NCBI GenBank assembly: GCA_963774955.1
Contig: CAVZGV010000003.1
Coordinates: 771-64,770, forward strand
Length of the DNA stretch: 64,000 bases
Reading direction: 5' to 3'
From: Candidatus Falkowbacteria bacterium
Lineage (GTDB): Bacteria > Patescibacteriota > Patescibacteriia > CAIXNZ01
The notes beneath the pieces were generated by a model. The model did no database searches and was not told the origin of the DNA. It saw only the letters and a list, made by a program, of their open reading frames with translations. How positions within the stretch are numbered: position 1 is the first letter of the stretch; the number at the start of each line of letters is the position of its first letter. Positions 1 to 64,000 of the stretch are shown one piece after another. The position numbers and the translations under genes are program-made.

Positions 1-1194
1 TCTGGTTGGGGCGATGCATTTTTAGAGCCCGCTTTAAAAATTTATTTAAAGCGCTGTCGCTAATTTTCAAATTACGTTGTTTGTTGATTTCCAGAGTAAA
101 TCCAGAATTTTATGAACATGTTGGCCGGATTTGGCAGAAATGAAGATAATCGGTGCCCAGGTCAAAAAGGCAAAATAACGGTATATATAGTTTGTATATT
201 CATTGATGGTTGTAACTTCTTTATCTTCAATTAAATCCCATTTATTGGCGATAATGATAATACTCAGTTTTGGACTGCATTAAAAGATCGCTGAGTTTAT
301 TGTCCTGCACGGTGAGTGGCTGGCTGATATCCAGAGACTAAAAGGCAGATGTTGGCACTCTGGGCATTATCAATGCTTTTTCGAACGGAAATTTTTTCTA
401 AGCCCTTGCCGATATTGGCTTGGCGGCGGATGCCGGCTGTATCAATTAGAGTAAAATTTTGTCCTTTATATACTAAGTCAGTATCTATAAACTCACGTGT
501 AGTAAAAGGGATGGGTGAAACAATGACTCGGTCTTCACCTATAATCGCATTTAATAATGATGATTTTCCTACATTAGGTTTGCCGATAATAGCAATTTTG
601 ATGGATTTTAGTTTTTCTAGTTTATTGGAGACTTTACTTTTTTTAATAATTTTTAATTTGTTCACTATTTCGTGTCCAATAAATCACCGGTGGCCATGCC
701 AGTTAAGGCTGAAACAAAAAAGGTGCGCCAAGTCCCAATTGATAAAAACTCAGCTGCCCCAGTACTGAAATTTAAGTGAGTCGGTTTTATTGGCGATTAA
801 AATGATATGTTTATTTGGGAAAAGTTTCTTTAAGGTTCTGGCTAATTCACGATCCTGGGGCAGGGGACCTGTCTGGATATCAACAGTAAATAAAATTAAA
901 TCGGCGTTTTTTAGGGCCGTTTGGGTCGTTGTTTGATAATTTCATTGGCAAAATCAATATTGGCTAAAGGGGCCAATTGTTTTAATTTTTTCTTGGGTAA
1001 AATAGTTTCAATACCGCCGGTATCGATTAATTCAAAATTAATACCCTGCCAGTAAACCTGGCCGATATTAAGGTCGCGTGTGGTGCCGGCAAGTTTGGAG
1101 GTTAAGGCCTTTGGTTGTTCGATTAAGCGGTTAAATAGTGTTGATTTGCCGATATTGGCACGGCCGAAAATAATAACGTTAGGTAGGCTTTCAT
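1..1194 (-). pseudogene. der: GTPase Der/EngA with two G domains. The N-terminus is at ~1194 and the gene runs off the window start. The frame is broken at least 4 times.
   Basis: Minus-strand translation gives LPNVIIFGRANIGKSTLFNRL...TTRD...LIDTGG (GD1) and IAIIGKPNVGKSSLLNAIIGEDRVIVSPIPFTTR...LIDTAGIRR...ANKWDL (GD2), with frame changes between pieces. ORF 297..665 is one fragment. Confidence 0.7.
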
Positions 1195-1213
1195 AAATTT
1201 TAAGTTGCGATTA

Positions 1214-2630
1214 TCAATAAAAAAACCGAATAAATATAGTGTCGTTGTTTTTTAATTTTAAAGAGAGTGACTGGAGATTTTGTCCGAGGATGATAATAAA
1301 ATCAGCCTCAATATTTTGAATGTTTAGCCATTCAGGTTTGTCTGTGGCTAGAGTAGCATTTAATTTTGTTTTAAGATCATCGAGATCTTCGCCTCTTTGG
1401 CCATTAGTTAAATCATAAATCAAAGTTGACTCAATATCTTTTTGTGCCGCATTGCCGATTTTAGTTATTTTATAGCCATGGCCTTTAAATCTACAGGTGC
1501 GATAGGCCAGCCCTTCTATTTTGGTACCGTTTTGTATTTCTATTTTTACAATTTGCTTGGCTTTTTCAGGATTGCCGGTTCAAAAACATTTTTCACCATT
1601 TTTTGTAATTGTTTAAACGACATGTCCTTGGGTAAAAGCAAGTAAGCGCCATTAATCATGGTCGCATAAAGAGGGCTGTCATTGGATGGCTCTAAAACCA
1701 AGTTGGTTATATTATTAGAATCAAAGTCTTTAGCTAATTTGTAAAATTTATAGATTTCCCAAGGTTCCAGATTGGTGGACACGTTTTCCTTATACATATT
1801 TAAGAACGCCGAAATTTTACTGTAGCTGATAAAAGTCGTAAAGGATAAGGCCTTGTCTTTGATGGCTGTCAGAATTTTTTGTTGTCTTTTACTCCTGGCA
1901 AAATCTGAACTTTCACCATTATTGCCATGTCGAGACCGGGCAAAGTTTAGGGCGGTTTCGCCATCCATTTTTTGTAAACCTTGTTCAAATGATACGGTTT
2001 GATAGCCATAGTTATCAGTGGGAAACTGAGAATCAGTAAAGGCAGTATCAACATAGACTTTAATACCATCCAATTCATTGATTAATTTTTCAAAGCCGGA
2101 AAAGTCAACTCGTATATAATAATTTATAGGCTGATCAAAAATCTGGCTGATACTCTCAGCTGACTGGGCACCGGCTCCTTTTTCTTTCATTTCCCCATAA
2201 TGATTGGCTTCATTGATTTTACGCCAGCCATAGCCGGGAATGGGAACAGATAAGTCGCGAGGGATAGAAACCATTGAAACTTTCTTGGTTGATGGTTGGA
2301 CGGAAACAAGAATGTTTGTATCGGTTAAATAGGGACCAGGATGTCCTTCTCCGCCCATGCCTGTGAGTAGGATATTTATGCGATCTTCTTTTTCTCCTGC
2401 CAGCAACTTGTCTTTGCTTATCGTGAAATTTAATGTTTGGAAGATATTGATTTTCTGATGTTCGCTGAAATGCTTTCACCGGACAGCAAGATTTCAAAGG
2501 AGAAAATAAATACGAAAATTGCCAAGAAAATCAGCGGGTAAAAAAGACACTTGGAGAACTCCCCGTTTCTTTGGCTGTTTTGGAGGTTTCGAATGAAATT
2601 GGTTAGGAAATTGATTTTAGGGGTTGACAT
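1214..2630 (-). pseudogene. LytR-CpsA-Psr (LCP) family cell-envelope phosphotransferase. It has an N-terminal TM anchor and is split over at least 3 frames.
   Basis: ORF 1546..2406 contains ILLTGMGGEGHPGPYLTDTNILVSV...MVSIPRDLSV...ALNFARSRH...SDFARSKRQQKIL, the LCP signature. ORF 2430..2630 supplies a TM helix upstream and ORF 1214..1423 a C-terminal continuation. Confidence 0.6.
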
Positions 2631-2794
2631 CTAAGGTCCTAACTAAAAAATTAGGAGAAATGATTTCTCTACTATTAATTTAAACAGAAAAATAGAAAAA
2701 GACAAGGAGTGGCGAGATTTGCTGCTATCTTTATGGTTTGTGCTATCATTAGATTAAACTTATTTTAATTTTTAGTCATTCAATCTATTATGCC

Positions 2795-3416
2795 CAGCAT
2801 CAAAAATGAGGATAGCCAATTTGAATGGAAGACCAAGTCAACATACGATTCCCTGGTAAAACCATAGGGGAATTTTTTATTGAGATTGTTAAGGTCGTCA
2901 TTATTTCTTTGGCCATTATTATTCCGGTGCGTTATTTTTTAATTCAGCCTTTTATGTTAAAGGTGCTTCCATGGAACCCAGTTTTCATGATCATGAATAT
3001 TTGATAATCAATGAAATCGGTTATCGTTTGGATCAGCCACAGCGCGGTGATATTATTGTTTTTCGTTATCCCAAAGATCCGAGTCAATATTTTATCAAAA
3101 GAATTATTGGCTTGCCTGGCGAAAAAGTTAAGATTAAAGATAATAAGGTTTATGTTTATAATGATAAATTCCCAATAGCGTTGAATTAAATGAAGAGGTT
3201 GTATATTGTGAAGATGTGGAGACAACTAATGTGGGTAAATCAGAATTTATTCTAGGCGCGGATGAATATTTTGTTATGGGGGATAATCGTGAGGCTAGTT
3301 TGGATTCTAGAGGATTTGGTCCAGTGCCAAAGCGGTTGATTATTGGCAAGGCCTGGGTTCGTGGCTGGCCATTTGATAAGATTGGTGTTTTTAAACCTCC
3401 ACAATATAATTTTTAA
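2795..3416 (+). pseudogene. lepB: Signal peptidase I, fragmented by frameshifts.
   Basis: GASMEPSFHDHEYL...RGDIIVFRYPKDPSQYFIKRIIGLPGEKV (S26 boxes B-D) in ORF 2971..3189; [17 protein letters not shown]...GKAWVRGWP (box E) in ORF 3216..3416. A one-T deletion in a T-run upstream breaks the TM / Ser-box region. Confidence 0.6.
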
Positions 3417-3572
3417 TTTTAGGGGGCCTTGCTTCGGATTGATTAAATAATTTTACGAACTAAACAAAAAGCCAAGATAAAAGTTTGATTTAATCCCGTA
3501 TGCCAAAAGTTAAGAAAGATCAAAAAAATGAAAAAAGTTAAAGGTGAAATTGTTAAGCAGATGAAAGCTGAA

Positions 3573-4878
3573 ATGAAGTTGATAGAATTTCAAAGTTTCA
3601 AAACAGACGCCGCAGGTTTTGCGTGGATTTAAAGATATTTTGCCAGGGGAGCAAAAATATTGGGATTTGTTGCGGGAAAAATTAGCTATTATTGTGCGTG
3701 ATTATGGATTTGAGCGAATCGATTTGCCGCTTGTTGGAAGAAACAGCGCTTTTTGTCCCGTTCTGTTGGTAAAGAAACAGATATTGTTGACAAAGAAATG
3801 TTTAATTTTATTGATAAAGGCGGTGAAAATGTTAGTTTAAGACCAGAAGCAACTGCTCAGTTGGTCGTGCCTACATTAATCACGGTATGTTTAATTTACC
3901 CCAGCCAGTTAAACTTTATTATGTAGGCCCAATGTTTCGTTATGATCGGCCGCAATCAGGTCGTTATCGACAGTTTAATCAGTGTCGGTTGTGAGGTTTT
4001 GGGCGATATGCATCCGGTTTTGGATGCGCAGATGATTATCATGGCCTATAATTTTTTCAAAGAATTGGTATTCATGTCACGGTATTCAGATTAATAGTAT
4101 TGGTTGCGTATCAATTGCCGCAAGGATTATAAAGTTCAATTGGTGAATTATTATAAAACTCAAAGAGCTGATTTATGCGATGATTGTAAAGACCGCTCGG
4201 TCAAAAATCCCTTGCGACTTTTAGATTGTAAGGAAGAAAAGTGTATTGCCATTAGTGAAGATGCGCCGCAAATTGTGGACTTGGTTATGCGATGAGTGCA
4301 AGAATCATTTTGTCAAAGTGCTTGAATTTCTAGATGAATTGGAAATTCCTTATAATCTAAATTCTTATTTGGTTCGCGGTTTGGATTATTATACTAAAAC
4401 CGTTTTTGAGGTTTGGTCTGAAAATGAGGAAAAGAAGGGTCAAAATGCCCTGGGTGGTGGTGGCCGCTATGATGGTTTGGTGGAAATGCTGGGCGGGCGG
4501 GCAACTCCGGCTGTGGGTTTTGCTCTAGGCTTAGAACGAATCATTTTAAAAATAAAGGAGTTGAATCTGCCTGTACCCGAGAAAGAAAAACGCGATCTTT
4601 TTGTAGGACAGTTGGGCGAAGCTTCAAAAAGAAAAACGTTAAAGCTTTATGAAACCTTAAGGGCCGAGGGGCTTAAAGTGGCGGAATGCTTTGCCAAGGA
4701 TGGTTTGAAAAGTCAGTTAGAAATTGCCAATAAATTGGGAGTAAAATATACCTTGATTTTAGGTCAGAAAGAAATGTCTGAAGGGACTATCATTTTGAGG
4801 GACATGGAAGCAGGTGTCCAGGAAACAATAAATTATAATAAAGTCGTTAAAGAAGTTAAAAAACGGTTGGAAATATAG
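3573..4878 (+). pseudogene. hisS: Histidyl-tRNA synthetase. The 5' two thirds are broken by several single-base indels; the C-terminal 210 aa (anticodon-binding domain) are intact.
   Basis: RGFKDILPGEQKYWDLL...[10 protein letters not shown]; then, after frame changes, [83 protein letters not shown], and the intact LVRGLDYYTKTVFEV...GGGRYDGL tail. Confidence 0.7.
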
Positions 4879-4985
4879 AGGATAGTACAATTCGAAAAAA
4901 AGTGCTAAGGATATTGCAGGTTGAAAAAGATCAAGCTGATGGCGCGTTAGCCCGTAAAATAGTGGAAGAAGAATCAAACAAATAA
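4879..4985 (+). repeat. Degenerate remnant of the yqeY 3' end, a scar of the segmental duplication.
   Basis: 4937-4985 (gatggcgcgttagcccgtaaaatagtggaagaagaatcaaacaaataa) matches 8373-8421, the end of the yqeY-like gene, with a few substitutions. Confidence 0.6.
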
Positions 4986-5003
4986 AAAATTCAGATAATT
5001 CCC

Positions 5004-7514
5004 ATGCACAAGCACTTTCTCTTGGCGCCAGTAAAAAGCCGGGAGCAAAAAAATCATAAATTTGACAATAAGACTGCCAAAGCATTATTGATAGTTGTTT
5101 TGTTTACGGCAGTTTTTTTGTTTGTGTCTCCGGCTTTAGCCCAAACTCAGGATATTACAGGTCTAAGCTATGCTCAATACACCGGGCTGGGTACTCAGGA
5201 TATCCGGATTACAATTGCTAATTTAATCAGGATATTTTTTGGACTTTTAGGATTGGTCGCCGTTGTGATTATACTTTACGGCGGTTTTTTATACATGACT
5301 TCGCAGGGAAACCCTGAGGTAATTCAAAAGGCGAAAAAAGTACTTATCGGCGCTTTTATCGGCCTGCTTATCTGTTTATTGGCTTTTGCTATTGTTCAAT
5401 TTATAATAACCGCTATTTTAGGCGGTGGCGGAGGCGGAGAAGGTGGAGTCGGCGGTGGCTGGGGCGGTGGCGGCGGCGCTTTAGGTTCAGGCATTATAGA
5501 AAGCCATTATCCGGCACGCGATGCAGTCAATATTCCGCGCAATACAAAAATTGCCGTTACTTTTAAAGAGGCAATGTGTCTGACTAGTATAGTCAATGCC
5601 GAGACTGGTAATAAGATTAACACAGATAATATAAGAATATATCCGACGCCGGAAGGCAACGCTGAGCCTGTTTATGTTCAGGACGTTGACGCTTCATATA
5701 CTGCGGACTTAAAGACTTTTGTTTTCAGGCCTGTTAATTATCTGGGCAGTTCAGGTGCGCCTATGCGTTATACTGTGGAATTGACTGAAGATATTACTAA
5801 ATTTGGCTGTAGTAATCCGGCCTTTGGAGTCTTCAGGAATTATGCCTGGAACTTTACTGTTTCTACGGAAATAGACAATACGCCACCGCAGATTAAGTCG
5901 GTCATTCCGTATCCGGCTGAAGAAGTTGATCGTAATAATATTGTGCAGATTAATTTTACCGAACCGATAGACCCGATGACTTTACGAGGGGTAGTGCAAC
6001 TGGACGGCGGTAATAATGTGACGGTGGGCAGTTTGCAGACCGGTACATATAATTACATAAATGTTTGTGCCGCGGCAGATTGTTCTGCGAGCAATAAATT
6101 TATTGCCGGTGAATTCAGATATTCAAATCAGTATCAGACTGTAGAATTTATCACTAATGATCTTTGCGGTAAAAACAGCTGTGGCGGTGATGTTTATTGT
6201 CTGCCGGGTTTGGCTGATATATCTGTCTTGGTTAAAGCCGCTAGTTTAATCCAGGCTGAAGAAAATACTGCGCAATTTCCGTATAACGGTCTGGTTGATA
6301 TGGCTGATAATTCTTTGGATGGAAACTTGGACACTAAATCCGCAGGACCAGGCACTACGCCATACAGCCTTAATGATAATTTGGTTGGCGGAGAATATGT
6401 GACTGCTGCCGGTGAAGGTGATAATGCTATTTGGGAGTTTAGTACGACCGATAAAATTGATTTGATACCACCGCAGATAAGTGTGACTACACCTTTGGCC
6501 AATACCAAGGATGTGGATCCTGACGATACTTATATGATTGATTTTGATAAAGTCATGATGTCCAGCACCTTAAAGCCTAACGGTCAGTATGATGATGGCA
6601 AAAACTATATTACCTTGATTCAGTCAGAAGTACCGGCCGGTTTCGAAGCAGGCTATTGGCTAGAAAAAGAGGAATTTACTGTGGCCAGCAGGCTGAGAAC
6701 CAGGGCCTTAATGAAAACATCTGGTTTGGGTGAAAATCTCAATTATGGCATGAAAATAAGTTCTGACGTTTTGGATATTAAACAAAATTGTTATTTGCCA
6801 TGTTCTGGTCCTGGTTGTGTCAGGCAAGAGGTGCCTGGCGGCAAGCCGGGTCAATATGTTCAAGGCGTGCCCTGGACCCCGCCAACCGGCGCTTACCCAA
6901 CCTGTAATTTAACCGGAACAACTTATAGGTCAATCGGTAATTTTAATGTCAGCTATAGCGAGGACGGGGCAGATAAAGTGTTTTATTTTAAAGCTTTTAG
7001 TCTTATCGACAGTGCCAATACAATTAATGATTTTTATCTTTATGGTAAAGGTATTCCCAGTTCAACAAATGTAATGAAGCATGGAGCTACTTTTACTCAA
7101 ATGATAGCCACAAATAGGGCAGCAACGATGGTATATTATAGCCAATCGGAAAATAAATATTATTTAGTTAATTTTTATGGCGGTTTTGATTCCGGCGGAA
7201 CCGCAAATGCGACAATTACCGGTGGCATTAGCGTCGCCATTTCCGATGATGCGGGTGAAACCAAGGTAACTAATGCGGGGTTAAAAATTATTTCCTCCTC
7301 TCAGTCCTGGACTAGATGGATGGATGGATCGGCAATTTATATCGGCGATGGTTCGGCGGATTTCAGCGTAAAAATGAATCTGACGAGTTTTAAAAAAACT
7401 TTACCGTCTAATCAAAAATGTACCGATGCAGAATGTGAATGGTTTTTATTTGGGCCAGAAGGCCCTGTAAAATTAACAATTCCAAGTGAAGTCACGATTA
7501 ATTTTACAAAATAA
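5004..7514 (+). CDS. Secreted pilin-module adhesin paralog A1 (836 aa). It has a signal peptide, a VirB2/TrbC-like two-helix hydrophobic hairpin, a poly-Gly linker and a Cys-containing beta-rich ectodomain.
   Basis: Intact 836-aa ORF. N-terminus: KALLIVVLFTAVFLFVSPALA | QTQD...TQDIRITIANLIRIFFGLLGLVAVVIILYGGFLYMTSQGNPEVIQKAKKVLIGAFIGLLICLLAFAIVQFI, then GGGGGGEGGVGGGWGGGGG. The 5' ~1.55 kb is nearly identical to 8440-9990. Confidence 0.8.
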   Translation: MHKHFLLAPVKSREQKNHKFDNKTAKALLIVVLFTAVFLFVSPALAQTQDITGLSYAQYTGLGTQDIRITIANLIRIFFGLLGLVAVVIILYGGFLYMTSQGNPEVIQKAKKVLIGAFIGLLICLLAFAIVQFIITAILGGGGGGEGGVGGGWGGGGGALGSGIIESHYPARDAVNIPRNTKIAVTFKEAMCLTSIVNAETGNKINTDNIRIYPTPEGNAEPVYVQDVDASYTADLKTFVFRPVNYLGSSGAPMRYTVELTEDITKFGCSNPAFGVFRNYAWNFTVSTEIDNTPPQIKSVIPYPAEEVDRNNIVQINFTEPIDPMTLRGVVQLDGGNNVTVGSLQTGTYNYINVCAAADCSASNKFIAGEFRYSNQYQTVEFITNDLCGKNSCGGDVYCLPGLADISVLVKAASLIQAEENTAQFPYNGLVDMADNSLDGNLDTKSAGPGTTPYSLNDNLVGGEYVTAAGEGDNAIWEFSTTDKIDLIPPQISVTTPLANTKDVDPDDTYMIDFDKVMMSSTLKPNGQYDDGKNYITLIQSEVPAGFEAGYWLEKEEFTVASRLRTRALMKTSGLGENLNYGMKISSDVLDIKQNCYLPCSGPGCVRQEVPGGKPGQYVQGVPWTPPTGAYPTCNLTGTTYRSIGNFNVSYSEDGADKVFYFKAFSLIDSANTINDFYLYGKGIPSSTNVMKHGATFTQMIATNRAATMVYYSQSENKYYLVNFYGGFDSGGTANATITGGISVAISDDAGETKVTNAGLKIISSSQSWTRWMDGSAIYIGDGSADFSVKMNLTSFKKTLPSNQKCTDAECEWFLFGPEGPVKLTIPSEVTINFTK
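5082..5500 (+). other. Pilin-like module (two hydrophobic helices around a short GNPE..K.KK loop) plus Gly-rich linker of A1.
   Basis: Hydrophobicity pattern read from the translation. Paralogous copies at 8518-8935 and 11125-11500. Confidence 0.55.
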
Positions 7515-7529
7515 ACAGAACCCTATTTG

Positions 7530-7612
7530 AGGGACATGGAAGCAGTGTCCAGGAAGCAATAAATTATAATAAAGTCGTTAAGGAAATCAAGAAAAGACTG
7601 GAAATGTAATGA
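7530..7612 (+). repeat. Remnant copy of the hisS 3' end (out of frame).
   Basis: tttgagggacatggaagcag-tgtccaggaagcaataaattataataaagtcgttaa matches hisS 4796-4860 with ~85-90% identity and a 1-nt gap. Confidence 0.65.
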
Positions 7613-7633
7613 TAATAATTTATCAATGAGGAA

Positions 7634-7662
7634 AGTGCTAAGGCTAGCCAAGCACTTTTTTT
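7634..7662 (+). terminator. Rho-independent terminator after A1.
   Basis: agtgct-aaggctagcca-agcact stem-loop followed by a 7-T run. Confidence 0.6.
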
Positions 7663-7682
7663 ATTTATAAACAGTTTTTAAT

Positions 7683-7711
7683 TTGACTGATTAGCCAAAT
7701 ATTGGTATATT
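7683..7711 (+). promoter_or_regulatory. Sigma70-type promoter for rpsU-yqeY.
   Basis: TTGACT, 17 nt, TATATT, about 30 nt upstream of the rpsU start. Confidence 0.5.
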
Positions 7712-7738
7712 TAAAGTATCTTAATTATTGAAAGGAGA

Positions 7739-7969
7739 ATGGTTATAATGACCGAAGTTAAAAGAAAAAAGAGCGAAACCTTTGAAAGCTTATTAAGAAG
7801 GTTTAATAAAAGAATGATTCAGAGCGGCAAAATTTTGCAGGCTAAAAAAATCAGATTTAAAACTAAGGGACCCAACAAAAATTTGGCCAAGCAATTAGCC
7901 CTAAGAAGATTGAAAATCAAGACTAAAAAAGACTATTTGAGAAAAATCGGCAAGTTAATTGAGGAATAA
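7739..7969 (+). CDS. rpsU: 30S ribosomal protein S21.
   Basis: Small basic protein ...RFNKRMIQSGKILQAKKIRFKTKGPNKNLAKQLALRR..., typical of S21. An AGGAG RBS at 7733-7737 favours the second ATG at 7748 as the real start. Confidence 0.75.
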   Translation: MVIMTEVKRKKSETFESLLRRFNKRMIQSGKILQAKKIRFKTKGPNKNLAKQLALRRLKIKTKKDYLRKIGKLIEE

Positions 7970-7974
7970 TTATA

Positions 7975-8421
7975 ATGCAGATGTCAATTTTACAGCAAAT
8001 AGATACTGATTTTCAGCAAGCCCGAAAAGATCAGAATCAAGACGCCTTATCCACCTTGCGTCTGATTCTGGCTGCTTTGAAATACGAACGAATTAAAAAA
8101 ATGGTTGATTTAACTGAAGATGATGTCATTAAAATATTAAAAACAGAGACAAAGAAACGAAAAGAATCAATAGTTGAATATGAAAAAGGCAACCGTCAGG
8201 ATCTGGTTGCCAAAGAACAAACTGAAATTAAAATAATTGATAAGTATTTGCCAGCTCAGTTAAGTGAGGATGAAATCAAAGTTAAAGTCAGGGCCATACT
8301 TAGTTCCCTGGAAGACAAAGATAATGCCGGTAAGGTTATGGGTAAAGTAATGGCAGAAATGAAGGGACAGGCCGATGGCACATTAGTTCGTAAAATAGTG
8401 GAAGAAGAATCAAACAAATAA
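7975..8421 (+). CDS. yqeY: GatB/YqeY domain protein.
   Basis: 148 aa, ...ILAALKYERIKK...KRKESIVEYEKGNRQDLVAKEQTEIKIIDKYLP...AGKVMGKVM..., the YqeY family pattern. Confidence 0.6.
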   Translation: MQMSILQQIDTDFQQARKDQNQDALSTLRLILAALKYERIKKMVDLTEDDVIKILKTETKKRKESIVEYEKGNRQDLVAKEQTEIKIIDKYLPAQLSEDEIKVKVRAILSSLEDKDNAGKVMGKVMAEMKGQADGTLVRKIVEEESNK

Positions 8422-8439
8422 AAAATTCAGATAATTCCC

Positions 8440-11028
8440 ATGCTTAAAAATTTTCTCTTGGCGCCAGTAAAAAGCCGGGAGCAAAAAAATCATAAATTTG
8501 ACAATAAGACTGCCAAAGCATTATTGATAGTTGTTTTGTTTACGGCAGTTTTTTTGTTTGTGGCTCCGGCTTTAGCCCAAACTCAGGATATTACAGGTCT
8601 AAGCTATGCTCAATACACCGGGCTGGGTACTCAGGATATCCGGATTACAATTGCTAATTTAATCAGGATATTTTTTGGACTTTTAGGTTTGGTCGCCGTT
8701 GTGATTATACTTTACGGCGGTTTTTTATACATGACTTCGCAGGGAAATCCTGAGGTAATTCAAAAGGCGAAAAAAGTACTTATCGGCGCTTTTATCGGCC
8801 TGCTTATCTGTTTATTGGCTTTTGCTATTGTTCAATTTATAATAACCGCTATTTTAGGCGGAGGCGGCGGCGGAGAAGGTGGAGTCGGCGGTGGCTGGGG
8901 CGGTGGCGGCGGCGCTTTAGGTTCAGGCATTATAGAAAGCCATTATCCGGCACGCGATGCAGTCAATATTCCGCGCAATACAAAAATTGCCGTTACTTTT
9001 AAAGAGGCAATGTGTCTGACTAGTATAGTCAATGCCGAGACTGGTAATAAGATTAACACAGATAATATAAGAATATATCCGACGCCGGAAGGCAACAACG
9101 AGCCTGTTTATGTCCAGGATGTTAACGCTTCTTATACTGATGACTTAAAGACTTTTGTTTTCAGGCCTGTTAATTATCTGGGCAGTTCAGGTGCGCCTAT
9201 GCGTTATACTGTGGAATTGACTGAAGATATTACCAAATTTGGCTGTAGTAATCCGGCTTTTGGAGTCTTCAGGAATTATGCCTGGAACTTTACTGTTTCT
9301 ACGGAAATAGACAATACGCCACCGCAGATTAAGTCGGTCATTCCGTATCCGGCTGAAGAAGTTGATCGTAATAATATTGTGCAGATTAATTTTACCGAAC
9401 CGATAGACCCGATGACTTTACGAGGGGTAGTGCAACTGGACGGAGGTAATAATGTGACGGTGGGCAGTTTGCAGACCGGTACATATAATTACATAAATGT
9501 TTGTGCCGCGGCAGATTGTTCTGCGAGCAATAAATTTATTGCCGGTGAATTCAGATATTCAAATCAGTATCAGACTGTAGAATTTATCACTAATGATCTT
9601 TGCGGTAAAAACAGCTGTGGCGGTGATGTTTATTGTCTGCCGGGTTTGGCTGATATATCTGTTTTGGTCAAAGCCGCCAGTTTAATCCAGGCTGAAGAAA
9701 ATACTGCGCAATTTCCGTATAACGGTCTGGTTGATATGGCTGATAATTCTTTGGATGGTAATTTAGATAATAAATCTGCGGGGCCAAGCGCTACGCCTTA
9801 TAGCCTCAACGATAATTTGGTGGGCGGCGAATATGTAACTGCCGCCGGTGAGGGTGATAATGCTATCTGGGATTTTAGTACGACCGATAAAATTGATTTG
9901 ATACCGCCTCAGATCAGCGTGACTACTCCTTCGGCCAATACAAAAGATGTTGACCCTGACGATATTTATACAATTGATTTTGATAAGGTCATGATGTCCA
10001 GCACTTTGAAACCAAACGGGAATTATAACGGACAAACCACAGAGACTATTTATATAAATAATTTATTGGATGGATTGCAGGGTTACTATCGTTTTACGAC
10101 TAGTGCTATAGACGATTCTGGTGCTAGCCATGATGGTACCCTTATGGGTACGGCTTCCATTGTAAATGGAGAATTAAACGTTACAGGCAGTAGTAATAGC
10201 TCTGTTACTACCAGCTTTAAAATAGATCAAACATCCGGTAAGACTGCTACTTTTTGCGCTTGGGCAAATCCCAGAGGAGCGACGACTTGGCAGGGTAATG
10301 ATTTAATTTCTACAGATAATGCCGGTTATGATTGGGCAATTGATATTATACCGTCAGGATATTGGCGGGTGGCAACCGGTAAAAATTATTGGACTGCTAA
10401 TAATCAATTTCCAGCTAAATTGAACCAGTGGCAGTATGTTTGCGCTGTATTTACGACTGACAATGTTTATATATATGTAGATGGCATCGCCGCCAGTTAT
10501 GGTCAGGCGCCCGGGTATGATAGTAGTGTTAATTTTTTTACTATTGGCGCAAATCCTTCATTTCCCCCTGAAGTTTTTGACGGTAAAATTGACGCTGTTG
10601 TTGTTTATAACCGGGCTTTGGGTCCTGAAGAAATAACTGCTTTATATAATTTGGGTAAAGACGGAGATGTCTTGAGTTATCAGGGGCAACCAGTCACTCA
10701 GGTTCAGGAAGGTGAAAATTATATTACGTTAATTCAGTCGGCAGTCCCTGCCGGTCAGGAATCAGGCTATTGGATAGAAAAGGAGGAAATTACTGTGGCT
10801 AGCATACTGAGAACCAGAGCCTTAATGAAAACAACGGGTTTAGGTGAAAATCTCAGATATGGCCTGAAAATAAGTTCTAATGTTTTAGATATTAAACAAA
10901 ATTGTTATTTGCCGTGTTCCGGCCCTGGCTGTGTCAGGCGAGAAGTGCCTGGTGGTAAGCCGGGTCAATATGTGCAGGGGACACCTTGGCAGGGTACTTA
11001 CCCGACCTGCAATATCCCGCCGCAGTAA
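8440..11028 (+). CDS. Pilin-module adhesin paralog A2 (862 aa). Same N-terminal 510 aa as A1, but it carries an inserted LamG/ConA-like lectin domain and lacks the A1 C-terminal extension.
   Basis: Intact ORF. The first ~1.55 kb and 40 nt of upstream sequence are nearly identical to A1. A LamG_3-like block lies at ~10060-10665 (HDGTLMGTASIVNGEL...WQYVCAVFTTDNVYIYVDG...FDGKIDAVVVYNRALGPEEITALYN). Confidence 0.8.
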   Translation: MLKNFLLAPVKSREQKNHKFDNKTAKALLIVVLFTAVFLFVAPALAQTQDITGLSYAQYTGLGTQDIRITIANLIRIFFGLLGLVAVVIILYGGFLYMTSQGNPEVIQKAKKVLIGAFIGLLICLLAFAIVQFIITAILGGGGGGEGGVGGGWGGGGGALGSGIIESHYPARDAVNIPRNTKIAVTFKEAMCLTSIVNAETGNKINTDNIRIYPTPEGNNEPVYVQDVNASYTDDLKTFVFRPVNYLGSSGAPMRYTVELTEDITKFGCSNPAFGVFRNYAWNFTVSTEIDNTPPQIKSVIPYPAEEVDRNNIVQINFTEPIDPMTLRGVVQLDGGNNVTVGSLQTGTYNYINVCAAADCSASNKFIAGEFRYSNQYQTVEFITNDLCGKNSCGGDVYCLPGLADISVLVKAASLIQAEENTAQFPYNGLVDMADNSLDGNLDNKSAGPSATPYSLNDNLVGGEYVTAAGEGDNAIWDFSTTDKIDLIPPQISVTTPSANTKDVDPDDIYTIDFDKVMMSSTLKPNGNYNGQTTETIYINNLLDGLQGYYRFTTSAIDDSGASHDGTLMGTASIVNGELNVTGSSNSSVTTSFKIDQTSGKTATFCAWANPRGATTWQGNDLISTDNAGYDWAIDIIPSGYWRVATGKNYWTANNQFPAKLNQWQYVCAVFTTDNVYIYVDGIAASYGQAPGYDSSVNFFTIGANPSFPPEVFDGKIDAVVVYNRALGPEEITALYNLGKDGDVLSYQGQPVTQVQEGENYITLIQSAVPAGQESGYWIEKEEITVASILRTRALMKTTGLGENLRYGLKISSNVLDIKQNCYLPCSGPGCVRREVPGGKPGQYVQGTPWQGTYPTCNIPPQ
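10060..10665 (+). other. LamG / concanavalin-A-like lectin domain cassette, present in A2 and absent from A1.
   Basis: Motif pattern typical of the LamG_3 family, ending in the ...iDeV.iYNrALs.eEI..lY box. Confidence 0.6.
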
Positions 11029-11052
11029 ATTTTAATAAATTGATTTTAATTT

Positions 11053-14000
11053 ATGAGGAGGTTCAATATAAAAAATTTGTTTCTTTTAGGCCTGATTTGT
11101 TTGGGTTTATTTGTGGTTGTTAATTTCGTTAGTGCTCAGGGTTCGACCATTGATCCTGGACTTAATTATGTCGGCCCTAATATTGGCATGGGTACTCAGG
11201 ATATTAGAATTACTATTGCCAATATCATCAGAATACTTTTAGGTATTTTGGGGCTGGTTGCGGTGATAATCATTATTTACGGCGGAGTTTTGTATATGAC
11301 AGCGGCCGGTGAGGTAGAAAAAATAAAAAAGTCCAAGCAATTGATAATCGGCGCGGTTATTGGCTTAATTATTGTTTTATCAGCTTTTACCATCGCCAGT
11401 TTTATAATCAGCAGTATTCAGAACGCAACCGGACCCGGAGGAGGGCCAGGAGAAGGGCCAGGGCCAGGACCAGGACCGGGACCAGGGCCAGGACCGTTAA
11501 CTGGTTTTTGTCAGGATCCGGATTTGACTTCAGATGCCCCTTATATTTGCAGCTTATCGCCGAAACAGGCGAAAAAAGGTGATTACGTTACTATATTGGG
11601 CGGTAAATTTTTAGATTATGATAATGCCAATAGTAAAGTAGTTTTTGTAAAAGAAGGTGATACAACAGAAACAGAATATCCGGCCACTATTGTTTTATGC
11701 GCCAGTAATCCATCCTGGAAAGACTATGAAATTATAATTGAAGTGCCTAATGATTTGCCCGCAGGACCCGGCTTTAATATTTATGTAAAAAATGCCAAGG
11801 GGACCAGTAAAGATAAGCTTGTCGGCGCTTTAGATCCAAGCCATAAATTTACTTTGCTTGACGGTCAGCCTGGCCCGGGTATTGCTTGTTTAGAGCCTGA
11901 TGCCGCCAATAAGAATTTATCAATAAAAGTTTACGGTAAGCGCTTTGGAGCAGAGCAGGGTACCAGTAAATTCACCTTTACTGAAAATGCCTTAGCCGAA
12001 ACAATCGTCGGCTGGAGTGATACTGAATTAACCAGCGTTAGTGTGCCGGCAACTGCAATTAGCGGCAATGTTTTTGTCACCGTCTCAGATCAAAATAGTA
12101 ATGGTGTGTTTTTTAGATACACCTGTAATGTCAGTGATGATTGCGTCTCCACCTGTTGTACTGAAACGTATTTCGGAAAAAGCTGCGCAGCTGCTAATTA
12201 TTGTCTGCCTGGTCCTGGGGAAAGCTGTAACGGAGATACTACAGGCGGAACTTGTCAGCCGACCGAATGTCGGCCAGACTCTGTCTGTGATACAACGACT
12301 TGTGATTGTCGCTATCCACAGTCAGGTGATCCTTGCGATGCAGACCTCAACACAGCAGCCTGTCAGCCTGACGCCGCTAAATGCGGTTCAGGTTTATACT
12401 GTGCGCAAGCGAGCTGTACTTGTGCGGAAATGCCGCAAATAACCAAAGTTGAACCCAATGACGGCGCTCCTGGTAATTTTGTGACTATTTGGGGCAAGGG
12501 TTTTGAAAATAATATGGTCAAACCTGAGGATATAGTTTTTAAATCTGATTTTGATTCCGAGGCCGGCAAAGTAGGCTGGAGCTTTGATACCGGAGTATCC
12601 GGGGAGGGTGAAATCCGTACGGATGGTAAGTCTTATTCAGGTTCATCTAATATTTATCTGCGCATGCCCCAGACTGCCGAGGCTAATGATCTCTTATCAG
12701 CTTATTTGGAAGTAGCTGAAGCTTTGAATCCGGATTTGCGGCTCAATGAGGAAGATGTTCTTGTTTTTCAGTTTAAGTACAAAGGAACAGTGTCTCAAGG
12801 TTCAAGTTTTAGCCTTGGTTATATAGATAATAACAATCAAATTCATACTTGGGCTTATATGTCAGTAGGGACTTTTGAAGATTGGGATACTTATAATTAC
12901 GTAATTTATTCTATCCCTATTAATGCGGAAAAAATATTTATAACATTAAGGAGTACAGGAACTCAAGCAGAAGATAGTGAAATGTATATTGATGATGTTC
13001 AGGCATTTAGATTGCCTGAATACGGCGAAGTTAGGTTTTGCGGCCAGGGTGGCTGTGGCAATTCTGATGATAGAATTGCCCGTATGCCTATATTTGTGGC
13101 ACCTTTTTGTTCAGCTGACGGAATTTGGACTGACAATCAGATAATTGTTGAGGTCCCCCTCGGCGCTGGCTCCGGTCCACTTCAGGTGACAACAGTTAGC
13201 GGACTCCAGGATGCAACCAATGATGAAAATGGTGAGCAACTTTCAGATTTTGAGATTAATACTATTAAGAGGCCGGCTATGTGCAGACTATTTCCTGCTC
13301 AAGGTGTCTATGAACAAAGAGTTGTAATCGGAGGTATAAATTTCGGGACAGCTCTAGGTGAAGTTTTAATCGGCGGTACAAGTTTTAATACTATGTTGAG
13401 ATCTACAGTCCCGCCTTCGCGTTGGCCTAATTATATTTGGTATGACCAGATTATTGCTCAGTTAGCGGTACCGTTATTAAGCGCAGGTACTTACCCTGTG
13501 CAAGTGAAAGTTGGTGATGAATTCAGTAATCCCATGAATTTTAAAGTTTTACCGAACGTAGGCGCCCCGCATATTGACGCGATTGACCCGGTTCAAGGTC
13601 AACCAGGTCAGTATATTACTATCTTGGGCAGTAATTTCGGTAATCAACCCGGTTCAGTTAAATTTAATAATAATGAGCCATTGAAGGATAACTGGACATC
13701 TGGTGATATTTCTTTTCCGGCTCAGTGTCAAAGCAATTATTGGCATGATACATATATCGTGGTAAAGGTTCCGTCCGGACTGTCTACCGGCTTGATTGAT
13801 GTCGTGGTTAAGGCCGGTGAAGTATTTTCCAATACCACAAAATTCACGATTTGTGCTGCCGGTTCAGGCACTTGTCCATTGACCCCGGGAATTTGTGCTA
13901 TAAATCCCAAACAGGGGCCGGTGGGTTTAAGCGGAGTTACTGTTTATGGTGAAAACTTTGGTGATTATTTAAATACTAAAAGTCAAATCGTTTTTAATGA

Positions 14001-17000
14001 AGTTCCTGTCAGCGATGTTATTGGCTACTGGACTAATACCATGATTGGTCTGGGTTCGAATTTAACAGCAGCAGCTAATCCGCCGATCGTTGTGCCGGAG
14101 ACTACCAGCGGTCCGGTGCAGGTAACTGATAAAAACGGTATCCTTAGTAATACTATTAAATTTGAAGTTTCTGACTGCCGTATTGATGCGACAGTTTGTG
14201 CTGAAGGAACTAAATGTTGCGGTACTGGATCTTGTCTGGCTGAATGTCCGGTGGCAACTGTTGCCTCTTGTTCATATAATTGGAGCTTTACCACGGGAAC
14301 CAGGACACCTTATTTCGGACCTCCTTATGTGGTTGAAGATTCCGGTTGTACCAATAATACCCAAAGTCCGTCGCCCTGGATTTCTTCGGAAAATAATTGT
14401 GTTGATGCTTTGATTTCCGCCAGATTCAGACAGCCTGCGCAAAACGGAGATGTAGATGCCAATATTTTAACCTCCACCTTAATCCCCGATAATATTAAGG
14501 TTGTACCCTGCGGTAGCGCCGATGTTTTTGATGATGCAAATTGTGAGACAGCGGGCATCGCTGGTCGCGATATTAATCCGATTGAAGTGGAAAACCCCCA
14601 TGTCTTAGTGACTGGCGGTCCTACGGTAACCAATAAATTTACTTTTTATCCCAAGTCTTCCTTACTGCCAAATACTTGGTACAAGGTGGTTTTAAAAAGT
14701 AATCCCAGCACTAACCTTGGTATTAAAACAAATAATGATGTCTATCTGGACGGTGATAAAGACAGCCTGGACGGGGGAGATTACAGCTGGTATTTCAAAA
14801 TCAGAAATTCGGCGGATGAATGTCCGATTGATAAAGTTTTGGTTTCCCCTCCAACTGCCAAGCTTACTTTAATTACTCAAACGCAGGAATATAGCTCGTA
14901 TCCTATTGCCATGAATTGCAATATTTTAAATCCGGCTAATTATACCTGGAATTGGTGGAAGAAATATAGTGATGGCCATGAAGAAAATGCCGCTGACACT
15001 GATGGCGGTTATGGCGTGGCCACGCTGGCGCCAAAAACTCCGCCGCCTCAATTTATTGGCAGCTATAGCTATAAACAGCTGGCCACACCCAAAAAACAAG
15101 GCTTGGTCTATGTGGCGGTTAATATTTTTCCGAGTGAGCCTGCTAAATATAAAGAAGATACCAATAATACGCTGGTGGTTGATTTTAATATTCCCAGTAT
15201 AATTGATTTTTATCCCAAAGACGGTATTAATCAGGCGGAAGTTAATTCTTATGTAACAATTGAAGGTATAAATTTTGGTCAAAGTCAGGGCGACAGTCAG
15301 GTTTTATTCGGCGAAGCGCAAGCTCAGCTGGCAGACTGTGTTGATTCTTGGACAGATAAAAAGATTAAAGTAATTGTGCCCAAGGCCGGGCCCATTCAAA
15401 GTTCAGGCTTAAAAACACTGGCGACGCCCGAGCCAGTCAGCTTTAATAATAATCTTATTTTAGGCTATAATTTTGATGAAAATGATGATGTCTTGGTCGC
15501 TGATATTACCGGCAATTATCAGGGTGAGATTGTTAACGGATCCAAAGTAGATTCACAATTTAATAAAGCTTTACAGTTTAACGGCACTGATACTTATGTT
15601 CGAATCGGAGGCAATATCCAAGCAGCTTCTGGCAGTATTGAATTTTGGTTTAAACCCGAAGCCAGCGGAGTTCTATTTTCAGCTATGGGGCAGGCAGGCA
15701 ATGATTTTACTATCAGTTATAATGCTGCTGCCACGTTGGGAGTTATTAAAAATAATCAATGGAATCATGTAGTCTATACCTGGGATCAGGCCAAAATCGA
15801 AGACAATTTGTATATAAACGGGATAAGGCTAAGCGGAATTAATAATCCGGGCCTTGATATTGCCGGCGCTTTTATCGGGGTGAATAAAATCAGTTATATG
15901 TTGGGAACCCAAGAATCCGGCGGGTTAAGAATCAATTATTTTAAAGGGCAACTTGATGATTTTGCCATTTATAATAAGGTTTTAAGTCAGCAGGAAGTTT
16001 GGACAAATTTCGGGCTGACACCGGGACAAATTGTTTTGTTAAATTTTGAAGGAACTGGGTCGGAAATTTTAGATTCATCACTTAATAATTTTGTCGGTAT
16101 GGCTGTTGACAACCAGAATGTAAGTTTCCGGACAGCTGAAGGCAAATATGGTCAGGCCATTACTTTTGATAATAATAATCGAATAAATATTATAAATAAT
16201 CCCTCTTTGTCTTTTGATAATCAGTTTACTATTGAGGGCTGGTTTAAAATTCCCACCTTAAATTCTAACACTATTTTCGAGGCGAATAATATTAAACTGG
16301 GGGTTAACTCCGGGAATCTTAGGCTGGAATTGAAGCTTGATGTCGGCAATCGCTATCTGAATTTAGGCTTAGTTACGACGGGGGCAGACAAAAATTTTGA
16401 TATTAATGCCTGGAATTATTTTGCCGGGGTCTATGACGGAGAAAAAATCAAACTTTATTTGAATAGTTCAGAAAAAGAATATGCTACGGTTGGCAAGATA
16501 TTTCAGGAAGCAGACTTTAATAAAGCATATATCGGGGGTATCGGTAGTTCTTTTCAAGGCTCCTTGGATAATTTAGCCCTATATAATCGGGCATTATCCT
16601 CGGCGGAAATTAATAGCCGTTTGGGCGCTAAAGATAAATCTTTTATTAAAGTGGTTACCAGTTTTGGCCAGGCTATAAGCGATTTTAATAATAATGGCAT
16701 CAAAGATCCGGGTGAAATTTATACTTATAGTAATAATATTTATCCTTTCTTGTGTGCCTTGCAGCCAAATTTCGGGACTGAAGGGACAACTATCAACGTC
16801 AGTGGTGATAATCTTGGTAATAATAATAAAACTATTTATCAGAACAAACAATACGGTATTGGCAGCTATATTAAGTTCAATTATCCGAGTTTGCCTGTTT
16901 TGGACAACAACAAAATAAAGACCTGGACTAATAAGGCTCTGAGTTATGTAAATCCATTTACCAACGTGGACAGTCCAGTTATCAAGGTTTTTGCCACCAT

Positions 17001-20000
17001 TGATCCTTATTCCGAACCTTATAATGATCAAGAAAATGACGGACAGTTTATCGATGGGATGGATACTGACTACGCCGATATTAAGCCAGAACCAAACGGC
17101 AATGGTGTTTATGATAAATATAATTATTCTGTTTACGGCGGAAACGGTGACCAGCCTGAATTAGCCAGTAATACCGTGGATTTTTTTCAGCCGCCAGTAA
17201 TTGTCAGCCTGTCTCCTGATAATGGTCCGGTTAATCAATGGGTTACAATTTACGGTTATAATTTCGGTATTTTTGACCCGGAGATAAGTAAAGTACAATT
17301 TTATAATAATATTACCGGGCGCGTCATCGGCTGTCCTGATCCTGTTTGGTTTGATGATCATATTATTGTGGAAGTTCCGGTAGAGGCTCAATCAGGAGCA
17401 GTCAAAGTAATTACTGCCCAGGGTTTGGTCAGTAATGAAAAACCCTTTAAGGTAAACAATAATCCGTTGGGCGCAGGATTATGCGCTTTTCAAGATTTAT
17501 TGGGTGAACCGAAATTTAACGGCCGACCGACTGACCCGATTAAAGCAATTGGGGTGCGCTTTGATGCTGTCCAGGGCCAAAATAATTTGATTTTCAATGA
17601 TAAGCAAAATGCTCCGATTGCTGACCCGGCGGATTGGGCGGATTCGGAAATTATTTCTACTGTGCCGGTCAGTGCTGAAAGCGGCTTGGTTTATGTTAAT
17701 AAAAAAGTGGAATCAGGCAGAAAGTGCGTGGGCTTTAGTATTGCCAGCTGGTGTCCGAGTAATAAGTACGATGTTTTATATACTGATGTGCCTAGTAATT
17801 CTCTGCCTCTGGAGATTCTCAATCTCTGCGAAAGCGGTTATTACGGGACCTTGGAAGCCCGAGAAAAAGCGTTCCCAATAGAAACTTTTACCCGCGCAGA
17901 TGATAATGCCCCCAAAATAGAATTTTCCGATCTTAATATGGGCGTTTTAGCTTCTGACGGCACTTATTTGTATGCGATGTATCAGAGTGTTAATCTTTGG
18001 GGATATTCATTCTTTGGTAATCCTAATGAGGATAATGTCATGACAATCTGGAAAATCGGGTCAGGTTATAATGGCACGGAATTGGGCCGAGTTTATAAAA
18101 AATATCAGGCCACCCGAAAGCTTCTTTATCCTGATGCCGGAACATATGTTGCGGAACTTTCAGCGCCAACGGGGACCAGTTCATTAATTTATACCCCGAC
18201 CGGACTTTATGTCGGTTATGAAAATCATTTTAAGACTAGGAGCTGGCTGCCGACGACTCATCCTGATTATAAAAAGAACTGGTGGGGTATTGCCAAAATA
18301 AAATTTAATGAAGCCAGCAGTACATATGACTGGGAGATGCAAGAAATTCCTCAGGGTTTGGTTCTGGATTATTATCCTACCTGGCCAATTGTGACTAATG
18401 CAAGTTCTTCCTCTGCTAGTAATCGTTTGATGTTATATTATACCGGTAGCAATATTTTAGTTATTAGTAGAGATAATAATTTACCGGGTTTTGTCATTCA
18501 GGTTTTAAACAATGATTGGCTACAACTAGGTTTAACGTCTGTTAAAAATGCCGAGGCTAATTTTTATTCTTATAATGCTATTGTAAATACGTATTGGAAT
18601 TACACTGCAACTTATCCACAAGGTGTTGCTGATGAGCAGTATTTTTATAATATTTATAGTAACAGGGTAAATATTATTGACTGGCGTACAGGAGAGTGGG
18701 TAGGCAGGTTTGGTAATTACGCCGCGTGGACAGTTGAACAGAATGGCGTTTATGACTGGAAAAATCAAAAATACTGGTTTGGCACCAATAGAAATGATAC
18801 CCCAATTACTTGGACCTCCAATCCAGCTTATTATTCGCAAATAGTGCCGTTTACCTATGATGCTAACGGCAATCTGTCTAGCAACCATAATCGTATTTAT
18901 CGCTATGAAAAATGTCAGACTCCGATAGTCGGTTTTTGCCGTTCTGATCTTGATTGCCAGCAAGGCGGCATGTGTACGAACAGTAGATGTGAAAACGGGC
19001 AATGTACTCCGGAAATTAAGTCTTTTTCGCCGCTAGAAGGAGCAGTCGGTACTTGGATGACAATCAGCGGCTGTCATTTCGGTTGTCAGCCGGGGCAAGT
19101 ATATTTCAGCGGCGGAACATCACTTGACCAAGTATCAACTGATGGTTTATTGGCGGGCTACACCTTTGATTCAACGGAAAATAACGGATTATTCAGGAGT
19201 TCTTTTACCAACCCAGACATCAGCAGTCAACTGGTTGGTAGCGCTACCATCAGCAATGGGGTCTTGAATGTTACCGGTGATGGCTACTTGGATTTAGATA
19301 ACAGACTGGCTCAGGCTCAATATTTTGGCGGTACTGAGACCGGGAAAATGACCTTGCTGATGAAAGTAAAAACCGCTAGTTTCTCGGCCGGTAATATAAT
19401 TAATTTATCCAGGTATATCAAAGGTACGAATTATTTTGCCCTGCAGCCAAGTACCGGAGATCAGACTCAGCTTCGTATTTATGTTAAGACCAAAACTGTC
19501 GATCGGTCGATCTATTCTGCGGGGAAGATCTTGCGTAATGAATGGAATAATATCGCTTTTGTTATGGAAGCAGGAATCGGCTATAAAATTTATATTAACG
19601 GAAAGCTGACGGATGATGTTCCAGCGGCTGACCTTATATTATACAGCTGGAATGGTGATACTGCACTTGGTATAGGGTATTCTAAATTTATTGGCCAGAT
19701 TGATGATTTCTTTGTTTATAACCAGGCTTTATCCGCTGAGGAAATATTAAAATTTTCCTTAGGTGCCAAAGGACTGGAGCTGGCTGATCCGGTTTGCTGG
19801 CCAAATTGGAATTGTTCTTCTACCGGAGGTTATGATGAAGTGACCGTGGAAGTGCCTAATCGTCGGACACCTACCAATTTAGCTGATGATGCGCTAACCG
19901 GGCCAGTTCAAGTGGTCACTGCGGCTGGGTTAGTGGATAGCAGCAATGATTTGCCGCTTGCTCCGACTCCGACGCCGCCGACGCCGCCGACAGCGCCAAG

Positions 20001-20286
20001 TTTTACGGTAAATACTGAACCTTTGGGTCCGCAGATCTGCAAACTCATTCCCAATTACGGCAACCGTAAAATAAACGTCAGGATTTACGGTGAAAATTTC
20101 GGGTCTGCGCCAGCGACCGGGGATCATATTACTTTTGAACCAACAGCTAGTATTATAAGAGAGCCGTTTTTGGATTATGGTTCTGATAAACTGCCGAATC
20201 GGGAAGAACCTGATTATAATGCCCAGTCAAATCCTGATCCGAGCGGTGATGATTGCCATCGGCACAGAAGGCAATCATTCATATGA
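11053..20286 (+). CDS. Giant pilin-module surface protein B (3077 aa as annotated). It has a signal peptide, a VirB2-like two-helix module, a (GP)n linker, IPT/TIG-like repeats, Cys-rich EGF-like and Myxococcus-type repeats, Big-like domains, three LamG domains, a W/Y-rich ~450-aa block and a PT linker. It probably continues into the next ORF.
   Basis: Intact 9.2-kb ORF. N-terminus MRRFNIKNLFLLGLICLGLFVVVNFVSA | QG...TQDIRITIANIIRILLGILGLVAVIIIIYGGVLYMTAAGEVEKIKKSKQLIIGAVIGLIIVLSAFTIASFII, then GPGGGPGEGPGPGPGPGPGPGP. LamG blocks at ~15450-16015, 16036-16630 and 19140-19770. Confidence 0.8.
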   Translation: MRRFNIKNLFLLGLICLGLFVVVNFVSAQGSTIDPGLNYVGPNIGMGTQDIRITIANIIRILLGILGLVAVIIIIYGGVLYMTAAGEVEKIKKSKQLIIGAVIGLIIVLSAFTIASFIISSIQNATGPGGGPGEGPGPGPGPGPGPGPLTGFCQDPDLTSDAPYICSLSPKQAKKGDYVTILGGKFLDYDNANSKVVFVKEGDTTETEYPATIVLCASNPSWKDYEIIIEVPNDLPAGPGFNIYVKNAKGTSKDKLVGALDPSHKFTLLDGQPGPGIACLEPDAANKNLSIKVYGKRFGAEQGTSKFTFTENALAETIVGWSDTELTSVSVPATAISGNVFVTVSDQNSNGVFFRYTCNVSDDCVSTCCTETYFGKSCAAANYCLPGPGESCNGDTTGGTCQPTECRPDSVCDTTTCDCRYPQSGDPCDADLNTAACQPDAAKCGSGLYCAQASCTCAEMPQITKVEPNDGAPGNFVTIWGKGFENNMVKPEDIVFKSDFDSEAGKVGWSFDTGVSGEGEIRTDGKSYSGSSNIYLRMPQTAEANDLLSAYLEVAEALNPDLRLNEEDVLVFQFKYKGTVSQGSSFSLGYIDNNNQIHTWAYMSVGTFEDWDTYNYVIYSIPINAEKIFITLRSTGTQAEDSEMYIDDVQAFRLPEYGEVRFCGQGGCGNSDDRIARMPIFVAPFCSADGIWTDNQIIVEVPLGAGSGPLQVTTVSGLQDATNDENGEQLSDFEINTIKRPAMCRLFPAQGVYEQRVVIGGINFGTALGEVLIGGTSFNTMLRSTVPPSRWPNYIWYDQIIAQLAVPLLSAGTYPVQVKVGDEFSNPMNFKVLPNVGAPHIDAIDPVQGQPGQYITILGSNFGNQPGSVKFNNNEPLKDNWTSGDISFPAQCQSNYWHDTYIVVKVPSGLSTGLIDVVVKAGEVFSNTTKFTICAAGSGTCPLTPGICAINPKQGPVGLSGVTVYGENFGDYLNTKSQIVFNEVPVSDVIGYWTNTMIGLGSNLTAAANPPIVVPETTSGPVQVTDKNGILSNTIKFEVSDCRIDATVCAEGTKCCGTGSCLAECPVATVASCSYNWSFTTGTRTPYFGPPYVVEDSGCTNNTQSPSPWISSENNCVDALISARFRQPAQNGDVDANILTSTLIPDNIKVVPCGSADVFDDANCETAGIAGRDINPIEVENPHVLVTGGPTVTNKFTFYPKSSLLPNTWYKVVLKSNPSTNLGIKTNNDVYLDGDKDSLDGGDYSWYFKIRNSADECPIDKVLVSPPTAKLTLITQTQEYSSYPIAMNCNILNPANYTWNWWKKYSDGHEENAADTDGGYGVATLAPKTPPPQFIGSYSYKQLATPKKQGLVYVAVNIFPSEPAKYKEDTNNTLVVDFNIPSIIDFYPKDGINQAEVNSYVTIEGINFGQSQGDSQVLFGEAQAQLADCVDSWTDKKIKVIVPKAGPIQSSGLKTLATPEPVSFNNNLILGYNFDENDDVLVADITGNYQGEIVNGSKVDSQFNKALQFNGTDTYVRIGGNIQAASGSIEFWFKPEASGVLFSAMGQAGNDFTISYNAAATLGVIKNNQWNHVVYTWDQAKIEDNLYINGIRLSGINNPGLDIAGAFIGVNKISYMLGTQESGGLRINYFKGQLDDFAIYNKVLSQQEVWTNFGLTPGQIVLLNFEGTGSEILDSSLNNFVGMAVDNQNVSFRTAEGKYGQAITFDNNNRINIINNPSLSFDNQFTIEGWFKIPTLNSNTIFEANNIKLGVNSGNLRLELKLDVGNRYLNLGLVTTGADKNFDINAWNYFAGVYDGEKIKLYLNSSEKEYATVGKIFQEADFNKAYIGGIGSSFQGSLDNLALYNRALSSAEINSRLGAKDKSFIKVVTSFGQAISDFNNNGIKDPGEIYTYSNNIYPFLCALQPNFGTEGTTINVSGDNLGNNNKTIYQNKQYGIGSYIKFNYPSLPVLDNNKIKTWTNKALSYVNPFTNVDSPVIKVFATIDPYSEPYNDQENDGQFIDGMDTDYADIKPEPNGNGVYDKYNYSVYGGNGDQPELASNTVDFFQPPVIVSLSPDNGPVNQWVTIYGYNFGIFDPEISKVQFYNNITGRVIGCPDPVWFDDHIIVEVPVEAQSGAVKVITAQGLVSNEKPFKVNNNPLGAGLCAFQDLLGEPKFNGRPTDPIKAIGVRFDAVQGQNNLIFNDKQNAPIADPADWADSEIISTVPVSAESGLVYVNKKVESGRKCVGFSIASWCPSNKYDVLYTDVPSNSLPLEILNLCESGYYGTLEAREKAFPIETFTRADDNAPKIEFSDLNMGVLASDGTYLYAMYQSVNLWGYSFFGNPNEDNVMTIWKIGSGYNGTELGRVYKKYQATRKLLYPDAGTYVAELSAPTGTSSLIYTPTGLYVGYENHFKTRSWLPTTHPDYKKNWWGIAKIKFNEASSTYDWEMQEIPQGLVLDYYPTWPIVTNASSSSASNRLMLYYTGSNILVISRDNNLPGFVIQVLNNDWLQLGLTSVKNAEANFYSYNAIVNTYWNYTATYPQGVADEQYFYNIYSNRVNIIDWRTGEWVGRFGNYAAWTVEQNGVYDWKNQKYWFGTNRNDTPITWTSNPAYYSQIVPFTYDANGNLSSNHNRIYRYEKCQTPIVGFCRSDLDCQQGGMCTNSRCENGQCTPEIKSFSPLEGAVGTWMTISGCHFGCQPGQVYFSGGTSLDQVSTDGLLAGYTFDSTENNGLFRSSFTNPDISSQLVGSATISNGVLNVTGDGYLDLDNRLAQAQYFGGTETGKMTLLMKVKTASFSAGNIINLSRYIKGTNYFALQPSTGDQTQLRIYVKTKTVDRSIYSAGKILRNEWNNIAFVMEAGIGYKIYINGKLTDDVPAADLILYSWNGDTALGIGYSKFIGQIDDFFVYNQALSAEEILKFSLGAKGLELADPVCWPNWNCSSTGGYDEVTVEVPNRRTPTNLADDALTGPVQVVTAAGLVDSSNDLPLAPTPTPPTPPTAPSFTVNTEPLGPQICKLIPNYGNRKINVRIYGENFGSAPATGDHITFEPTASIIREPFLDYGSDKLPNREEPDYNAQSNPDPSGDDCHRHRRQSFI
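11125..11500 (+). other. Pilin-like module plus Pro/Gly linker of protein B.
   Basis: About 65% aa identity to the A1/A2 module. The (ggacca/gggcca) repeat at 11431-11496 encodes (GP)n. Confidence 0.55.
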
Positions 20287-23200
20287 TATTGGTGAGCCGT
20301 TTATTGATTTTGCCAATCCCGGAAATTACGATTCGAATTTAGCTGGGGCAAATTTTATTTCTCAAATTATTAAGTTTGTGACCAAAACAGACTGGGGCAG
20401 TTGTCCTGAAACCGGCTGGGATGATAAGAATATTTGTTTTAGCGTGCCAGATAATGCCGCGGGTTTTGGTACCGGATCTGAAACAGCTTTAAATAATGTT
20501 TCAGTGACTAAGGGTGATCAGCAAAGCGGCACCAAGCAGTTTGAAGTGACTTTTGGATCTTGCGGCAATCAGAAAATTGAGCGCGATAAAGGTGAAATGT
20601 GTGATGGTACATTAATGCCGACTATTACGCCTACAGAATTAATAAATATCTGCACGCAATTGTTTTCGCCGCTTTATCCTGATGATGAAATTTCCCAATG
20701 TTATGCTGAATGTAATATCGGCTGCAGTTTGTCATTCTGTGTCGGTTCTGATTGCAAAATCATCAAGGAGTTGTGCGGTAATGATACTATTGATGAATTT
20801 TACAGTGTCAATAAGGAGACCTTTTATCATGAACAATGCGATAATAATACTTTCCCCTCAGGTTTGACCTGCAGCCAAGCCGGTTATGCATCTGATAAAG
20901 TTTGTGTCAGTGGTGACAAGGCAGGGGAGCCTTGCTACGGCGACGATCAGTGCTCTGATAATAAGACTTGTGCCGGTGGTGATAATCAGGGTGCGGCCTG
21001 CACAACTAATACTGATTGCCCGCAAAGCACTTGTCAAAGCGATATTGCCTGCGTTCAGTCTTGTACTTTCCGGTGTGATACCTGTCAACTTTTAGTTTGC
21101 GATAAAAATGGGGATAATTGCGAACTGAGTCTGAAATTAACTTGCGGTAATGACCAGCTTGATATTAATGAAGAATGCGATGGTACCAATTTAAATGGAA
21201 AAACTTGCACTGATTTTAATAATCAGGAAGGAACATTGGCCTGCTATCCGCCCCAGGATCCTATTGGCATTAATGACTGCAGATTGAATACTGATGATTG
21301 TGAAGGCGGAACTTTGCCCGGACCGGTTTGTACGGCTGATAGTGATTGTCAGGCATGCGGAGTCGGTACCAGCAGCTGTGTCAAGGGTTTTTGTACGCCC
21401 TATATTACTAAATTTAGTCCCACAGACGGCCAGATCGGCACCTGGACAACCTTAGAAGGCTGTTATTTTGGCTGTGAACAAGGCGAAGTTTATTTTGAAG
21501 GAGATAAACTGACAGAATTACCTGCTGAAAATAAAAATGGACTCGTGGCCGGTTATTTATTTAACAATGATGGCAATGTCAATGATATTTCCGGTAATTT
21601 CCCAGGAACCTTAAATGGAGGCGCCAGCGTGCAAAACGGTTATCTATCTCTTGGCGGCGCCGATAGTGATTATGTTTCTCTTGGGTTATTAAACGCTGGT
21701 AGTTTATATGATGTTAACGGCAATAGCTCTGAAACATTTATTACCAGGATAAATTGGACCCAAAATCAAGATTTAAAAATACAACCGATTGGCACTGCTT
21801 TGGGCCTAATGCATATTATTGCCGTCATTGGCCAATCAGGTCATATAGGTGTTTATCTTGCTTCTCAGAATCAGGACGGGGGTTGGATTTATTCAGCCAA
21901 TAGAATTAATCCCGGAGAATGGGTGGAGATTGCGTTGGTGATTTCTAGTGGCAGCAATCTGAAATTTTATATTAACGGTATTTTAGATAAAGAAGTTAGT
22001 ATCTCTGGTCTGAAATTGTGGGGCCCGGCTTGGGAAACTACACTTGGTCAGCGATATCCTGGCGATCCTGATGCTTATAGGAATTTTAGCGGTCAAATTG
22101 ATCATTTATTAATTTATAACAGCGCTTTGTCAGAAGATGAAATCGCCAATATTTACAAATTGACTCATAAACAAGGCTTGAATCCGGGTGAAGCCTGCCC
22201 GGCCAATTGGATGTGCCATAAGAGTTGTTCTGATAAATATTGTGTCGGCGGTACAAATGACAATAAGCCATGTGCTAATAATGCTGCCTGTCCGGGTGGC
22301 GATTGCCAGTCAAATACCAGGGCATGTACTACGAATGATTCTTGTAAAGTTTGTTTGGGTGGTACTAATGCCGGTGGTTTATGCACCACTAATCAAGATT
22401 GTCCAGCTTCTCAGTGCGGAACAGGTACTTGCAGGCCTGATTGGATAGGAGATCTGGTCACGATGGAAGTGCCGAATGAAAATACTGAGGTCACCACCGA
22501 TGATGCCATAACCGGTCCAATTAACTTAGTTACGAGATATAATTTACAGAATGATACTCAGCATTTACCATATCTTACAGCTCCGTATACTCCACAAACC
22601 TCTGATTTTATGATTAGTAGTAATGAGTATCCTCAAATTTGTCTGGCTGCTGATCAAATTAAAGTAGAGTCAACAAATCCGGCTGATAACGACGGTATTA
22701 CCAACGACAATTTGATTTGCCGTAATGCCAAGATTAACATTAATTTTGATAAAATAGTTGATCAAAAGAAGATTACCAAGGGTAACTTTTTAATCAGTAC
22801 CTGCGAGTCCGGAATTGTTACGCCTAAAACTGCGTTTAATGAAGGCTTGATAAATAGGGCCATAGCTTTTGTTTTCGATATTGTTCAGAAATTAATCAGC
22901 ATTAAAAAAGATGTTTCAGCTCAGGCCGGATGTACTACTATTGCTGATTACAATCTGGAGGTTTCCAATAGCGGTGCCACCAAAGTTTCCATTGTGCCTA
23001 AGGGACTTTTGGCCCCTGAACAAGTTTATGCCGTGACAATTTTAGGCGGTCTGACTGGTATTACGGGTATTGACGGCGCGATTTTGGATTATAGTGAGTC
23101 ACCTAAAAAGATAAATGTCAACGGAACTGATCTGGAAGCTTATATCTTTGAATTTAAAACTATGGGCACGACCGCTGATCCCAAAAGCGGTATTTGCAAT

Positions 23201-24487
23201 GTTGATTGGCTTGATGTCGAGGTATACCGCAAAGCACCGATTGACAACATAAAACAGGCAGAACTCCGCAATAATGATTTATTTATCTGCGCCGGGAAAA
23301 ATAATTGTCAGTTAGCCGCTGACTATGATCAAGATGCGGTTAAGGCAGGTAATCAGCATATGTATAAGGCTTTAGCCAAATATAACGGCAGTCAGGAATT
23401 GCAGGCTACTTTCCAATGGTCAAAAACTGATACTTCTGATCCGCAAGAAGCAATTAATATTTCCAATGATTATGGCTCCTGCACAGCAGGTGATACCAAT
23501 ATTGAATTTTGTACTAATGATGCTGATTGCGGTTCCGGCGGAATTTGTGATCTGACGCAGGGTGATCTGCTCACTGAAGATCAGTATAAAGTAAAAAATT
23601 ATTCCGGGGTGACTTTTGCCACGGCTGCGGCCCTTAAAGAAGGCGTGTCAAGGTTAGTTATTGAAGCTCAAGCTTTGGGCAGCACTGTTTCGGCGCAAAA
23701 AGAATTTACAGTTTACATTTTACTGTGCGAAAATCCTTGGCCGGGCATAGATGAAAAGTTCCCGATATCTTCCATTATTAATGCTTATAATTTCCAGACT
23801 TATTATTGCCGCGATGCCACCACTCCGGGCGGACCGCTTTTACCGGCAGCACGCTGGCTGGCGCCCAAAGAAGGAAAATTAAATATTTTACAAAATGTTG
23901 ATTTTGAATTCGGTAATTTGACTTACTGGGCCGATTTGACCGGCAATGCTTTTAATTCCCAGCCGGTTTTCCGTGATTTGCCAAAAGAGAGGGGACTGGC
24001 AGCTGCCGGGATTCAGGGTGCCTGGTGGATAAATACCTATGAAAGATATCGCGGTCAGTCTTGGGAAAATATAAATGTTGTTCAGGGTAATACACCGTTG
24101 GGAATATTACAGTCTGCCGCTTTTGTCATTGAAGGTGCTAAATTGGAATTTAAGATTGGCGGCACAGCTTCTTCTCCTGCTTGGCCTATAAATTTACCTG
24201 TGGTTAATTTTAATGACACGACTGATACTAACCGTGCGGCTATACAAGGCGTAACCGCTGCCGTGTTGTTTGTTCGAGATGATAATAGTTCTTCTTTTTA
24301 CAGTATTGCCTCAGAGTCTGGCAACAATTCCCAGGTGATGACGACGAAAAATTGGGTCATTGATGGCGCACATAGGGGAAAAACTGGTATAATATATATA
24401 TATGACAATAGTACAGGTGGTTATATAAGTTTTGACGACTTAAGACAGTATGATGACAACAACGTAGAAATACCAATTAGGTTTTAG
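20177..24487 (+). CDS. Giant Cys-rich surface protein C (1436 aa ORF). It is almost certainly the C-terminal continuation of protein B across a frameshift near 20255. It contains IPT-like, Myxococcus-type Cys repeats and a fourth LamG domain (~21538-22170).
   Basis: The ORF overlaps the end of B by 110 nt in the +1 frame. An IPT-like domain is split across the two ORFs (RIYGENFGSAPATGDHITFEP... in B; ...TDWGSCPETGWDDKNICFSVPDNAAGFGTG...VSVTKGDQQSGTKQFEV in C). The module pair IPT(C.FGC..G.VYF) + LamG is repeated at ~19010 and ~21400. The annotated N-terminus is not signal-like. Confidence 0.7.
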   Translation: MVLINCRIGKNLIIMPSQILIRAVMIAIGTEGNHSYDIGEPFIDFANPGNYDSNLAGANFISQIIKFVTKTDWGSCPETGWDDKNICFSVPDNAAGFGTGSETALNNVSVTKGDQQSGTKQFEVTFGSCGNQKIERDKGEMCDGTLMPTITPTELINICTQLFSPLYPDDEISQCYAECNIGCSLSFCVGSDCKIIKELCGNDTIDEFYSVNKETFYHEQCDNNTFPSGLTCSQAGYASDKVCVSGDKAGEPCYGDDQCSDNKTCAGGDNQGAACTTNTDCPQSTCQSDIACVQSCTFRCDTCQLLVCDKNGDNCELSLKLTCGNDQLDINEECDGTNLNGKTCTDFNNQEGTLACYPPQDPIGINDCRLNTDDCEGGTLPGPVCTADSDCQACGVGTSSCVKGFCTPYITKFSPTDGQIGTWTTLEGCYFGCEQGEVYFEGDKLTELPAENKNGLVAGYLFNNDGNVNDISGNFPGTLNGGASVQNGYLSLGGADSDYVSLGLLNAGSLYDVNGNSSETFITRINWTQNQDLKIQPIGTALGLMHIIAVIGQSGHIGVYLASQNQDGGWIYSANRINPGEWVEIALVISSGSNLKFYINGILDKEVSISGLKLWGPAWETTLGQRYPGDPDAYRNFSGQIDHLLIYNSALSEDEIANIYKLTHKQGLNPGEACPANWMCHKSCSDKYCVGGTNDNKPCANNAACPGGDCQSNTRACTTNDSCKVCLGGTNAGGLCTTNQDCPASQCGTGTCRPDWIGDLVTMEVPNENTEVTTDDAITGPINLVTRYNLQNDTQHLPYLTAPYTPQTSDFMISSNEYPQICLAADQIKVESTNPADNDGITNDNLICRNAKININFDKIVDQKKITKGNFLISTCESGIVTPKTAFNEGLINRAIAFVFDIVQKLISIKKDVSAQAGCTTIADYNLEVSNSGATKVSIVPKGLLAPEQVYAVTILGGLTGITGIDGAILDYSESPKKINVNGTDLEAYIFEFKTMGTTADPKSGICNVDWLDVEVYRKAPIDNIKQAELRNNDLFICAGKNNCQLAADYDQDAVKAGNQHMYKALAKYNGSQELQATFQWSKTDTSDPQEAINISNDYGSCTAGDTNIEFCTNDADCGSGGICDLTQGDLLTEDQYKVKNYSGVTFATAAALKEGVSRLVIEAQALGSTVSAQKEFTVYILLCENPWPGIDEKFPISSIINAYNFQTYYCRDATTPGGPLLPAARWLAPKEGKLNILQNVDFEFGNLTYWADLTGNAFNSQPVFRDLPKERGLAAAGIQGAWWINTYERYRGQSWENINVVQGNTPLGILQSAAFVIEGAKLEFKIGGTASSPAWPINLPVVNFNDTTDTNRAAIQGVTAAVLFVRDDNSSSFYSIASESGNNSQVMTTKNWVIDGAHRGKTGIIYIYDNSTGGYISFDDLRQYDDNNVEIPIRF

Positions 24488-24497
24488 ATAAAAAAGT

Positions 24498-27400
24498 ATG
24501 AAAAAACTAAAAATAAAATTTTTGCTGGCTGCTTTAGCGTTGCTTTTATTGCCGGTGGCCGGTATTGCTCAGGATGCTAATTTAGCGCCTTCAAGCCAGG
24601 ATACTTTGCTGGAACAATATTTGTTTCCTGTTAGTTCGTATTTGGAAAGCGGTACGTCCATAGGCAAAGCCGCCTCTGAATGCGACAGTTATGCGACATA
24701 TGATGAAACCAATAATGTCTGGGCGGCTAGTACAGCTTGTTCGGCTTTAACAAGTGATTCCGGCATAGTACAAAAAACAGGGGATGGCAAAGGAATCTAC
24801 GGCTCGAGTTTAATGGCGTTAACTTATAAATTTAGCGTTCCTCTGGAAGGCAATTATGATTTTAAAATCAAGGCAGCCAATTCCTTTGATAATTTTGCGA
24901 ACCTAAATAGTCAGCAGTTGGATTATATTTTCCAAAATTCTGATACTACAAATTATGATTCTTATCAGATTGATCCTGCGACAAAAAGTTTAACAGTTTT
25001 AGAATATAGCGATGATAATGTAATAACGGATAACGTTAAATATGAGATGTTTAAAAGTATAATTTTCAGTGTTTATCTGGATATGCCCGCTGTTTTTAGC
25101 GGTGAGGATAAAGAAGAAAATTATCGTCAGGGGTATATCATAATTTCAGCGACTGATTTTTCTCAGTTGCAGGACGGTTCGGTCTTATTGGGCAATTTAA
25201 AGCCCGGAGAACATACCGTCAACCTGCGTTTTTTAAGTGATTATTATTTTAATCCTTCGGCTAATCCATTATCTGGTAATCTGAATACTTTTGATGAAGT
25301 TAATATTGAGGCCGGTCAGTGCGCAGTCGGCCCCAACGAAGCTGCTAAAAACTGTACAAGTAATAAGGATTGCCCTTCAAAGGTTTGTAATAAAATAAAC
25401 AATGTTTTAGATATTAATCCGGTGATTGCCGGTGTTTCCATAAATCAAACTCAGCCGACTACTGATGTAATCGGTGTTAGAATCTATACCAATAAAGATC
25501 ATAAGGATCCGGAAACTTGGTATCGGGAAAATGTGATTCAGCCTATGGCTAGCGTCAAACCAATAAAGGTTGACGGTTATTTGGGTGTTCAGGATGAACG
25601 CACCACTTATGTCAGTGCGGCCAATATTGACCGTAACAATTTTTTCACCAATATTTATGTCATGGCTTATAACCAGGATGCGGCGCCCCCCTCAATTAAT
25701 ATTTTCAAGCAGCTGATCGCCAATTGGGTTTTTAATAAAAATATTTACACAACATATACTTTAAAAACAGAGGCTGAAAAACAAAAAGATAAATTGCGCC
25801 GTGATACCATCAGATTAGCTGATATGTTTAAATTGGGCCGTCTTTTGGGAAATTATAAATCTAATAATGGCGGAAAATGTCCGGTTTTAGATGCGGGAAC
25901 CTATATAAAAAATCATTCCATCTCCACCTGGCCTTCATGGCAGGCGACTTTAGGAAATGAATTGGGTACGGTTTTGCCCATAGATCCATTAAATATAATG
26001 TCAGCCACTAAAGAAAGTCAGTATGACTGTACAAATGCCATTGATAAAGAAAATTGCCAAAATATTTGTACCCGAGATGCTGCCAATAATCCATTGACAG
26101 GCTGTCCTCTGACCCAGCAGTGTATGTCTGATTATTGTAGCAGTTGTTCTGCCAGCTATGATCCGCTGACCTGCTGGGATAAAGCAAATTTGAAATTTTA
26201 CGATGAAACTTTTTTTTCAGGCTGTAAAATGCCTAACAGCGAGGCGTATAGTGTATTTGACGGCGCTTTGCGAGTCGGCGCTTCTGACTGTAAAGAAGGT
26301 TTATTTGCAGAAACCGGCCAAGCCTATGTACTTGACGGAGATTTTGTTTACCAATACGTTTCTCGTGATAACGGACAAAGCTGTTCCTTTATCAATCGTT
26401 TTGAATATACGGAGCCAGATCTATGCCAGCCGGGTTTTTGTTATTACGATAATAATGATACCAACCCCACTAATGACTGTTATCAGCCGGGTGCTTGTTT
26501 AGCCGGTTGCGACAGTCAGGCTGCAAATTGCCTTAATACCCAATACAAAAATTTATATTGTTATTCAGGCAGCTGGCGGCAATCTTGCGGCGACGGATTT
26601 TGGCAGACTCAATGCGGAGAAAGTTGTGACCCGAATTCGCCTTTGACACCAGGAGATTCCTGGTGCGACCGGCTTTTTGGACCTCAGGATTGGTATAACG
26701 AATCAAGTATCAAGGCTTCCTGTACCTCAGCCTGCACTATCAGCGAAGGCAATAATTTGACTATTGCAGATTGCGGCGGTTTTTGCGGGGATAAAGTAGT
26801 TGAAGCAAAAGGCGGAGAACAATGTGATGAAGGTTTGGTTCCGACAGAGATGAAAAAGGGCAGTGCCGGCTTTGATCAGAATTCTCAATATATGTGTTCA
26901 GGCAAGGGCGGCAGTTCTGTTCCGGTGTTAAATGGAGCCGATTGCCTGAATTACAGTAATGATTGGGATTTGCCTACTACAAGAGAGGCTGATCCTTATT
27001 TTGATCTTTTATTTTGCTCTTCTTTATCAACAAGAAGCTATTGGATAAATAAATTAGCGGATAATTCTATAAAGTCTAACGGTGGTTTTAGGGTAAGTTA
27101 TAATTTTTCATTGCCCCAATATGGCGGTTATAATCTGACGATAAAAGCAGCTAATTATCAAGATGATTTGACTAAATTGACGACGACGCAGCTTGATTAT
27201 TTAATCAGCCAGAAACAGCCGGTTGATGATTTATACAATATTACAGGCGTTTGTCGTAATTCTGATGTTATTACCTGTGCTAGTGATGTCGATTGTCAAA
27301 TAAATAATCAGCCGACTGGTTATTGCCAGCAGGGTGCGGTCAATATTCCGGAATACGGCTTGATTGAGCCGACAGATAACAGAAAATATGATTTACTGCG

Positions 27401-29891
27401 AAGTTTAATCTTTAGTGTGTATCTTGATATTGATAGCGACTCCGAGTTAAGTATACCAGGTAATTTGGTTGGCTTTATAATTATGCCCGCCAGCAATGTT
27501 GAACAACCAGGAAGTTTATTTATCAGCGGATTAGCAGCCGGGCCTCATACTGTATATTTACATTTTGTCGGTGATCATTTTTATTATCAGTTACCTAATG
27601 ATCCTCCGGGTAGCGCAGTCGATAACCCCTTGGCAGAAGTAGCTGCCGGTTTACCTGATCCGTTGGCTCTGGATATAAATCCCATAATTTATTCAATTTC
27701 CATGTATTCGCCGCAGGCAGCAGTCGGTGACTGTATGACTTATGGCGGCTGGTGCGGTGATGGCCAGGTGGAGCTACAGTTTGGGGAACAATGTGATGTT
27801 AAAAATTATTTGCCGCCGAGTGCTGAACAAACAGTAAATATTGCCTATAATCCGGGATTTGAAGGCTATTTTACACCTTGGCAAAAATCCGGCGGAACAG
27901 TAAGTCTGAATACTGATCAGTATTTCGAAGGCAGATCCGGCCTGAAAATGGTGGCTGATTCGGCTGATATAGCCATGAATTTGCAACAATTAATTAATTT
28001 TTCTCCGAATAAAAATTATACCATTTCTGTGCGGGTCAAAGGTGCTGTTGATTCAATCAAATTTCAAGTCGGTAATTTGTCCCAACTTGTGGGTTGGCTG
28101 GGCAGCCCGATTGATTTGCCGGAAAAAACCGCAGAGGAAAAAGCTGGTTGGAAGCTTTATCAGCTTGATGAATTTTTGACTCCGGCTCTGAGTACCGGTT
28201 TGAGTGATGAATTTAGATTAATTTTTACGCCGAATTCAGGAGCTACATTAAATATAAACGTTGATGATATAAAAATAGTTGCCGAAGCCAGTGCCAGACC
28301 GCAGTATCAGTGTGGTACGGTTAGCGGGTCATTGTGTCAGTATCGCGGGGGCTATTGCGGTGACGGGCAAATTCAGACTACTTATGGAGAAAATTGCGAT
28401 GATCGAGTAGGTTTGAGTTGTGCTAATGGTGAAGGTTGTGGTAAAAATGGAAACTGCAATTCTACTACTAATATTTGTGAAAGTATTGCCTGCAATAATA
28501 TATGTAAAAGCACTTATTGCGGGGACGGTACTGTTCAGCGGCCAAATTCTGTGAGCACCTATGAAACTTGCGATTATAAATCCGATCCTATGTGCTCATC
28601 AGACTGTACTCATATTAAAATGGGAGGTGTTTGTACGACTGATACTTATGGGCAGACCTGTCAAACTAAAGACAGCGCTGATTGCCGGGTTTGCGCCAAC
28701 AGTTTATCTTGTTCCATCAGGAATTTCGGCGATACTGATAAAAAATGTTTGGGCGCCAGAAACAGTTATGGCTGTAAAAGCGATAGTGATTGCATTTTAG
28801 GCTATTATTGCGATACGGCGCAAAATAAGTGTAAAGAAGAAGTTTCTACTTATTTAAGATATCATCCGGAAGCAGAAACCAGTCTGACTTTACCTGTTCC
28901 TCCGGCGCCGACTGGTATTTCTTATGACATTAATATCAGCAAATGCCCGGATTTGAAGACGGTTACTTTGGGGAATGAAACCTATGTTGTTGATCGTTGC
29001 AGCAATATAAGCTGGCTGTCAGCTGATAATATTACGAGAATTGACGTTAATTGGAACAATAATGATGCCGTGACTATCGGCTGTCCAGCGCCAACGCGCT
29101 TGCCGACCGTGGCTGAACTATACAGCCTGGTCAGGCAGACAAATTCCGGATTACTATATGCGGACAAGAATTTATTGAAATTATGTCCGGCCAGTTGCAG
29201 TTATTCCGAAAATGCGGATAATCTCTGTTCCACCGACTGCCGTATTCCCAATGATGACAATTATATTTATTGGACCAGTACTTGCGTGGACAAAGACGGT
29301 ACCGGGTGTAAAAAGGCCTTGGCTGTAAATTTTAAATACGGCAGTATTGAAAGTTATCCGGCAGCTTCGGCTTTAAAGGTCCATTGCTTAAAAGAAACAA
29401 ACTGCGGTGATGGTCTGCTTGATCCCGGTGAATCATGTGAATTTTTTACCTCAGCATCCGACAGTAATATTAAAATTGAAAAGAATATTGAGCGGGAATA
29501 TAGTAAGAGCTGTAAAAATTTCGGTTATGACGGCGGTTTTTTGCATTGCGATCGGGAAACTTGCGGTATCAGAGTAGATAATTGTTATTTGAATAGCCGG
29601 CCGGCTCAATCCTGCGAACAAGTCTGTCAGGATAAAAAAACCTTAGCCTGTCAGTCAGTTGGCCTGGATATCAGTACGGATGCTTTTGATCAGGCGGGCC
29701 TGGCTTCATGGATTGCCTCGAATAATAGAATGGTTGATGTTGATGCGAATGGCAATTGTTTGCCGAATCAGTCTATTGCTAGCGGTTGTAATTATACCTT
29801 TAATAATAGGGAAAAAAGCTGTATTGATACTTATACCAATAAGCCCGCGCCGTTTAATTCCGAATATTCTTATTGCAATTGTCAGGAGTAA
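24498..29891 (+). CDS. Giant secreted Cys-rich protein D (1797 aa). It has a signal peptide, two copies of a ~200-aa beta domain, a CBM4/9-like domain, CGDG...CD Cys repeats and a C-terminal DUF1566 (Lcl-like) domain.
   Basis: Signal peptide MKKLKIKFLLAALALLLLPVAGIAQDA. Internal duplicate modules near 24800-25300 and 27090-27640 (LDYIFQNSD.../LDYLISQKQ..., SIIFSVYLDM.../SLIFSVYLDI...). CBM-like NPGFEGYFTPWQKSGG...NYTISVRVKG at ~27840-28310. DUF1566-like RLPTVAELYSLV...YWTST at ~28990-29410. Confidence 0.75.
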   Translation: MKKLKIKFLLAALALLLLPVAGIAQDANLAPSSQDTLLEQYLFPVSSYLESGTSIGKAASECDSYATYDETNNVWAASTACSALTSDSGIVQKTGDGKGIYGSSLMALTYKFSVPLEGNYDFKIKAANSFDNFANLNSQQLDYIFQNSDTTNYDSYQIDPATKSLTVLEYSDDNVITDNVKYEMFKSIIFSVYLDMPAVFSGEDKEENYRQGYIIISATDFSQLQDGSVLLGNLKPGEHTVNLRFLSDYYFNPSANPLSGNLNTFDEVNIEAGQCAVGPNEAAKNCTSNKDCPSKVCNKINNVLDINPVIAGVSINQTQPTTDVIGVRIYTNKDHKDPETWYRENVIQPMASVKPIKVDGYLGVQDERTTYVSAANIDRNNFFTNIYVMAYNQDAAPPSINIFKQLIANWVFNKNIYTTYTLKTEAEKQKDKLRRDTIRLADMFKLGRLLGNYKSNNGGKCPVLDAGTYIKNHSISTWPSWQATLGNELGTVLPIDPLNIMSATKESQYDCTNAIDKENCQNICTRDAANNPLTGCPLTQQCMSDYCSSCSASYDPLTCWDKANLKFYDETFFSGCKMPNSEAYSVFDGALRVGASDCKEGLFAETGQAYVLDGDFVYQYVSRDNGQSCSFINRFEYTEPDLCQPGFCYYDNNDTNPTNDCYQPGACLAGCDSQAANCLNTQYKNLYCYSGSWRQSCGDGFWQTQCGESCDPNSPLTPGDSWCDRLFGPQDWYNESSIKASCTSACTISEGNNLTIADCGGFCGDKVVEAKGGEQCDEGLVPTEMKKGSAGFDQNSQYMCSGKGGSSVPVLNGADCLNYSNDWDLPTTREADPYFDLLFCSSLSTRSYWINKLADNSIKSNGGFRVSYNFSLPQYGGYNLTIKAANYQDDLTKLTTTQLDYLISQKQPVDDLYNITGVCRNSDVITCASDVDCQINNQPTGYCQQGAVNIPEYGLIEPTDNRKYDLLRSLIFSVYLDIDSDSELSIPGNLVGFIIMPASNVEQPGSLFISGLAAGPHTVYLHFVGDHFYYQLPNDPPGSAVDNPLAEVAAGLPDPLALDINPIIYSISMYSPQAAVGDCMTYGGWCGDGQVELQFGEQCDVKNYLPPSAEQTVNIAYNPGFEGYFTPWQKSGGTVSLNTDQYFEGRSGLKMVADSADIAMNLQQLINFSPNKNYTISVRVKGAVDSIKFQVGNLSQLVGWLGSPIDLPEKTAEEKAGWKLYQLDEFLTPALSTGLSDEFRLIFTPNSGATLNINVDDIKIVAEASARPQYQCGTVSGSLCQYRGGYCGDGQIQTTYGENCDDRVGLSCANGEGCGKNGNCNSTTNICESIACNNICKSTYCGDGTVQRPNSVSTYETCDYKSDPMCSSDCTHIKMGGVCTTDTYGQTCQTKDSADCRVCANSLSCSIRNFGDTDKKCLGARNSYGCKSDSDCILGYYCDTAQNKCKEEVSTYLRYHPEAETSLTLPVPPAPTGISYDINISKCPDLKTVTLGNETYVVDRCSNISWLSADNITRIDVNWNNNDAVTIGCPAPTRLPTVAELYSLVRQTNSGLLYADKNLLKLCPASCSYSENADNLCSTDCRIPNDDNYIYWTSTCVDKDGTGCKKALAVNFKYGSIESYPAASALKVHCLKETNCGDGLLDPGESCEFFTSASDSNIKIEKNIEREYSKSCKNFGYDGGFLHCDRETCGIRVDNCYLNSRPAQSCEQVCQDKKTLACQSVGLDISTDAFDQAGLASWIASNNRMVDVDANGNCLPNQSIASGCNYTFNNREKSCIDTYTNKPAPFNSEYSYCNCQE

Positions 29892-29929
29892 CTTCAAACT
29901 TAAGTTTATTATGTTTATAATAACAAAAT

Positions 29930-32407
29930 ATGGTTAATGCGAATTGGTTTAAAATTTTTATAATTTGCCTGGTTATAATTTGCCTGGGTTTTTTGAGCTG
30001 GCAGATCGTTGCCATGGTGGAAACAGCAAATTCAGTCAAGGATTATCTGAAAGTTGCGGCGACCTGCCCTAATTTTTCAGCTTTTGCTTCTGATAATGTT
30101 GATCACAATTATCTAACTATGAAAGACAGTTGTACCGGTTTGGTCTGGATGAGCCGTCCTTTGCCGATTTATAAGACAGCTGGAATTGAGGTTCAGCCAG
30201 GGTATGTTTGGCAAAATGCGAAAAATACCTGCGCGGGAATAGCCCAGGTTGATGGTACTTCTTTATTTCGTTTGCCGACAGTTGAGGAATTACTCAGTTT
30301 GGTTAAAGTTAGCTGTGATAATGCCAGTTGTACGGTTAATTCTGATTTTTTTCCAGCGGATATTGATAAGACATTTGCTAACGGCTATTATTGGTCTGCC
30401 AATGATTTCAATGAAGATGCCAGCTGGGCAACAGATAATGCCGGACGTGATTATAAACGTTCAGTTAATTTGCTGACCGGCCAGGTTGATTCCCCGGTTT
30501 TTGGTAAAGATGTCCAGTTGAATGCCTGGTGCGTGGTAGCACGCCAGCCGGAAATTATTGAACGTAAATTTACCAGCGTTACCAATCAAGTTATAAGTAA
30601 CGGCAGTCAGGCTCTTGGTGGCAGTTTGCGCACTGTATATAACAGAAAATGCGCCGTAGCTACTGTAGATGATGATTGCAGTGCTTTGAGTGCCTTAGCA
30701 GGCACAGTTGCGTGTGAGAACAATGTTGCTGGTGACGGGAATTTTTATTGTGTTAAAACAGCAAATATAAATCTTACAGACATAATAGTCGCAAGTTGCG
30801 ACCCAAATTACCATGTAGCAGCTGATGTATGTCAGCTAAATCCGCCATCTGATAATTGCGGAAATAGTTATATAGATCTTACGCCCTTACCGGCAGAGCT
30901 TTGCGATGACGGTGCTACTTTAAATGGTAAACCCGGACAATGCAATGGTACCTGTAGTGGCTGCGGATTGGGTTATCGGATTGATTCGGCCAAATGCGTA
31001 TCTAATTGTGGTAATGGGACTGTTGATCTTAAACCGGATAATTCCTTAGAAATCTGTGATAATGGTGCTTTAAATGGACAAACAGGTAAATGTAATTCTA
31101 CCTGTACTGGTTGCGATGCTGGTTATTATAATGTTAATAATGTGTGTACACCAAATTGCGGTAATGGCGATATCGATCTTACGCCCTTACCGGCAGAGCT
31201 TTGTGATGACGGCCCTGATAATGGTCAGCCTGATAAATGCAATAGTACTTGTAATGGTTGTGGAACAGGTTTTTATTTAAATTCTACAACTAATGAATGT
31301 AATTATAATTGTGGTAATGGTACATTTGAAGACCCAGAACTTTGTGATGACGGCGTTGATAACGGTCAACCCGGTAAATGTAATACAGCCTGTACCGGCT
31401 GCGCAACAGGTTATCACCTGGAAGGTAAGTATTGTATCGCTGATGTCATTGTTTATCAGTGTGTTGGCACTTTAGCCAATGCCACAATTTGTCCGGAGCC
31501 AAATGCTACAGGGTTGATAGCAGATACAAACATTGAGTTAGTAACTGCTTGCGCTGACGCTGTTGAAAAATGTGAATATACCTGTAATCCCGACTATATT
31601 GCGTTTAATAATACTTGTATTGAGCTTAAGTGCGGTGATGGCGTGGTTACACCAGGATCACCGGAAATTTGTGATGACGGTGATCCATTAACCGGTGGTA
31701 AAAACGGAGTTTTTGGTTATTGTAATAGCACTTGTACTGGTATTCAGGGCTTTGGTAGCCCATTCTTTTATGATAATTTTGAACTGCCTTTAACTGGTTG
31801 GATGCAAGGTTATTGTCCAACCGGTAGTGTTAATTGTTCCTGGTCCAGAGTAATTCATCCTCTTGGTTCCACAAATTATTCATTAGAGTCAATTGGAGGT
31901 AGTGATAGCTCTCTTTATCCTAGAGATTATTGGGTTGATCGGGCAGGTTTAAATGAAAAAGTTGATGTTGATGTATTAGTTATGATTGATTTTCCGCCAG
32001 CAGTTGGCTTAAAGGATGCAATGTTAATTGCACGACGATCAGGGTCCGGTACAACTGAAAATTATTATGGTTTATTGACTAATAATGGTTCTGCATCAGA
32101 CGATCCCAATATTCTGGTACGTTATAAAAATGGGAGTCAATCAATTTTGGTAACAGGACCAGATGTAAATATTACCGGCAGAAATTGGCTGCGTTTACAG
32201 GTATATAATGATTCTGCAACAGGCAATGTTGTCATCAGATCAAAATGGTGGCCAGAAGGGCAGTTAATGCCTACTGCTTGGGAAATGACATACACAGATA
32301 CTGATACTACTAATAATATTACTACTGGTGGCAATGTTGGTTTGGCCGGCTGGAAAACAAATACCCTTTACTTCGACAATTTTCAGGCTTATGATTATGT
32401 GCCTTAA
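29930..32407 (+). CDS. Membrane-anchored Cys-rich protein E (825 aa). It has an N-terminal TM anchor, a DUF1566 (Lcl-like) domain, four tandem Myxococcus-type cysteine-rich repeats and a C-terminal ConA-like jelly-roll domain.
   Basis: TM at WFKIFIICLVIICLGFLSWQIVAMV. DUF1566 pattern TGLVWMSRP...WQNAKNTCAGIAQVDGTSLFRLPTVEELLSLV (~30100-30545). Four ~47-aa repeats NCGNG..D....E.CDDG..NGQPGKCN.TC.GC..GY at 30840-31440. C-terminus FYDNFE...FDNFQAYDY. Confidence 0.7.
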   Translation: MVNANWFKIFIICLVIICLGFLSWQIVAMVETANSVKDYLKVAATCPNFSAFASDNVDHNYLTMKDSCTGLVWMSRPLPIYKTAGIEVQPGYVWQNAKNTCAGIAQVDGTSLFRLPTVEELLSLVKVSCDNASCTVNSDFFPADIDKTFANGYYWSANDFNEDASWATDNAGRDYKRSVNLLTGQVDSPVFGKDVQLNAWCVVARQPEIIERKFTSVTNQVISNGSQALGGSLRTVYNRKCAVATVDDDCSALSALAGTVACENNVAGDGNFYCVKTANINLTDIIVASCDPNYHVAADVCQLNPPSDNCGNSYIDLTPLPAELCDDGATLNGKPGQCNGTCSGCGLGYRIDSAKCVSNCGNGTVDLKPDNSLEICDNGALNGQTGKCNSTCTGCDAGYYNVNNVCTPNCGNGDIDLTPLPAELCDDGPDNGQPDKCNSTCNGCGTGFYLNSTTNECNYNCGNGTFEDPELCDDGVDNGQPGKCNTACTGCATGYHLEGKYCIADVIVYQCVGTLANATICPEPNATGLIADTNIELVTACADAVEKCEYTCNPDYIAFNNTCIELKCGDGVVTPGSPEICDDGDPLTGGKNGVFGYCNSTCTGIQGFGSPFFYDNFELPLTGWMQGYCPTGSVNCSWSRVIHPLGSTNYSLESIGGSDSSLYPRDYWVDRAGLNEKVDVDVLVMIDFPPAVGLKDAMLIARRSGSGTTENYYGLLTNNGSASDDPNILVRYKNGSQSILVTGPDVNITGRNWLRLQVYNDSATGNVVIRSKWWPEGQLMPTAWEMTYTDTDTTNNITTGGNVGLAGWKTNTLYFDNFQAYDYVP
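30840..31440 (+). repeat. Four tandem ~141-nt coding repeats (Myxococcus-type cysteine-rich repeat units) inside E, with near-identical 38-mers.
   Basis: gatcttacgcccttaccggcagagctttgcgatgacgg (30881) against gatcttacgcccttaccggcagagctttgtgatgacgg (31176); the protein repeat is CGNG..DLTPLPAELCDDG. Confidence 0.75.
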
Positions 32408-32447
32408 AAAATATTAATATTTAAATTTAACCATTAATTACAAACTT

Positions 32448-33248
32448 ATGTTTGATACACCAAACCCACAATCAGGCGGTATGCCGCCACGGCAAGCTAT
32501 GCCGCAACCAGGCGCTCCTAGGCCGGCTCAGCCAGGGCAGCCGGCACCACGACCAATGCAGGCTGGTCCGGCTCCCAGACCAATGAAAGAGCCAGAAGAC
32601 ATTTTTGCCGGCATCGGCGGAGGTTCGAGAACACCACAACCGCCATTAACGCCTGAAGTCAGGCCAGGGAAGGGCAAGAAAGTGTTATTAATTATTTTAC
32701 TTGCGGTTATCATTATATTGCTTGGAGTTGGCGGTGTTTTGGCTTACCTTAGTTTTGTGGCTCAGCCGACACAGCCAGTCGATAACGATAATATGAATCT
32801 GCCCCCAGTTGATATTACTTTGCCCAATATCAATGATAATGAAAATATGAACTTTAATTTCAATGATAATTTGAACGCAGGTTTGAATCTAAATGACAAT
32901 CTCAATATTAATGATAATTTGAATGCTAATTTAAATGACAATCTTAATATCAATGATAATTTGAATGTCAATTTAAACACTAATTTAAATGACAATCTTA
33001 ATATCAATGCTGCTCTTGATTCTGATAATGATGGACTGACTGATGAACAGGAAATAAACCTTGGCACTAATCCGCAAAGCCCGGATACAGATAATGACGG
33101 TTTATTTGATAAGGAAGAGATTGAAAATTATATGACAGATCCTTTGAACTCAGATACTGACGGTGATGGCTACTTAGATGGCGATGAGATAAAAAACGGC
33201 TATAATCCCAATGGCCCCGGCAAATTACCGGAGCCTCTGGTGCCTTAA
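32448..33248 (+). CDS. Small bitopic membrane protein F. It has a Pro-rich cytoplasmic N-terminus, one TM, extracellular Asn/Leu-rich hexapeptide repeats and three bacterial TSP3-type Ca-binding repeats.
   Basis: TM VLLIILLAVIIILLGVGGVLAYL. Repeats NDNLNINDNLNANLNDNLNINDNLNVNLNTNLNDNLNI. Ca-binding repeats DSDNDGLTDEQE..GTNP, DTDNDGLFDKEE, DTDGDGYLDGDE..GYNP. Confidence 0.65.
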   Translation: MFDTPNPQSGGMPPRQAMPQPGAPRPAQPGQPAPRPMQAGPAPRPMKEPEDIFAGIGGGSRTPQPPLTPEVRPGKGKKVLLIILLAVIIILLGVGGVLAYLSFVAQPTQPVDNDNMNLPPVDITLPNINDNENMNFNFNDNLNAGLNLNDNLNINDNLNANLNDNLNINDNLNVNLNTNLNDNLNINAALDSDNDGLTDEQEINLGTNPQSPDTDNDGLFDKEEIENYMTDPLNSDTDGDGYLDGDEIKNGYNPNGPGKLPEPLVP

Positions 33249-33353
33249 TCCCAGGTTTAAATTTATTTTAGGCCTTGATTATTGCCAGTTAATAATTTTT
33301 TCACCTAAAAACAGACTCCAATTTATTGAATTTGTTTATTTAGTTTTTTATTT

Positions 33354-34445
33354 ATGTTTAATCAACCAAAAAAAGGCGTAGCAACTCAACCTCAAGAAAA
33401 AGCAAAAACAGATCCTTATGAAATGCATGTTATGCCGGCAAAATTTCATCAGTATTTATCTCCCAGGAAAAAAAGCAAATTCGGGAAATTTCTGCTTGTT
33501 TTCGTGGTAATTTTTCTGGTTTTAGCCGGGATGGCTTTTGGCGCTTATTATTTATACACGTCCTTACAACAAGCTGCGCCGTCGGTCATTAATCAAAACA
33601 GCCAGCCAGCGATTCCGAATATTAATCTTAATCAAAATCAGCCTGAAGAAAACCTGAATCAGGTCAATGAAAATTTAAACACTGATATTAATCCCGACAT
33701 CAATGATGATAATGTTAATGAAAATCTCAATAGTAATGAGAATTTGAACATTAATATTAATCTTAATGAAAATTTAAACATTAATGAAAATCAAAATACT
33801 AATGAGGCTTTAAATCTCAATATTGATGTGCCTATTCTTATAAATTATAGTAGCAGTGCTGATGCTGATTTGGATAGGCTGACAGATATGGAGGAAGACC
33901 TTTACACTACGGAAAAACGAAAGCCTGATACTGACGGAGACGGTTATTTGGACGGCGATGAAATAATCGGTGGCTATAACCCCAAAGAAGGCGGCGGTGC
34001 GTTATTGGCTAATTCCGGCCTGGTCAACAAATATTCCAATCCGCTTTTTAGCTATGAAGTTTTATACCTTAAGGATTTTCTGGCCAAGCCCACCGATTCC
34101 AGTCTGAGTGAAGTAATTTTTCAGTCCAGTACCGAAGAATATTTTATTCTTAGCGTTGAGAGTAATCCAGAGGCAGTAGATTTGGTCAATTGGTATCTGA
34201 CCCAATCGCCCGGAGTCAACTTGAATGATTTAGAAAAAATTACCACTAAAAAGGGATATACTGCGTTAATAAGTCCGGATAGGCTGACGTATTATCTTCA
34301 GGTTGCCGATAAGCCCGATCAGGTTTTTATGATTAGCTATAATATTGGGACGCTCAAAGCGGTAAATTTTTTGACTACTTTAGAGATGATGGTGAATAGC
34401 TTTAGTTTCGTTGTTAATTCAAATGCGGACGCCAACATGCAGTAA
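33354..34445 (+). CDS. Paralog G of F. Same layout, plus a ~180-aa C-terminal domain of unknown function.
   Basis: TM FLLVFVVIFLVLAGMAFGAYYLY. Repeats NLNQVNENLN...NENLNININLNENLNINENQN. Ca-binding repeats DTDGDGYLDGDEIIGGYNP. Confidence 0.65.
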   Translation: MFNQPKKGVATQPQEKAKTDPYEMHVMPAKFHQYLSPRKKSKFGKFLLVFVVIFLVLAGMAFGAYYLYTSLQQAAPSVINQNSQPAIPNINLNQNQPEENLNQVNENLNTDINPDINDDNVNENLNSNENLNININLNENLNINENQNTNEALNLNIDVPILINYSSSADADLDRLTDMEEDLYTTEKRKPDTDGDGYLDGDEIIGGYNPKEGGGALLANSGLVNKYSNPLFSYEVLYLKDFLAKPTDSSLSEVIFQSSTEEYFILSVESNPEAVDLVNWYLTQSPGVNLNDLEKITTKKGYTALISPDRLTYYLQVADKPDQVFMISYNIGTLKAVNFLTTLEMMVNSFSFVVNSNADANMQ

Positions 34446-34454
34446 ACGCAAAAT

Positions 34455-34901
34455 ATGAAGCATAATATTTATTGGGAGATCAAGAGTAAACCGCCGAAAG
34501 ATTTTAAGCTTTTGGGGAAAATACTGGACCAGGCGGCCAAGGTTTTAAAAATTGGGGCTAAAACGGAAATTAGTCTTATTATAGTTGATACAGCCAAAAT
34601 ACGAAGTTTAAATAAGCAATATAGGCGTAAAGATAAAGTTACTGATGTTTTGTCATTTAGTCAGCAAGAAGGCTTAGCTTTAAATAATCCCAAAGGGCTA
34701 GTTTACTTGGGAGATATTGTTATTTGTTATACGCAAGTGAAAAAGCAGGCCAAAGTTTTCGGCTTGGCCCGGGAAAAAGAATTAGCTTTTTTGGCTATTC
34801 ACGGTTTATTGCATTTATTGGGTTATCAGGACAAAACTCAAAAACAATATTTAAAAATGGAAAAATTACAAAATAAAATTTTATCATACTTTTATGATTA
34901 A
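34455..34901 (+). CDS. ybeY: rRNA maturation endoribonuclease YbeY.
   Basis: HGLLHLLGYQD matches the Zn-binding H-x3-H-x5-H motif; size 148 aa. Confidence 0.75.
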   Translation: MKHNIYWEIKSKPPKDFKLLGKILDQAAKVLKIGAKTEISLIIVDTAKIRSLNKQYRRKDKVTDVLSFSQQEGLALNNPKGLVYLGDIVICYTQVKKQAKVFGLAREKELAFLAIHGLLHLLGYQDKTQKQYLKMEKLQNKILSYFYD

Positions 34902-35262
34902 TTTTCGACGTTTGGCTAAAAGTTTTAAATACGCATTTGCTGGCTGGCAGAAAGTTTTCTGGTCTGAACAGAATTTTCGGATTCATAATTTAGTGGCTTT
35001 GGTCATTCTGGTTTTAGCCCTTATTTTCCGGGTTAATATTTTCGAATTTATAATTATTATTTTTATTATCGGCTTTATTCTTATTTTGGAGATAGTAAAT
35101 ACTATTTTTGAAAGATTACTTGATCTGATTAAACCCAGACTTCACAGCTACGTCCAGGATATAAAAGATATGACCGCAGCGATCGTCCTTATTGGTTCGC
35201 TGGTGGCAGCGGTTATCGGTTTTTTGATTTTTTACCCTTATTTTTTAGCGTTAATAATTTAG
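34894..35262 (+). CDS. dgkA: Diacylglycerol / undecaprenol kinase (DgkA family).
   Basis: 122 aa, three TM helices, ...NFRIHNLVALVILVLALIF...LEIVNTIFERLLDLIKPRLHSYVQDIKDMTAAIVL.... Confidence 0.65.
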   Translation: MINFRRLAKSFKYAFAGWQKVFWSEQNFRIHNLVALVILVLALIFRVNIFEFIIIIFIIGFILILEIVNTIFERLLDLIKPRLHSYVQDIKDMTAAIVLIGSLVAAVIGFLIFYPYFLALII

Positions 35263-35308
35263 TAGTTTATTTTCTGGAATCAAGGAATTTAATTATCCAA
35301 TCAAATTT

Positions 35309-36573
35309 ATGTCTCAAGAAGAAATTATTGTCGGCTTAGATGTGGGTTCTACTTCGATTAAGGTCGTGGTGGCAACGCGAATGTCCAAAGAAGCCAATCA
35401 AAAAATACATATTATTGGAGCGGTTGCTCAGGAGTCAGAGGGTATTAATCGCGGGGTTATTACCAGTATTGAAGACGCTGCTTCGAGTATTAGCAAGGCT
35501 TTGGATAAAGCTGAAAAATTAACGGGTATTGCCTATTGAACAAGCTTGGGTTAGTATTTCCGGCGGTACATATTATTTCGCAAATCAGCCAGGGTGTCGT
35601 GGCGGTTTCAAAAACGGACGGTGAAATCAGGGAAGAAGATTATGAAAGAGCTTTAGAAGCGGCTAAGGCAGTAACCACGCCGCCTAATTATGAGATTCTG
35701 CATGTAATACCTCGCAGTTTTACTGTTGACGGTCAAAGCAGTATTAAAGATCCGATTGGCATGACCGGAGTTCGTTTGGAAGTAGAAACCTATATTATTA
35801 GGGTTTAAGTTCGCAGATAAAAAATTTAACCAAATGCGTTTATCAGACAGGCTTGGATATTGAAGATTTGATTTTAGGGTATATTGGCGACTAGCGAAGC
35901 GGTTTTGACCAGTCGACAGAAAGAATTGGGTGTGGCCGTAGTTAATATTGGCGGTGCCACTACCAGTTTGGCTGTTTTTGAACAGGGTGATTTGCTGACA
36001 ACTGCGATTTTACCCATTGGGTTCAGAACATATTACTTCTGATATTGCCATTGGTTTAAGGACATCTATTGAAGCGGCTGAAGCGATTAAATTAAAATAT
36101 GGAGCGGCAACTTCCAAAGGAATTGATAAAAAAGAGCGAATTTGATTTGAGTGAATTTGATGAAAATGAAGAAGGTTTAATCAGCAGAAAATATTTGGCT
36201 GAAATTATTGAAGCCCGAGTTGAAGAAATTTTGGACAAAGTTGATATTGAACTGAAAAAAATTGACCGTAGCGGTTCTTTGCCCGCTGGTATTATTCTGA
36301 CCGGTGGAGGGGCCAAATTACCGAAAATTATTGAGGTTTGCAAAAGGAACCTTACGTTTACCGGCAGCCTTGGGTTATCCTTATGACATTATTAGTGTTA
36401 TTGATAAGGTTAATGATTTATCTTTTACCACTGCTGTCGGTTTAGTAAAATGGGCTGGCCATATGATGAAGCAGCGTAAAGGGATTTCACGTTTTAAAAG
36501 TGTGACCGGGGTAACCGATAAAATGAAAAAATGGTTTAAATCTTTGTGCCTTAAAATGGTGCTGAACAAATAA
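35309..36573 (+). pseudogene. ftsA: Cell-division protein FtsA, split into at least 5 frame segments.
   Basis: IIVGLDVGSTSIKVVVA...; ISGGTYYFANQPG / VVAVSKTDGEIREEDYERALEAAKAV...EILHVIPRSFTVDGQSSIKDPIGMTGVRLEVE; ILTGGGAKLPKIIEV...; LRLPAALGYPYDIISVIDKVNDLSFTTAVGLVKWAG. All FtsA-typical, but in different frames. Confidence 0.7.
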
Positions 36574-36657
36574 TGTGTCCAATATTGTGCAAAAAGTAGT
36601 TTACTAATAGCTTGAAAGTTGATATTATAATAGTAATTAATATAAGCGTTAAAATAT

Positions 36658-37763
36658 ATGGAAATTAAGCCAGAAATCGAAACTTTTGCTAAAATTAAAA
36701 TTGTTGGTGTCGGCGGTAGTGGAGGCTCAGCTGTTAATCGTATGATTGATTCGAAAATTAGAGGTGTGGAATTTGTTAGTGTAAATACTGATATTCAGGC
36801 TTTGCATTATTCTCGGCTCATAAAAAACTACATATCGGCAAAATCGATTACCCGTGGCTTGGTGCCGGTATGGATCCGGAAATCGGCTATAAAGCCGCTG
36901 AAGAGTCACAAAATGAAATCAGTGAGTTCTCAAAGGAGCAGATATGGTTTTTATAACTTGTGGCTTGGGCGGCGGTACTGGTAGCGGTGCTTCGCCGGTA
37001 ATAGCAGAAATTGCCAAAGAGCTGGGGGCTTTGACTGTGGCGGTCATTACCAAGCCTTTTTCTTTTGAAGGCGCCCAACGCAAAGGTATTGCTGATGGAG
37101 CCTGGGACAGATTGAGCGAAAAAGTGGATACTATTATAACTATTCAAAATGATCGTCTTTTACAAATAATTGATAAGAAGACTTCGTTGCTGGAAGCTTT
37201 TGGCATTGTTGATGATGTTTTAAGACAGGCGGTTCAGGGAATTTCTGAATTGGTTACTATTCCCGGTTTGATTAATGTTGACTTTGCAGATGTTAAATCA
37301 ATTATGAAAGATCAGGGTACGGCTTTGATGGGCATTGGTCAGGCCAGGCGGTGAAAATCGTGCAATTGACGCAGCTAAGGCAGCTATTTCCAGTCCGCTT
37401 CTGGAATTATCAATGGATGGGGCCAAAGGCGTCTTATTTATTGTTTCTGGCGGTCCGGAATTAAGCATGCATGAAGTTAATGAAGCAGCTAAGATAATTA
37501 CTGCTTCAGCTGATAATAATGCCAAAATTATTTTTGGTACGGTTATTGATAAAGATTTGGGTGATCAAATCAAAATTACCGTTATTGCTACTGGTTTTGA
37601 ACCAAAGTCAATAAAAAATAAAGAAGTTGAAACTAAAATATATACTCCGGAAAAAAATTTATATAAACCAAGTCAATTTTTAAATAAAGAAAGCCAGGAA
37701 GATAAGATTGATGACAAACCAAAGAAAAAAGACGCGGATGATTATAAGATTAATGTTAGATAA
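36658..37763 (+). pseudogene. ftsZ: Cell-division GTPase FtsZ, split into 3 frame segments by homopolymer-type indels.
   Basis: IKIVGVGGSGGSAVNRMI...GVEFVSVNTDIQAL; then [43 protein letters not shown]...NDRLL (tubulin signature GGGTGSG); then AIDAAKAAISSPLLE...ATGFE. The breaks fall at a GGG run and an AAAA run. Confidence 0.75.
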
Positions 37764-37869
37764 AAATGAAAGTGAGGAGGAAGATTTGGATATCCCGGCC
37801 TTTATCAGGAAAAAGATGATGTAAGCCTGAATCACGGATTTTTCTCACGGATAATACAGATTTTGGTTA

Positions 37870-38205
37870 ATGTTAAAAATAATTTTAATAAGTAACGAAG
37901 AAAATAATATGTCGGAGCTATCAAAACCACCAGCAGCTGAAAAAAAAGAAGCTGAGCCTAGTTTGGAAAATATTAGATCTGGAACTTGGGCTTATACTCT
38001 TGATCTTTACGGAAAGGGTATAGGTGGAGTTAAATATGAATTGTCTGCGTCCGAAACCGTGGAACGGTTAAATAAAGCCTTAGAATTAATTAAAAGTCAG
38101 TCGGGACGTGTTGTTAATTTAATGGAAATTAATGTGAGGGAGGCAAAGGGTGGAAGTTTTGGCGGCGCAGTAGAAAAAGCCACTATTATTATTGTAGAGA
38201 AATAA
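37870..38205 (+). CDS. Hypothetical protein (111 aa).
   Basis: Intact ORF followed by a terminator; no family recognised. Confidence 0.4.
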   Translation: MLKIILISNEENNMSELSKPPAAEKKEAEPSLENIRSGTWAYTLDLYGKGIGGVKYELSASETVERLNKALELIKSQSGRVVNLMEINVREAKGGSFGGAVEKATIIIVEK

Positions 38206-38256
38206 CTCAATGATCAAAGAGTCCCTCTCTGAGATATAAAATTATAATAAAAAAAA

Positions 38257-38283
38257 GTCGCTTGCATTGCAGGCGGCTTTTTG
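38257..38283 (+). terminator. Rho-independent terminator.
   Basis: gtcgcttgcattgcaggcggc stem-loop followed by tttttg. Confidence 0.5.
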
Positions 38284-38449
38284 TGTGGGTAAAAATTTTT
38301 TGGGAAAAGTTATCCACATTTTTTTTATAAAATATGAATAAATCAGTTTAAAAATTTTTACGACGCAGAGAAAAACTTGATTTTAAGCGTCAAAATGTTA
38401 TCTTGGTCAAAAACAATATTTTATGGCCGATACCCTTGACACGAGGTTG

Positions 38450-38505
38450 TTGACGTATACTACATGTAGTATTAAAATAAATACAAGAGATACTAAATAT
38501 AGTAT
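38450..38505 (+). promoter_or_regulatory. nrdR promoter (TTGACG, 17 nt, TAAAAT) overlapped by two 16-nt palindromic NrdR-box-like operators, ATACTACATGTAGTAT (38457-38472) and ATACTAAATATAGTAT (38490-38505), centred 33 nt apart.
   Basis: Perfect and near-perfect 16-nt palindromes of the acacTAtATATaGTgt class, with the spacing characteristic of NrdR tandem boxes. Box 1 fills the promoter spacer. Confidence 0.6.
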
Positions 38506-38576
38506 TTCAAGATTATTTAAAGAAATAAGCAAAATATTGTTTTGCATTGGGGTTTTGCTTCTTTAAAATAAAGATT

Positions 38577-39047
38577 ATGAAATGTCCTGTTTGTAATTAT
38601 CAGGAAACTAAGGTTGTTGATTCTCGTGAAGGTTCTGACGGTATTACCATCAGAAGACGCCGTGAATGCTTAAAATGCGGTTTTCGCTTTAGCACATATG
38701 AGCAGGTGGAGCTTTTAGAGGTTTCGGTTATTAAGCGTGACGGCCGCAAAGTAGCTTATGCTCGAGAAAAACTGGAGAGCGGGCTGAAAAAAGCCTTTGA
38801 AAAAAGACCGATTGGCAATGAGGATTTACGAATTTTAGTTAATAAAATTGAAAGAAATATTCAGGCCAGGAAGAAAAATGAGATTACCAGTCAGGAAATA
38901 GGGGAATTGGTTATAAAAGAGTTAAAAAAGAAAGATCCGGTTGCTTATATCAGATTCGCCTCAGTTTATCGGGCTTTTAATAACCTGGAAAGTTTCCAAA
39001 AAGAAATCAATGCGGTTTTTAAAAAGAAAGTTAAACGGAACCATTGA
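38577..39047 (+). CDS. nrdR: Transcriptional repressor NrdR (zinc ribbon plus ATP cone).
   Basis: MKCPVCNYQETKVVDSRE...RRRECLKCGFRFSTYE. Start taken at the internal ATG at 38577. Confidence 0.85.
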   Translation: MKCPVCNYQETKVVDSREGSDGITIRRRRECLKCGFRFSTYEQVELLEVSVIKRDGRKVAYAREKLESGLKKAFEKRPIGNEDLRILVNKIERNIQARKKNEITSQEIGELVIKELKKKDPVAYIRFASVYRAFNNLESFQKEINAVFKKKVKRNH

Positions 39048-39130
39048 TTGTTGATCACAGATTACCCTGATAAGTAATTTGTGGAATCAGTGAAAATAAA
39101 TCAGTCTTTAAGAACTTACATATATATACT

Positions 39131-41173
39131 ATGGGTAAAATTACCAAAATCAAAAAACGTGATGACCGTATCGTTGATTTTGATCTAGCTAAGATTGAAG
39201 CCGCCATTTATAAAGCTATGGAAGCTGTAGGTGATCCTAATCGCAAAAAGGCAGCCAAGCTGGCATTACAACTGGAAAAGGAAGTAAATCATAAATTTCA
39301 TGAACGTACTATTCCGGCAGTGGAAGAAATCCAGGATATAGTGGAAGAGGTTTTAATTAAGGACAAACAAATTAAAACAGCAAAAGCTTATATTATTTAT
39401 CGCGAACAGCATGCTCAGATCAGGAATTTGAAGACCTTGATTGATTCTGACGCCTTAATGGAAGGTTATTTGGTCCAGAGTGACTGGCGGGTCAAAGAAA
39501 ATAGTAATATGGCTTATTCTTTGCAGGGTTTGAATAATCACGTGTCTTCGGCTGTTTCGGCTCATTACTGGTTACATAAAGTTTATCCTCAGGATGTGCG
39601 TGATGCCCATGGCACTGCTGATATCCATATTCATGATCTGCAGACTTTGGCGGCTTATTGCTGCGGCTGGGATTTGCGTGAATTATTAATGAAAGGTTTT
39701 GGCGGGGTGGAGAGCAAGGTTACTGCCAGGCCAGCCAAGCATTTTCGAACCGCTTTGGGACATATTGTGAATTTCTTTTATACTTTGCAGGGTGAAACCG
39801 CCGGTGCTCAGGCTTTTTCCAGTTTTGATACATATTTAGCGCCTTTTATTGCTTTTGATAATTTGGATTATAATAATGTTAAACAGTGTATTCAGGAATT
39901 TTTATTCAATATGAATGTGCCTACTCGTGTCGGTTTTCAAACTCCATTTACCAATATCACCATGGATTTAGTCGTACCTGAAATGATGAAAGACGAGCCG
40001 GTAATTATCGGCGGTAAGTTTCAGGATAAAACATATAAAGAATTTACCAAGGAAATGGAAATGATTAATTTGGCCTTTACTGAAGTCATGACTACGGGTG
40101 ACGCTAACGGCAGAGTTTTTACCTTTCCAATTCCGACTTACAATATTACCAAAGATTTTGACTGGAATAATCCGGTAGTTGAAAAAATCATGGAAATGAC
40201 CTCAAAATACGGTATTCCATATTTTTCCAATTTTGTCAATAGCGACATGAAGCCTGAAGATGCGCGTAGTATGTGCTGTCGTCTGCGCTTGGATAACCGT
40301 GAATTGAGAAAAAGAGGCGGAGGTTTATTTGCGGCCAATCCTTTGACCGGTTCTATCGGCGTAGTAACGATTAATCTGGCCCGGCTGGGTTATGTGGCTG
40401 AAGATAAAAATGACTTTATTGCCAGACTGGAAAAGATTATGATGACCTGCAGGCACAGCCTGGAATTAAAACGCAAGGTGGTAGAAAAATTTACTGAAGA
40501 AGGCTTGTATCCCTATTCCAGATTTTATTTGCAGGATATTAAAAGTCGTTATGGTGAGTACTGGAAAAATCATTTTAATACCATTGGCATTAATGGCATG
40601 AATGAAGCGGCTATAAATTTATTGGGTCAGGACATTACAACTACGGCCGGCCATGAATTTGCCAGAGATATTTTAGATTTTATGCGGGAAAAATTAATGG
40701 ATTATCAGATTGAGAGCAATAATTTATATAATTTAGAGGCAACACCGGCCGAAGGCACTTCTTATCGTTTTGCCAAGGCAGATAAACAGCGTTATCCCGA
40801 CATTGTCTGCGCTAATGAAAAAGCTTATCGCGAAAGAGGGGCTGAACCTTACTATACCAATTCTTCCCAATTACCTGTAGATTATACCGATGACATTTTT
40901 GCGGCGTTAGATTTGCAGGATGATTTGCAAACACGATATACCGGCGGTACTGTTTTTCACGGTTTTATCGGAGAACGCATGCCGTCTTCGGAATCAACAA
41001 AAAATTTAGTCAGAAAAATTGCGGAAAAGTATCATTTGCCATATTTTACTGTTACTCCGACTTTCAGTGTCTGTCCGGTGCACGGTTATATAAGCGGGGA
41101 ACATTTTTTCTGCCCCAAATGTGATGCAGAAATTGGATATGTGGAAAATACCACCCAGGCATTAGCAGCTTAA
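39131..41173 (+). CDS. nrdD: Anaerobic (class III) ribonucleoside-triphosphate reductase, main body. It has an N-terminal ATP cone and ends after the C-terminal Zn ribbon, without the glycyl-radical motif.
   Basis: ATP cone KIKKRDDRIVDFDLAKIEAAIYKAM. The core includes CCRLRLD. The C-terminus ...SVCPVHGYISGEHFFCPKCDAE... then stops. The expected RxxGY / NWNKGK segment is missing from this ORF. Confidence 0.75.
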   Translation: MGKITKIKKRDDRIVDFDLAKIEAAIYKAMEAVGDPNRKKAAKLALQLEKEVNHKFHERTIPAVEEIQDIVEEVLIKDKQIKTAKAYIIYREQHAQIRNLKTLIDSDALMEGYLVQSDWRVKENSNMAYSLQGLNNHVSSAVSAHYWLHKVYPQDVRDAHGTADIHIHDLQTLAAYCCGWDLRELLMKGFGGVESKVTARPAKHFRTALGHIVNFFYTLQGETAGAQAFSSFDTYLAPFIAFDNLDYNNVKQCIQEFLFNMNVPTRVGFQTPFTNITMDLVVPEMMKDEPVIIGGKFQDKTYKEFTKEMEMINLAFTEVMTTGDANGRVFTFPIPTYNITKDFDWNNPVVEKIMEMTSKYGIPYFSNFVNSDMKPEDARSMCCRLRLDNRELRKRGGGLFAANPLTGSIGVVTINLARLGYVAEDKNDFIARLEKIMMTCRHSLELKRKVVEKFTEEGLYPYSRFYLQDIKSRYGEYWKNHFNTIGINGMNEAAINLLGQDITTTAGHEFARDILDFMREKLMDYQIESNNLYNLEATPAEGTSYRFAKADKQRYPDIVCANEKAYRERGAEPYYTNSSQLPVDYTDDIFAALDLQDDLQTRYTGGTVFHGFIGERMPSSESTKNLVRKIAEKYHLPYFTVTPTFSVCPVHGYISGEHFFCPKCDAEIGYVENTTQALAA

Positions 41174-41182
41174 AATTTAATG

Positions 41183-41191
41183 TGCTATAAT
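41183..41191 (+). promoter_or_regulatory. Extended -10 promoter element (TGcTATAAT) just after the nrdD stop.
   Basis: tgctataat; no good -35. Confidence 0.35.
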
Positions 41192-41358
41192 AGGATTAAC
41201 CCCAAGCAAAGGGCATTCCTTGTAGTCGGGGGTAAGTTGTTTTCGTGGAAAATTCAGTTAAAAAATGATATTCAGCCCGGGGCTATCAAATTAGGCTAAC
41301 AAAAATATTTATATAATTGTTGCCGGTTTTTTTAAACTGGCAGCCAGGTGGGAAATTT

Positions 41359-41499
41359 ATGAACACAAGATTACAACGCACACCCTGCGAAGTTTATTCT
41401 CGGATAGTTGGTTACATCCGCCCTGTTAATCAGTGGAACAAGGGCAAACGCGCAGAATTTACTGACAGAAAAGAGTTCAACAAGCAACTAGCCGGGTAG
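41359..41499 (+). CDS. Stand-alone glycyl-radical domain mini-protein, the detached C-terminal radical domain of NrdD (46 aa from the RBS-supported start).
   Basis: MNTRLQRTPCEVYSRIVGYIRPVNQWNKGKRAEFTDRKEF carries the NrdD glycyl-radical signature R-I-V-G-Y followed by NxWNKGK..E..DR. A strong RBS AGGTGGG sits 6 nt upstream of the ATG at 41359. Confidence 0.6.
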   Translation: MNTRLQRTPCEVYSRIVGYIRPVNQWNKGKRAEFTDRKEFNKQLAG

Positions 41500-41592
41500 A
41501 GTTCTTTCAAGGTTCGCCTAAGCTTTGATTAGCTGAAGACAAAATAGCTCGGGTGAGCAAGGGAGGGGTCAAATATAGTTCTTTAAATAATA

Positions 41593-41702
41593 CCAACCTC
41601 AACTTGTAGCGACTGTATAGTTAACAGTTAAGTGCGTCAGGGTACGTATTGGTGCGTTTGGCTGTTAACTATATAAACTACTTGCCGAGGTTGGTTTTTT
41701 TG
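41593..41702 (+). terminator. Long imperfect hairpin (~100 nt) ending in a T8 run. It is either a terminator or a structured RNA between the nrdD-associated mini-ORF and nrdG.
   Basis: ccaacctc...tatagttaacag (loop) ctgttaactata...gaggttgg followed by tttttttt. Confidence 0.45.
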
Positions 41703-41781
41703 TTGTAAAATTAGGCTACAAATATAAAAATCGGCTACAAGTGATTACAGCTTGGGTCGTCTAAGTTAAAAATTTCAGTAC

Positions 41782-41816
41782 ATTTGTAATAATTTGTATT
41801 TATTTGTATATTTGTA
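41782..41816 (+). promoter_or_regulatory. Four direct ATTTGTA repeats at 10/11/7-nt spacing, immediately upstream of the nrdG start.
   Basis: cATTTGTAataATTTGTAtttATTTGTAtATTTGTAacatATG. Confidence 0.35.
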
Positions 41817-41820
41817 ACAT

Positions 41821-42516
41821 ATGATTAAGATTGCCGGACTACAAAGAATGACTCTAATGGATTATCCCGGTAAAGTAGCTACCGCGGTTTTTTTGGCTGG
41901 ATGTAATTTTCACTGCGGTTTTTGTCATAATCCGGAGATTGTGGAAATTAATCCGGATCAAGTAATCATTGAGGAAGAGGATTTTTTTGACTTTTTAAAA
42001 AGCCGACAAGGGTTATTAGACGGCGTTTGTGTCAGTGGGGGAGAACCCTTGATTTATGAGGCGTTACCTGAGTTTTTGAATAAAATTAAGTCTTTAGGCT
42101 TTACCATAAAGTTGGATACTAATGGGCTCAATTTTTCTTTACTGCAAAAAATATTAAAAGAAAAGCTGGTTGATTATATTGCTATGGATATAAAAGCATC
42201 TTTGGCCAATTATCATAAAGTTACTAATATAAAGGCTGATTTTAATAATATTGAGCAAAGCATTAAGGCGATTATGGACAGCGGCCTTGGCTATGAATTT
42301 CGCACTACGGTAATGCCCAGATTTCATAATGAAGAGGAAATTGAAAAAATGGCCCGGATGATTAAGGGCGCGAAAAAATACTATCTGCAGAATTTTCGTA
42401 ATCAGAAAACTTTGGATCCTGAATTTAGGGACGATAATTGCTTTACAGAAGAGCAGTTAGCGGCCTTAAGGCAGATTGCCGCCAAATATGTTAATTTGTG
42501 TGAAATAAGAAATTAA
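41821..42516 (+). CDS. nrdG: Anaerobic RNR activating protein (radical SAM).
   Basis: CNFHCGFCHN CxxxCxxC cluster motif near the N-terminus; 231 aa. Confidence 0.8.
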   Translation: MIKIAGLQRMTLMDYPGKVATAVFLAGCNFHCGFCHNPEIVEINPDQVIIEEEDFFDFLKSRQGLLDGVCVSGGEPLIYEALPEFLNKIKSLGFTIKLDTNGLNFSLLQKILKEKLVDYIAMDIKASLANYHKVTNIKADFNNIEQSIKAIMDSGLGYEFRTTVMPRFHNEEEIEKMARMIKGAKKYYLQNFRNQKTLDPEFRDDNCFTEEQLAALRQIAAKYVNLCEIRN

Positions 42517-42559
42517 TCAATTTTGTATTATATTTAAGAATTAGCGATTTTTATCACTA

Positions 42560-42862
42560 ATGACGATATTTGAAAACAAAGTCCTGTCTTTGGTCTCAAA
42601 AATACCTATTGGCAAGGTCAGCACTTATCAGCTTATTGCCGCTAAAATTGGCAATAAAAGCCTGGCTCGGGCGGTTGGAAATGCATTACATAAAAATCCT
42701 TGTTTAATTAAAGTACCTTGCCATCGTGTTATTAAATCTAACGGCAGTATCGGCGGTTATGCCAAGGGACTTGCCAAAAAAGCTCAATTGTTGCAAAATG
42801 AAGGCATAATAATAAAAGGGGGGAACGTAGCCAATTTGGCTAAGTATCTTTACCACTTTTAA
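42560..42862 (+). CDS. ogt: Methylated-DNA-protein-cysteine methyltransferase family protein, C-terminal domain only.
   Basis: Active-site motif PCHRV with the catalytic Cys retained; 100 aa. Confidence 0.7.
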   Translation: MTIFENKVLSLVSKIPIGKVSTYQLIAAKIGNKSLARAVGNALHKNPCLIKVPCHRVIKSNGSIGGYAKGLAKKAQLLQNEGIIIKGGNVANLAKYLYHF

Positions 42863-42903
42863 TGCGCTGAAATTATTTGGTTTTAGCGTGAAAGGAAAGC
42901 TTT

Positions 42904-43179
42904 ATGAAAAAATGTCAAAAATGCGGGGCGCCGTTGGAAGGATTTTTGTATAACACTATCGGCAAGTTATTGGGAGTTAAGCCGTCAGCAAGCAACCCTG
43001 AAATTTGTAATAAATGCGAAGCTGAAAAGCCGGCTGAACCCGCTAAATCAGAACAGCCAGTAGTCAGCCCGATGTCAGAAACTTCAGAGCCTCAAGCACC
43101 AGCTATGCCCGAAGTAAAGGTAGATTCATCTGCTGCTGTGTCTACTGAGGATAAAGAAAAAGACGATCTTATCTCATAA
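42904..43179 (+). CDS. Small zinc-ribbon protein with an acidic Pro/Ala-rich tail.
   Basis: CQKCG...CNKCE. Confidence 0.4.
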   Translation: MKKCQKCGAPLEGFLYNTIGKLLGVKPSASNPEICNKCEAEKPAEPAKSEQPVVSPMSETSEPQAPAMPEVKVDSSAAVSTEDKEKDDLIS

Positions 43180-43273
43180 TCAATTAAAATACTTTTAGAT
43201 AAGGACAGGAAAATTTTTCCTGTCTTTATTTCTGCCATTTAAGCTTTGACTTAGATGGCCAAAGGGGAAAAAT

Positions 43274-44578
43274 ATGTTAATACCAGAACAAAATAATCCT
43301 AATTTGTTTAAAGAACCGTCAGCCAAAAAAAGATTTTCTCAAAGCGTAATAATTATTACGCTTGTACTTAGTTTGGTTTTGGGCAGTGTCTCAGGCGGGG
43401 TAGCCACACTTCTTATAATGAAAAATCTTGATAAGTTTGGTTTCCTCATCGGTCAAAATAACGGGCAGACAGCGATTCAAAATGTAACTAAGGAAACAAT
43501 AATTGAAAGTGATTTGGGCTCAGACACTATCAGGGTGGTTAAAGACGTTCAGCCTTCGGTGGTCAGTATCATTATTTCCAAAACTTTAAAGCAGATTTAT
43601 AGTTCAACCGAGCCGACTCAATTTGATCAGTTTTTTCAGTTTGGCTGGCCGTTTCAGATGCAGCAGCCGGAACCGCAAGTTCCTAAGGGCAGGGAAGATG
43701 ATAAGCAGGAAGTGGGCGGCGGCAGCGGCTTTATTGTCTCAGCAGACGGTTTAATTATTACCAATAAACATGTGGTCGTTGATGAAGATGCGACATACAC
43801 AGTTGTAACTAATGACGGGACCAAGTATGAGGCGCAGGTTTTGGCTCGTGATTCCATTAATGATTTGGCGGTATTAAAAATAGAAGCCAAGGATTTAAAG
43901 CCGGTTACTTTGGGTGATTCTGATAATATCGAAATTGGTCAGACAGTCATTGCCATTGGTAATTCATTGGCCCAATTTCAGAATTCAGTTACCCGCGGAG
44001 TAGTTAGCGGCATAAATCGTCGTATTGAAGCCGGAGGCAGCCAGGGTTTCACCGAAGTTTTGGAAGAAGCGATTCAGACTGATGCTGCCATTAACCCGGG
44101 CAATTCCGGCGGACCGCTTTTAAATTTAAAAGGCGAAGTTATCGGTATTAATACTGCTATTTCTCAATCAGGACAATTATTGGGCTTTGCTATTCCAATT
44201 AATGAAGCCAAACAGGTGATAGATAGTATCCAGAAAAATGGTAAAATTGTCAGACCGTTTTTGGGAGTGCGTTATGTAATCATTGATTCCCAGATTTCCA
44301 AGGCCAATAGCTTACAATATGATTACGGCGCTCTAATCAGCCAGGGGCAATCACCAGCGGATATTGCGGTGGTGCCAGGTTCACCGGCAGATAAGGCTGG
44401 TTTGGTGGCCAATGATATTATTTTAGAAATAAATGGCTTGAAGATTGATGACAGTCATTCATTAGCCCGCATGCTGGCCAAATATGCGCCGGGTGATGAA
44501 GTAGAATTGAAGATTTTCCATAAGGACGGGGAAAAGACAGTTAAGGTTAAATTAACGGAACGACCGGAAGGAAATTAA
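43274..44578 (+). CDS. htrA: HtrA/DegP-family serine protease with an N-terminal TM anchor and a C-terminal PDZ domain.
   Basis: GSGFIVSADGLIITNKHVV (His box), DLAVLKI (Asp), GNSGGPLLN (Ser box), PDZ-like tail. Confidence 0.8.
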   Translation: MLIPEQNNPNLFKEPSAKKRFSQSVIIITLVLSLVLGSVSGGVATLLIMKNLDKFGFLIGQNNGQTAIQNVTKETIIESDLGSDTIRVVKDVQPSVVSIIISKTLKQIYSSTEPTQFDQFFQFGWPFQMQQPEPQVPKGREDDKQEVGGGSGFIVSADGLIITNKHVVVDEDATYTVVTNDGTKYEAQVLARDSINDLAVLKIEAKDLKPVTLGDSDNIEIGQTVIAIGNSLAQFQNSVTRGVVSGINRRIEAGGSQGFTEVLEEAIQTDAAINPGNSGGPLLNLKGEVIGINTAISQSGQLLGFAIPINEAKQVIDSIQKNGKIVRPFLGVRYVIIDSQISKANSLQYDYGALISQGQSPADIAVVPGSPADKAGLVANDIILEINGLKIDDSHSLARMLAKYAPGDEVELKIFHKDGEKTVKVKLTERPEGN

Positions 44579-44592
44579 AATTTTAGATCCTC

Positions 44593-44652
44593 GGAATCCA
44601 ATTCCCAATTGGGAATTGGATTCCACAAGAAGCCACGTGACGCGGTTTTTTT
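44593..44652 (+). terminator. 32-nt perfect palindrome (ggaatccaattcccaattgggaattggattcc) followed by a GC stem and a T7 run.
   Basis: Read directly from the sequence. Confidence 0.55.
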
Positions 44653-44668
44653 GTTTGTACTTTAAATC

Positions 44669-44697
44669 TTGACATTGTGATTTTTGTATGTTAGGAT
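44669..44697 (+). promoter_or_regulatory. Sigma70-like promoter for the pilin gene (TTGACA, 17 nt, TAGGAT).
   Basis: Perfect -35, 17-nt spacer and a TAnnnT -10. Confidence 0.45.
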
Positions 44698-44730
44698 ATA
44701 AAATCAATGTTTGAAAGGAGGAATATCAGG

Positions 44731-45039
44731 ATGAGGAGAAAAGGGAGTCCGGGGTTTACTTTGATTGAGCTGATGATCGTCGTGGCCATTATTGGCATTC
44801 TGGTGGTCGGTGTCGGCTTGATCGGAGTAGGGGTTAAAGGCAATTTCTGGTGGACCCAGAGCGGAGTTGTTACCCAACTTCAGGAAGAACAACAGGGCGT
44901 GGAAAAAATGATCGTTTCCAAATCCGAGCGCAATATCTGGCGTGATTCCAGAATCACAGTCGTCCGAAACGGTCAGCCCGTGACCTATTGCCTGGATTCG
45001 GATATCTTTTTCGACTATGATCTTCATGACTGTAACTAG
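44731..45039 (+). CDS. Type IV pilin / pseudopilin with a class III (prepilin peptidase) signal.
   Basis: MRRKGSPG | FTLIELMIVVAIIGILVVGV N-methylation motif. C-terminal Cys pair (YCLDSDIFFDYDLHDC). AGGAGG RBS 9 nt upstream of the ATG at 44731. Confidence 0.8.
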   Translation: MRRKGSPGFTLIELMIVVAIIGILVVGVGLIGVGVKGNFWWTQSGVVTQLQEEQQGVEKMIVSKSERNIWRDSRITVVRNGQPVTYCLDSDIFFDYDLHDCN

Positions 45040-45053
45040 ACTTTATTTCCTAA

Positions 45054-45086
45054 ACGGCTTGCTCAATGTAGCAGGCCGTTTTTTTA
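45054..45086 (+). terminator. Rho-independent terminator after the pilin gene.
   Basis: acggcttgct-caatgt-agcaggccgt followed by ttttttt. Confidence 0.7.
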
Positions 45087-45135
45087 TTGATGATAAGCTT
45101 TTCAAATGAGATATTTTTTGCTAAGATGAGGTTAT

Positions 45136-46233
45136 ATGAAGGAGTCAGAATTAATTGTAAATATCAAGGAATTACAGCGGAAAATAAGTGAATCATGGAG
45201 TTTTTTGGAGATTGATCAGAAGCTTGCTGAAGTTGCCAAATTAGACAGCCAAATGAGCCGGTCTGATTTTTGGCAAGACCAGAATCAGGCCAAGTCTGTC
45301 AGTCAAAAGGCTAGTGATTTGAAAACTGAAATTACCACCTGGCAAAAGATTAAAAATGATGTGGAGGAACTTTTAGATATGGCGCAATTGGATGCCAAGG
45401 ATCAGTCAGTTGATTTGCGGGAGGAAATTGAAGCTAATTATGGAGCCTTGGAGAAGAAATTTAAAAATTTAGAATTTTTTCTTTTATTCAACGGTCCGCA
45501 TGATAAAGAAAATGCCATTTTGGCGATCCATGCCGGTACCGGCGGAGTTGACGCCATGGACTGGGCCCAAATGCTTTTGCGCATGTATCTTCGTTATTGT
45601 GATCAAAAAGGCTTTAAAACAGAAATTATTGATAAAATTACCGGGGCTGAGGCCGGGATAAAAAGCGTAGTCATAGAAGTTCGGGGCAGTTATGCTTTTG
45701 GCAATTTGAAATCAGAGCACGGTGTTCATCGTTTAGTTAGGATTTCACCGTTTGACGCTGAAGCTATGCGCCACACTTCTTTTGCCTTAGTAGAAGTGAT
45801 TCCGGAAATCGAGTCAGACCTTAAAATTGACATCAAACCTGAAGATTTGAAAATCGATACTTTTCGCGCTTCAGGCCATGGCGGTCAGAATGTGCAGAAA
45901 ACTGAAAGCGCGGTGCGCATTACCCATTTGCCGTCAAAAATTGTGGTTACCTGCCAGACTGAAAGATCCCAGGTGCAGAATAAGGAACGGGCCATGAAAA
46001 TTCTCAAATCTAAATTGCAGATACTGGCCGAGACTCACGCTGAAGCTGAGAAAAAACAATTGCGCGGTGAGTATTCGGAAGCCGTCTGGGGTAATCAGAT
46101 CCGTTCTTATGTTTTGCAGCCGTATCATCTGGTCAAAGATCACCGGACTGAATTTGAGGAAAGTGATGTGGATGGTGTTTTGGATGGTAAATTGGACGGA
46201 TTTGTAGAAGCATATTTAAAAAGCAAATCTTAA
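45136..46233 (+). CDS. prfB: Peptide chain release factor 2, uninterrupted with no programmed +1 frameshift.
   Basis: SPF tripeptide (UGA/UAA recognition) and GGQ (RASGHGGQNVQK); 365 aa. Confidence 0.85.
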   Translation: MKESELIVNIKELQRKISESWSFLEIDQKLAEVAKLDSQMSRSDFWQDQNQAKSVSQKASDLKTEITTWQKIKNDVEELLDMAQLDAKDQSVDLREEIEANYGALEKKFKNLEFFLLFNGPHDKENAILAIHAGTGGVDAMDWAQMLLRMYLRYCDQKGFKTEIIDKITGAEAGIKSVVIEVRGSYAFGNLKSEHGVHRLVRISPFDAEAMRHTSFALVEVIPEIESDLKIDIKPEDLKIDTFRASGHGGQNVQKTESAVRITHLPSKIVVTCQTERSQVQNKERAMKILKSKLQILAETHAEAEKKQLRGEYSEAVWGNQIRSYVLQPYHLVKDHRTEFEESDVDGVLDGKLDGFVEAYLKSKS

Positions 46234-46260
46234 AATATTTTACTATTTAATTTTAAAAGC

Positions 46261-46632
46261 ATGGATCAGCAAAACCAATACGCTCCAATGCCTGAGCCCG
46301 GTCAAGTCCAGCCAACTTTACCGCCAAAGAAAGCTCTTAAAAAATTAGGGCTAATTTTAATCATTGCACCATTCGCCGGCTTGATTGCTATATTAATACT
46401 TTATGCTGTGACATCTTTTATTTTACAGGCGTTTATGGCTGGTTCAGGTCCGGAGGTGGTAAATGGTGTCGTTGAATTATCAACCCAACCCAGCCTAGGA
46501 CTGACTATCGGCAAAATTATAACTGCTGTCTTGGGCTTTTTAGGTATAATCTGTGTTTTGGGAATTTTTACGGCATTTCCTGCTGGCATAATTTTATTAA
46601 TTATTGAGGCCGTGAGAAAAAATAAATCTTAA
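46261..46632 (+). CDS. Hypothetical polytopic membrane protein.
   Basis: 123 aa with three hydrophobic helices. Confidence 0.4.
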   Translation: MDQQNQYAPMPEPGQVQPTLPPKKALKKLGLILIIAPFAGLIAILILYAVTSFILQAFMAGSGPEVVNGVVELSTQPSLGLTIGKIITAVLGFLGIICVLGIFTAFPAGIILLIIEAVRKNKS

Positions 46633-46648
46633 ATTTAACAACAAAAAA

Positions 46649-47584
46649 ATGTTTTCCCAGGAAAAATATAAAATCTTAGTTACCGGCGGAGCCGGGTTTA
46701 TCGGTTCAAATTTAGTTGATGCTTTGATTGAGCGTGGGCATGAGGTTTTTATTATTGATAATTTATCCACCGGACAAAAGCAGAATATCAATCCGAAAGC
46801 CAAATTTTTTGAAATGGATATTCAGGCTCAGCAGGTCGAGGCTATATTTAAAGCCACTGCCTTTGATTATGTTTTTCATACGGCCGCTCAGATCAATGTA
46901 CGTAAATCAGTGGAAGATCCCATGGCTGATGCCCGCGCTAATATTTTGGGTGGTTTGAATATTTTGGAAAACTGCAAGAAATACAAAGTTAAGAAATTCA
47001 TCTTTTCTTCAACTGGCGGAGCTATTTATGGCGATGCCGAGGTTGTGCCGACACCGGAAACTTATCAGACCAAACCGATAAGTCCGTATGGTGTGGCCAA
47101 ATTGACTATTGAAAATTATCTGCATTATTATCAGCAGGTTTTTAATCTTAATTATACGGTTTTACGCTATGCTAATGTTTATGGTCCGCGGCAAAACAGC
47201 TTGGCTGAGGCCGGTGTCGTGGCAATTTTTATTACAAAAATACTTAAAGGTGAACAGCCGGTAATTAACGGCGAAGGCAACCAAACCCGCGATTATGTTT
47301 TTGTAGCTGATGTTGTCAGAGCCAATCTGGCAGCTATGGAACATGAGCCTATTGGTATTTATAATGTCGCCACTGAAAAACAAACAGATGTTAATCATTT
47401 GTTTCAGCTGATTACTGCTAATTTCCCTGATAAAAATATTGAGGCTAAGCACGGGCCAGCCATGCTGGGCGAACAAATGACCAGTTGCCTGGCTATAAGT
47501 AAAATTAAAAAAGATCTGGGCTGGCAGCCGGAAATTGAATTGGCCGGGGGTATTAAATTAACAGTTGATTGGTTTAAAAAATAA
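46649..47584 (+). CDS. NAD-dependent sugar epimerase (UDP-glucose 4-epimerase-like SDR).
   Basis: KILVTGGAGFIGSNL Rossmann motif and the YGVAK catalytic YxxxK. Confidence 0.75.
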   Translation: MFSQEKYKILVTGGAGFIGSNLVDALIERGHEVFIIDNLSTGQKQNINPKAKFFEMDIQAQQVEAIFKATAFDYVFHTAAQINVRKSVEDPMADARANILGGLNILENCKKYKVKKFIFSSTGGAIYGDAEVVPTPETYQTKPISPYGVAKLTIENYLHYYQQVFNLNYTVLRYANVYGPRQNSLAEAGVVAIFITKILKGEQPVINGEGNQTRDYVFVADVVRANLAAMEHEPIGIYNVATEKQTDVNHLFQLITANFPDKNIEAKHGPAMLGEQMTSCLAISKIKKDLGWQPEIELAGGIKLTVDWFKK

Positions 47585-47586
47585 TT

Positions 47587-48261
47587 ATGCAAAATAATAA
47601 AATCTGGATCGTGATTCCAGCCTACAATGAAGCTAAAAATATCGGCGGAGTAACTTCACTGTTAAAAGAAGTTACCACCAATATTGTAGTTGTTGATGAT
47701 TGTTCAGCTGACAATACTTTTGAAGTTGTAAATAATTCAGGTGTTTATTTGCTGCGCCATTTTATTAATCGGGGACAGGGTGCGGCTTTGCAGACAGGTA
47801 CAGAGTTTGCCTTAAGACAAGGCGCGGAAATAATTGTTCATTTTGACGCAGACGGTCAGATGCAGGTTAAAGATATTGCCAAAGTAATTGAGCCGATAAT
47901 TAAAGGCGAAGCTGAGATTGTTTTTGGCTCCAGACATTTAAACAAACAAAATAAAACTCCCTGGACAAAAAAATATTTTATCCATTATCCGGCGATAATT
48001 TTCAACTGGTTGTTTACGGGCGTTAAATTGACTGACGCGCACTGCGGCTTTCGCGCGCTTTCAAGAAAAGTAGCTGCGAAAATTGAAATTACCCAGGATG
48101 GCATGGCTCATGCCACGGAAATATTGGATTTGGTCCGGCAAAATGATTGTAAATACCAGGAAGTGCCGGTGGAAATTCTATACCATGAATATGGACAACG
48201 GTTTGGCAGTGGGTTGAGGATTATCCGTGATTTGCTCTTGGCAAAAATTTTGAGGAAATAA
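47587..48261 (+). CDS. Family-2 glycosyltransferase (polyprenyl-phosphate sugar synthase, DPM1/GtrB-like).
   Basis: IVIPAYNEAKNI...VVVDDCSADNT...DADGQ. Confidence 0.7.
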   Translation: MQNNKIWIVIPAYNEAKNIGGVTSLLKEVTTNIVVVDDCSADNTFEVVNNSGVYLLRHFINRGQGAALQTGTEFALRQGAEIIVHFDADGQMQVKDIAKVIEPIIKGEAEIVFGSRHLNKQNKTPWTKKYFIHYPAIIFNWLFTGVKLTDAHCGFRALSRKVAAKIEITQDGMAHATEILDLVRQNDCKYQEVPVEILYHEYGQRFGSGLRIIRDLLLAKILRK

Positions 48262-48409
48262 ATATTTTAAAATAACAAATAGCAAATTCTAAGCTCCAAA
48301 TAAAATACAAATCTCAAATTCCAAGCTCCAAACCTTTTTGTTATTTATTATATTGGGATTTGGGATTTATTTGATATTTGTGATTTGAAATTTGTAATTT
48401 ATCAACCAT

Positions 48410-48748
48410 ATGTTAATCAAAATCATTTTAATCATTTTTGTCCTGTTTGCGGTTATTAAAGTTGCTTTACGGTACAAAGATAAAAATATTTCTTTGCAGG
48501 AGTTTATGCTCTGGACAATTTTTTGGTTTATTACCGCCTTTTTAGTTTTATTTCCGGACGTGACCTCTTATGCGGCTAGTTTTGTCGGCGTGGGCAGGGG
48601 AGTTGATCTGGTAATTTACATCGCGATTCTAATTTTGTTTTACCTGATGTTTCGGGCTTTGGTTAAATTAGACAAAGTTGAAAAGGATGTGACTAAGGTG
48701 GTGAGGAAAGTGGCGCTGGAAGAAGGGGAAAAAGGGAAAGAGGAGTAA
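48410..48748 (+). CDS. Small membrane protein (DUF2304-like partner of the GT2 enzyme) with an EEGEKGKEE tail.
   Basis: 112 aa with hydrophobic helices, located directly after the GT2 gene. Confidence 0.4.
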   Translation: MLIKIILIIFVLFAVIKVALRYKDKNISLQEFMLWTIFWFITAFLVLFPDVTSYAASFVGVGRGVDLVIYIAILILFYLMFRALVKLDKVEKDVTKVVRKVALEEGEKGKEE

Positions 48749-48783
48749 AAGGGGGAAGAAGGGTTTTACGTCCGTTTATATTT

Positions 48784-49653
48784 ATGACAATTGATGAAAT
48801 AAAAAAATTAATAAACGATTCTGGTATTAAGCCCAGCAAAGGCAAGGGCCAGAATTTTTTAATTGACGATAATGTTTTGACAAAGATCGTAGCCACGGCC
48901 AATTTGAACGCTGAAGATTGTGTTTTGGAAATCGGGCCTGGCTTTGGCGTTTTGACTCAGGAGTTAATTAGGTCCAGTAAAAAAGTTTTAAGCGTGGAAT
49001 TAGACACTAAATTAATTTTTTATATCAAACGTAAATTTAAGGGCGTTAAAAATTGGGAACTGCTGGAAGGGGATATTTTGAAAATTAAAAATGAACTGTT
49101 GGCGCAAAAGTTAGATTCTACAAAGTATAAGCTGGTGGCCAATTTGCCCTATGCCATCACCAAACCGATCATCCAGAAGTTTTTAAATTATGAGCCCAAA
49201 CCCCAGGAACTGGTTATTTTAGTCCAAAAAGAAGTAGCCGAAAAAATTGTAGCTAAACCGGGGGAAATGAGTATTTTAAGCTTGTCAGTCCAGTATTATG
49301 GCCAGCCGCAAATTGCCGGGTTGGTTTCCCGTGACAGTTTTTTCCCCATACCTGCCGTAGATAGCGCTATTTTAAAAATCGTGTTGCGTCAGACAGTTAT
49401 TCCTTCTGAAATTAGCCAAATTTTAACACCAGACCAGGCCGCCAGTTTTCAGGAAAAAAGGTTCTGGCAACTGATAAAAATCGGTTTTTCTTCGCCGAGA
49501 AAACAGTTGCAAAATAATCTGGCCAATGGGTTTAAAGTTGCCAATACTGAGGTGAAAAATAGGCTGATCAAAGCCGGCTTAAAAGAGCTCTGCCGGCCCC
49601 AAGATTTAAGCCTGTCAGATTGGGCAAAGATTTATCAACAGTTTATGGCTTAA
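48784..49653 (+). CDS. rsmA: 16S rRNA (adenine1518/1519-N6)-dimethyltransferase.
   Basis: GQNFLIDDNVLTKIV...EIGPGFGVLTQ SAM-binding motifs; 289 aa. Confidence 0.8.
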   Translation: MTIDEIKKLINDSGIKPSKGKGQNFLIDDNVLTKIVATANLNAEDCVLEIGPGFGVLTQELIRSSKKVLSVELDTKLIFYIKRKFKGVKNWELLEGDILKIKNELLAQKLDSTKYKLVANLPYAITKPIIQKFLNYEPKPQELVILVQKEVAEKIVAKPGEMSILSLSVQYYGQPQIAGLVSRDSFFPIPAVDSAILKIVLRQTVIPSEISQILTPDQAASFQEKRFWQLIKIGFSSPRKQLQNNLANGFKVANTEVKNRLIKAGLKELCRPQDLSLSDWAKIYQQFMA

Positions 49654-49712
49654 CAGTTAATTTTGTGGTATAATTTATTTAAGCAATAGTTTTAATTAGA
49701 TTAGCTGAAAAA

Positions 49713-50495
49713 ATGCTACCAGGTGAAGAAAAAATTAAGGATTATTTAGAGGAAAAAACCGAAGCAATTGCCAATAAGATCGAAAAAACGCCCATGGAGA
49801 AATTTTTCGTGTTTTTTTTGATTTTAATTACCGTGGCTTCGGTAGTTTTGGGCTATATGCAATTCAAGCAAAACCTGGAATCACCCTTTTATCAATCACG
49901 TCAAAAAATCGTCAGAGCTGAAATCAAGGATAAATATAATATTAATTCGTTAAACTCCAATACTAATTTGCTTGATACTGAAGGTTTAAAAACAAAAGAC
50001 AGTGATCTGGACGGACTGGATGATTATAGTGAAATTTATATTTATGGCACCAATCCTTACCTGGAAGATACTGATAATGACGGTGTTTGGGATAAGCAGG
50101 AGATTATCAATGGTCAGAATCCCAATTGCGCTCAGGGTACAGATTGCGCGACAACCAGTCAGCAATTCAGCGCGGCAGAGAATATGCCTACTTTGGAAGA
50201 AATAATTCCGCCCATTCCAAGTTTTAATGAAAATTTAAATTTAAGCTACGGTGATAATTCAATGGGTTTGCAAAACGAAGATTTTCAGTCAATTATCAAT
50301 CAGCTGCAAAATCAGACTTTGACCCCCGAAGAAAAAGCTCAGGGCTTAGAGCAATTGAAAAATTTAACCCCGGCACAAATACGGGAACAATTAATCTCCA
50401 GCGGCTTTGATCCCGCTATGCTGGATGAGATTGATGATCAGACCTTACAGCAGGCGTTTATGGATCTGGTCAGCGCCTATTCTCAAAACCAATAA
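49713..50495 (+). CDS. Paralog H of the F/G family. It is a bitopic membrane protein with bacterial TSP3-type Ca-binding repeats and lies directly upstream of giant gene I.
   Basis: TM FFVFFLILITVASVVLGYM; repeats DSDLDGLDDYSEIYIYGTNP, DTDNDGVWDKQEIINGQNP. Confidence 0.6.
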   Translation: MLPGEEKIKDYLEEKTEAIANKIEKTPMEKFFVFFLILITVASVVLGYMQFKQNLESPFYQSRQKIVRAEIKDKYNINSLNSNTNLLDTEGLKTKDSDLDGLDDYSEIYIYGTNPYLEDTDNDGVWDKQEIINGQNPNCAQGTDCATTSQQFSAAENMPTLEEIIPPIPSFNENLNLSYGDNSMGLQNEDFQSIINQLQNQTLTPEEKAQGLEQLKNLTPAQIREQLISSGFDPAMLDEIDDQTLQQAFMDLVSAYSQNQ

Positions 50496-50524
50496 AAATA
50501 TAAATTAAAAATAAACAGGAACAT

Positions 50525-53500
50525 ATGTCTAAATCAGCGGAAACAAAATATTCCCAAACCACAATTTCAATTTTTGTTTTAGGTTTGGTTCTGACTTTTA
50601 TTTGCGGTGTTGTATTTTTTCTACCTCAGCCGGTTTTGGCTGTGCCGGTAATCCCTGCGACCGGCACCATGCCGTCTACTGACACATTTTTGAATTTGAC
50701 CCAGGCCAATTATTCGGTAAGTGAAGCCGCAAAATTTACTTTTCTACAATCATTGGATGAAACCACGGCATATTTTTTTAATACAGCTTTGGCTTCAGTT
50801 TTAAATGATATTGCCAGGCAATCAGCCACTTGGATCGCCACTGGCGGTGCCGGCCAAAAACCTCAATTTTTAACTGATCCGCATTACTGGGCCAAGACCT
50901 ATGATGCCCAATTGGGCGGTTTGATCCAAACAGCCCTGCAAAGATGGCTGCCTTTTAATATTTGTGATTTTGATCCTAAACTGGCTATCAACCTTACGTT
51001 GTCCAATCCTTTTACCCTACCGCCTGAATCAGAAGGCCAAGTGCCGGGTAATCCTGGTAAAACCTGTAGCTGGACGGAATTGCGTGATAAATGGACGGCT
51101 TTTTTTGCTGATCCTTTGAAAACTTTTCAGTTCAATTTGAGTCAGGGTTCTGGCAGTCTGGGTTCTCGAACTACTGATTTAAATACCATGGTTTTGGATA
51201 ATTCAATTCTGGGTAAATGGGACCAAAGATTTTGTAATAGCAGTCAGCCGGCGCCGGTCACGGCTTGCGATAATAAAAGTTTTGTCTCTGCTGATTATTG
51301 CCCGGCAGTAAGTCCCGGCGGAACTCAAGTTTTAACTACTTTGTATGCTACTCCGCTGACGACTCAGGATATAATTTGTACTCAAGAAAAAGAAATTCAA
51401 AAATTTCTTGGAGAGTATGTTAAAAATATTAATGATTTAATGGAGGCTTTGCGTTTTGATCTGGATTTCGCAGTAAATTGTAAACAAACTGCAGCCGGTA
51501 TCTCCGGTCAAATGAAAATCTGGAAATTATTGCAGGAGAAGGGACTTAGCGAAACTTATAGTATAACCAGTTTTGATTGCAGTCTTAATGAATTCGGAGA
51601 AGAACAGGTTGCGGAAGTCGGTAGGGCCTATCAGCAGGTTATTGAGTTATTCCGCGGGACTGAAAACGAAGGCATAAAATTCAATATGAGCAATCTGAGG
51701 AAATGCGCTTATGGTAATTATGACAAATTAGCTACGTGTCCGGCAATTTCAGGCGCGGGCACTTCCAGCCAATGGAAAACGCTGGTTGAACAGCTGGGTA
51801 TTAAGCCTTGGGATGATATAGATTTAGCCCCCATTCAATTGGCATATGCCGAACAATTTGAAAAAGATTTTTGCGCGGTGGCCTCAAATCAGGCAGCTTA
51901 TTGCCCGCCAAGCCCGGCTGACACCAACAGCTTAGATAATATAAAAACTGTGCAAATCCCTAATTATGTTGAAGGCAGGTACAAATCCATTTATTATACC
52001 CAGGTTAAAGAAAAGACTGATTATGTAATTAAAATCATTGAGACCATGGATAGTTATTACGGTGAAATAAGCAGGGAAGTGGCCAAGAATTTTGCGCCCT
52101 CAAATTGGGCTGATGCGGCTGCGTATGATGCTGGTATGGCCAAAGAGTATTTCAGTGATGTCAAAGAAACTCAGACACTTGATTATGTGACCAAGACCAT
52201 TGCCAATCAGGGCATTGGTGGTTACGTTTCATCTTTATTGCAATCAGGTCTGGATAACGGCTGGGTGGGGCAGACTGAAACAATTTCCGGTAAAAGAAAA
52301 AGTCCGCCGTCATTAGTGGAAAATCAGGCTAAAGAATCAATGACCACAACCTATAAGGAACAGGTAAAAAGTTATACCAAAAATGTTTTAGCTGATGCCT
52401 GGGCTATTTTTCAGGCCACTTTATTCGATGAATTAACCAAGAATCTACTGGCCAATCTTTTTTCCAGCAAGACTCAGTCCCAAGCAAGAAATCAAGCTAA
52501 TGTCGTGAAAAAAAGCGCCACTGAAGTTTTGCCGATTAAAACGCTGAGTCCTTATGAACAGGAAATCAATACTGCCGAAGGTTTTGCTGATTATGCCCAA
52601 AAAACCGTGGAAAAATATGCTGCCAAAATCGCTTCAGGGGCTGATTTAAATCTGCTTTTGGATTTTCAGATGACGACTGCCAATACAGCTAATCCCAATT
52701 TATATAACGGAGTTATTGATAAGAACTTTGTTCAGGCGATTAACCAAAAAATGACTATTGGCGAAGCCATGGCTGACGGTAAATTAGTGGCTAACCGTAA
52801 ATTTTCTTGGGATGGAGAGCTTGCAGATAATACTTATAGTTTGGATAATATTAAAAAATTAAGAAAGGCGCGGGTGGTTCCCTTGGGTCTGGAATTAGCC
52901 ATAGAACTTATTCGTGATTGTAAATACAGACAAGGTCTGGGGTTGGGCGATTTTAGTGATATTAATTTTAACGGCGGTAATCCTGATGGCTTTAATGATC
53001 CGTTGCAGCCGTTTAAAACTCAAAGGCTGCAAAATTGTATATTTAGAATTCCAAATAGCGTAGAGACGGAACAATTAGCTAAGGACTATAATAGTCAAAA
53101 ACTTAATCAGGTAATTGAGGCCAATCTGGATGATGTTGTCAATGGCTTTAATCAGGTCGGTTCCGGAATTTGCGGTGATTTTGATTTTGGGGAATCACCA
53201 TTCTGTAATTTGGTTGATCCTAACTGGGTGCTGAAAATTCCGCCCACTCGCTGCGGTTTGAAATCAGACACGCCGTTATGGGGAGAAGTGATTCAAAGTA
53301 ATGAATCCGGTCAGCGTTATGATTATTGCCCGGATTTTATGAGTTGTCTGGAAGAAGACGGTAAGGGCGGTTGTATTAATGATCGTTACGGCTATTGCGT
53401 CAAAGAACAAAATCTCTGGCAGTTTGGTTCCGGTTATTGCCCGGCTGCTTTTACCAGCTGTAAAAATTATACTTTAGTTACTTCAGCCGGTGATTTGCCC

Positions 53501-56500
53501 GTTTCCTATCTGAAAAACACTTTGTCAGGCAATGATATTTGCGGGCCAAATAACGCAGGCTGTTTGTGGTATTCCAGTAAATATGCCGGCGGCTTTTGGA
53601 ACAGCGACCAGAGAATTTATTTAAATCGTTATGTTGCAAGTTGTGACCGTACCGCTGCCGGCTGTACTGCCATGTCTTTATATCGCGATCCGGCTAACAA
53701 TCTGGTGCCTGATTCTTCGTTTGAATACACTAAAGCTAATTCTTTCCCGGCTAATTGGGAGTTATATTTAAAGCAGGATATAACCGCCCAGGCGTCTCCG
53801 ACTTGTGCGGGTACAAATTATGCCAGCTGTTCCAATTATAATTATGCTTTATTGCCGGCAACTACGCAGACTGATGTAACTATCAATCAGCTTGCATGTC
53901 TGGACAATGGCGGTACCTGGGAGAATATCTGTTCTGACACAACGAAAGTTACGGAACAGGAATGTACTGATGCCGGAGGAGTTTGGGGCAATAGATGTTC
54001 AAACGCTTCTAAGATTGTTGATCTGGCTGACTTGGCCGGAGAAAAAACTGATTGCATTGCTAGGGAGGGCACTTTTAAACAGTATTGTTTAACCAGTATT
54101 TTAAAATATGATTTATGTTCAAACCCTCAGTTCAATGATATTGAGGGTGGGGATTCTGCTCAGGTGCAATGCGAAGGTCATGGTGGTACCTGGAAAACCG
54201 AGTGCCAGACAGAAGCCGGGATTATACCTGAATTAAGCGCCAGTGGGATGCAGGCTGACTGCCAATCTGTCCTCAACGGCGGTAGTTGGCGTGAATATTG
54301 TCAGGGCGCATTACTATATGGTTCCAGCCGTGACCAGTGCTTGAAGCTGCAGGGTGAGTGGCGTGGTTATGGTCCTTTTAGCGATGTAGCTAAAGTCAAT
54401 AGTGACGCTATTTTAACTTTGGACGGTGCTAATAAATTAGAAATCGATATAAGCGGCTTAACAGCTGATCAGCAATTACAGCTTATGTACCGCAGCCAAT
54501 TTCAGGAATTGAATAAGAGTTTAACTAAAGCAGGTGATGTGTATACAGCGACTGCTTATTTACGGGCCAGCCATTCGCTTTATCAGCCAATAACTTTCAG
54601 TTTGTCCAAGACTCCGCCGACTGAATTAAACAGTCAAAATGTTGTTTTATATGATAATAATATTCAGGCTTCCAGTACGCTGGTGACCACAACCTCTGGC
54701 ACAGAATTGGATTTAACTATTACTTTGCCGGGTAATGAGGGCGCCGGCAGTAAAATTTATCTGGACGCGGTTGATCTGTATTTAAATACGGTTGATCAGG
54801 TTACTAATAATGATTTTGTCAGATTAAGTTCTAATTATGACAATAATAGCAAAGTATATTATAAAATACCGCCGCAAAGTCTGGCTTGTCGGGGTTATGG
54901 ACCGGGTGATCCACCCCCTGTGCTTAAAGGGTTAACCAATAGCACTATGTGTAACGGTTATTGGGATGAAAGTGGTATTTTTACGGGCATTAAAAATATT
55001 TGTTATAAATATGGACCTGATAATGATGCTTGTAATGATTATACGAAAGTCTGCGAGGCTGAAGAGGTAGGTTGTCAGCTGTACAATCCTCAAAATAATG
55101 ATCCTGAAGTCCCGGGCGTTATTGCGACCACTGATTTTTGTCCGGCTGAATGTGTCGGTTATAATACCTATACTCAGGAGCCGACTTTGTACGATCCCAA
55201 GCCAGAGCCTTTATATAATTACTTTATTCCTCAAACAGCCAGTGCCTGCAGTGTTGACCAGGTTGGCTGTACTCAATTTACGAATTTGGATGCAGCGACT
55301 ATTGGCGGGGAAACCGTTCAGTATTTCACTTATCTCAAACAATGTATCAAACCGAACCTGGGGCTGGGTGAAAAATTCTTCTATTCCTGGCCGGGTTTGG
55401 ATCGTCCGCTTGATCCTTCTCAGATCATAAAATATGAATTTCAGGCAGATTCAAACGGTGCTCCCAAGCTTTTTGATGATTTGACTTATACTGATGATTT
55501 GCAGAAAGATTGTCGTTCTTCTTTGGGTAGTGCTGATTTGTATTGCGTTAAATTTTATGATGATAACGGTATAATTTATTATCGTGATATCCGCAGGGTA
55601 ATCTCGGTTTCAGCGAATTGTCATCCATATTTAAAGAGTTTACAGGCTAATGCTTCAGCTGAACGGCTGATAATTGAGCAGAAAAATTGCACCATAACTA
55701 ATGGCCGCTGGCAGGCAGTCGGAGGTCAGGATGGCTGTGTTTATGACGCCATTCCCAATGAAGGGCTTCAATGTCAGGCGGCAAATAATGGCTGTCGGGC
55801 TTATATCGGCAATCGCGGCAATAATGTTTATGTTACTTTGTTTGATACTTTTGAAGATACCGATTCTTTAGACTGGTATTCTGGGGAGACCGGTTTGACA
55901 ACTTCTGGGCTGACCAGATCAGGTGAATCAGTGGCGGTTGGCGGTCATTCCATGCAGGTAGCAGCAGGCGTCAGTATCATTCATAACTATATTGATATTG
56001 AGAAGGGCGAGGTTTATACTTTGTCTTTCTGGGGTAAAACTTCGGATCCGGCCGGCAATGTTTTAGAAATTAAATTCAGCGGCGCACCTGCTGATCAGGC
56101 CTTTGCGACCATTGTTTCTCAGAAAGTCAGACTGACTTCAGACTGGAAAAATTATATAATAGGTCCGGTTAATATTACCTGGGATGGCTTGGAAAATAAT
56201 AGTTTAATATTTAACGGTATTAACGGCCAGATTAATCTCGACAATATTTTGCTTCGGGTTGTTCGTGATAATGTTTATGTGGTTAAAGACAGCTGGGTAA
56301 CGCCGACAAGTTGTGATCGTAATATTTACGGCCGGATTGAACCGCAAAATCCTCATCCAATGCTTGGCTGTCAGGCTTATGCCGATCCTTATTCCAGAAT
56401 TTATAATTTGAAATCGTTCAGCAGTTTATGTCGAAATAGCGTGGTTGGCTGTGAGCTTTTATTTGATACTAAAAATTCTCAAAATCCTAATAGTCAGAAA

Positions 56501-59500
56501 TATAACGAGGACACTGAGTCAAGCCTGGACGATGTGCAAATTCCGGCTGATAATTTAATCAGCGTGGTTTTGGATAGCAATTTTACCTGTAGTCCTGCCG
56601 TTAAAAGTTGTCAGAGACTGGGCGTGGCCCTTAATGCCAATACGGCCCAGCAAAGCTTTGCTGACATTTATTTACTAAATGATCCAGATAAATATATCAA
56701 TGTCCCCAACGCAATTTTATGTAATGATCCTGCTTATGGCTGCAGTGAATTGGTCAATGATCAGGGTATCAGTGAATATTATAAAATTGAGCCGAATAAA
56801 CTTTGTGCTTATTCCAAGGGCGAAGCCAATACTGGCAGGCCTGAAGGTTGGTATAAAAAGAACTCCAATTTCAGTTTAGGTTGCGGTTCCTTTGATATTT
56901 CCGAAAATCTTAAATTATCAGAAGCTGACTGTCAACTTAAAGGCGGACGGATTAGTACTAATTATAACCAATGCGTGGCTGTTTTATCAGGAGTCAGCAA
57001 GGTAGAAGATTGTACCAGAGTTAAAGGTGAATGGCTGGCCGGTGAAAAAATTTGTTTGGCTTGGCCTTTCAGTATTTATAAAACTTATGAAGCCAATAAA
57101 TTTCAGGGCTATATCGGCGAATGTGACTCGGCTTTTTCCGGCTGTAATGCTTTTACAGATATCAACCCCAATTTTATTTTTAATAGTAATTTTGAATCAG
57201 TCGGCGAAAACAACAGTGTTTCTGCCTGGCAGAGCCGTTTTACCAGTTCCGGCGGCAGGTTATTTGAAACTGCCAGCGCTCGGGCCGGCAATCAGTCAAT
57301 TAGATTGATCAAACGTACGGCTGCTGATTGTCCGGAGACTGCCACCGCGCCCGGCTGTACTGCCCAGCCTTATGCTTTAAATCAGCAAATCAGCAGATTG
57401 GAAAAGGGTAAAACTTATAAGATTAGTTTTTATTATCGTATGCCGTCTGATTCGAGCGGTCGAGGTGAAACTTGCGAAAAGCCGCAGGCAGCTATGACTT
57501 TTAATCCGTTAGGTTATTGTTTGAACAGTACTTATCAGACTGAAACCGCCTGCAGTACCGGCGGTTCCAGCTGGGTAGCCTTGCCCAAAGAGCAGCTTTA
57601 CGTATTTGAGCCTGAAAGCTCCTGGAAAAAAGTCGAAGCTTATTACACTGTGCCTTCCGGTCGTTGTGGTGATGAGATTCACACCAATCAAGCTGAGTGT
57701 AATGCTGCCAACCAAACCTGGACAGAATATAATTTCTTACTGGATTACGATCTTAGTTTATATGCGCCGTTAAACGGTTATTGTTTGGTCGGTAATAAAA
57801 AAGTGTATCAGGATTCAAGCTTAAACTGGATTTTAAATCAGTCTGCTTGTACTTCGTTAGGCGGTACTTGGCAGGGGAATTGTCCGGAATCATATGTCCT
57901 CTATGATTTGGTGGAAGTAAAAGAAGACAGCGAGGATAATTATTCGGTTATTGATGATGATGTTAACATTAACCGTTCCAGCTGTAATGGTGTGGTTAAT
58001 TGGGATAATGGCTGTGTACAATTTTTAAATAATAATTATGATTCCTTTGAGATCCTAAAAGTTCAGCGTGACAGAAAATGTGAACAATGGGCAGTCTGTG
58101 ACAGTAATTGCAGTGATCCCCAATATAAAATCAAGGAAGATTGCGAGAATAATCAGAAAATCTGGGATACTAATATCTGTACAGCCACTAATTTGTGCCA
58201 GGGTTCGGCCTCTGATGTCTGCACCACTTATGCTCCCAAAAAGGATAATGTGCGTTATGACCTGGCCGAACAGCCTTTGGAATTAAAACGAATTACCGAT
58301 TCTGCTTTGCATCAGGGTTATATTTACCGTTTTGGCACTGCGGCTCTTGATCGGCTGACCCAGTGGCGTGGCGGGGATTATTCCGGTTATTCTATACCTT
58401 ACCGCTATCCGCTAGAACAGGAATTGAATTTTGATTCAGTAGAGAAATTTGCCACCTATGATCAGATTAATGATTTGGATAATAAAGTGGATAAGGATAA
58501 ACGCTATCTTTTGCCGATCTGTAAAGTCTTCCCGGCTCAAGATTCACCTTTCCCGGCAGAAATGGCCAAGGTTCCCAAATATAAAAATTTACTGAATTTA
58601 TTCAGCCAGAGTTATGAAGTTACTGAACTGGGTAATTTGTGCTCTTATGAACGTGCGGATTTTTCCGGCATGACAGTATATCTGCCTATCTTGGACAGTC
58701 AGAAAGTAAAAAGAGTCTGTTCCAGTCCGGTTTCCAAGCGAGGGTTGGATTGTACTTATGGTGGCGAAGAGGTTTGTAAAATACCAGGCATGAAAAACAG
58801 TGATGTTAATCGTTGTGAGGATATCGAGGATATCAAACAATTTTATGGCATGGAAAACATGTGTCTGGAATTTGACCGTTTAAATCCGCTTTACGGAGAT
58901 ATTTATAAAAATATTTACAATACAGGAATTTATCAGCCATATGCCTGTCTGACATCTTATCCGTTTGGTTCTGATTTATGCCCGATGCATAATTCTCCTT
59001 CAACCTGCCAGACTAATGTTTTCTGCCTTTGGGATACTGATAATGACAAATGTATTTTGAATTTTGCCAGGTTGAAGCCGGTTTTATCCGAAGTTACTGG
59101 TGTGGCTAATGAAATTGCTGATGATTCTCCCAATTATATATTTTTCTCAACTGAAGATGGCAGGCTGAGTCTGGACGGTAAATGTTGTACAGACCAAACT
59201 AGGGCTGTTGCCGGCAATAATACAATTGCCTTGGGTGAAAAGGTAGATCAGGGTGATAATACTTATACTTGCCAGCCAATGTCACTGGGCTCCTATGATG
59301 ACTGCAGGGTAAAAGTGACTGATGTCACAGGCCAGATCAGTGATCCGCTTCAGATTTCGCCTTTTGAAGTGGTCATGTTGTCTGAAGTTAGTCCTGTACC
59401 CGCAGTGCTTAGTGTTGATTACGCTAATTACGTTTTTGCTTCAATGATTTCAGGCCCGATTACTTATCCGGGGGATTGTAGCAGTCCGACCCTTACTGCC

Positions 59501-60226
59501 AACAGCGGTATTAATACTATAGAATTTAAGAATTTGACTGCTGATTTTCATAATAACTGTGTAATTCTAATTACAGATAATAGCGGTAGTGTTCCGGTTG
59601 ACTATACTTTGCTTGTTAGCCCATTTACAGTCGGGGCGATTGAAGAGGTTACTCCGGTATTTACTCCTTCTACCAACCAAACACCGAGTTATACTTTCAA
59701 ATCTCATGTTATGGGAACCATTGCTTATGAGGGTGATTGTACCAATAGCAGTGTCAAGACGGTTACAGCAGAAATGGTCGGCAATGATATTACGCTTGCC
59801 TTCAATAAAATGAGCTTTGGTGTTCACAGTAACTGTAAAATAAAAGTAACCTCGGCCTCGACGCCACCGGTAACATTAACCTTAGCGGTTACGAGTTTTG
59901 AGATTAAAGATATTATGGAAATTCAGGGTATGCCCAACCCGGCCTATCAGCCTACTAGCGTCTATGTTTATAAGTTTCGCTCTGCTTTACCTGGCACAAT
60001 CTCAGTTGTCGGCCCCTGTTTCGCTTCTACCAGTATTGTTATCAAACTAGACGGAATCAATCAGAATTATTCGTTAGACTTTAAAAATTTAGATCCAGGT
60101 ACATACGGTCCGACTCAAGACGCCGCCCATAAATGTCAGGTCAAAGTCACTGATCCATCGGCAGTCGTGCATACGCTTGATGTTTCCGCTTTTCAGGTAT
60201 TTACCGCCCCAGCCTTAGGCGTCTAG
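50525..60226 (+). CDS. Giant surface protein I (3233 aa). It has an N-terminal signal-anchor and a very large Cys-rich ectodomain with at least 3 CBM4/9-like domains, recurring C-x(3-4)-GG[ST]W-x(3)-C mini-motifs and five tandem ~88-aa Ig-like repeats at the C-terminus.
   Basis: Intact 9.7-kb ORF. TM ISIFVLGLVLTFICGVVFFLP. CBM-like NLVPDSSFEYTKANSFPANWE (~53700), FDTFEDTDSLDWYSGE...VYTLSFWGK (~55830-56270), FNSNFESVGENNSVSAWQS...KTYKISFYYR (~57180-57650). Ig-like repeats at 59100-60220, each with GDC...NC.I.VTD. Confidence 0.8.
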   Translation: MSKSAETKYSQTTISIFVLGLVLTFICGVVFFLPQPVLAVPVIPATGTMPSTDTFLNLTQANYSVSEAAKFTFLQSLDETTAYFFNTALASVLNDIARQSATWIATGGAGQKPQFLTDPHYWAKTYDAQLGGLIQTALQRWLPFNICDFDPKLAINLTLSNPFTLPPESEGQVPGNPGKTCSWTELRDKWTAFFADPLKTFQFNLSQGSGSLGSRTTDLNTMVLDNSILGKWDQRFCNSSQPAPVTACDNKSFVSADYCPAVSPGGTQVLTTLYATPLTTQDIICTQEKEIQKFLGEYVKNINDLMEALRFDLDFAVNCKQTAAGISGQMKIWKLLQEKGLSETYSITSFDCSLNEFGEEQVAEVGRAYQQVIELFRGTENEGIKFNMSNLRKCAYGNYDKLATCPAISGAGTSSQWKTLVEQLGIKPWDDIDLAPIQLAYAEQFEKDFCAVASNQAAYCPPSPADTNSLDNIKTVQIPNYVEGRYKSIYYTQVKEKTDYVIKIIETMDSYYGEISREVAKNFAPSNWADAAAYDAGMAKEYFSDVKETQTLDYVTKTIANQGIGGYVSSLLQSGLDNGWVGQTETISGKRKSPPSLVENQAKESMTTTYKEQVKSYTKNVLADAWAIFQATLFDELTKNLLANLFSSKTQSQARNQANVVKKSATEVLPIKTLSPYEQEINTAEGFADYAQKTVEKYAAKIASGADLNLLLDFQMTTANTANPNLYNGVIDKNFVQAINQKMTIGEAMADGKLVANRKFSWDGELADNTYSLDNIKKLRKARVVPLGLELAIELIRDCKYRQGLGLGDFSDINFNGGNPDGFNDPLQPFKTQRLQNCIFRIPNSVETEQLAKDYNSQKLNQVIEANLDDVVNGFNQVGSGICGDFDFGESPFCNLVDPNWVLKIPPTRCGLKSDTPLWGEVIQSNESGQRYDYCPDFMSCLEEDGKGGCINDRYGYCVKEQNLWQFGSGYCPAAFTSCKNYTLVTSAGDLPVSYLKNTLSGNDICGPNNAGCLWYSSKYAGGFWNSDQRIYLNRYVASCDRTAAGCTAMSLYRDPANNLVPDSSFEYTKANSFPANWELYLKQDITAQASPTCAGTNYASCSNYNYALLPATTQTDVTINQLACLDNGGTWENICSDTTKVTEQECTDAGGVWGNRCSNASKIVDLADLAGEKTDCIAREGTFKQYCLTSILKYDLCSNPQFNDIEGGDSAQVQCEGHGGTWKTECQTEAGIIPELSASGMQADCQSVLNGGSWREYCQGALLYGSSRDQCLKLQGEWRGYGPFSDVAKVNSDAILTLDGANKLEIDISGLTADQQLQLMYRSQFQELNKSLTKAGDVYTATAYLRASHSLYQPITFSLSKTPPTELNSQNVVLYDNNIQASSTLVTTTSGTELDLTITLPGNEGAGSKIYLDAVDLYLNTVDQVTNNDFVRLSSNYDNNSKVYYKIPPQSLACRGYGPGDPPPVLKGLTNSTMCNGYWDESGIFTGIKNICYKYGPDNDACNDYTKVCEAEEVGCQLYNPQNNDPEVPGVIATTDFCPAECVGYNTYTQEPTLYDPKPEPLYNYFIPQTASACSVDQVGCTQFTNLDAATIGGETVQYFTYLKQCIKPNLGLGEKFFYSWPGLDRPLDPSQIIKYEFQADSNGAPKLFDDLTYTDDLQKDCRSSLGSADLYCVKFYDDNGIIYYRDIRRVISVSANCHPYLKSLQANASAERLIIEQKNCTITNGRWQAVGGQDGCVYDAIPNEGLQCQAANNGCRAYIGNRGNNVYVTLFDTFEDTDSLDWYSGETGLTTSGLTRSGESVAVGGHSMQVAAGVSIIHNYIDIEKGEVYTLSFWGKTSDPAGNVLEIKFSGAPADQAFATIVSQKVRLTSDWKNYIIGPVNITWDGLENNSLIFNGINGQINLDNILLRVVRDNVYVVKDSWVTPTSCDRNIYGRIEPQNPHPMLGCQAYADPYSRIYNLKSFSSLCRNSVVGCELLFDTKNSQNPNSQKYNEDTESSLDDVQIPADNLISVVLDSNFTCSPAVKSCQRLGVALNANTAQQSFADIYLLNDPDKYINVPNAILCNDPAYGCSELVNDQGISEYYKIEPNKLCAYSKGEANTGRPEGWYKKNSNFSLGCGSFDISENLKLSEADCQLKGGRISTNYNQCVAVLSGVSKVEDCTRVKGEWLAGEKICLAWPFSIYKTYEANKFQGYIGECDSAFSGCNAFTDINPNFIFNSNFESVGENNSVSAWQSRFTSSGGRLFETASARAGNQSIRLIKRTAADCPETATAPGCTAQPYALNQQISRLEKGKTYKISFYYRMPSDSSGRGETCEKPQAAMTFNPLGYCLNSTYQTETACSTGGSSWVALPKEQLYVFEPESSWKKVEAYYTVPSGRCGDEIHTNQAECNAANQTWTEYNFLLDYDLSLYAPLNGYCLVGNKKVYQDSSLNWILNQSACTSLGGTWQGNCPESYVLYDLVEVKEDSEDNYSVIDDDVNINRSSCNGVVNWDNGCVQFLNNNYDSFEILKVQRDRKCEQWAVCDSNCSDPQYKIKEDCENNQKIWDTNICTATNLCQGSASDVCTTYAPKKDNVRYDLAEQPLELKRITDSALHQGYIYRFGTAALDRLTQWRGGDYSGYSIPYRYPLEQELNFDSVEKFATYDQINDLDNKVDKDKRYLLPICKVFPAQDSPFPAEMAKVPKYKNLLNLFSQSYEVTELGNLCSYERADFSGMTVYLPILDSQKVKRVCSSPVSKRGLDCTYGGEEVCKIPGMKNSDVNRCEDIEDIKQFYGMENMCLEFDRLNPLYGDIYKNIYNTGIYQPYACLTSYPFGSDLCPMHNSPSTCQTNVFCLWDTDNDKCILNFARLKPVLSEVTGVANEIADDSPNYIFFSTEDGRLSLDGKCCTDQTRAVAGNNTIALGEKVDQGDNTYTCQPMSLGSYDDCRVKVTDVTGQISDPLQISPFEVVMLSEVSPVPAVLSVDYANYVFASMISGPITYPGDCSSPTLTANSGINTIEFKNLTADFHNNCVILITDNSGSVPVDYTLLVSPFTVGAIEEVTPVFTPSTNQTPSYTFKSHVMGTIAYEGDCTNSSVKTVTAEMVGNDITLAFNKMSFGVHSNCKIKVTSASTPPVTLTLAVTSFEIKDIMEIQGMPNPAYQPTSVYVYKFRSALPGTISVVGPCFASTSIVIKLDGINQNYSLDFKNLDPGTYGPTQDAAHKCQVKVTDPSAVVHTLDVSAFQVFTAPALGV
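59100..60220 (+). repeat. Five tandem Ig-like coding repeats (~255-270 nt each) at the C-terminus of protein I.
   Basis: Repeated units ...ISPFEVVMLSEVSPVPAVLSVDYANYVFASMISGPITYPGDCSSP...NNCVILITDNSGS.. / ..VSPFTVGAIEEVTPVFTPS...GDCTNSS...SNCKIKVTSAS.. / ..VTSFEIKDIMEIQGMP...GPCFAS...HKCQVKVTDPS... Confidence 0.65.
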
Positions 60227-60341
60227 ACCAAGCCCAACTTTATAACCTTATTCTAAAATTAACATATGGGACTCAAATTCCGGAATAAAATTAAAAAAAC
60301 ATCTGCGAATCTCGGCTTTTGTCTTTGTATTTTTCGGTAGC

Positions 60342-63300
60342 TTGTTTTTAGTAAATAATGCTTTAGCCGCTCCATGTGTATTACCTAATAAATGTTTGGG
60401 AATTTGTCCAAGTGGTTCAACCCCATTAACAACCCAGACTTGTACAGCACCAGAAGGAAGCATGGATGTAGCAAGTTGTTGTCCACCAGTGGCTTGTCCT
60501 ACAGCTCAAGGTTATTCTTGCAAGGCTTCGACTACCTGTTCTGATTTAACCAAGTTTGATGTCTTGAATCCGACTGACTGTGAAAATACCGCTGGTAATA
60601 TTTGCTGTAAGGAAAAAGTTGCGTCAGATGGCGCTGCCTGTCAATCTTCGACTGATGCTACTAAAACTGGTAAATGCCAGGCGATCGCTTGCACGTCAGC
60701 TAATCCAGAAATTAAACCTGTAAAAACAGCTTGTCCTACGGGTAACTTTTGTTGTACTACGGCAGCTGCTGCTACCCAGGCAACCTGTAAAGATGCGGGT
60801 GGCACCTGTAAGGATAAAGATGCAACTTCCGGTAAATGTCCGGGAGAGGAACAGCTAATTGCAACGCAGAAAACCTGTAAGGAGTCTGGTGATGGTAAAG
60901 ACAATCAGATTTGTTGTAAAGCTGCGGCGTCTACTGCCGGTGATCAGTCTGGTGCAGGCGGGGGAGATAGCGGTGGTGGCTCTGATCCGTTTACCAGAAT
61001 TTTTAATATTTTCATTGCTTGTCTGACTTACAGTATTTCGTTGCTGATTCATTTGGCCGCCTGGTTAGCCGGTCAGATCGTCGTGCTTTTAATGGAAGTT
61101 TTGGTTTTTATTTCCGGTTATAACAGTTTTATCAGAAATTCCTATGTCAGCGAAGGCTGGCGCATCTTGCGCGATCTGGTCAATATGTTTTTCGTGCTGG
61201 GTATGCTTTTTATCGCCTTTGCTACGGTTTTAAAAATTGAAAAATATTCCTGGAATAAGCTTTTAGGCAAATTACTGATGATGGCGGTTTTGGTTAATTT
61301 CAGCAAAACAATCTGCGGTCTTATAATCGATTTTTTTCAGGTGTTATTAATGACTTTTGCCAATGCGTATAAAGATATCACTGCCGGTAATATTTTTTCC
61401 GGTTTGGGTATGGTGGATTGGTTCAAAGTCCAGTCTCAGGCTGTGGCCGGAAATGTTTCAGCCGGTGTCCAGCTGGGCATGATTGCTTCCGCCTTTTTGG
61501 GACTTATTCTGGCCATTGTGTCCATGATTGTCATTTTTATATTCTGCGTGATTCTGATCGTCAGGATTGTCGGTTTGTGGGTTTTGGTGACATTTTCACC
61601 CCTGGCGTTTTTTGCCTATACTTTTGAAGGCACTAAAGGACTGGGGACTATTTCTTCCACCTGGTGGAAAGAATTTTTGGAATATTGTATGGTCGGCCCG
61701 TTTGTGGGTTTTATTTTATGGATTTCCGTGGCAACACTGCCCAAGCTTGATGTTAACCAGATGATACCCGGTAGCTGGTATGATACCAGTAAAAGAGAAG
61801 GCTTACAGGTGACTTTTTCCGAAGCCGGCAGTATGGATAGGATTTTAAAGTATATGATGTCTATAGTCACCATGATTGTCGGGCTGGGTTATGCCAAGAA
61901 ATTCAGTATTATCGGCGCCAGTGCTTTATCAGGCGTAGCTGAAAAATTCAAAGATCAGACAGTGGGCCGGGCTCAGCGTTTTGGCAAGTCAGCTGGAGAG
62001 ACGGCCATGGCTCCGGTAAAAGGTGCCATGAAAGGTGTCGGTGATGCTATGCGTGATAATAAATATTTAAGGTATATGACCACTGAAGGCCGTAAAGAAG
62101 CAGCTCAGGTTCATGAGGCAAATGCGCGCGGTAAATTCGGTCCGCGGACAGGTGAGAAGGAAAGAATGATGCGGCAGATTACTGAGGCGGATGTGAAAAG
62201 ACTGGATGCGCAACAAGCATTTGTCAATCCCAACGCGTTTAACGGGAAATTAAAAGAAGCTTTTGACAAAGGCGATTACAGAAATGCCAGAGCCTTGATG
62301 AATGAAGGCGCCAAAAAAGGCTGGATCGGCACAAATGATATTGATACATTTAAGGATAAATTCCGCGATAAAATGGGTGACAAGGCACACTTTGAATTTA
62401 CTGAGCAATTAGGCAAAGATTTCAAAGAGGCAACCGGCAGACATTTGCGCACTAATGACGAATATATTTCACCTGAAGGTAAGGTCATGAAAAAATCAGA
62501 TTCAGTGGAAAAAGAATACAAAGATGCAGTCGGCAGAATGAGCGCCAGTCAGCAAAGCGATATGGCGGAGAATTCTAAAGTATTTAAAAATGAAAATGGT
62601 AATAATAAATATTGGAAAGAAGATATCCTTGCTTTTACCGGCAATGAAATGAATTCCGGCCGTTGGACTCAGAAAGCCAGAAATAATATGCGCGACGGTA
62701 TTGATGAAATCAGAAAAGATCCCAACAAGATGAAAGAATTCACTAAGGATCAGCTCCAAGATCTTAATGTTTTGTATGAAGCGGCAACCGCAGAGTACGA
62801 GGGTCTTAACCGCTCTAAGGATGCAGCTGGCAATAAGTCTCAAGGTAAGGTGGCCTTTAATCATCAAGATTTAATAAATGATCCAAGCCGCGGTATTGAT
62901 TTGACAACTGCTGGCACAAACGGCGCAACTGCAGTCTCAGATGATGACATTGATCATTTAAAACCCAAAGAAGATGAAGGGGCGCCATTATTACCGACAA
63001 GAATTCCAGGAGCGCCTCAAGCGCCAGCTTCCAGGATTTTTGATGTTTTAGGAAAGAAAACGAGTGACAGACTTCTGGCTGCTACGGGTAAACCCGTTAC
63101 CAGAACAGCTGAAGCTGCTAGTCGTTTTGGCAGGCAAGTAATTCAATTTGCTAAGAAAAAGCCGTTCAAAACAGGAGAGGAAGGGTCTTATGTTCCTCCA
63201 GAAGCCAAGAAAATTGGCGGTACCGAAGGCATTAGCGATGTTGATGTTAATACAATTATTGATGAACAAGGCAGGGATGGTGTTTTACAATTTGAAGATA

Positions 63301-63872
63301 AACAAGGCAATTCAAGAATGACAGCTGCTGGAACTTTTTCCGCTCAAAATAGAGAAATCGCCATAAAGGCATTAACTAAAGAGTTGACAGATAAAGGTGT
63401 CAGAGCAGATGCAGCAAGTAATAAAGCCGGACAAATGGTCAGGTTTAAGGAAGATGAATATAAACATCAACAAGGTGTTCAAAATGTGCATGAGAATGTA
63501 CTTGTAAATATCGATTTAGCCGGAGGCAATTCTCCAGCGAGTATTAATGATCTTAATCAACAGGCTAAATTCGTTTATGGAGATACTGATAAGGAAAGAG
63601 CAGTAAAAGCGGCCAATGTTAATCAGTCTGATATATCTAAAGCAATTCATGAAGTCAGCAGCGCCTTTGATAAATACCAGTCTGAATTAACTAAACGTGG
63701 AGTAGAAATGGATCAAGCTGCAGCTGCCCAGGTCCAGGCTGCTTTAGCTGATATGAGAAATCAAAGTCGAACTACGAAAAATTTATCCGGTCAAGAAAAG
63801 ATGACCATGGTTGATAATCTTACAATTACGGTTGCGGCAATGCAGGATGGCATTTTATTAAAGAAAAAATAA
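60342..63872 (+). CDS. VirB6/TrbL-like polytopic membrane protein J (1176 aa ORF). The true start is probably the ATG at 60266, giving a complete signal peptide if the A7 run is read as A6. It has an N-terminal Cys-rich extracytoplasmic domain, a Gly/Ser linker, a ~450-aa core with 5-6 TM helices, and a ~600-aa hydrophilic K/E/D-rich C-terminal domain.
   Basis: TM helices IFNIFIACLTYSISLLIHLAAWLAGQIVVLL, MFFVLGMLFIAFATVL, LLGKLLMMAVLVNFSKTICGLIIDFF, LGMIASAFLGLILAIVSMIVIFIFCVILIVRIVGLWVLVTF, FLEYCMVGPFVGFILWISVATL. This layout resembles TrbL/VirB6-family proteins with extended C-termini. The upstream ATG at 60266 is in the +1 frame and encodes MGLKFRNKIKK, which joins onto HLRISAFVFVFFGSLFLVNNALA|AP. 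Confidence 0.6.
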   Translation: MFLVNNALAAPCVLPNKCLGICPSGSTPLTTQTCTAPEGSMDVASCCPPVACPTAQGYSCKASTTCSDLTKFDVLNPTDCENTAGNICCKEKVASDGAACQSSTDATKTGKCQAIACTSANPEIKPVKTACPTGNFCCTTAAAATQATCKDAGGTCKDKDATSGKCPGEEQLIATQKTCKESGDGKDNQICCKAAASTAGDQSGAGGGDSGGGSDPFTRIFNIFIACLTYSISLLIHLAAWLAGQIVVLLMEVLVFISGYNSFIRNSYVSEGWRILRDLVNMFFVLGMLFIAFATVLKIEKYSWNKLLGKLLMMAVLVNFSKTICGLIIDFFQVLLMTFANAYKDITAGNIFSGLGMVDWFKVQSQAVAGNVSAGVQLGMIASAFLGLILAIVSMIVIFIFCVILIVRIVGLWVLVTFSPLAFFAYTFEGTKGLGTISSTWWKEFLEYCMVGPFVGFILWISVATLPKLDVNQMIPGSWYDTSKREGLQVTFSEAGSMDRILKYMMSIVTMIVGLGYAKKFSIIGASALSGVAEKFKDQTVGRAQRFGKSAGETAMAPVKGAMKGVGDAMRDNKYLRYMTTEGRKEAAQVHEANARGKFGPRTGEKERMMRQITEADVKRLDAQQAFVNPNAFNGKLKEAFDKGDYRNARALMNEGAKKGWIGTNDIDTFKDKFRDKMGDKAHFEFTEQLGKDFKEATGRHLRTNDEYISPEGKVMKKSDSVEKEYKDAVGRMSASQQSDMAENSKVFKNENGNNKYWKEDILAFTGNEMNSGRWTQKARNNMRDGIDEIRKDPNKMKEFTKDQLQDLNVLYEAATAEYEGLNRSKDAAGNKSQGKVAFNHQDLINDPSRGIDLTTAGTNGATAVSDDDIDHLKPKEDEGAPLLPTRIPGAPQAPASRIFDVLGKKTSDRLLAATGKPVTRTAEAASRFGRQVIQFAKKKPFKTGEEGSYVPPEAKKIGGTEGISDVDVNTIIDEQGRDGVLQFEDKQGNSRMTAAGTFSAQNREIAIKALTKELTDKGVRADAASNKAGQMVRFKEDEYKHQQGVQNVHENVLVNIDLAGGNSPASINDLNQQAKFVYGDTDKERAVKAANVNQSDISKAIHEVSSAFDKYQSELTKRGVEMDQAAAAQVQAALADMRNQSRTTKNLSGQEKMTMVDNLTITVAAMQDGILLKKK

Positions 63873-64000
63873 AAATAAATTAATTAATCATCAAGTGTTA
63901 TGGCAGAATTAAGTACAATTTTAGCGCAATTAAATATTTCAGATAAAATTAAGGAATTGACAAATAAATTTCAGATTGACCCGTCTAAACTGGATGTTGT

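Follow-up and report, generated by a model that had tools for sequence, protein, structure and literature searches.

The nrdD gene of an uncultured Parcubacteria (CPR) bacterium and a mini-gene downstream of it most probably form a real two-gene class III ribonucleotide reductase (RNR), in which the catalytic glycyl-radical segment is made as its own small protein; on the sequence evidence, the probability of this reading was estimated at about 80%. The split NrdD predicted here is a variation on the known class III RNR, with the radical segment separately encoded. To our knowledge, barrel and glycyl-radical loop are found on one polypeptide in every characterised NrdD, and the locus departs from these enzymes by carrying the two on separate ORFs. 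Among the explanations offered by the original prediction, that of a two-piece NrdD assembling non-covalently is supported by the division of the Pfam NRDD profile between both ORFs, by selection and by the conservation of the loci. Coordinates refer to the window, i.e., the whole stretch of 64,000 nt that was analysed, and all features are on the forward strand.

Large Chain and Mini-Gene

The large chain (39131-41173, 680 aa) comprises an ATP-cone, the class III RNR barrel and a Zn ribbon, and it ends in FSVCPVHGYISGEHFFCPKCDAEIGYVENTTQALAA followed by the stop codon. Besides the ATP-cone, Pfam assigned it NRDD positions 1-529 of 562 (609 bits, E=1e-182, cut-off 26.2), in agreement with the earlier claim that the 680-aa protein stops after its Zn ribbon and lacks the glycyl-radical loop. 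The codons of the ribbon ligands, CPVH ... CPKC, were read from the sequence at 41072-41122, with all four ligands within the large chain. The predicted Zn ligands, C648-x2-H651 and C661-x2-C664, are invariant in alignment A6, and the ribbon aligns with the CPVCG region (residues 605-609) of T. maritima NrdD. Alignment to full-length NrdD, proposed as a check, placed the two pieces on residues 547-609 and 613-644 of the T. maritima enzyme (4COI), so the break falls in the three-residue link between Zn ribbon and Gly loop.

After the ribbon, the large chain has a C-terminal tail, AEIGYVENTTQALAA (41126-41170), of which residues 1-7 (xEIGYxE) are conserved and the remainder is variable. This motif appears in CPR and DPANN split loci as AEIGYIE, EEIGYIE, SEIGYVE, EERGYRE, EEIGYVQ and others, and E667, G669 and Y670 are invariant or nearly so in alignment A6. 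The AF2 model of the fused chain with a 60-sequence alignment had a mean pLDDT of 77.6, with the large chain confidently modelled, and Foldseek matched it with probability 1.00 to the NrdD proteins of P. copri, S. thermophilus, T. maritima and T4, which share the RNR/GRE ten-stranded barrel fold. In the same model, residues 670-726 had pLDDT below 50, the small chain being covered by just 8 alignment rows, so the model lends no support for or against docking of the small chain; the fused chain modelled without an alignment gave a pLDDT of 33. A public protein, P0241, encoded on a contig of 565,549 nt, is identical to the large chain.

The mini-gene (41359-41499) encodes 46 aa, MNTRLQRTPCEVYSRIVGYIRPVNQWNKGKRAEFTDRKEFNKQLAG, which correspond to the glycyl-radical loop and C-terminal helix of NrdD. 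As the original prediction had proposed, the piece missing from the large chain is found in this separate ORF 185 nt downstream: Pfam assigned it NRDD positions 531-562 (E=1.2e-10, 41.1 bits, cut-off 26.2) and no other family. This result, together with the NRDD positions 1-529 on the large ORF, contradicts both a complete radical domain in the 680-aa chain and a chance match of the mini-ORF. The glycyl-radical motif RIVGY (residues 15-19) aligns with RIVGY of T. maritima NrdD, and G18 (codon 41410-41412) is the predicted radical glycine. Among 33 homologues, E11, Y13, S14, R15, G18, Y19, P22, W26, K30, E33 and R37 are invariant. Both the large chain and the mini-ORF are under purifying selection, which is strong on the mini-ORF and its leader, with dN/dS of about 0.05 for the mini-ORF and about 0.13 for its leader (codons 1-9, MNTxxQRTP, conserved as protein), synonymous sites being near saturation. 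The mini-protein is deposited as MCX6744242.1 under the label 'hypothetical protein'.

The ribosome-binding site noticed earlier, AGGTGGG, is present at 41346-41352, 6 nt 5' of the ATG. Shine-Dalgarno and ATG are conserved among relatives: in all 19 clade members folded, the ATG follows GGGGA, GGAGG or GGTGG, and archaeal split loci likewise have such a site. A TTG at 41317 was rejected as the start of the mini-gene, as it adjoins the A/U-rich box described below, just 5' of a hairpin, and the frame upstream is not conserved.

Distribution and Inheritance of the Split

The split nrdD was present in 15 of the 80 species-level genomes sampled. A survey of related CPR genomes, suggested in the original prediction, found the same split in large CPR clades, and it was also found in DPANN archaea, Spirochaetota and Anaerolineae, with the order of the large nrdD gene followed by the mini-gene conserved. 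In a tree of 125 loci (53 split and 72 contiguous), about 8 state changes were counted and the split forms made up whole clades. Judged from these comparisons, the split is handed down through large CPR clades, and the arrangement is under strong selection in many uncultured bacteria and archaea.

An exhaustive HMMER search with the mini-protein against 1.84 billion representatives gave 5148 matches at E ≤ 0.001; among the best 150 of these 5148 (50%-identity clusters), 147 are 48-85 aa long. The best 120 matches to the mini-protein were all stand-alone proteins of 41-79 aa. For the large chain, about 110 of the best 120 matching clusters stop at 92-94% of the fused query, and 8 are contiguous. 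The distance between the CPxCD and EVYSR motifs is 9, 15 or 24 nt in nearly all contiguous genes, and split genes have 57-278 nt there. Full-text searches, which covered mainly papers outside the subscription journals, gave no account of an NrdD with its radical subunit split off.

Spacer between the Two Genes

The two ORFs are separated by a spacer of 185 nt (41174-41358) and lie in different frames, with several stops in each frame between them. Therefore, one frameshift or stop error cannot fuse them, which contradicts a simple read error as the cause of the gap. More generally, errors of assembly or sequencing, or decay to a pseudogene, are a highly improbable source of the split. Artefactual breaks do occur in some of the long-read MAGs sampled, namely a frameshift of 1 nt in L011, where the junction has the normal 24 nt, a frameshift inside nrdD in L079 and a run of N in L047. 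In the present locus, however, fusion of the ORFs would take a deletion of 250 nt or more, with several stops in every frame; dozens of independent assemblies, made in different projects and covering different phyla, show the same architecture, and the purifying selection described above acts on both parts.

Among relatives, the spacer varies from 0 to about 200 nt: it is 0 nt in L083, 15 nt in L009, 18 nt in another and 61 nt in L004, while in L080 the ORFs overlap. This variation bears on the suggestion that the spacer is a small self-splicing intron of group I size, or that the pieces are otherwise joined at the RNA level, with a mature mRNA giving a single-chain NrdD as for phage T4 nrdD. 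Compared with contiguous homologues such as P0106 (CPDCGEECEIYSR), the insert would be 41132-41385, and its 254 nt are of group I size; intron-bearing phage nrdD genes are also known (PMC3653736). Removal of 254 nt (2 mod 3) would restore the frame, but this follows from the two ORFs being in two frames and is no independent evidence. On the other side, relatives with spacers of 61, 15 or 0 nt, or with overlapping ORFs, have no room for an intron, as a ribozyme takes about 200 nt or more. No Rfam family was matched at the gathering threshold in the whole window, and at E ≤ 10 the region 40900-41900 gave only noise, i.e., miRNA and tmRNA fragments well below threshold. Folding of 41174-41358 in search of intron elements, as had been proposed, was no better than for shuffled sequence (z = -0.18) and no covariance model matched, and the centre of the spacer is poorly conserved even in the three closest relatives. 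In addition, the residues that would be spliced out, in the tail and the leader, are conserved as protein, and the mini-gene keeps its own ATG and Shine-Dalgarno. The intron of the original prediction is thus contradicted by the comparative data, and we consider it very improbable.

An intein or split intein at the break was rejected as well, since the tail has 15 aa and the leader 9 aa, and Pfam gives NRDD only. Inteins were seen in relatives at another place, the finger-loop region, in L077 and in P0319 (with PF14528).

Joining of the ORFs during translation, whether by frameshifting, by readthrough or by a bypass as in T4 gene 60, has only the adjacency and collinearity of the pieces in its favour. 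This is hardly conceivable, as the ribosome would have to skip 185 nt with several stops per frame, the variable spacers of relatives hold no conserved take-off/landing pair, and the mini-ORF has its own conserved initiation signals.

The length of the spacer is partly due to a lineage-specific expansion of about 120 nt (41174-41296), which only the closest relatives have and which is poorly conserved inside; L004 and most of the clade lack it and have spacers of 30-60 nt, and in L085 and L104 it is present in divergent form. A 39-aa ORF in this part (41180-41299) was rejected as a gene: neither L085 nor L104 conserves it, and L085 has no ATG there. The spacer and the 3' region have no second copy in the 64-kb window, and L004 alone matches among the other loci; the 11 nt AAATTAGGCTA, which occur both at 41288 and at 41708, are a match no better than chance (E about 2-4).

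Overlapping the end of the large ORF, a promoter-like site was found at 41162-41191, where the scan paired TTAGCA at 41162, across 18 nt, with the extended -10 TGcTATAAT at 41183-41191 (score 10/12 plus the TG extension). The extended -10 had been noticed in the original prediction and is indeed there. TGnTATAAT is kept in the two nearest relatives, L085 and L104, despite poor conservation just downstream. For the region as a whole, the scan gave 12 promoter-like sites against 13.0 expected from shuffles, no excess, and an internal promoter here thus depends on conservation in the three relatives. The site, a consensus match only, may be an internal promoter of the mini-gene.

The 3' part of the spacer carries two further conserved elements. 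The A/U-rich box AAAAATATTTATATAA (41301-41316), conserved in the spacer listing and alignment, lies directly 3' of the large-ORF stop codon in short-spacer relatives; as guesses, it might be an RNase processing site or a -10 element. An intercistronic stem-loop of 11 bp with a UUUU loop (41319-41344) follows immediately 5' of the Shine-Dalgarno. In single-sequence folds, a hairpin with a stem of about 7-13 bp was found at this position in all 19 clade members, and since the stem sequences differ among them, it is the structure and not the sequence that is kept. RNAalifold on the 19 short spacers found no consensus structure in the MAFFT alignment, because the hairpin arms are out of register in it. 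There is no U-run 3' of the stem-loop, so it is not terminator-like.

Neighbouring Genes and a Possible Regulatory Role

Upstream of nrdD lies nrdR (38577-39047; Pfam Zn_ribbon_NrdR and ATP-cone), which encodes the Zn-ribbon and ATP-cone repressor of RNR genes. Its ORF was listed from a TTG at 38547, and the ATG of MKCPVCNY is the probable start. Downstream of the mini-gene, a terminator was read from the sequence at 41593-41701 as CCAACCTC...GAGGTTGG followed by T7. Its loop contains an insert of about 80 nt forming a nested hairpin, conserved in L085 and L104, while the terminator of L004 has the same stem and a 4-nt loop. Then comes nrdG (41821-42516, 231 aa; Pfam Radical_SAM and Fer4_12), for the radical-SAM activating enzyme. 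The order ftsZ-nrdR-nrdD-mini-nrdG is the same in the close relative L004, where nrdG is directly downstream; nrdG is also 3' of the mini-gene in L001 and L003, and directly downstream in 2 of 3 Spirochaetota loci.

These signals are pertinent to another alternative, namely that the split is real but the small protein is mainly regulatory, limiting the active enzyme or delivering the radical conditionally, and not a constitutive subunit. Mobility of the glycyl-radical domain (GRD) contributes to dATP inhibition in single-chain NrdD (PMC11226230). The possible own promoter in this lineage, the conserved stem-loop 5' of the mini-gene and the terminator between mini-gene and nrdG would also fit such a role. 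However, class III chemistry by NrdD requires the Gly loop, of which the large chain is devoid and without which it would be incapable of that chemistry. Any regulatory role would therefore be additional to an essential structural one, and a mainly regulatory protein is unlikely.

Candidate Spare-Part Proteins

In the original prediction, the small protein was also compared with GrcA/YfiD, the 'spare part' of pyruvate formate-lyase (PFL). This comparison holds in part: it describes the probable working mode, but the large chain has no segment of its own, and the small protein is thus the sole copy at the locus and not a spare. In the strict form of the idea, the 46-aa protein would be a true spare part repairing an oxygen-cleaved full-length NrdD encoded elsewhere, and the 680-aa chain its natural recipient or inactive alone. 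CPR genomes are small and usually have few paralogues, which speaks against a second, full-length NrdD. GrcA/YfiD does play this part for PFL (PMC13450708; PMC12288474), and in the CPR genomes L059, L126, L128, L129, L133, L134 and L153, a full-length nrdD is accompanied by an additional glycyl-radical protein that stands alone. These proteins, however, differ from the one described here, being about 90-115 aa long with a Zn ribbon of their own. Moreover, in this locus and every other split one, the segment is entirely missing from the neighbouring large chain, and no other copy of it is found at the locus in the 64-kb window, so that this version is very unlikely.

The stand-alone proteins of roughly 100 aa in related CPR genomes, which combine Zn ribbon and glycyl-radical segment, are located beside a full-length nrdD, elsewhere, or beside hemerythrin or rubrerythrin genes. 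They are candidate true spare parts, and their autonomy is consistent with a radical segment acting in trans. A broader proposal, possible but on balance doubtful, is that the 46-aa protein serves as a radical cofactor subunit, diffusible and open to exchange, which would be activated by NrdG off the enzyme, dock, and be swapped after oxygen cleavage, with the roughly 100-aa proteins as part of the same GrcA-like repair and exchange system. If true, such a system for class III RNRs has so far gone unrecognised, and this would be the first glycyl-radical enzyme with its radical on an obligatorily separate polypeptide.

Proposed Mechanism and Significance

In the two-gene enzyme, the small protein would dock non-covalently, with its Gly loop inserted into the large-chain barrel. 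NrdG with S-adenosylmethionine would take the H atom from G18, probably with the small protein free or loosely docked, and the radical would then pass to the finger-loop cysteine on the large chain, by the same route as in single-chain NrdD. We know of no glycyl-radical enzyme for which biochemistry has demonstrated activity with a radical chain that is always separate. NrdD is cleaved by oxygen at its radical glycine. More speculatively, a separate radical-bearing chain might therefore be swapped after such damage, sparing resynthesis of the 680-aa chain, much as with GrcA/YfiD, except that the small chain would be an integral and indispensable part. The small chain might then be made in excess, owing to its strong Shine-Dalgarno, the stem-loop 5' of it and, for this lineage, a possible internal promoter with an extended -10.

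The glycyl radical is carried on a loop buried in the barrel, yet the activase must reach that glycine. The field has yet to explain how the loop moves out of the barrel and back into it, and a free loop protein of 46 residues would be a ready-made system for this; in the single-chain NrdD, the GRD is a mobile unit able to leave the barrel (PMC11226230). With the split enzyme, activation, docking, radical transfer and oxygen damage could each be studied separately. If exchange of the small chain allows repair, the spare-part idea would be extended beyond PFL. The matter also concerns physiology and annotation, as RNR underpins DNA synthesis in the many CPR and DPANN organisms with the split form. 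The small gene is mostly annotated as 'hypothetical protein' or left uncalled and the large one is sometimes labelled 'partial', so metabolic reconstructions may wrongly score such genomes as being without a functional RNR.

Comparison with Known Systems

GrcA/YfiD, the autonomous glycyl-radical cofactor of PFL and one of the closest known systems, is likewise small, separately encoded and homologous to the C-terminal part of a glycyl-radical enzyme that bears the radical; for both, activation by the cognate radical-SAM activase is expected, as is action in trans on a large chain without a working segment. GrcA (127 aa, Pfam Gly_radical, PFL type) rescues damaged PFL, however, and does not replace a segment that was never present: it backs up a full-length PFL with its own segment, whereas the 46-aa protein would be obligatory and is by sequence a member of NRDD (PF13597) and not of the PFL type. 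According to a review of June 2026, spare-part proteins are known for formate lyases only (PMC13450708).

Among RNRs, the split class II enzyme NrdJa/NrdJb of Pseudomonas aeruginosa and Thermus phage phiYS40 also builds its catalytic chain from two consecutive ORFs with a short spacer, and the parts assemble to an active enzyme, the C-terminal piece being a Zn-finger or redox module (PMC9669993; PMC3653736). It differs in belonging to another RNR class and in splitting off the reductant-shuttling C-terminal domains, not the radical element, with a second piece that is large and folded. In Aeromonas phage Aeh1, a functional class Ia large subunit is likewise formed from two polypeptides, NrdA-a and NrdA-b (Friedrich et al. 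2007, as cited in PMC3653736). There, the split arose in a single phage when the homing-endonuclease gene mobE was inserted, while the split nrdD has no mobile gene between its ORFs and is an old feature found widely among cellular lineages.

Phage nrdD genes with introns or inteins and more than one ORF include those of T4 (I-TevII intron), Lactococcus phage 949, Clostridium phage c-st and Aeromonas phage phiAS4 (PMC3653736). Such cases involve RNA or protein splicing, or unexplained recent fragmentation in single phages, whereas here neither intron nor intein was found and the break is always between Zn ribbon and Gly loop. Finally, the single-chain NrdD of T4, T. maritima, P. copri and S. 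thermophilus shares with the split enzyme the ATP-cone, barrel, Zn ribbon, RxxGY motif and adjacent nrdG, and differs from it in that its Gly loop is covalently tethered, 3-8 residues past the Zn ribbon.

Gene organization and domain assignment

The locus is encoded on the forward strand and starts with nrdR (38577–39047; Zn ribbon and ATP-cone by Pfam), followed by the large nrdD ORF of 680 aa (39131–41173), a spacer of 185 nt, a mini-ORF of 46 aa (41359–41499) and the radical-SAM protein gene nrdG (41821–42516). The original prediction of a split NrdD with a separate radical ORF was confirmed, since the Pfam NRDD profile is divided between the two chains. Positions 1–529 of 562, plus an ATP-cone, are found on the large chain and positions 531–562 on the small one (E = 1.2e-10, 41 bits, with a cut-off of 26.2). 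In the comparison with the solved structure of full-length T. maritima NrdD, the last part of the large ORF corresponds to residues 547–609, as far as CPVCG, and the mini-ORF to residues 613–644 (VDEYMRIVGY...), so the break lies within the three residues that link the Zn ribbon to the glycyl-radical loop. All four Zn ligands are kept on the large chain and none on the small one.

The predicted ribosome-binding site of the mini-ORF, AGGTGGG (41346–41352), and the extended −10 element, TGcTATAAT (41183–41191), were both found at the expected positions, the latter being paired with TTAGCA at 41162 in a promoter scan. Reading of the sequence gave no evident Shine-Dalgarno for the large ORF, and ARAGORN found no tRNA or tmRNA genes across the 64-kb window.

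The mini-ORF is deposited as MCX6744242.1, a "hypothetical protein", and the same 565,549-nt contig of a Candidatus Parcubacteria MAG encodes an identical large chain. In NCBI and JGI, large chains are labelled "ribonucleoside triphosphate reductase" (one as "partial"), and small chains either "hypothetical protein" or "anaerobic ribonucleoside-triphosphate reductase".

Nature of the gap

A frameshift or stop error in the reads was considered as a simple origin of the break. The reading frames of the two ORFs differ and several stops per frame intervene in all frames, so the split cannot be explained by any single sequencing error. The artefact reading was rejected, as was translational bypass. 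Among homologous loci, the breaks in L011 (a 1-nt frameshift at 2975–3004) and L079 (a frameshift inside nrdD at about 2794), both probably from long-read assembly, and in L047 (a run of N) were not counted as splits.

Phage nrdD genes are known to be interrupted by introns or inteins, or fragmented in single phages (PMC3653736). The alternative that an intron is spliced out of the spacer, also put forward in the original prediction, was rejected on four grounds, with the comparative data being decisive. No Rfam family reached the gathering threshold in the 64-kb window, with only sub-threshold noise around the gap, and the 185-nt spacer shows no excess of stability over dinucleotide shuffles (z = −0.18). 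Spacers in relatives are short: 61 nt in L004, a syntenic close relative (ftsZ-nrdR-nrdD-mini-nrdG), and 15 nt in a Woesearchaeota genome, while the large-ORF stop abuts the mini-ORF ATG in a Nanobdellota genome and the two ORFs overlap in a Micrarchaeia genome. Finally, the large-chain tail and the small-chain leader, which an intron would excise, are conserved as protein, which counts against splicing; the tail starts with xEIGYxE in both CPR and DPANN, and the leader MNT(K/R)(M/L)QR(T/Q)P shows a dN/dS of 0.13. Since the long linker of a contiguous gene, L077 (CPTCDKENNYKEGDAESALKRTKCEVYSR), is collinear with tail plus leader, it is suggested that fission took place within an expanded linker.

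Selection and family size

Across 19 members of the window clade, the mini-ORF has a pS of 0.67 (near saturation) and a pN of 0.08, giving a dN/dS of 0.05, and the ATG with an upstream GGGGA, GGAGG or GGTGG is kept in all 19. The mini-ORF as query gave 477 proteins, and the best 120 are all 41–79 aa long. When 1.84 billion cluster representatives were searched exhaustively with a profile, 5148 matches were obtained at E up to 0.001, and 147 of the best 150 are 48–85 aa. With the fused query, the 120 nearest large-chain clusters include about 110 that stop at 92–94% of the query and are thus without the radical segment; only 8 are contiguous (709–726 aa). These sequence data argue for a Gly loop that is separately encoded, under selection and, by prediction, translated as a protein of its own. 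The two-piece reading of NrdD is supported with a probability of about 0.8.

Spacer and 3′ elements

The usual order in the window clade is stop codon, A/U-rich box (TAAAAATATTTAxATAAG; 41301–41316 in the window), stem-loop (41319–41344), Shine-Dalgarno and ATG. The stem-loop, of about 7–13 bp with a U-rich loop, occurs in 19 of 19 clade members. Its stem sequence takes at least six forms among them, the structure being conserved and not the sequence. The lack of a downstream U-run makes the stem-loop unlike a terminator. Between stop codon and box, the window and its nearest relatives, L085 and L104, share an insertion of some 120 nt; the centre of this insertion is poorly conserved, but TGnTATAAT is retained at its 5′ end in the three loci. 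An internal promoter and/or processing site is a candidate here, by which the small chain would be made independently of the large chain and probably in excess over it. The intercistronic spacer seems to tolerate insertions.

Independent spacer expansions with short tandem or inverted repeats were observed in L005/L112 (about 2810–3003; GGTTCTATGG...) and in L116 (112–280; CGAATCTAC.../ATTCGCA...).

Between the mini-ORF and nrdG, a long terminator hairpin (41593–41701) is formed by the stem CCAACCTC...GAGGTTGG, followed by T7. Some 80 nt are inserted in its loop and form a nested hairpin (TATAGTTAACAG...CTGTTAACTATA). L085 and L104 conserve this insert, and the corresponding stem of L004 has a loop of 4 nt. 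In the 3′ UTR of the mini-gene (41500–41592), a direct repeat, GTTCTTT(C/A)AA, has one copy after the stop codon and one before the terminator. The two copies flank GGGAGGGG, which resembles a Shine-Dalgarno but has no start codon downstream. This layout recurs in L004, L085 and L104 and may regulate readthrough into nrdG.

Distribution and inheritance

The split recurs in related CPR genomes and beyond; among the 80 species-level genomes with the greatest similarity to the mini-ORF, 15 have it. The bacteria are Patescibacteria, including Saccharibacteria and Dojkabacteria, Leptospirales, Anaerolineae and two MAGs labelled Gammaproteobacteria, and the archaea are Woesearchaeota, Micrarchaeota, Nanobdellota and unclassified archaea. 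Contiguous genes have 9, 15 or 24 nt between CPxCD and EVYSR, apart from two with long linkers (57 and 120 nt); in split genes this distance is 57–278 nt. In a rough neighbour-joining tree of the last 330 large-chain residues, built from 53 split and 72 contiguous loci (125 in all), the split ones group into several coherent clades, with about eight state changes by parsimony. On this rough tree, the split state is shown as stably inherited and as having arisen or reverted more than once.

An example is the Spirochaetota/Anaerolineae subclade with a CPxxH ribbon, in which the linker of the contiguous member L055 is 40 residues long. The ribbon of the Spirochaetota subclade is CPxxH...CPxxxH, versus CxxH...CxxC. 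The Spirochaetota split loci L001 (722–1512), L002 and L003 have a divergently transcribed glutaredoxin gene upstream of nrdD, to which L001 and L003 add an adjacent ferredoxin-thioredoxin-reductase-like gene; these neighbour genes suggest a thiol-based reductant for the subclade. Unlike L001 and L003, the single contig L002 (2899–3628) is without nrdG after the mini-gene; an opposite-strand ORF of 106 aa replaces it amid otherwise unchanged flanking genes.

Contiguous nrdD genes of 1000 aa or more were also observed in several DPANN, CPR and Thermoplasmatota. The extra length in L077 (130–3183) is an intein after SMC, in the finger-loop region, at a site different from that of the split, and a LAGLIDADG domain (PF14528) is present in the database protein P0319. 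In L015, L021, L028, L038 and L054, extra nrdD length alone was seen.

Stand-alone Zn-ribbon and glycyl-radical proteins

Related CPR genomes encode stand-alone proteins of about 90–115 aa with their own CxxC...CxxC ribbon and a glycyl-radical segment (Pfam NRDD 510–562), for instance in L059 (3153–3437), L057 (2815–3120), L058 (2707–3117) and L082 (2764–3114). They are located between full-length nrdD and nrdG in L059, L126, L128, L129, L133, L134 and L153, or elsewhere in the genome, adjoining a hemerythrin gene in L057 and a rubrerythrin gene in L058. A database search returned 356 such proteins, mostly from CPR, a single one, P0188 (171 aa), having a FUR domain fused to it. No paper describing them was found. 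They look like candidates for true GrcA-like spare parts of NrdD, and strengthen the view that the radical segment can act in trans.

Proposed mechanism and comparison with known systems

Class III RNR requires a glycyl radical, placed by NrdG, beside the finger-loop cysteine, and oxygen cleaves the NrdD chain at the radical glycine. In the two-piece enzyme, the large and small chains would assemble non-covalently, NrdG would activate G18 of the small chain, the predicted radical glycine of the RIVGY motif, and the radical would then pass to the large chain. More speculatively, a damaged small chain could be exchanged; by analogy with GrcA, such an exchange or repair function is plausible. AF2 modelling of the fused chain was useless without an alignment. 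With a 60-sequence alignment, the large chain was modelled with confidence and resembled solved structures of NrdD, and residues 670–726 had pLDDT < 50, with no confident placement of the small chain. In P. copri NrdD, the glycyl-radical domain is a mobile unit, disordered under dATP inhibition (PMC11226230).

Split RNRs are already known, namely class II NrdJa/NrdJb (PMC9669993, PMC3653736) and, according to a passage in PMC3653736, the class Ia enzyme of phage Aeh1. The full-text literature, the coverage of which is incomplete, yielded no account of a class III RNR whose radical chain is encoded separately. GrcA/YfiD, the spare part of pyruvate formate-lyase, is the known autonomous glycyl-radical protein, and a June 2026 review gives spare parts as known only for formate lyases (PMC13450708). 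GrcA is an exchangeable radical part; the small NrdD chain, if exchanged, would be one likewise, but an obligatory one.

Follow-up and report, generated by a model that had tools for sequence, protein, structure and literature searches.

A probable VirB6-type membrane subunit of a chromosomal T4SS in Candidatus Falkowbacteria, with a cysteine-rich ectodomain and a long charged tail

The gene, its reading frame and its start

The window analysed here, a stretch of 64,000 nucleotides of a Candidatus Falkowbacteria contig, carries near its end a long ORF on the + strand, which runs for 1176 codons from a TTG at 60342 to the stop codon at 63870-63872. The frame of this ORF is open only from 60246, and the TTG at 60342 is the first canonical start in it. 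The original prediction of a large gene at 60266-63872 was right about the gene, but the ATG at 60266 is out of frame by one base with the long ORF (it lies in the +1 frame relative to it) and its reading frame terminates at the TAG at 60338-60340. If the A7 run at 60293-60299 is shortened by one A, ATG 60266 comes into frame with the long ORF, and the product after this 1-nt correction begins with a textbook signal peptide, MGLKFRNKIKKHLRISAFVFVFFGSLFLVNNALA, with AP following it. The corrected N-terminus aligns with the intact N-termini of relatives, namely MEFNSVLKFKKFLWSLAFVFVFFGG... in P0003 and MEFNSRIKFNK... in L002, and therefore ATG 60266 is the homologous start, although the assembly does not show the gene as a single open frame. 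The homologous ATG and the predicted Sec-type signal peptide thus occupy 60266..60368 (+ strand), with the frame broken by the extra base in the A7 run. The TTG at 60342 was rejected as the true start, because the cysteine-rich domain described below would then have no export signal.

The 1-nt break could be an assembly error, or it could mean that the gene is truly inactivated or phase-variable, with the A7 run acting as a site of slipped-strand frameshifting, so that the signal peptide is lost and the sequenced population either lacks the product or fails to export it. The break lies in a homopolymer right where a surface-exposed protein begins, which fits the latter explanation, as do the public gene call for this protein (P0001), which begins only at Met41, and the lack of the A7 run in L002. 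On the other hand, the essential ftsZ gene, also in the window, is spread over three frames by at least two frame breaks, neither of them at a long homopolymer, which indicates indels in the assembly; the 3.5-kb ORF is otherwise intact, with no further stops and a product 71% identical to P0002; and the T4SS is essential where this has been tested (PMC10633639). We therefore regard inactivation or phase variation as unlikely, and since ftsZ is frameshifted too, the break in the A7 run is most likely an assembly error and the gene not a true pseudogene.

Domain organization of the protein

The signal peptide is followed by a cysteine-rich, putatively extracytoplasmic domain (60369..60917, + strand), in which 24 Cys residues between aa 10 and 192 form four tandem six-Cys modules of the pattern C-x5-11-C-x3-9-C-x11-13-C-x5-11-CC. 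The modules span aa 12-47 (60375-60482), aa 52-89 (60495-60608), aa 100-138 (60639-60755) and aa 149-192 (60786-60917), all on the + strand, and four or more of them occurred in none of 2000 shuffles of the domain. The six-Cys module has been found also in P0003, P0007 and P0024, but only 6 of 120 relatives have a Cys-rich N-terminal domain, and a comparison of the domain with Pfam at E <= 10 gave nothing credible; the modules look like a lineage-specific extra. A Gly/Ser/Ala-rich linker (aa 193-215, 60918..60986, + strand; ...AAASTAGDQSGAGGGDSGGGSD) connects the ectodomain to the membrane core.

The conserved core, which we describe as VirB6-like on the grounds given below, comprises aa 216-530 (60987..61931, + strand). 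Its invariant residues are G272, W273, R277 and N281; N319, F320 and S321; G326, D330 and Q333; R408, W413, S419 and P420; and W441, F445, G452, P453, F457 and W460, which belong to the motifs GW..RD..N, NFS, G...D..Q, R....W.....SP and W...F......GP...F..W. In hydropathy, both the protein and the family alignment show hydrophobic segments at aa ~222-262, 279-297, 313-343, 380-428, 445-466 and 503-520, so that the protein is polytopic, with at least five hydrophobic helices, and an AF2 model puts long helices in these positions. A continuous hydrophobic stretch within the core (aa 376-428, 61467..61625, + strand) is 53 aa long and has the invariant Arg408 at its middle; it is this part that aligns with TrwI and PrgH (around R..W..SPLAF / GPLFI). 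The overall layout proposed in the original prediction, a Cys-rich domain ahead of five or six long hydrophobic helices, one of them of double length (~40 aa in that description, and the 53-aa stretch here), and a charged domain of ~600 aa after them, is therefore borne out, except that the conserved part of the core is only ~310 aa long and not ~450 aa.

The C-terminal tail (61932..63869, + strand, directly before the stop codon at 63870-63872) comprises 616 aa (aa 561-1176) and is charged, with 82 K+R and 83 D+E over aa 641-1176. It is predicted to consist of a helical domain (~aa 605-820, 62154-62801), a disordered Pro/Gly-rich linker (~aa 821-949, 62802-63188) and a second helical domain (~aa 950-1176, 63189-63869), all on the + strand. 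C449 is the last Cys of the whole protein, and a Cys-free tail, 383-917 aa long, is present in all 120 relatives examined. No recognisable homologue of the tail was found: comparison of the tail and its halves with Pfam at E <= 10 gave nothing credible, and the tail alone as a database query gave no matches, not even to its parent protein, as its low-complexity charged sequence probably swamped the word pre-filter. The tail diverges fast and is another lineage-specific extra. As for its location, the restored signal peptide and 24 Cys lie before the core, the tail has no Cys, and a K/R-rich stretch follows the last hydrophobic helix, which together suggest a C-in topology with the tail in the cytoplasm. 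The VirB6 protein of A. tumefaciens is reported to have its N-terminus outside and its C-terminus in the cytoplasm.

Distribution of the family

Relatives match the window protein at E = 0 down to 1e-48, and the family comprises 22,216 representative clusters. Most of the named relatives come from Parcubacteria, Buchananbacteria, Falkowbacteria, Uhrbacteria, Magasanikbacteria or the 'Patescibacteria group'. Other records are titled 'uncultured Gammaproteobacteria', 'Planctomycetota' or 'Bacillota', but since they show the same Patescibacteria locus layout where this was checked, we infer that they are mislabelled MAGs; with this reading of the three titles, the family is confined to Patescibacteria/CPR. 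By comparison, profile HMMs used in the literature recovered 480 VirB6 homologues in Patescibacteria versus 2,474 virB4 genes (PMC12102498), against more than 22,000 representative clusters in the present family.

Chromosomal setting and upstream neighbours

Upstream of the gene, and on the same + strand, Pfam identifies ksgA (48784-49653), a TSP3-repeat protein (49713-50495) and a giant surface-type protein of 3233 aa with a CBM_4_9 domain (50525-60226). L001 and L003-L010 share this arrangement (ksgA, TSP3, giant, VirB6-like), and the giant gene lies upstream in 36 of the 49 loci with enough flanking sequence. The neighbours of the locus are housekeeping genes (ksgA, prfB, htrA, nrdD, ftsZ), the composition is uniform, and the window ORFs that were scanned include neither a relaxase nor a coupling protein. 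The locus is chromosomal; the uniform composition and the housekeeping neighbours speak against a mobile island. The gene had been placed in the same island as a set of pilin-module adhesins, but the pilin-fusion genes are ~30-55 kb upstream, with housekeeping genes in between, and this part of the original prediction is not supported.

Gene order downstream in related loci

The next gene begins at 63900 and is cut by the window end after 33 codons (63900..64000, + strand), so that the window reaches 101 nt into it and not 130 nt as originally given; the peptide quoted for it was correct. Its N-terminus resembles that of g463 in L002, a gene with no assigned function, and it is the positional equivalent of g463, between the VirB6-like gene and VirB3/PrgI. 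Since the window stops ahead of VirB3 and VirB4, the further neighbours in this genome are inferred from relatives, the closest of which is L002, with 85% nucleotide identity over the shared gene stretch.

We counted neighbours in 55 related loci, each with at least 6 kb of downstream sequence. The VirB6-like gene is followed by g463 in 53 of them, by PrgI/VirB3 in 53, by TraC-like/TrsD in 52, by VirB4 in 50 and by g220 in 46, and the order is fixed: VirB6-like, g463, VirB3/PrgI, TrsD (a VirB4 N-domain-like protein), the VirB4 ATPase and a ~220-aa protein. This series is often followed by ComFC and RecG, and the complete order, ComFC and RecG included, is present in L001 and L003-L009. Pfam confirmed PrgI, TraC_F_IV and P-loop_TraG/AAA_10 in L002 and L003. 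The VirB4-like ATPase that was expected downstream is hence present in relatives, beyond the end of the window (50/55).

Sequence and fold similarity to VirB6/TrbL

The window protein has no Pfam or NCBIfam match at all, and PF04610 (TrbL/VirB6), the model originally suggested for an HMM check, does not match it even at E <= 10. On the other hand, PF04610 appears below threshold in 6 of 33 relatives (best E 2.4e-4), where it is the most frequent and the only recurrent Pfam family, and P0030, which is related to the window protein at E 1e-58, falls just short of the 25.9-bit cut-off with 25.7 bits (E 1.1e-5). In hhalign, the family aligned with the TrwI family alignment over 69 columns (P = 1.9e-4, probability 47%), and comparisons with the single TrwI, PrgH and TcpH sequences were weak or insignificant. 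Searches of PDB sequences yielded nothing with the core-only family profile and only coiled-coil noise, drawn by the charged tails, with the full-length family alignment. The similarity to TrbL/VirB6 at the sequence level is thus marginal. Fold searches, in turn, returned VirB6 and DotA among the top matches and no transporters, and two independent structure methods led to the same natural protein family; by these models, the core has the VirB6 fold. Together with the VirB3/TrsD/VirB4 synteny in relatives, this supports the VirB6/TrbL assignment made at the outset.

Two other identities deserve consideration here. NCBI labels two close relatives 'MFS transporter' (P0002) and 'DMT family transporter' (P0006), and the protein does carry multiple hydrophobic helices, as a solute transporter of either type would. 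However, no MFS, EamA/DMT or other transporter model of Pfam or NCBIfam matched the window protein, P0002 or P0006, permissive E-values included, the top fold matches are VirB6 and DotA, and the synteny with VirB3/VirB4 is fixed, which makes a transporter extremely improbable. A ComEC competence channel was rejected as well, with no competence or ComEC domain matched in Pfam or NCBIfam. Best matches to an unrelated transporter family (for example MFS or ComEC) and a lack of T4SS neighbours, which had been named as the outcome that would speak against VirB6, were accordingly not observed.

The gene order upstream offers the other alternative, in which the protein is a membrane partner of the giant surface protein, for example its anchor or an export/assembly factor, and its likeness to VirB6 is that of a generic helical bundle and not one of shared function. 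Yet the linkage to VirB3, TrsD and VirB4 (50-53 of 55 loci) is tighter than that to the giant gene (36 of 49), both structure methods choose one natural protein family, and PF04610 is the sole recurrent Pfam family, and we hold such a partnership to be improbable as an explanation. The two roles are in any case compatible, since this T4SS might use the giant protein as an adhesin or transport it as a substrate.

Proposed function

As outlined above, the gene very probably encodes a VirB6-type polytopic membrane subunit of the chromosomal T4SS typical of Patescibacteria, a system that is related to the MPF-FATA conjugation machines of monoderms. In the mechanism we propose, the Sec signal peptide would export the N-terminus, where the four disulfide-rich six-Cys modules would form a lineage-specific extracellular extension. 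In the R388 structure a VirB6 pentamer sits at the base of the stalk, and by analogy the helical core may oligomerise in the cytoplasmic membrane and provide a platform or channel on top of the VirB3-VirB4 motor. The ~615-aa tail would stay in the cytoplasm, where it could act as an arm on which the ATPase module or substrates dock or are scaffolded. Effector export, pilus biogenesis and nucleic-acid uptake are candidate roles of the system as a whole.

A bolder reading, to which we assign a low probability, takes the family, in view of the counts given above, as the near-universal and largely undetected VirB6 of the Patescibacteria T4SS, with a tail that serves as substrate receptor or coupling element, a variable ectodomain that contacts the host or the pilin-fusion adhesins, and a machine for nucleic-acid import. 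The tail could assume the receptor or coupling role because most of the systems have no VirD4-type coupling gene near virB4 and no relaxase, and the conservation of ComFC and RecG beside the cluster is the reason to think of the machine as a possible importer of host nucleic acid and not an exporter of effectors.

The assignment of the gene as a VirB6-type subunit leaves the current picture of the Patescibacteria T4SS unchanged. Its value lies rather in annotation: epibiotic growth depends on this system in the only species in which it was tested (PMC10633639), and the VirB6-like subunit is unseen by Pfam and NCBIfam and wrongly listed in public records as an MFS or DMT transporter. The fold, the invariant motifs and the fixed place before VirB3, TrsD and VirB4 nevertheless allow it to be recognised, and the long, rapidly diverging Cys-free tail present in 120 of 120 relatives provides a concrete target for docking studies.

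Comparison with known systems

TrwI, the VirB6 protein of R388 (PDB 7O3V, 8RT9, 8RTD), likewise shares its gene cluster with VirB3 and VirB4, but is only 11-13% identical to the window protein, and the sole aligned stretch is R408..W413..S419-P420-L (SPLAF) versus GPLFI in TrwI. Unlike the window protein, TrwI has 342 aa, with neither a Cys-rich ectodomain nor a long tail, and it belongs to a diderm machine that includes VirB5 and VirB7-10, components that are typically absent from monoderm T4SSs and rare near virB4 in Patescibacteria (PMC12102498). PrgH of pCF10, the prototype of MPF-FATA, comes from a monoderm system whose VirB6-like gene is closely followed by those for PrgI (VirB3) and the VirB4 ATPase. 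It aligns weakly at the same helix region (SPLAF here, APLFV in PrgH), with an hhalign E of 0.099 that is not significant, and with 266 aa it has no extensions, in contrast to the protein studied here.

Closer in layout are the extended VirB6 proteins of Rickettsiales and TcpH of pCW3, which combine a core of five or more hydrophobic helices with a large hydrophilic C-proximal domain (PMC12857230), as the window protein does with its 616-aa tail; a total size of ~800-1400 aa is shared too. The hhalign comparison of the family core with TcpH gave E 0.23 over 36 columns and no detectable relation. Because the direct comparisons with TcpH and PrgH are not significant, the description 'TcpH-like' holds for layout and not for sequence homology; judged from the sequences, the likeness to extended VirB6 is one of layout rather than a demonstrated common descent of the extensions.

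The T4SS of Patescibacteria has already been described (Quinonero-Coronel et al. 2025, PMC12102498; Wang et al. 2023, PMC10633639). Its gene cluster is essential for epibiotic growth of Southlakia epibionticum (PMC10633639), and the virB6 gene detected in this species is essential, a result credited to the study of Wang et al. (PMC12102498). Of the VirB6 homologues in Patescibacteria, 480 were found by HMM and few match the PrgH profile (PMC12102498); the window protein escapes Pfam and NCBIfam entirely, and the accessions of its close relatives did not occur in the part of the supplement of PMC12102498 that was searched. Neither the four six-Cys modules of the window protein nor the Cys-free tail of its relatives is described in that paper. 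The locus, on the other hand, agrees with the published one in phylum, chromosomal location and gene order, which in Table S3 is VirB6, one unlisted gene, VirB3, TrsD and VirB4 (PMC12102498). In the class ABY1, ksgA, comF and recG lie near the T4SS locus (PMC12102498), and both here match the published arrangement, with ksgA upstream in the window and comF/recG downstream in the relatives.

Reading frame and protein layout

The long ORF of the gene comprises 1176 codons on the plus strand, from a TTG at 60342 to the stop at 63870-63872. The original prediction had placed the gene at 60266-63872; the stop is confirmed, but the ATG at 60266 is out of frame with the long ORF by one base, and its translation, MGLKFRNKIKKTSANLGFCLCIFR, terminates at 60338-60340. 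Omission of one A from a run of seven (60293-60299) brings this ATG in frame with the long ORF and gives the product MGLKFRNKIKKHLRISAFVFVFFGSLFLVNNALA|AP, a standard Sec signal peptide in which the n-region is basic, the hydrophobic h-region is 15 residues long and cleavage follows an A-x-A site. Because this N-terminus is intact in close relatives (the protein P0003 begins with MEFNSVLKFKKFLWSLAFVFVFFGGLFFAGTALA, and the gene of L002, the most closely related locus, with MEFNSRIKFNK...), we regard 60266 as the homologous start, as predicted, of a gene with a 1-nt indel in the assembly. The same interruption would be left by a true frameshift inactivating the gene, or by phase variation, either of which we consider unlikely. 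An assembly error is the probable cause of the break in the A7 run, since ftsZ, also in the window, is likewise broken into overlapping ORFs in three different frames (36658-36984, 36944-37354 and 37335-37763, plus strand). Read across the frames, these encode a normal FtsZ, so that this essential gene must carry two or more indels, which suggests assembly or sequencing errors in the contig.

With the reading frame and the size of the core corrected, the observation is real, and the predicted layout, i.e. a Cys-rich domain, a polytopic core and a long charged tail, is borne out by the sequence. The Cys-rich domain (aa 10-192) contains 24 Cys residues in four tandem six-Cys modules (aa 12-47, 52-89, 100-138 and 149-192) with the spacing C-x5-11-C-x3-9-C-x11-13-C-x5-11-CC, and four or more modules were obtained in none of 2000 shuffles of this domain. 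It is followed by a Gly/Ser-rich linker (aa 193-215) and by the hydrophobic core, which covers about aa 216-530, roughly 310 aa instead of the ~450 aa predicted. In the core, one hydrophobic stretch is 53 aa long (aa 376-428), and the invariant Arg408 lies in the middle of it. The loops, K-rich at aa 298-312 and acidic at aa 344-376, are compatible with several models that have the N-terminus outside and the C-terminus inside. C449 is the final Cys of the protein; the charged tail (aa 561-1176, ~615 aa), whose beginning, behind the last helix, is rich in K and R, is Cys-free and is modeled as a pair of helical domains (pLDDT about 80-90) separated by a disordered linker of ~130 aa.

Relatives and sequence conservation

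The family is restricted to Patescibacteria, from which come almost all named proteins among the at least 294 matches found in a search of 5.8 billion proteins. It is also very large, with 22,216 of 1.84 billion cluster representatives matched by the core profile at E <= 1e-3 and 6,319 at E <= 1e-30. Each of the 120 listed relatives retains the core, in which about 25 positions are invariant, including G272, W273, R277, N281, N319, F320, S321, G326, D330 and Q333, and, in its later part, R408, W413, S419, P420, W441, F445, G452, P453, F457 and W460. A signal peptide-like N-terminus is found in 101 of these relatives and the Cys-rich domain in only six; the same six-Cys module recurs in the related proteins P0003, P0007 and P0024. 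The tail is long in every one of the 120 (383-917 aa, median 568; median number of Cys 0), and this ubiquity of a long, divergent extension is among the more informative features of the family. Its divergence is fast: of 234 relatives, iterative searches detected domain 1 of the tail (aa 575-825) in 28 and domain 2 (aa 950-1176) in six, and no homologue of the tail was detected in searches with the tail.

Relationship to VirB6

The predicted relationship to TrbL/VirB6 (PF04610) does not show in the window protein itself, which has no match in Pfam or NCBIfam, but it emerges from its relatives: six of the 33 scanned singly match this family (best E 2.4e-4), the only one to recur, and P0030, a relative at E 1e-58, scores 25.7 bits at a cut-off of 25.9. 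In hhalign comparisons, the family aligned weakly with the single sequences of TrwI (VirB6 of plasmid R388), PrgH (the VirB6-like protein of pCF10) and TcpH of pCW3, the last of which had been proposed as a counterpart in layout. With 120 aligned TrwI relatives in place of the single sequence, the score reached P = 1.9e-4 over 69 columns, centered on R408..W413..SPLAF opposite GPLFI of TrwI. Taken on sequence, the evidence for membership in VirB6 is marginal; the predicted structure provides a clearer case. An AlphaFold2 model of the core, built from 76 sequences (pLDDT 84.7, pTM 0.78), exhibits the VirB6 fold, and the top four PDB matches in Foldseek are all TrwI chains.

If the names in NCBI records were followed, the protein would be a transporter of the MFS or DMT type, as P0002 (MCX6744782.1) is called 'MFS transporter' and P0006 (MBN1326058.1) 'DMT family transporter'. 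These names, however, have neither profile nor fold support, and no MFS or DMT model matches the two proteins; our analysis thus exposes a mis-annotation of the VirB6-like family in public records. 'Uncultured Gammaproteobacteria' is the title of many of the related MAG contigs, yet those checked exhibit a locus layout of the Patescibacteria type.

Genomic neighborhood

Eighty related genome loci and one metagenome locus exhibit a fixed gene order: ksgA, a TSP3-repeat protein, a giant CBM_4_9 protein, the VirB6-like gene, an unknown ~460-aa gene (sometimes duplicated), PrgI/VirB3, a TraC-like protein (TrsD of the literature, PMC12102498), a VirB4-type P-loop ATPase, a ~220-aa protein and often ComFC, then RecG (after ComFC in locus L001). 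In the 55 loci whose downstream sequence extends over at least 6 kb, the ~460-aa gene and PrgI are each present in 53, TrsD in 52, VirB4 in 50 and the ~220-aa gene in 46, and Pfam confirms the identities of the downstream genes in L002 and in another related locus, L003. The ~460-aa gene (L001 12990-14381; L002 5840-7273) has no match in Pfam or NCBIfam, and the ~220-aa gene has none in Pfam and only weak, sub-threshold ones in NCBIfam; both are unassigned components of the T4SS cluster.

In the window, ksgA, the TSP3 protein and the giant gene occupy the expected positions, and the next ORF, starting at 63900 (plus strand), extends over 101 nt (33 codons) to the end, not 130 nt as predicted. 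These codons (63900-64000) are similar to the beginning of the ~460-aa gene of L002, which shares 85% nucleotide identity with the window over the common stretch of the VirB6-like gene. The downstream VirB4 anticipated by the original prediction is seen in the relatives, and the VirB6/TrbL reading of the window gene is supported by both the fold and the constant association with VirB3, TrsD and VirB4. A simple signature of motif and synteny is enough to pick out the family.

Directly upstream of the VirB6-like gene lies the giant gene (50525-60226, plus strand), encoding a Cys-rich protein of 3233 aa with a CBM_4_9 domain; of 49 related loci, 36 have a homologue in this place. A role of the VirB6-like protein tied solely to this giant has weaker support than the connection with the T4SS, given the 50-53 of 55 loci for VirB3, TrsD and VirB4, and the two roles are mutually compatible. 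Two TSP3-repeat proteins are encoded in the window, at 49713-50495 and 32448-33248, each beside a giant gene.

Pilin-fusion genes and chromosomal context

The pilin-module adhesins had been assigned to the same island as the VirB6-like gene. Their pilin domains are confirmed, but the genes lie in a cluster of their own about 30-55 kb upstream, at 5004-7514, 8440-11028 and 11053-20286 (plus strand; 836, 862 and 3077 aa). With an N-terminal T4SS_pilin/TrbC-VirB2-like domain (PF18895, E 4e-10 to 5e-8) fused to Big_5, Laminin_G_3 and TIG ectodomains, these proteins resemble pilin modules of the VirB2 type to which adhesin-like domains are attached, and they are plausible members of the secretion system that includes the VirB6-like protein. 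The 3077-aa ORF overlaps by 110 nt (20177-20286), in a different frame, with a 1436-aa ORF (20177-24487) that itself lacks a pilin module, and the two may be one gene of ~4500 aa split by a further indel.

The interval between the pilin-fusion genes and the VirB6-like locus contains ybeY, dgkA, ftsZ, nrdR/nrdD/nrdG, htrA, prfB, a sugar epimerase, a GT2 glycosyltransferase and ksgA. A mobile island is not supported by these housekeeping surroundings, by the even composition along the window or by the absence of tRNA genes from it; all large genes are on the plus strand. The cluster of nrdR, nrdD (anaerobic ribonucleotide reductase) and a radical-SAM activase (38547-42516, plus strand) is ordinary but marks the region as core chromosome. 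A programmed +1 frameshift in prfB (release factor 2) is common to many bacteria; here prfB (45136-46233, plus strand) is a single 365-aa ORF with a full TIGR00020 match and appears to do without it.

Possible function and comparison with known systems

We propose that the signal peptide would export the N-terminus, and that the four six-Cys modules, crosslinked by disulfide bonds, would extend the protein outside the cell, a feature of only a few lineages. On the model of the R388 VirB6 pentamer, the core may oligomerize in the membrane and provide a platform or a channel on top of the VirB3-VirB4 motor. The Cys-free tail, probably cytoplasmic, could be an arm to which the ATPase module or substrates dock. 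The term 'extended VirB6' has been used for proteins with at least five hydrophobic helices and large hydrophilic domains of unknown role (FEMS review, PMC12857230).

Southlakia epibionticum possesses an unusual T4SS, nearest to Gram-positive conjugative systems, which is essential for epibiotic growth and has no recognizable relaxase or coupling protein (Wang et al. 2023, PMC10633639). A survey of the phylum (Quinonero-Coronel et al. 2025, PMC12102498) described a monophyletic VirB4 clade related to MPF-FATA, together with TrsD, VirB3/PrgI, VirB2-like pilins and 480 VirB6 homologues, most of which fit the MPF-T VirB6 profile and 304 of which lie near virB4. It also reported that ksgA is often near the T4SS and that the locus of class ABY1 includes comF, recG and radA, and for one genome its Table S3 gives VirB6, one unlisted gene, VirB3, TrsD and VirB4. 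The relatives of the window gene share this order (VirB6, gene, VirB3, TrsD, VirB4) with the published T4SS of Patescibacteria, and on the grounds of these studies and of the order in Table S3 we regard the window gene as a further member of a described component of a described system.

Follow-up and report, generated by a model that had tools for sequence, protein, structure and literature searches.

The frame break at the start of a VirB6-like gene in a Patescibacteria contig is most likely an assembly artefact and not a phase-variation switch

Gene J extends on the + strand from ATG 60266 to TAA 63872 of the 64,000-nt stretch of DNA analysed here (referred to as the window), and would encode about 1,201 aa after repair of the frame break described below. 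The gene upstream of it on the same strand, at 50525..60226, encodes a giant secreted protein of 3,233 aa, and in relatives the two genes likewise form a syntenic pair. Around the gene J start, and between gene J and the upstream giant gene, we found nothing resembling a promoter or a terminator, and searches of the whole window for tRNAs and Rfam families returned none. The window is a segment of a Patescibacteria (CPR) chromosome, with der, lepB, hisS, rpsU, ybeY, ftsA, ftsZ, nrdR, nrdD, nrdG, htrA, a release factor gene and ksgA; further genes in it encode several giant secreted proteins, and two have VirB2-like pilin domains.

The two pilin-domain genes (T4SS_pilin/TrbC domain) lie upstream of gene J at 5004..7514 and 8440..11028. 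Their 5' parts, including about 70 nt of upstream sequence, are 96-100% identical to each other and their 3' parts 84% identical; the repeat pairs are 4814-5299 with 7545-8735, and 6584-6865 with 10698-10979. The arrangement looks like a recent tandem duplication, a pilin-gene array as described for Patescibacteria. Elsewhere in the window, nrdD (39131..41173) ends just past its Zn-ribbon CPKC motif, and the glycyl-radical C-terminus (MNTRLQRTPCEVYSRIVGYIRPVNQWNKGKRAEF...) is found in a separate small ORF, in another frame, about 190 nt downstream (region 41171-41500). Stops occur in every frame of the sequence between the two, which gave no Rfam match, showed no unusual fold stability and is not repeated elsewhere in the window; a split gene, insertion of an element or a defect of the assembly could each account for the interruption. 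Degenerate tandem repeats of 12/18 nt at 32814-33035 and 33666-33830 encode Asn-rich stretches (N-x-N-[LI]-N-D type) that belong to adjacent TSP3-repeat (calcium-binding) proteins, 32448..33248 and 33354..34445, respectively.

As deposited, the ATG at 60266 opens an ORF of 24 codons, MGLKFRNKIKKTSANLGFCLCIFR (60266..60340, + strand), which is ended by TAG 60338-60340, a stop that sits 1 nt to the 5' side of a TTG at 60342. The main frame of gene J is open from 60246 through TAA 63870-63872 (1,209 codons), and ATG 60266 is offset from it by one base. From 60300, the main frame reads HLRISAFVFVFFGSLFLVNNALA with AP following; within it, the h-region ISAFVFVFFGSLFLV comprises 15 residues with a mean Kyte-Doolittle hydropathy (KD) of 2.57, and an A-L-A cleavage motif comes next. 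A run of seven A residues, confirmed in the deposited sequence, occupies 60293-60299. The preliminary description of this DNA was accurate as to the A7 run and in separating ATG 60266, by a frame break, from the frame that bears the signal peptide. It had also allowed for a start elsewhere that would supply a signal peptide; a search of 60246-60341 for canonical in-frame starts (ATG, GTG or TTG) yielded none, the earliest being TTG 60342, and we rejected the latter as the start of gene J, as it leaves just 8 residues ahead of the cleavage site.

Loss of one A or gain of two would join ATG 60266 to the main frame, so that an A6 or an A9 tract would return the ATG to the reading frame of gene J. 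The earlier statement that this fusion arises only if the run is A6 does not stand, since any one-base deletion across 60269-60302 gives the same fusion and the scan described below prefers 60269-60277. The start region is AT-rich (28% GC), and past the break gene J has 1,176 open codons, with no further lesion in 3.5 kb.

By simple criteria the segment encoded one frame away from the ATG is a signal peptide, with an n-region of net charge +4 (or +6), a 15-aa h-region, and small residues at -3/-1 (A-L-A before A-P). The end of the n-region together with the h- and c-regions occupies 60300..60368, and cleavage is predicted between 60368 and 60369. It is followed on the + strand by a Cys-rich extracytoplasmic N-terminal domain (60369..60986), which is common to P0002/L001, P0003, P0007 and P0023 and which is mostly of low confidence in the AF2 model, with short strands; by a conserved, putatively VirB6/TrbL-like polytopic membrane core (60987..61904), in which the invariant columns are concentrated and AF2 helices span residues 230-535 at pLDDT 85-95; and by a long charged helical C-terminal region that ends with the TAA stop (61905..63872). 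Mean pLDDT of the AF2 model is 74.7, and residues 2-20 are helical. The signal peptide would thus be expected to export the Cys-rich ectodomain, ahead of the helical membrane core and a long cytoplasmic tail.

Homologs of gene J number about 300, nearly all of them from Patescibacteria. The window protein itself matched 0 Pfam families; 1 of 30 aligned homologs matched PF04610 (TrbL, E=1e-5), and several homologs bear precomputed PF19590 or PF04610 tags. The top five Foldseek matches in the PDB were chains of the R388 stalk complex (8rtd_L, 8rt9_F and 7o3v_F/G/J), all weak, with E from 3e-3 to 7e-2 and TM (target) of 0.38-0.48; from their chain length we take these chains to be TrwI/VirB6. The window stops short of the genes downstream of gene J, and the neighbours belonging to a type IV secretion system (T4SS) were read from the loci of relatives. 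In both L001 and L002, the order is giant protein gene, gene J ortholog, a protein of ~480 aa, PrgI (VirB3-like), a TraC-like protein and a VirB4-type ATPase; in L004 the same giant gene lies upstream, and PrgI lies downstream ahead of the end of the fetched locus. A 2025 survey lists VirB4, TrsD, PrgI/VirB3, VirB6 and VirB2-like pilins as the Patescibacteria T4SS set (PMC12102498). On the basis of the gene set at the orthologous loci, the fold matches and that survey, we call gene J a putative VirB6-like polytopic membrane protein of the Patescibacteria T4SS.

The same break is evidently present in the public record. An entry 100% identical to the window protein, P0001, has its annotated start at an internal Met (MDVAS..., ATG 60462) and a length of 1,136 aa, corresponding to window 60462-63872; the first 65 residues, and with them the signal peptide, are missing from it, and we attribute its internal start to the frame break. 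Public annotations of this family are often truncated at the N-terminus. P0002 is annotated from residue 116 (L001 position 2494), and the ORF at L001 2149-5811 is intact and includes the signal peptide; since that ORF is intact from ATG 2149, the short annotation of P0002 reflects a choice in start calling. P0008 is without a signal peptide and has a clean ATG at the first membrane helix. We considered whether 5' frameshifts recur among the orthologs and rejected this, the P0002 ORF being intact and P0008 clean.

To place the surplus base, we compared the gene J start with those of three relatives. Identity to the intact orthologs is 59-71%, being 71% for L001 (Lac Pavin sediment MAG GCA_026395755.1) and 59% for L002 (Logan unitigs, SRR13958299), and it is about 45% for L004. 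The N-terminal stretches of these orthologs are MEFNSVLKFKKFLWSLAFVFVFFGG (L002), MEFNSRIKFNKYLYVF... (L001) and MGFILKIKFKIV... (L004). The close orthologs share a homologous ATG start in the context ATATGG[GA]A and continue in a single frame throughout. Since all of them begin at the homologous ATG and read in one frame, ATG 60266 (60266..60268, + strand) is the ancestral start codon of gene J, as the preliminary description had assumed, and the window has one surplus base.

Two kinds of alignment place this base within the first codons. MAFFT introduced a single-base gap at ATGGGACTC-A-AATTCC, the relatives reading ATGGAATTT-AATTCC. We also performed a gap scan, in which each base was removed in turn and the result compared without gaps to L002 and L001. 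Deletion at 60269-60277 gave 32/45 nt and 7/15 aa identical to L002, and 30/45 nt and 7/15 aa identical to L001, whereas deletion inside the A7 run, the worst placement in the scan, gave 27/45 nt and 5/15 aa (L002) and 26/45 nt and 5/15 aa (L001). Over the 16 nt that separate the candidate sites, L002 was matched at 12/16 positions in the main-frame register and at 7/16 in the ATG-frame register, the latter being the chance level for such composition. Main-frame codons 7-10 of the window, ATA-AAA-TTA-AAA, correspond to CTA-AAA-TTT-AAA (L002), ATA-AAA-TTC-AAT (L001) and ATA-AAA-TTT-AAA (L004), such that the pattern [AC]TA-AAA-TT[TCA]-AA[AT] is common to the three relatives and the window main frame. 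At the peptide level, codons 7-10 of the relatives specify [LI]-K-F-[KN], and the window main frame reads L-K-K-H through A7; to the 5' side of and across the run it reads ...N-S-G-I-K-L-K-K-H-L-R.... After repair in codons 2-4, residues 4-9 are NSGIKL, to be compared with NSVLKF (L002) and NSRIKF (L001); the repair proposed earlier gives KFRNKI. The repaired N-terminus is equal in length to those of P0003 and L001 and aligns with them gaplessly, HLRISAFVFVFFGSLFLVNNALA being colinear with FLWSLAFVFVFFGGLFFAGTALA of P0003.

The gap scan, the register and the codon 7-10 matches together favor MGLNSGIKLKKHLRISAFVFVFFGSLFLVNNALA (or MDSNS...), with AP following the cleavage site, as the best repair, with A7 in frame. 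The surplus base probably lies within codons 2-4 (60269..60277, + strand), in the GGG run (60268-60270) or the AAA run (60275-60277), and we infer the exact base within this 9-nt zone. Behind this placement stand three relatives, two at 59-71% identity and one at about 45%, compared over a short A/T-rich stretch of low complexity, and the margins are modest at 4-5 nt and 2 aa. One surplus base in this zone would put ATG 60266 out of frame. The A7 run would remain in frame as TTA AAA AAA CAT (60291-60302, L-K-K-H), an ordinary consequence of encoding the lysines of the positively charged n-region as AAA, and would have no switching role. The repaired product would begin with a Sec-type signal peptide, whose most likely sequence is M-G-L-N-S-G-I-K-L-K-K-H-L-R-ISAFVFVFFGSLFLV-NNALA with cleavage before AP. 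The suggestion that A7 splits the signal peptide is thus not upheld, the comparison having put the surplus base ~20 nt upstream of the run.

It could be argued that the surplus base is nonetheless in the A7 run, the true length being A6 and the deposited length a consensus error, such that the intact gene starts MGLKFRNKIKKHLRIS.... No other run from the ATG to the signal-peptide core is as long, it is in long runs that errors of long reads and of polishing classically arise, and an A7 run is likelier a priori to be affected than a run of 3 bases; the A6 repair gives an equally valid signal peptide. Also, distant homologs (P0010, P0016 and P0044, with MLKxFKNKK or MGLKLRK) resemble the MGLKFRNKIKK that would result. 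We rejected the choice of a repair by means of distant N-termini, which are uninformative since they are rich in K and N and of low complexity, and each frame resembles some family member. Against an error in the run are the lower identity to L002 and L001 in the gap scan at both nucleotide and amino-acid level, the fit of codons 7-10 of the three relatives to the main frame and not to the ATG frame, and two observations on the window at large: all of the errors that we could map are in runs of 4 bases or fewer, and the other + strand A7/A8 runs break no intact ORF outside the indel-dense patches described below (those at 1219 and 3522, inside the patches, being excepted). We therefore regard a length error in the run as unlikely.

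Does the run itself have the properties of a switch? A7/T7 matches are depleted in the window, with 45 found and 93 +/- 14 expected from dinucleotide-preserving shuffles, and the longest homopolymer run anywhere in it is 8. Among coding runs of six or more A residues, 13/74 fall within the first 60 nt of genes (29 genes), a 6.4-fold enrichment (p=7e-7). Envelope genes are among those with such 5'-proximal runs, and so are the genes encoding ribosomal protein S21, NrdD, KsgA and HtrA; the remaining 12 of these runs are all in frame. No long A-run is present at the homologous position in L002, L001 or L004, which carry A5, AATAAG and A4; the codons homologous to the tract are TTTAAAAAG (L002), TTCAATAAG (L001) and TTTAAAATT (L004). 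Across the family, the N-terminus takes the form M-x-K-x-x-K-N-K-K followed by a hydrophobic helix, with an n-region motif K-x-K-K or K-N-K-K, and lysine is encoded as AAA in this genome of 40% GC. From the enrichment in housekeeping genes, the in-frame state of the runs, the K-rich n-region and the relatives without the tract, it follows that a 5' A-run is the norm here and not the mark of a switch.

We also looked for other alleles of the same species. Searches of genome and metagenome contigs for the exact pattern with a variable A-run gave 0 matches, for a pattern in which the GGACTCAAATTCC part was fixed as well and which could thus have missed a corrected allele. A back-translated AFVFVFFG[GS]LF pattern gave 0 matches over the metagenome contigs, and a protein scan of genome contigs recovered just the L001 genome and a Buchananbacteria. 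In the DNA and protein scans combined, nothing above 71% identity was found beyond the source's own P0001.

The preliminary description had proposed slipped-strand phase variation. On this reading, A6/A7 (or A9) toggling in the population would turn the VirB6-like protein on and off, and the OFF state would be the one assembled. The tract does lie within 12 codons of the start of an envelope protein gene, its frame would be restored by A6 or A9, and the arrangement is like the 5' poly(A) A7/A6 polymorphism of Listeria monocytogenes inlA (PMC2831843). However, the frame change maps to the 5' side of the tract, the orthologs are without the tract, A7 is short and A7/T7 are depleted in the window, and housekeeping genes, too, have 5' A-runs in frame. 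Moreover, even the Listeria A7 slips at rates well below those of classical phase-variable loci. Taken together, these observations leave slipped-strand switching very improbable. We know of no contingency-type locus in Patescibacteria, and none surfaced in a literature search; if true, this one would be the first.

Frame breaks are plentiful elsewhere in the window, and they are concentrated in two indel-dense patches, 1-4300 and 35500-37350, where there is about one single-base indel per 170-400 nt. The first patch affects der/engA (1210-70, - strand; at least 4 fragments and at least 3 frame breaks), lepB (2825-3413; 3 fragments, 2 breaks) and hisS (3586-4878; at least 5 fragments, at least 5 breaks), and the second affects ftsA (35258-36573; at least 7 fragments, at least 6 breaks) and ftsZ (36659-37763; 5 breaks). 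In ftsZ, the five frame changes fall within about 540 nt and comprise 3 deletions and 2 insertions, none of them in a run of more than 4 bases. After five single-base repairs, residues 2-314 of the product align gaplessly to residues 3-315 of B. subtilis FtsZ (2VAM) with E=1.2e-117. The genes der, lepB, hisS, ftsA and ftsZ are indispensable and otherwise well conserved, and their breaks are therefore assembly errors. Indels that fragment genes in this way are known from long-read assemblies (PMC12007338, PMC8103633).

Outside the two patches, we counted at most 2 breaks in about 57 kb, and ORFs of 9.2, 9.7 and 5.4 kb are intact. This patchiness suggests unpolished long-read stretches within an otherwise polished or short-read-derived assembly. 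One of the breaks outside the patches is a surplus base at GATGATTGCC, near 20250 (20240-20260), which splits the ORFs 11053..20286 (3,077 aa) and 20177..24487 (1,436 aa). P0123 (3,466 aa) and P0124 (3,771 aa) align unbroken over this junction, from which we conclude that the two ORFs together make up a single giant gene, of about 4,477 aa; isolated surplus bases are thus also found beyond the dense patches. The preliminary description was right to keep an indel error as the alternative to a switch. As regards the homopolymer indel errors that it had reported from elsewhere in the window, the window is indeed rich in indel errors, but these are located in runs of 1-4 bases and not in long homopolymers.

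The gene J break resembles these others in that it consists of one surplus base, in a short run and an AT-rich stretch, with no other damage to the gene, and it is on this resemblance that we rate it as an artefact. A consensus or assembly indel in codons 2-4 is, from the alignments above, the probable cause. One observation points the other way: the gene J break is isolated, with about 22 kb of flanking sequence without another frame break, and if the clean parts of the assembly are short-read derived, consensus error in them would be rare.

The isolation of the break may instead be taken in favor of a real frameshift, fixed or in the majority of cells, which would make gene J a recent pseudogene or knocked-out allele with no reversible switching. 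The second isolated break, near 20250, strikes another gene associated with the surface or secretion, and genes of this kind are commonly lost or variable in symbionts. Yet the 3.5 kb of gene J bear no other lesion, spontaneous indels are rare in 3-base runs, and on the same contig there are at least 20 frame breaks in indispensable genes; these cannot all be real, so that artefact is the simpler source. In addition, virB6 has been reported to be essential for the epibiotic growth of Ca. Southlakia epibionticum (PMC12102498). A real mutation accordingly seems to us rather unlikely, at about the same level as, or marginally above, a length error in the A7 run.

Finally, the sequence might be correct and gene J expressed by recoding, that is, by a +1 slip on AAA-AAA-A, by slippage of RNA polymerase, or from a near-cognate start. 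On AAA_A, tRNA-Lys could re-pair with a cognate codon after a +1 shift, and bacterial RNA polymerases are known to slip on A/T runs, by which frameshifted genes of endosymbionts are rescued. Near-cognate in-frame codons are present at ATT 60258, ATA 60264, ATA 60285 and CTG 60303, and a start at CTG 60303 or ATA 60285 would still yield a usable signal peptide. On the other hand, we found no stimulator, no SD-like element and no stop flanking the run, and the 0-frame codon after it is ACA, which we presume is not a rare codon. The site is unconserved, the examined orthologs all being plain single-frame ATG ORFs. A7 is short for transcriptional slippage, which to be efficient requires A/T runs of about 9 or more, and near-cognate starts are very rare in bacteria. 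We give recoding hardly any credence.

What is documented here is the offset between the frames, colinearity with the orthologs, an assembly rich in indels and a VirB6-like context; that the surplus base of gene J is an artefact rather than a real mutation is what we infer. That it arose in the assembly, whether in codons 2-4 or in the tract, we hold with good confidence. It is highly unlikely that the deposited sequence is correct and contains a heritable +1 frameshift within the first dozen codons of a VirB6-like gene, with either A7 toggling (as an ON/OFF control of host-contact machinery) or low-level recoding or slippage. Gene J is most likely intact in the cell, and its break most likely an ordinary artefact in an error-prone assembly and no phase-variation switch. 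If the contig were taken at face value, many of its essential genes would be annotated as pseudogenes, and gene loss, pseudogenisation or phase variation inferred from such a reduced genome would mislead. A genuine break would have implications for the regulation, in episymbiotic Patescibacteria, of a T4SS reported essential for epibiotic growth; we found no support for such a reading.

In Listeria monocytogenes inlA, the nearest known counterpart of such a tract, the A7 allele is in frame and the A6 allele is truncated after 8 aa, with tract rates of about 4e-8 for A7 to A6 and about 5.5e-7 for A6 to A7 (Orsi et al. 2010, PMC2831843). Gene J is similar in that its A6/A7 tract falls among the first dozen codons and its product is an envelope protein with a signal peptide, and in that a one-base change leads to a very short peptide. 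It differs in that the inlA polymorphism is documented across strains and lies within the tract, whereas the frame change of gene J is placed to the 5' side of it; also, the polarity is reversed if the break is located in the tract as first proposed, A7 then being out of frame in gene J, and A7 is in frame under the placement that we favor. Like the simple sequence repeat (SSR) contingency loci of Neisseria, Haemophilus, Campylobacter and Helicobacter, gene J has a repeat at the 5' end of a gene for a surface structure. The tracts of these classical loci typically have at least 8-9 units, are hypermutable and often recur across many genes. In contrast, runs in the window do not exceed 8, A7 is under-represented, and the orthologs are without the tract.

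The gene J break can also be compared with the gene-fragmenting indels of long-read and hybrid (meta)genome assemblies. As in those, breaks occur in otherwise conserved genes, both insertions and deletions are found, the affected runs are short, and ftsZ, the giant gene and gene J all align gaplessly after repair; the window departs from them in that its errors are strongly patchy and the gene J break is isolated. With regard to the protein, gene J resembles the VirB6 homologs of the Patescibacteria T4SS (PMC12102498) in its predicted polytopic helical core, whose best, though weak, fold matches are the R388 chains taken to be TrwI/VirB6, in the PrgI/VirB3, TraC-like and VirB4 genes of the orthologous loci and in the pilin genes nearby. 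It differs from the VirB6/TrbL family in being far larger, about 1,200 aa, with no Pfam match, and in its predicted cleavable signal peptide, 200-aa Cys-rich ectodomain and 650-aa charged C-terminal tail.
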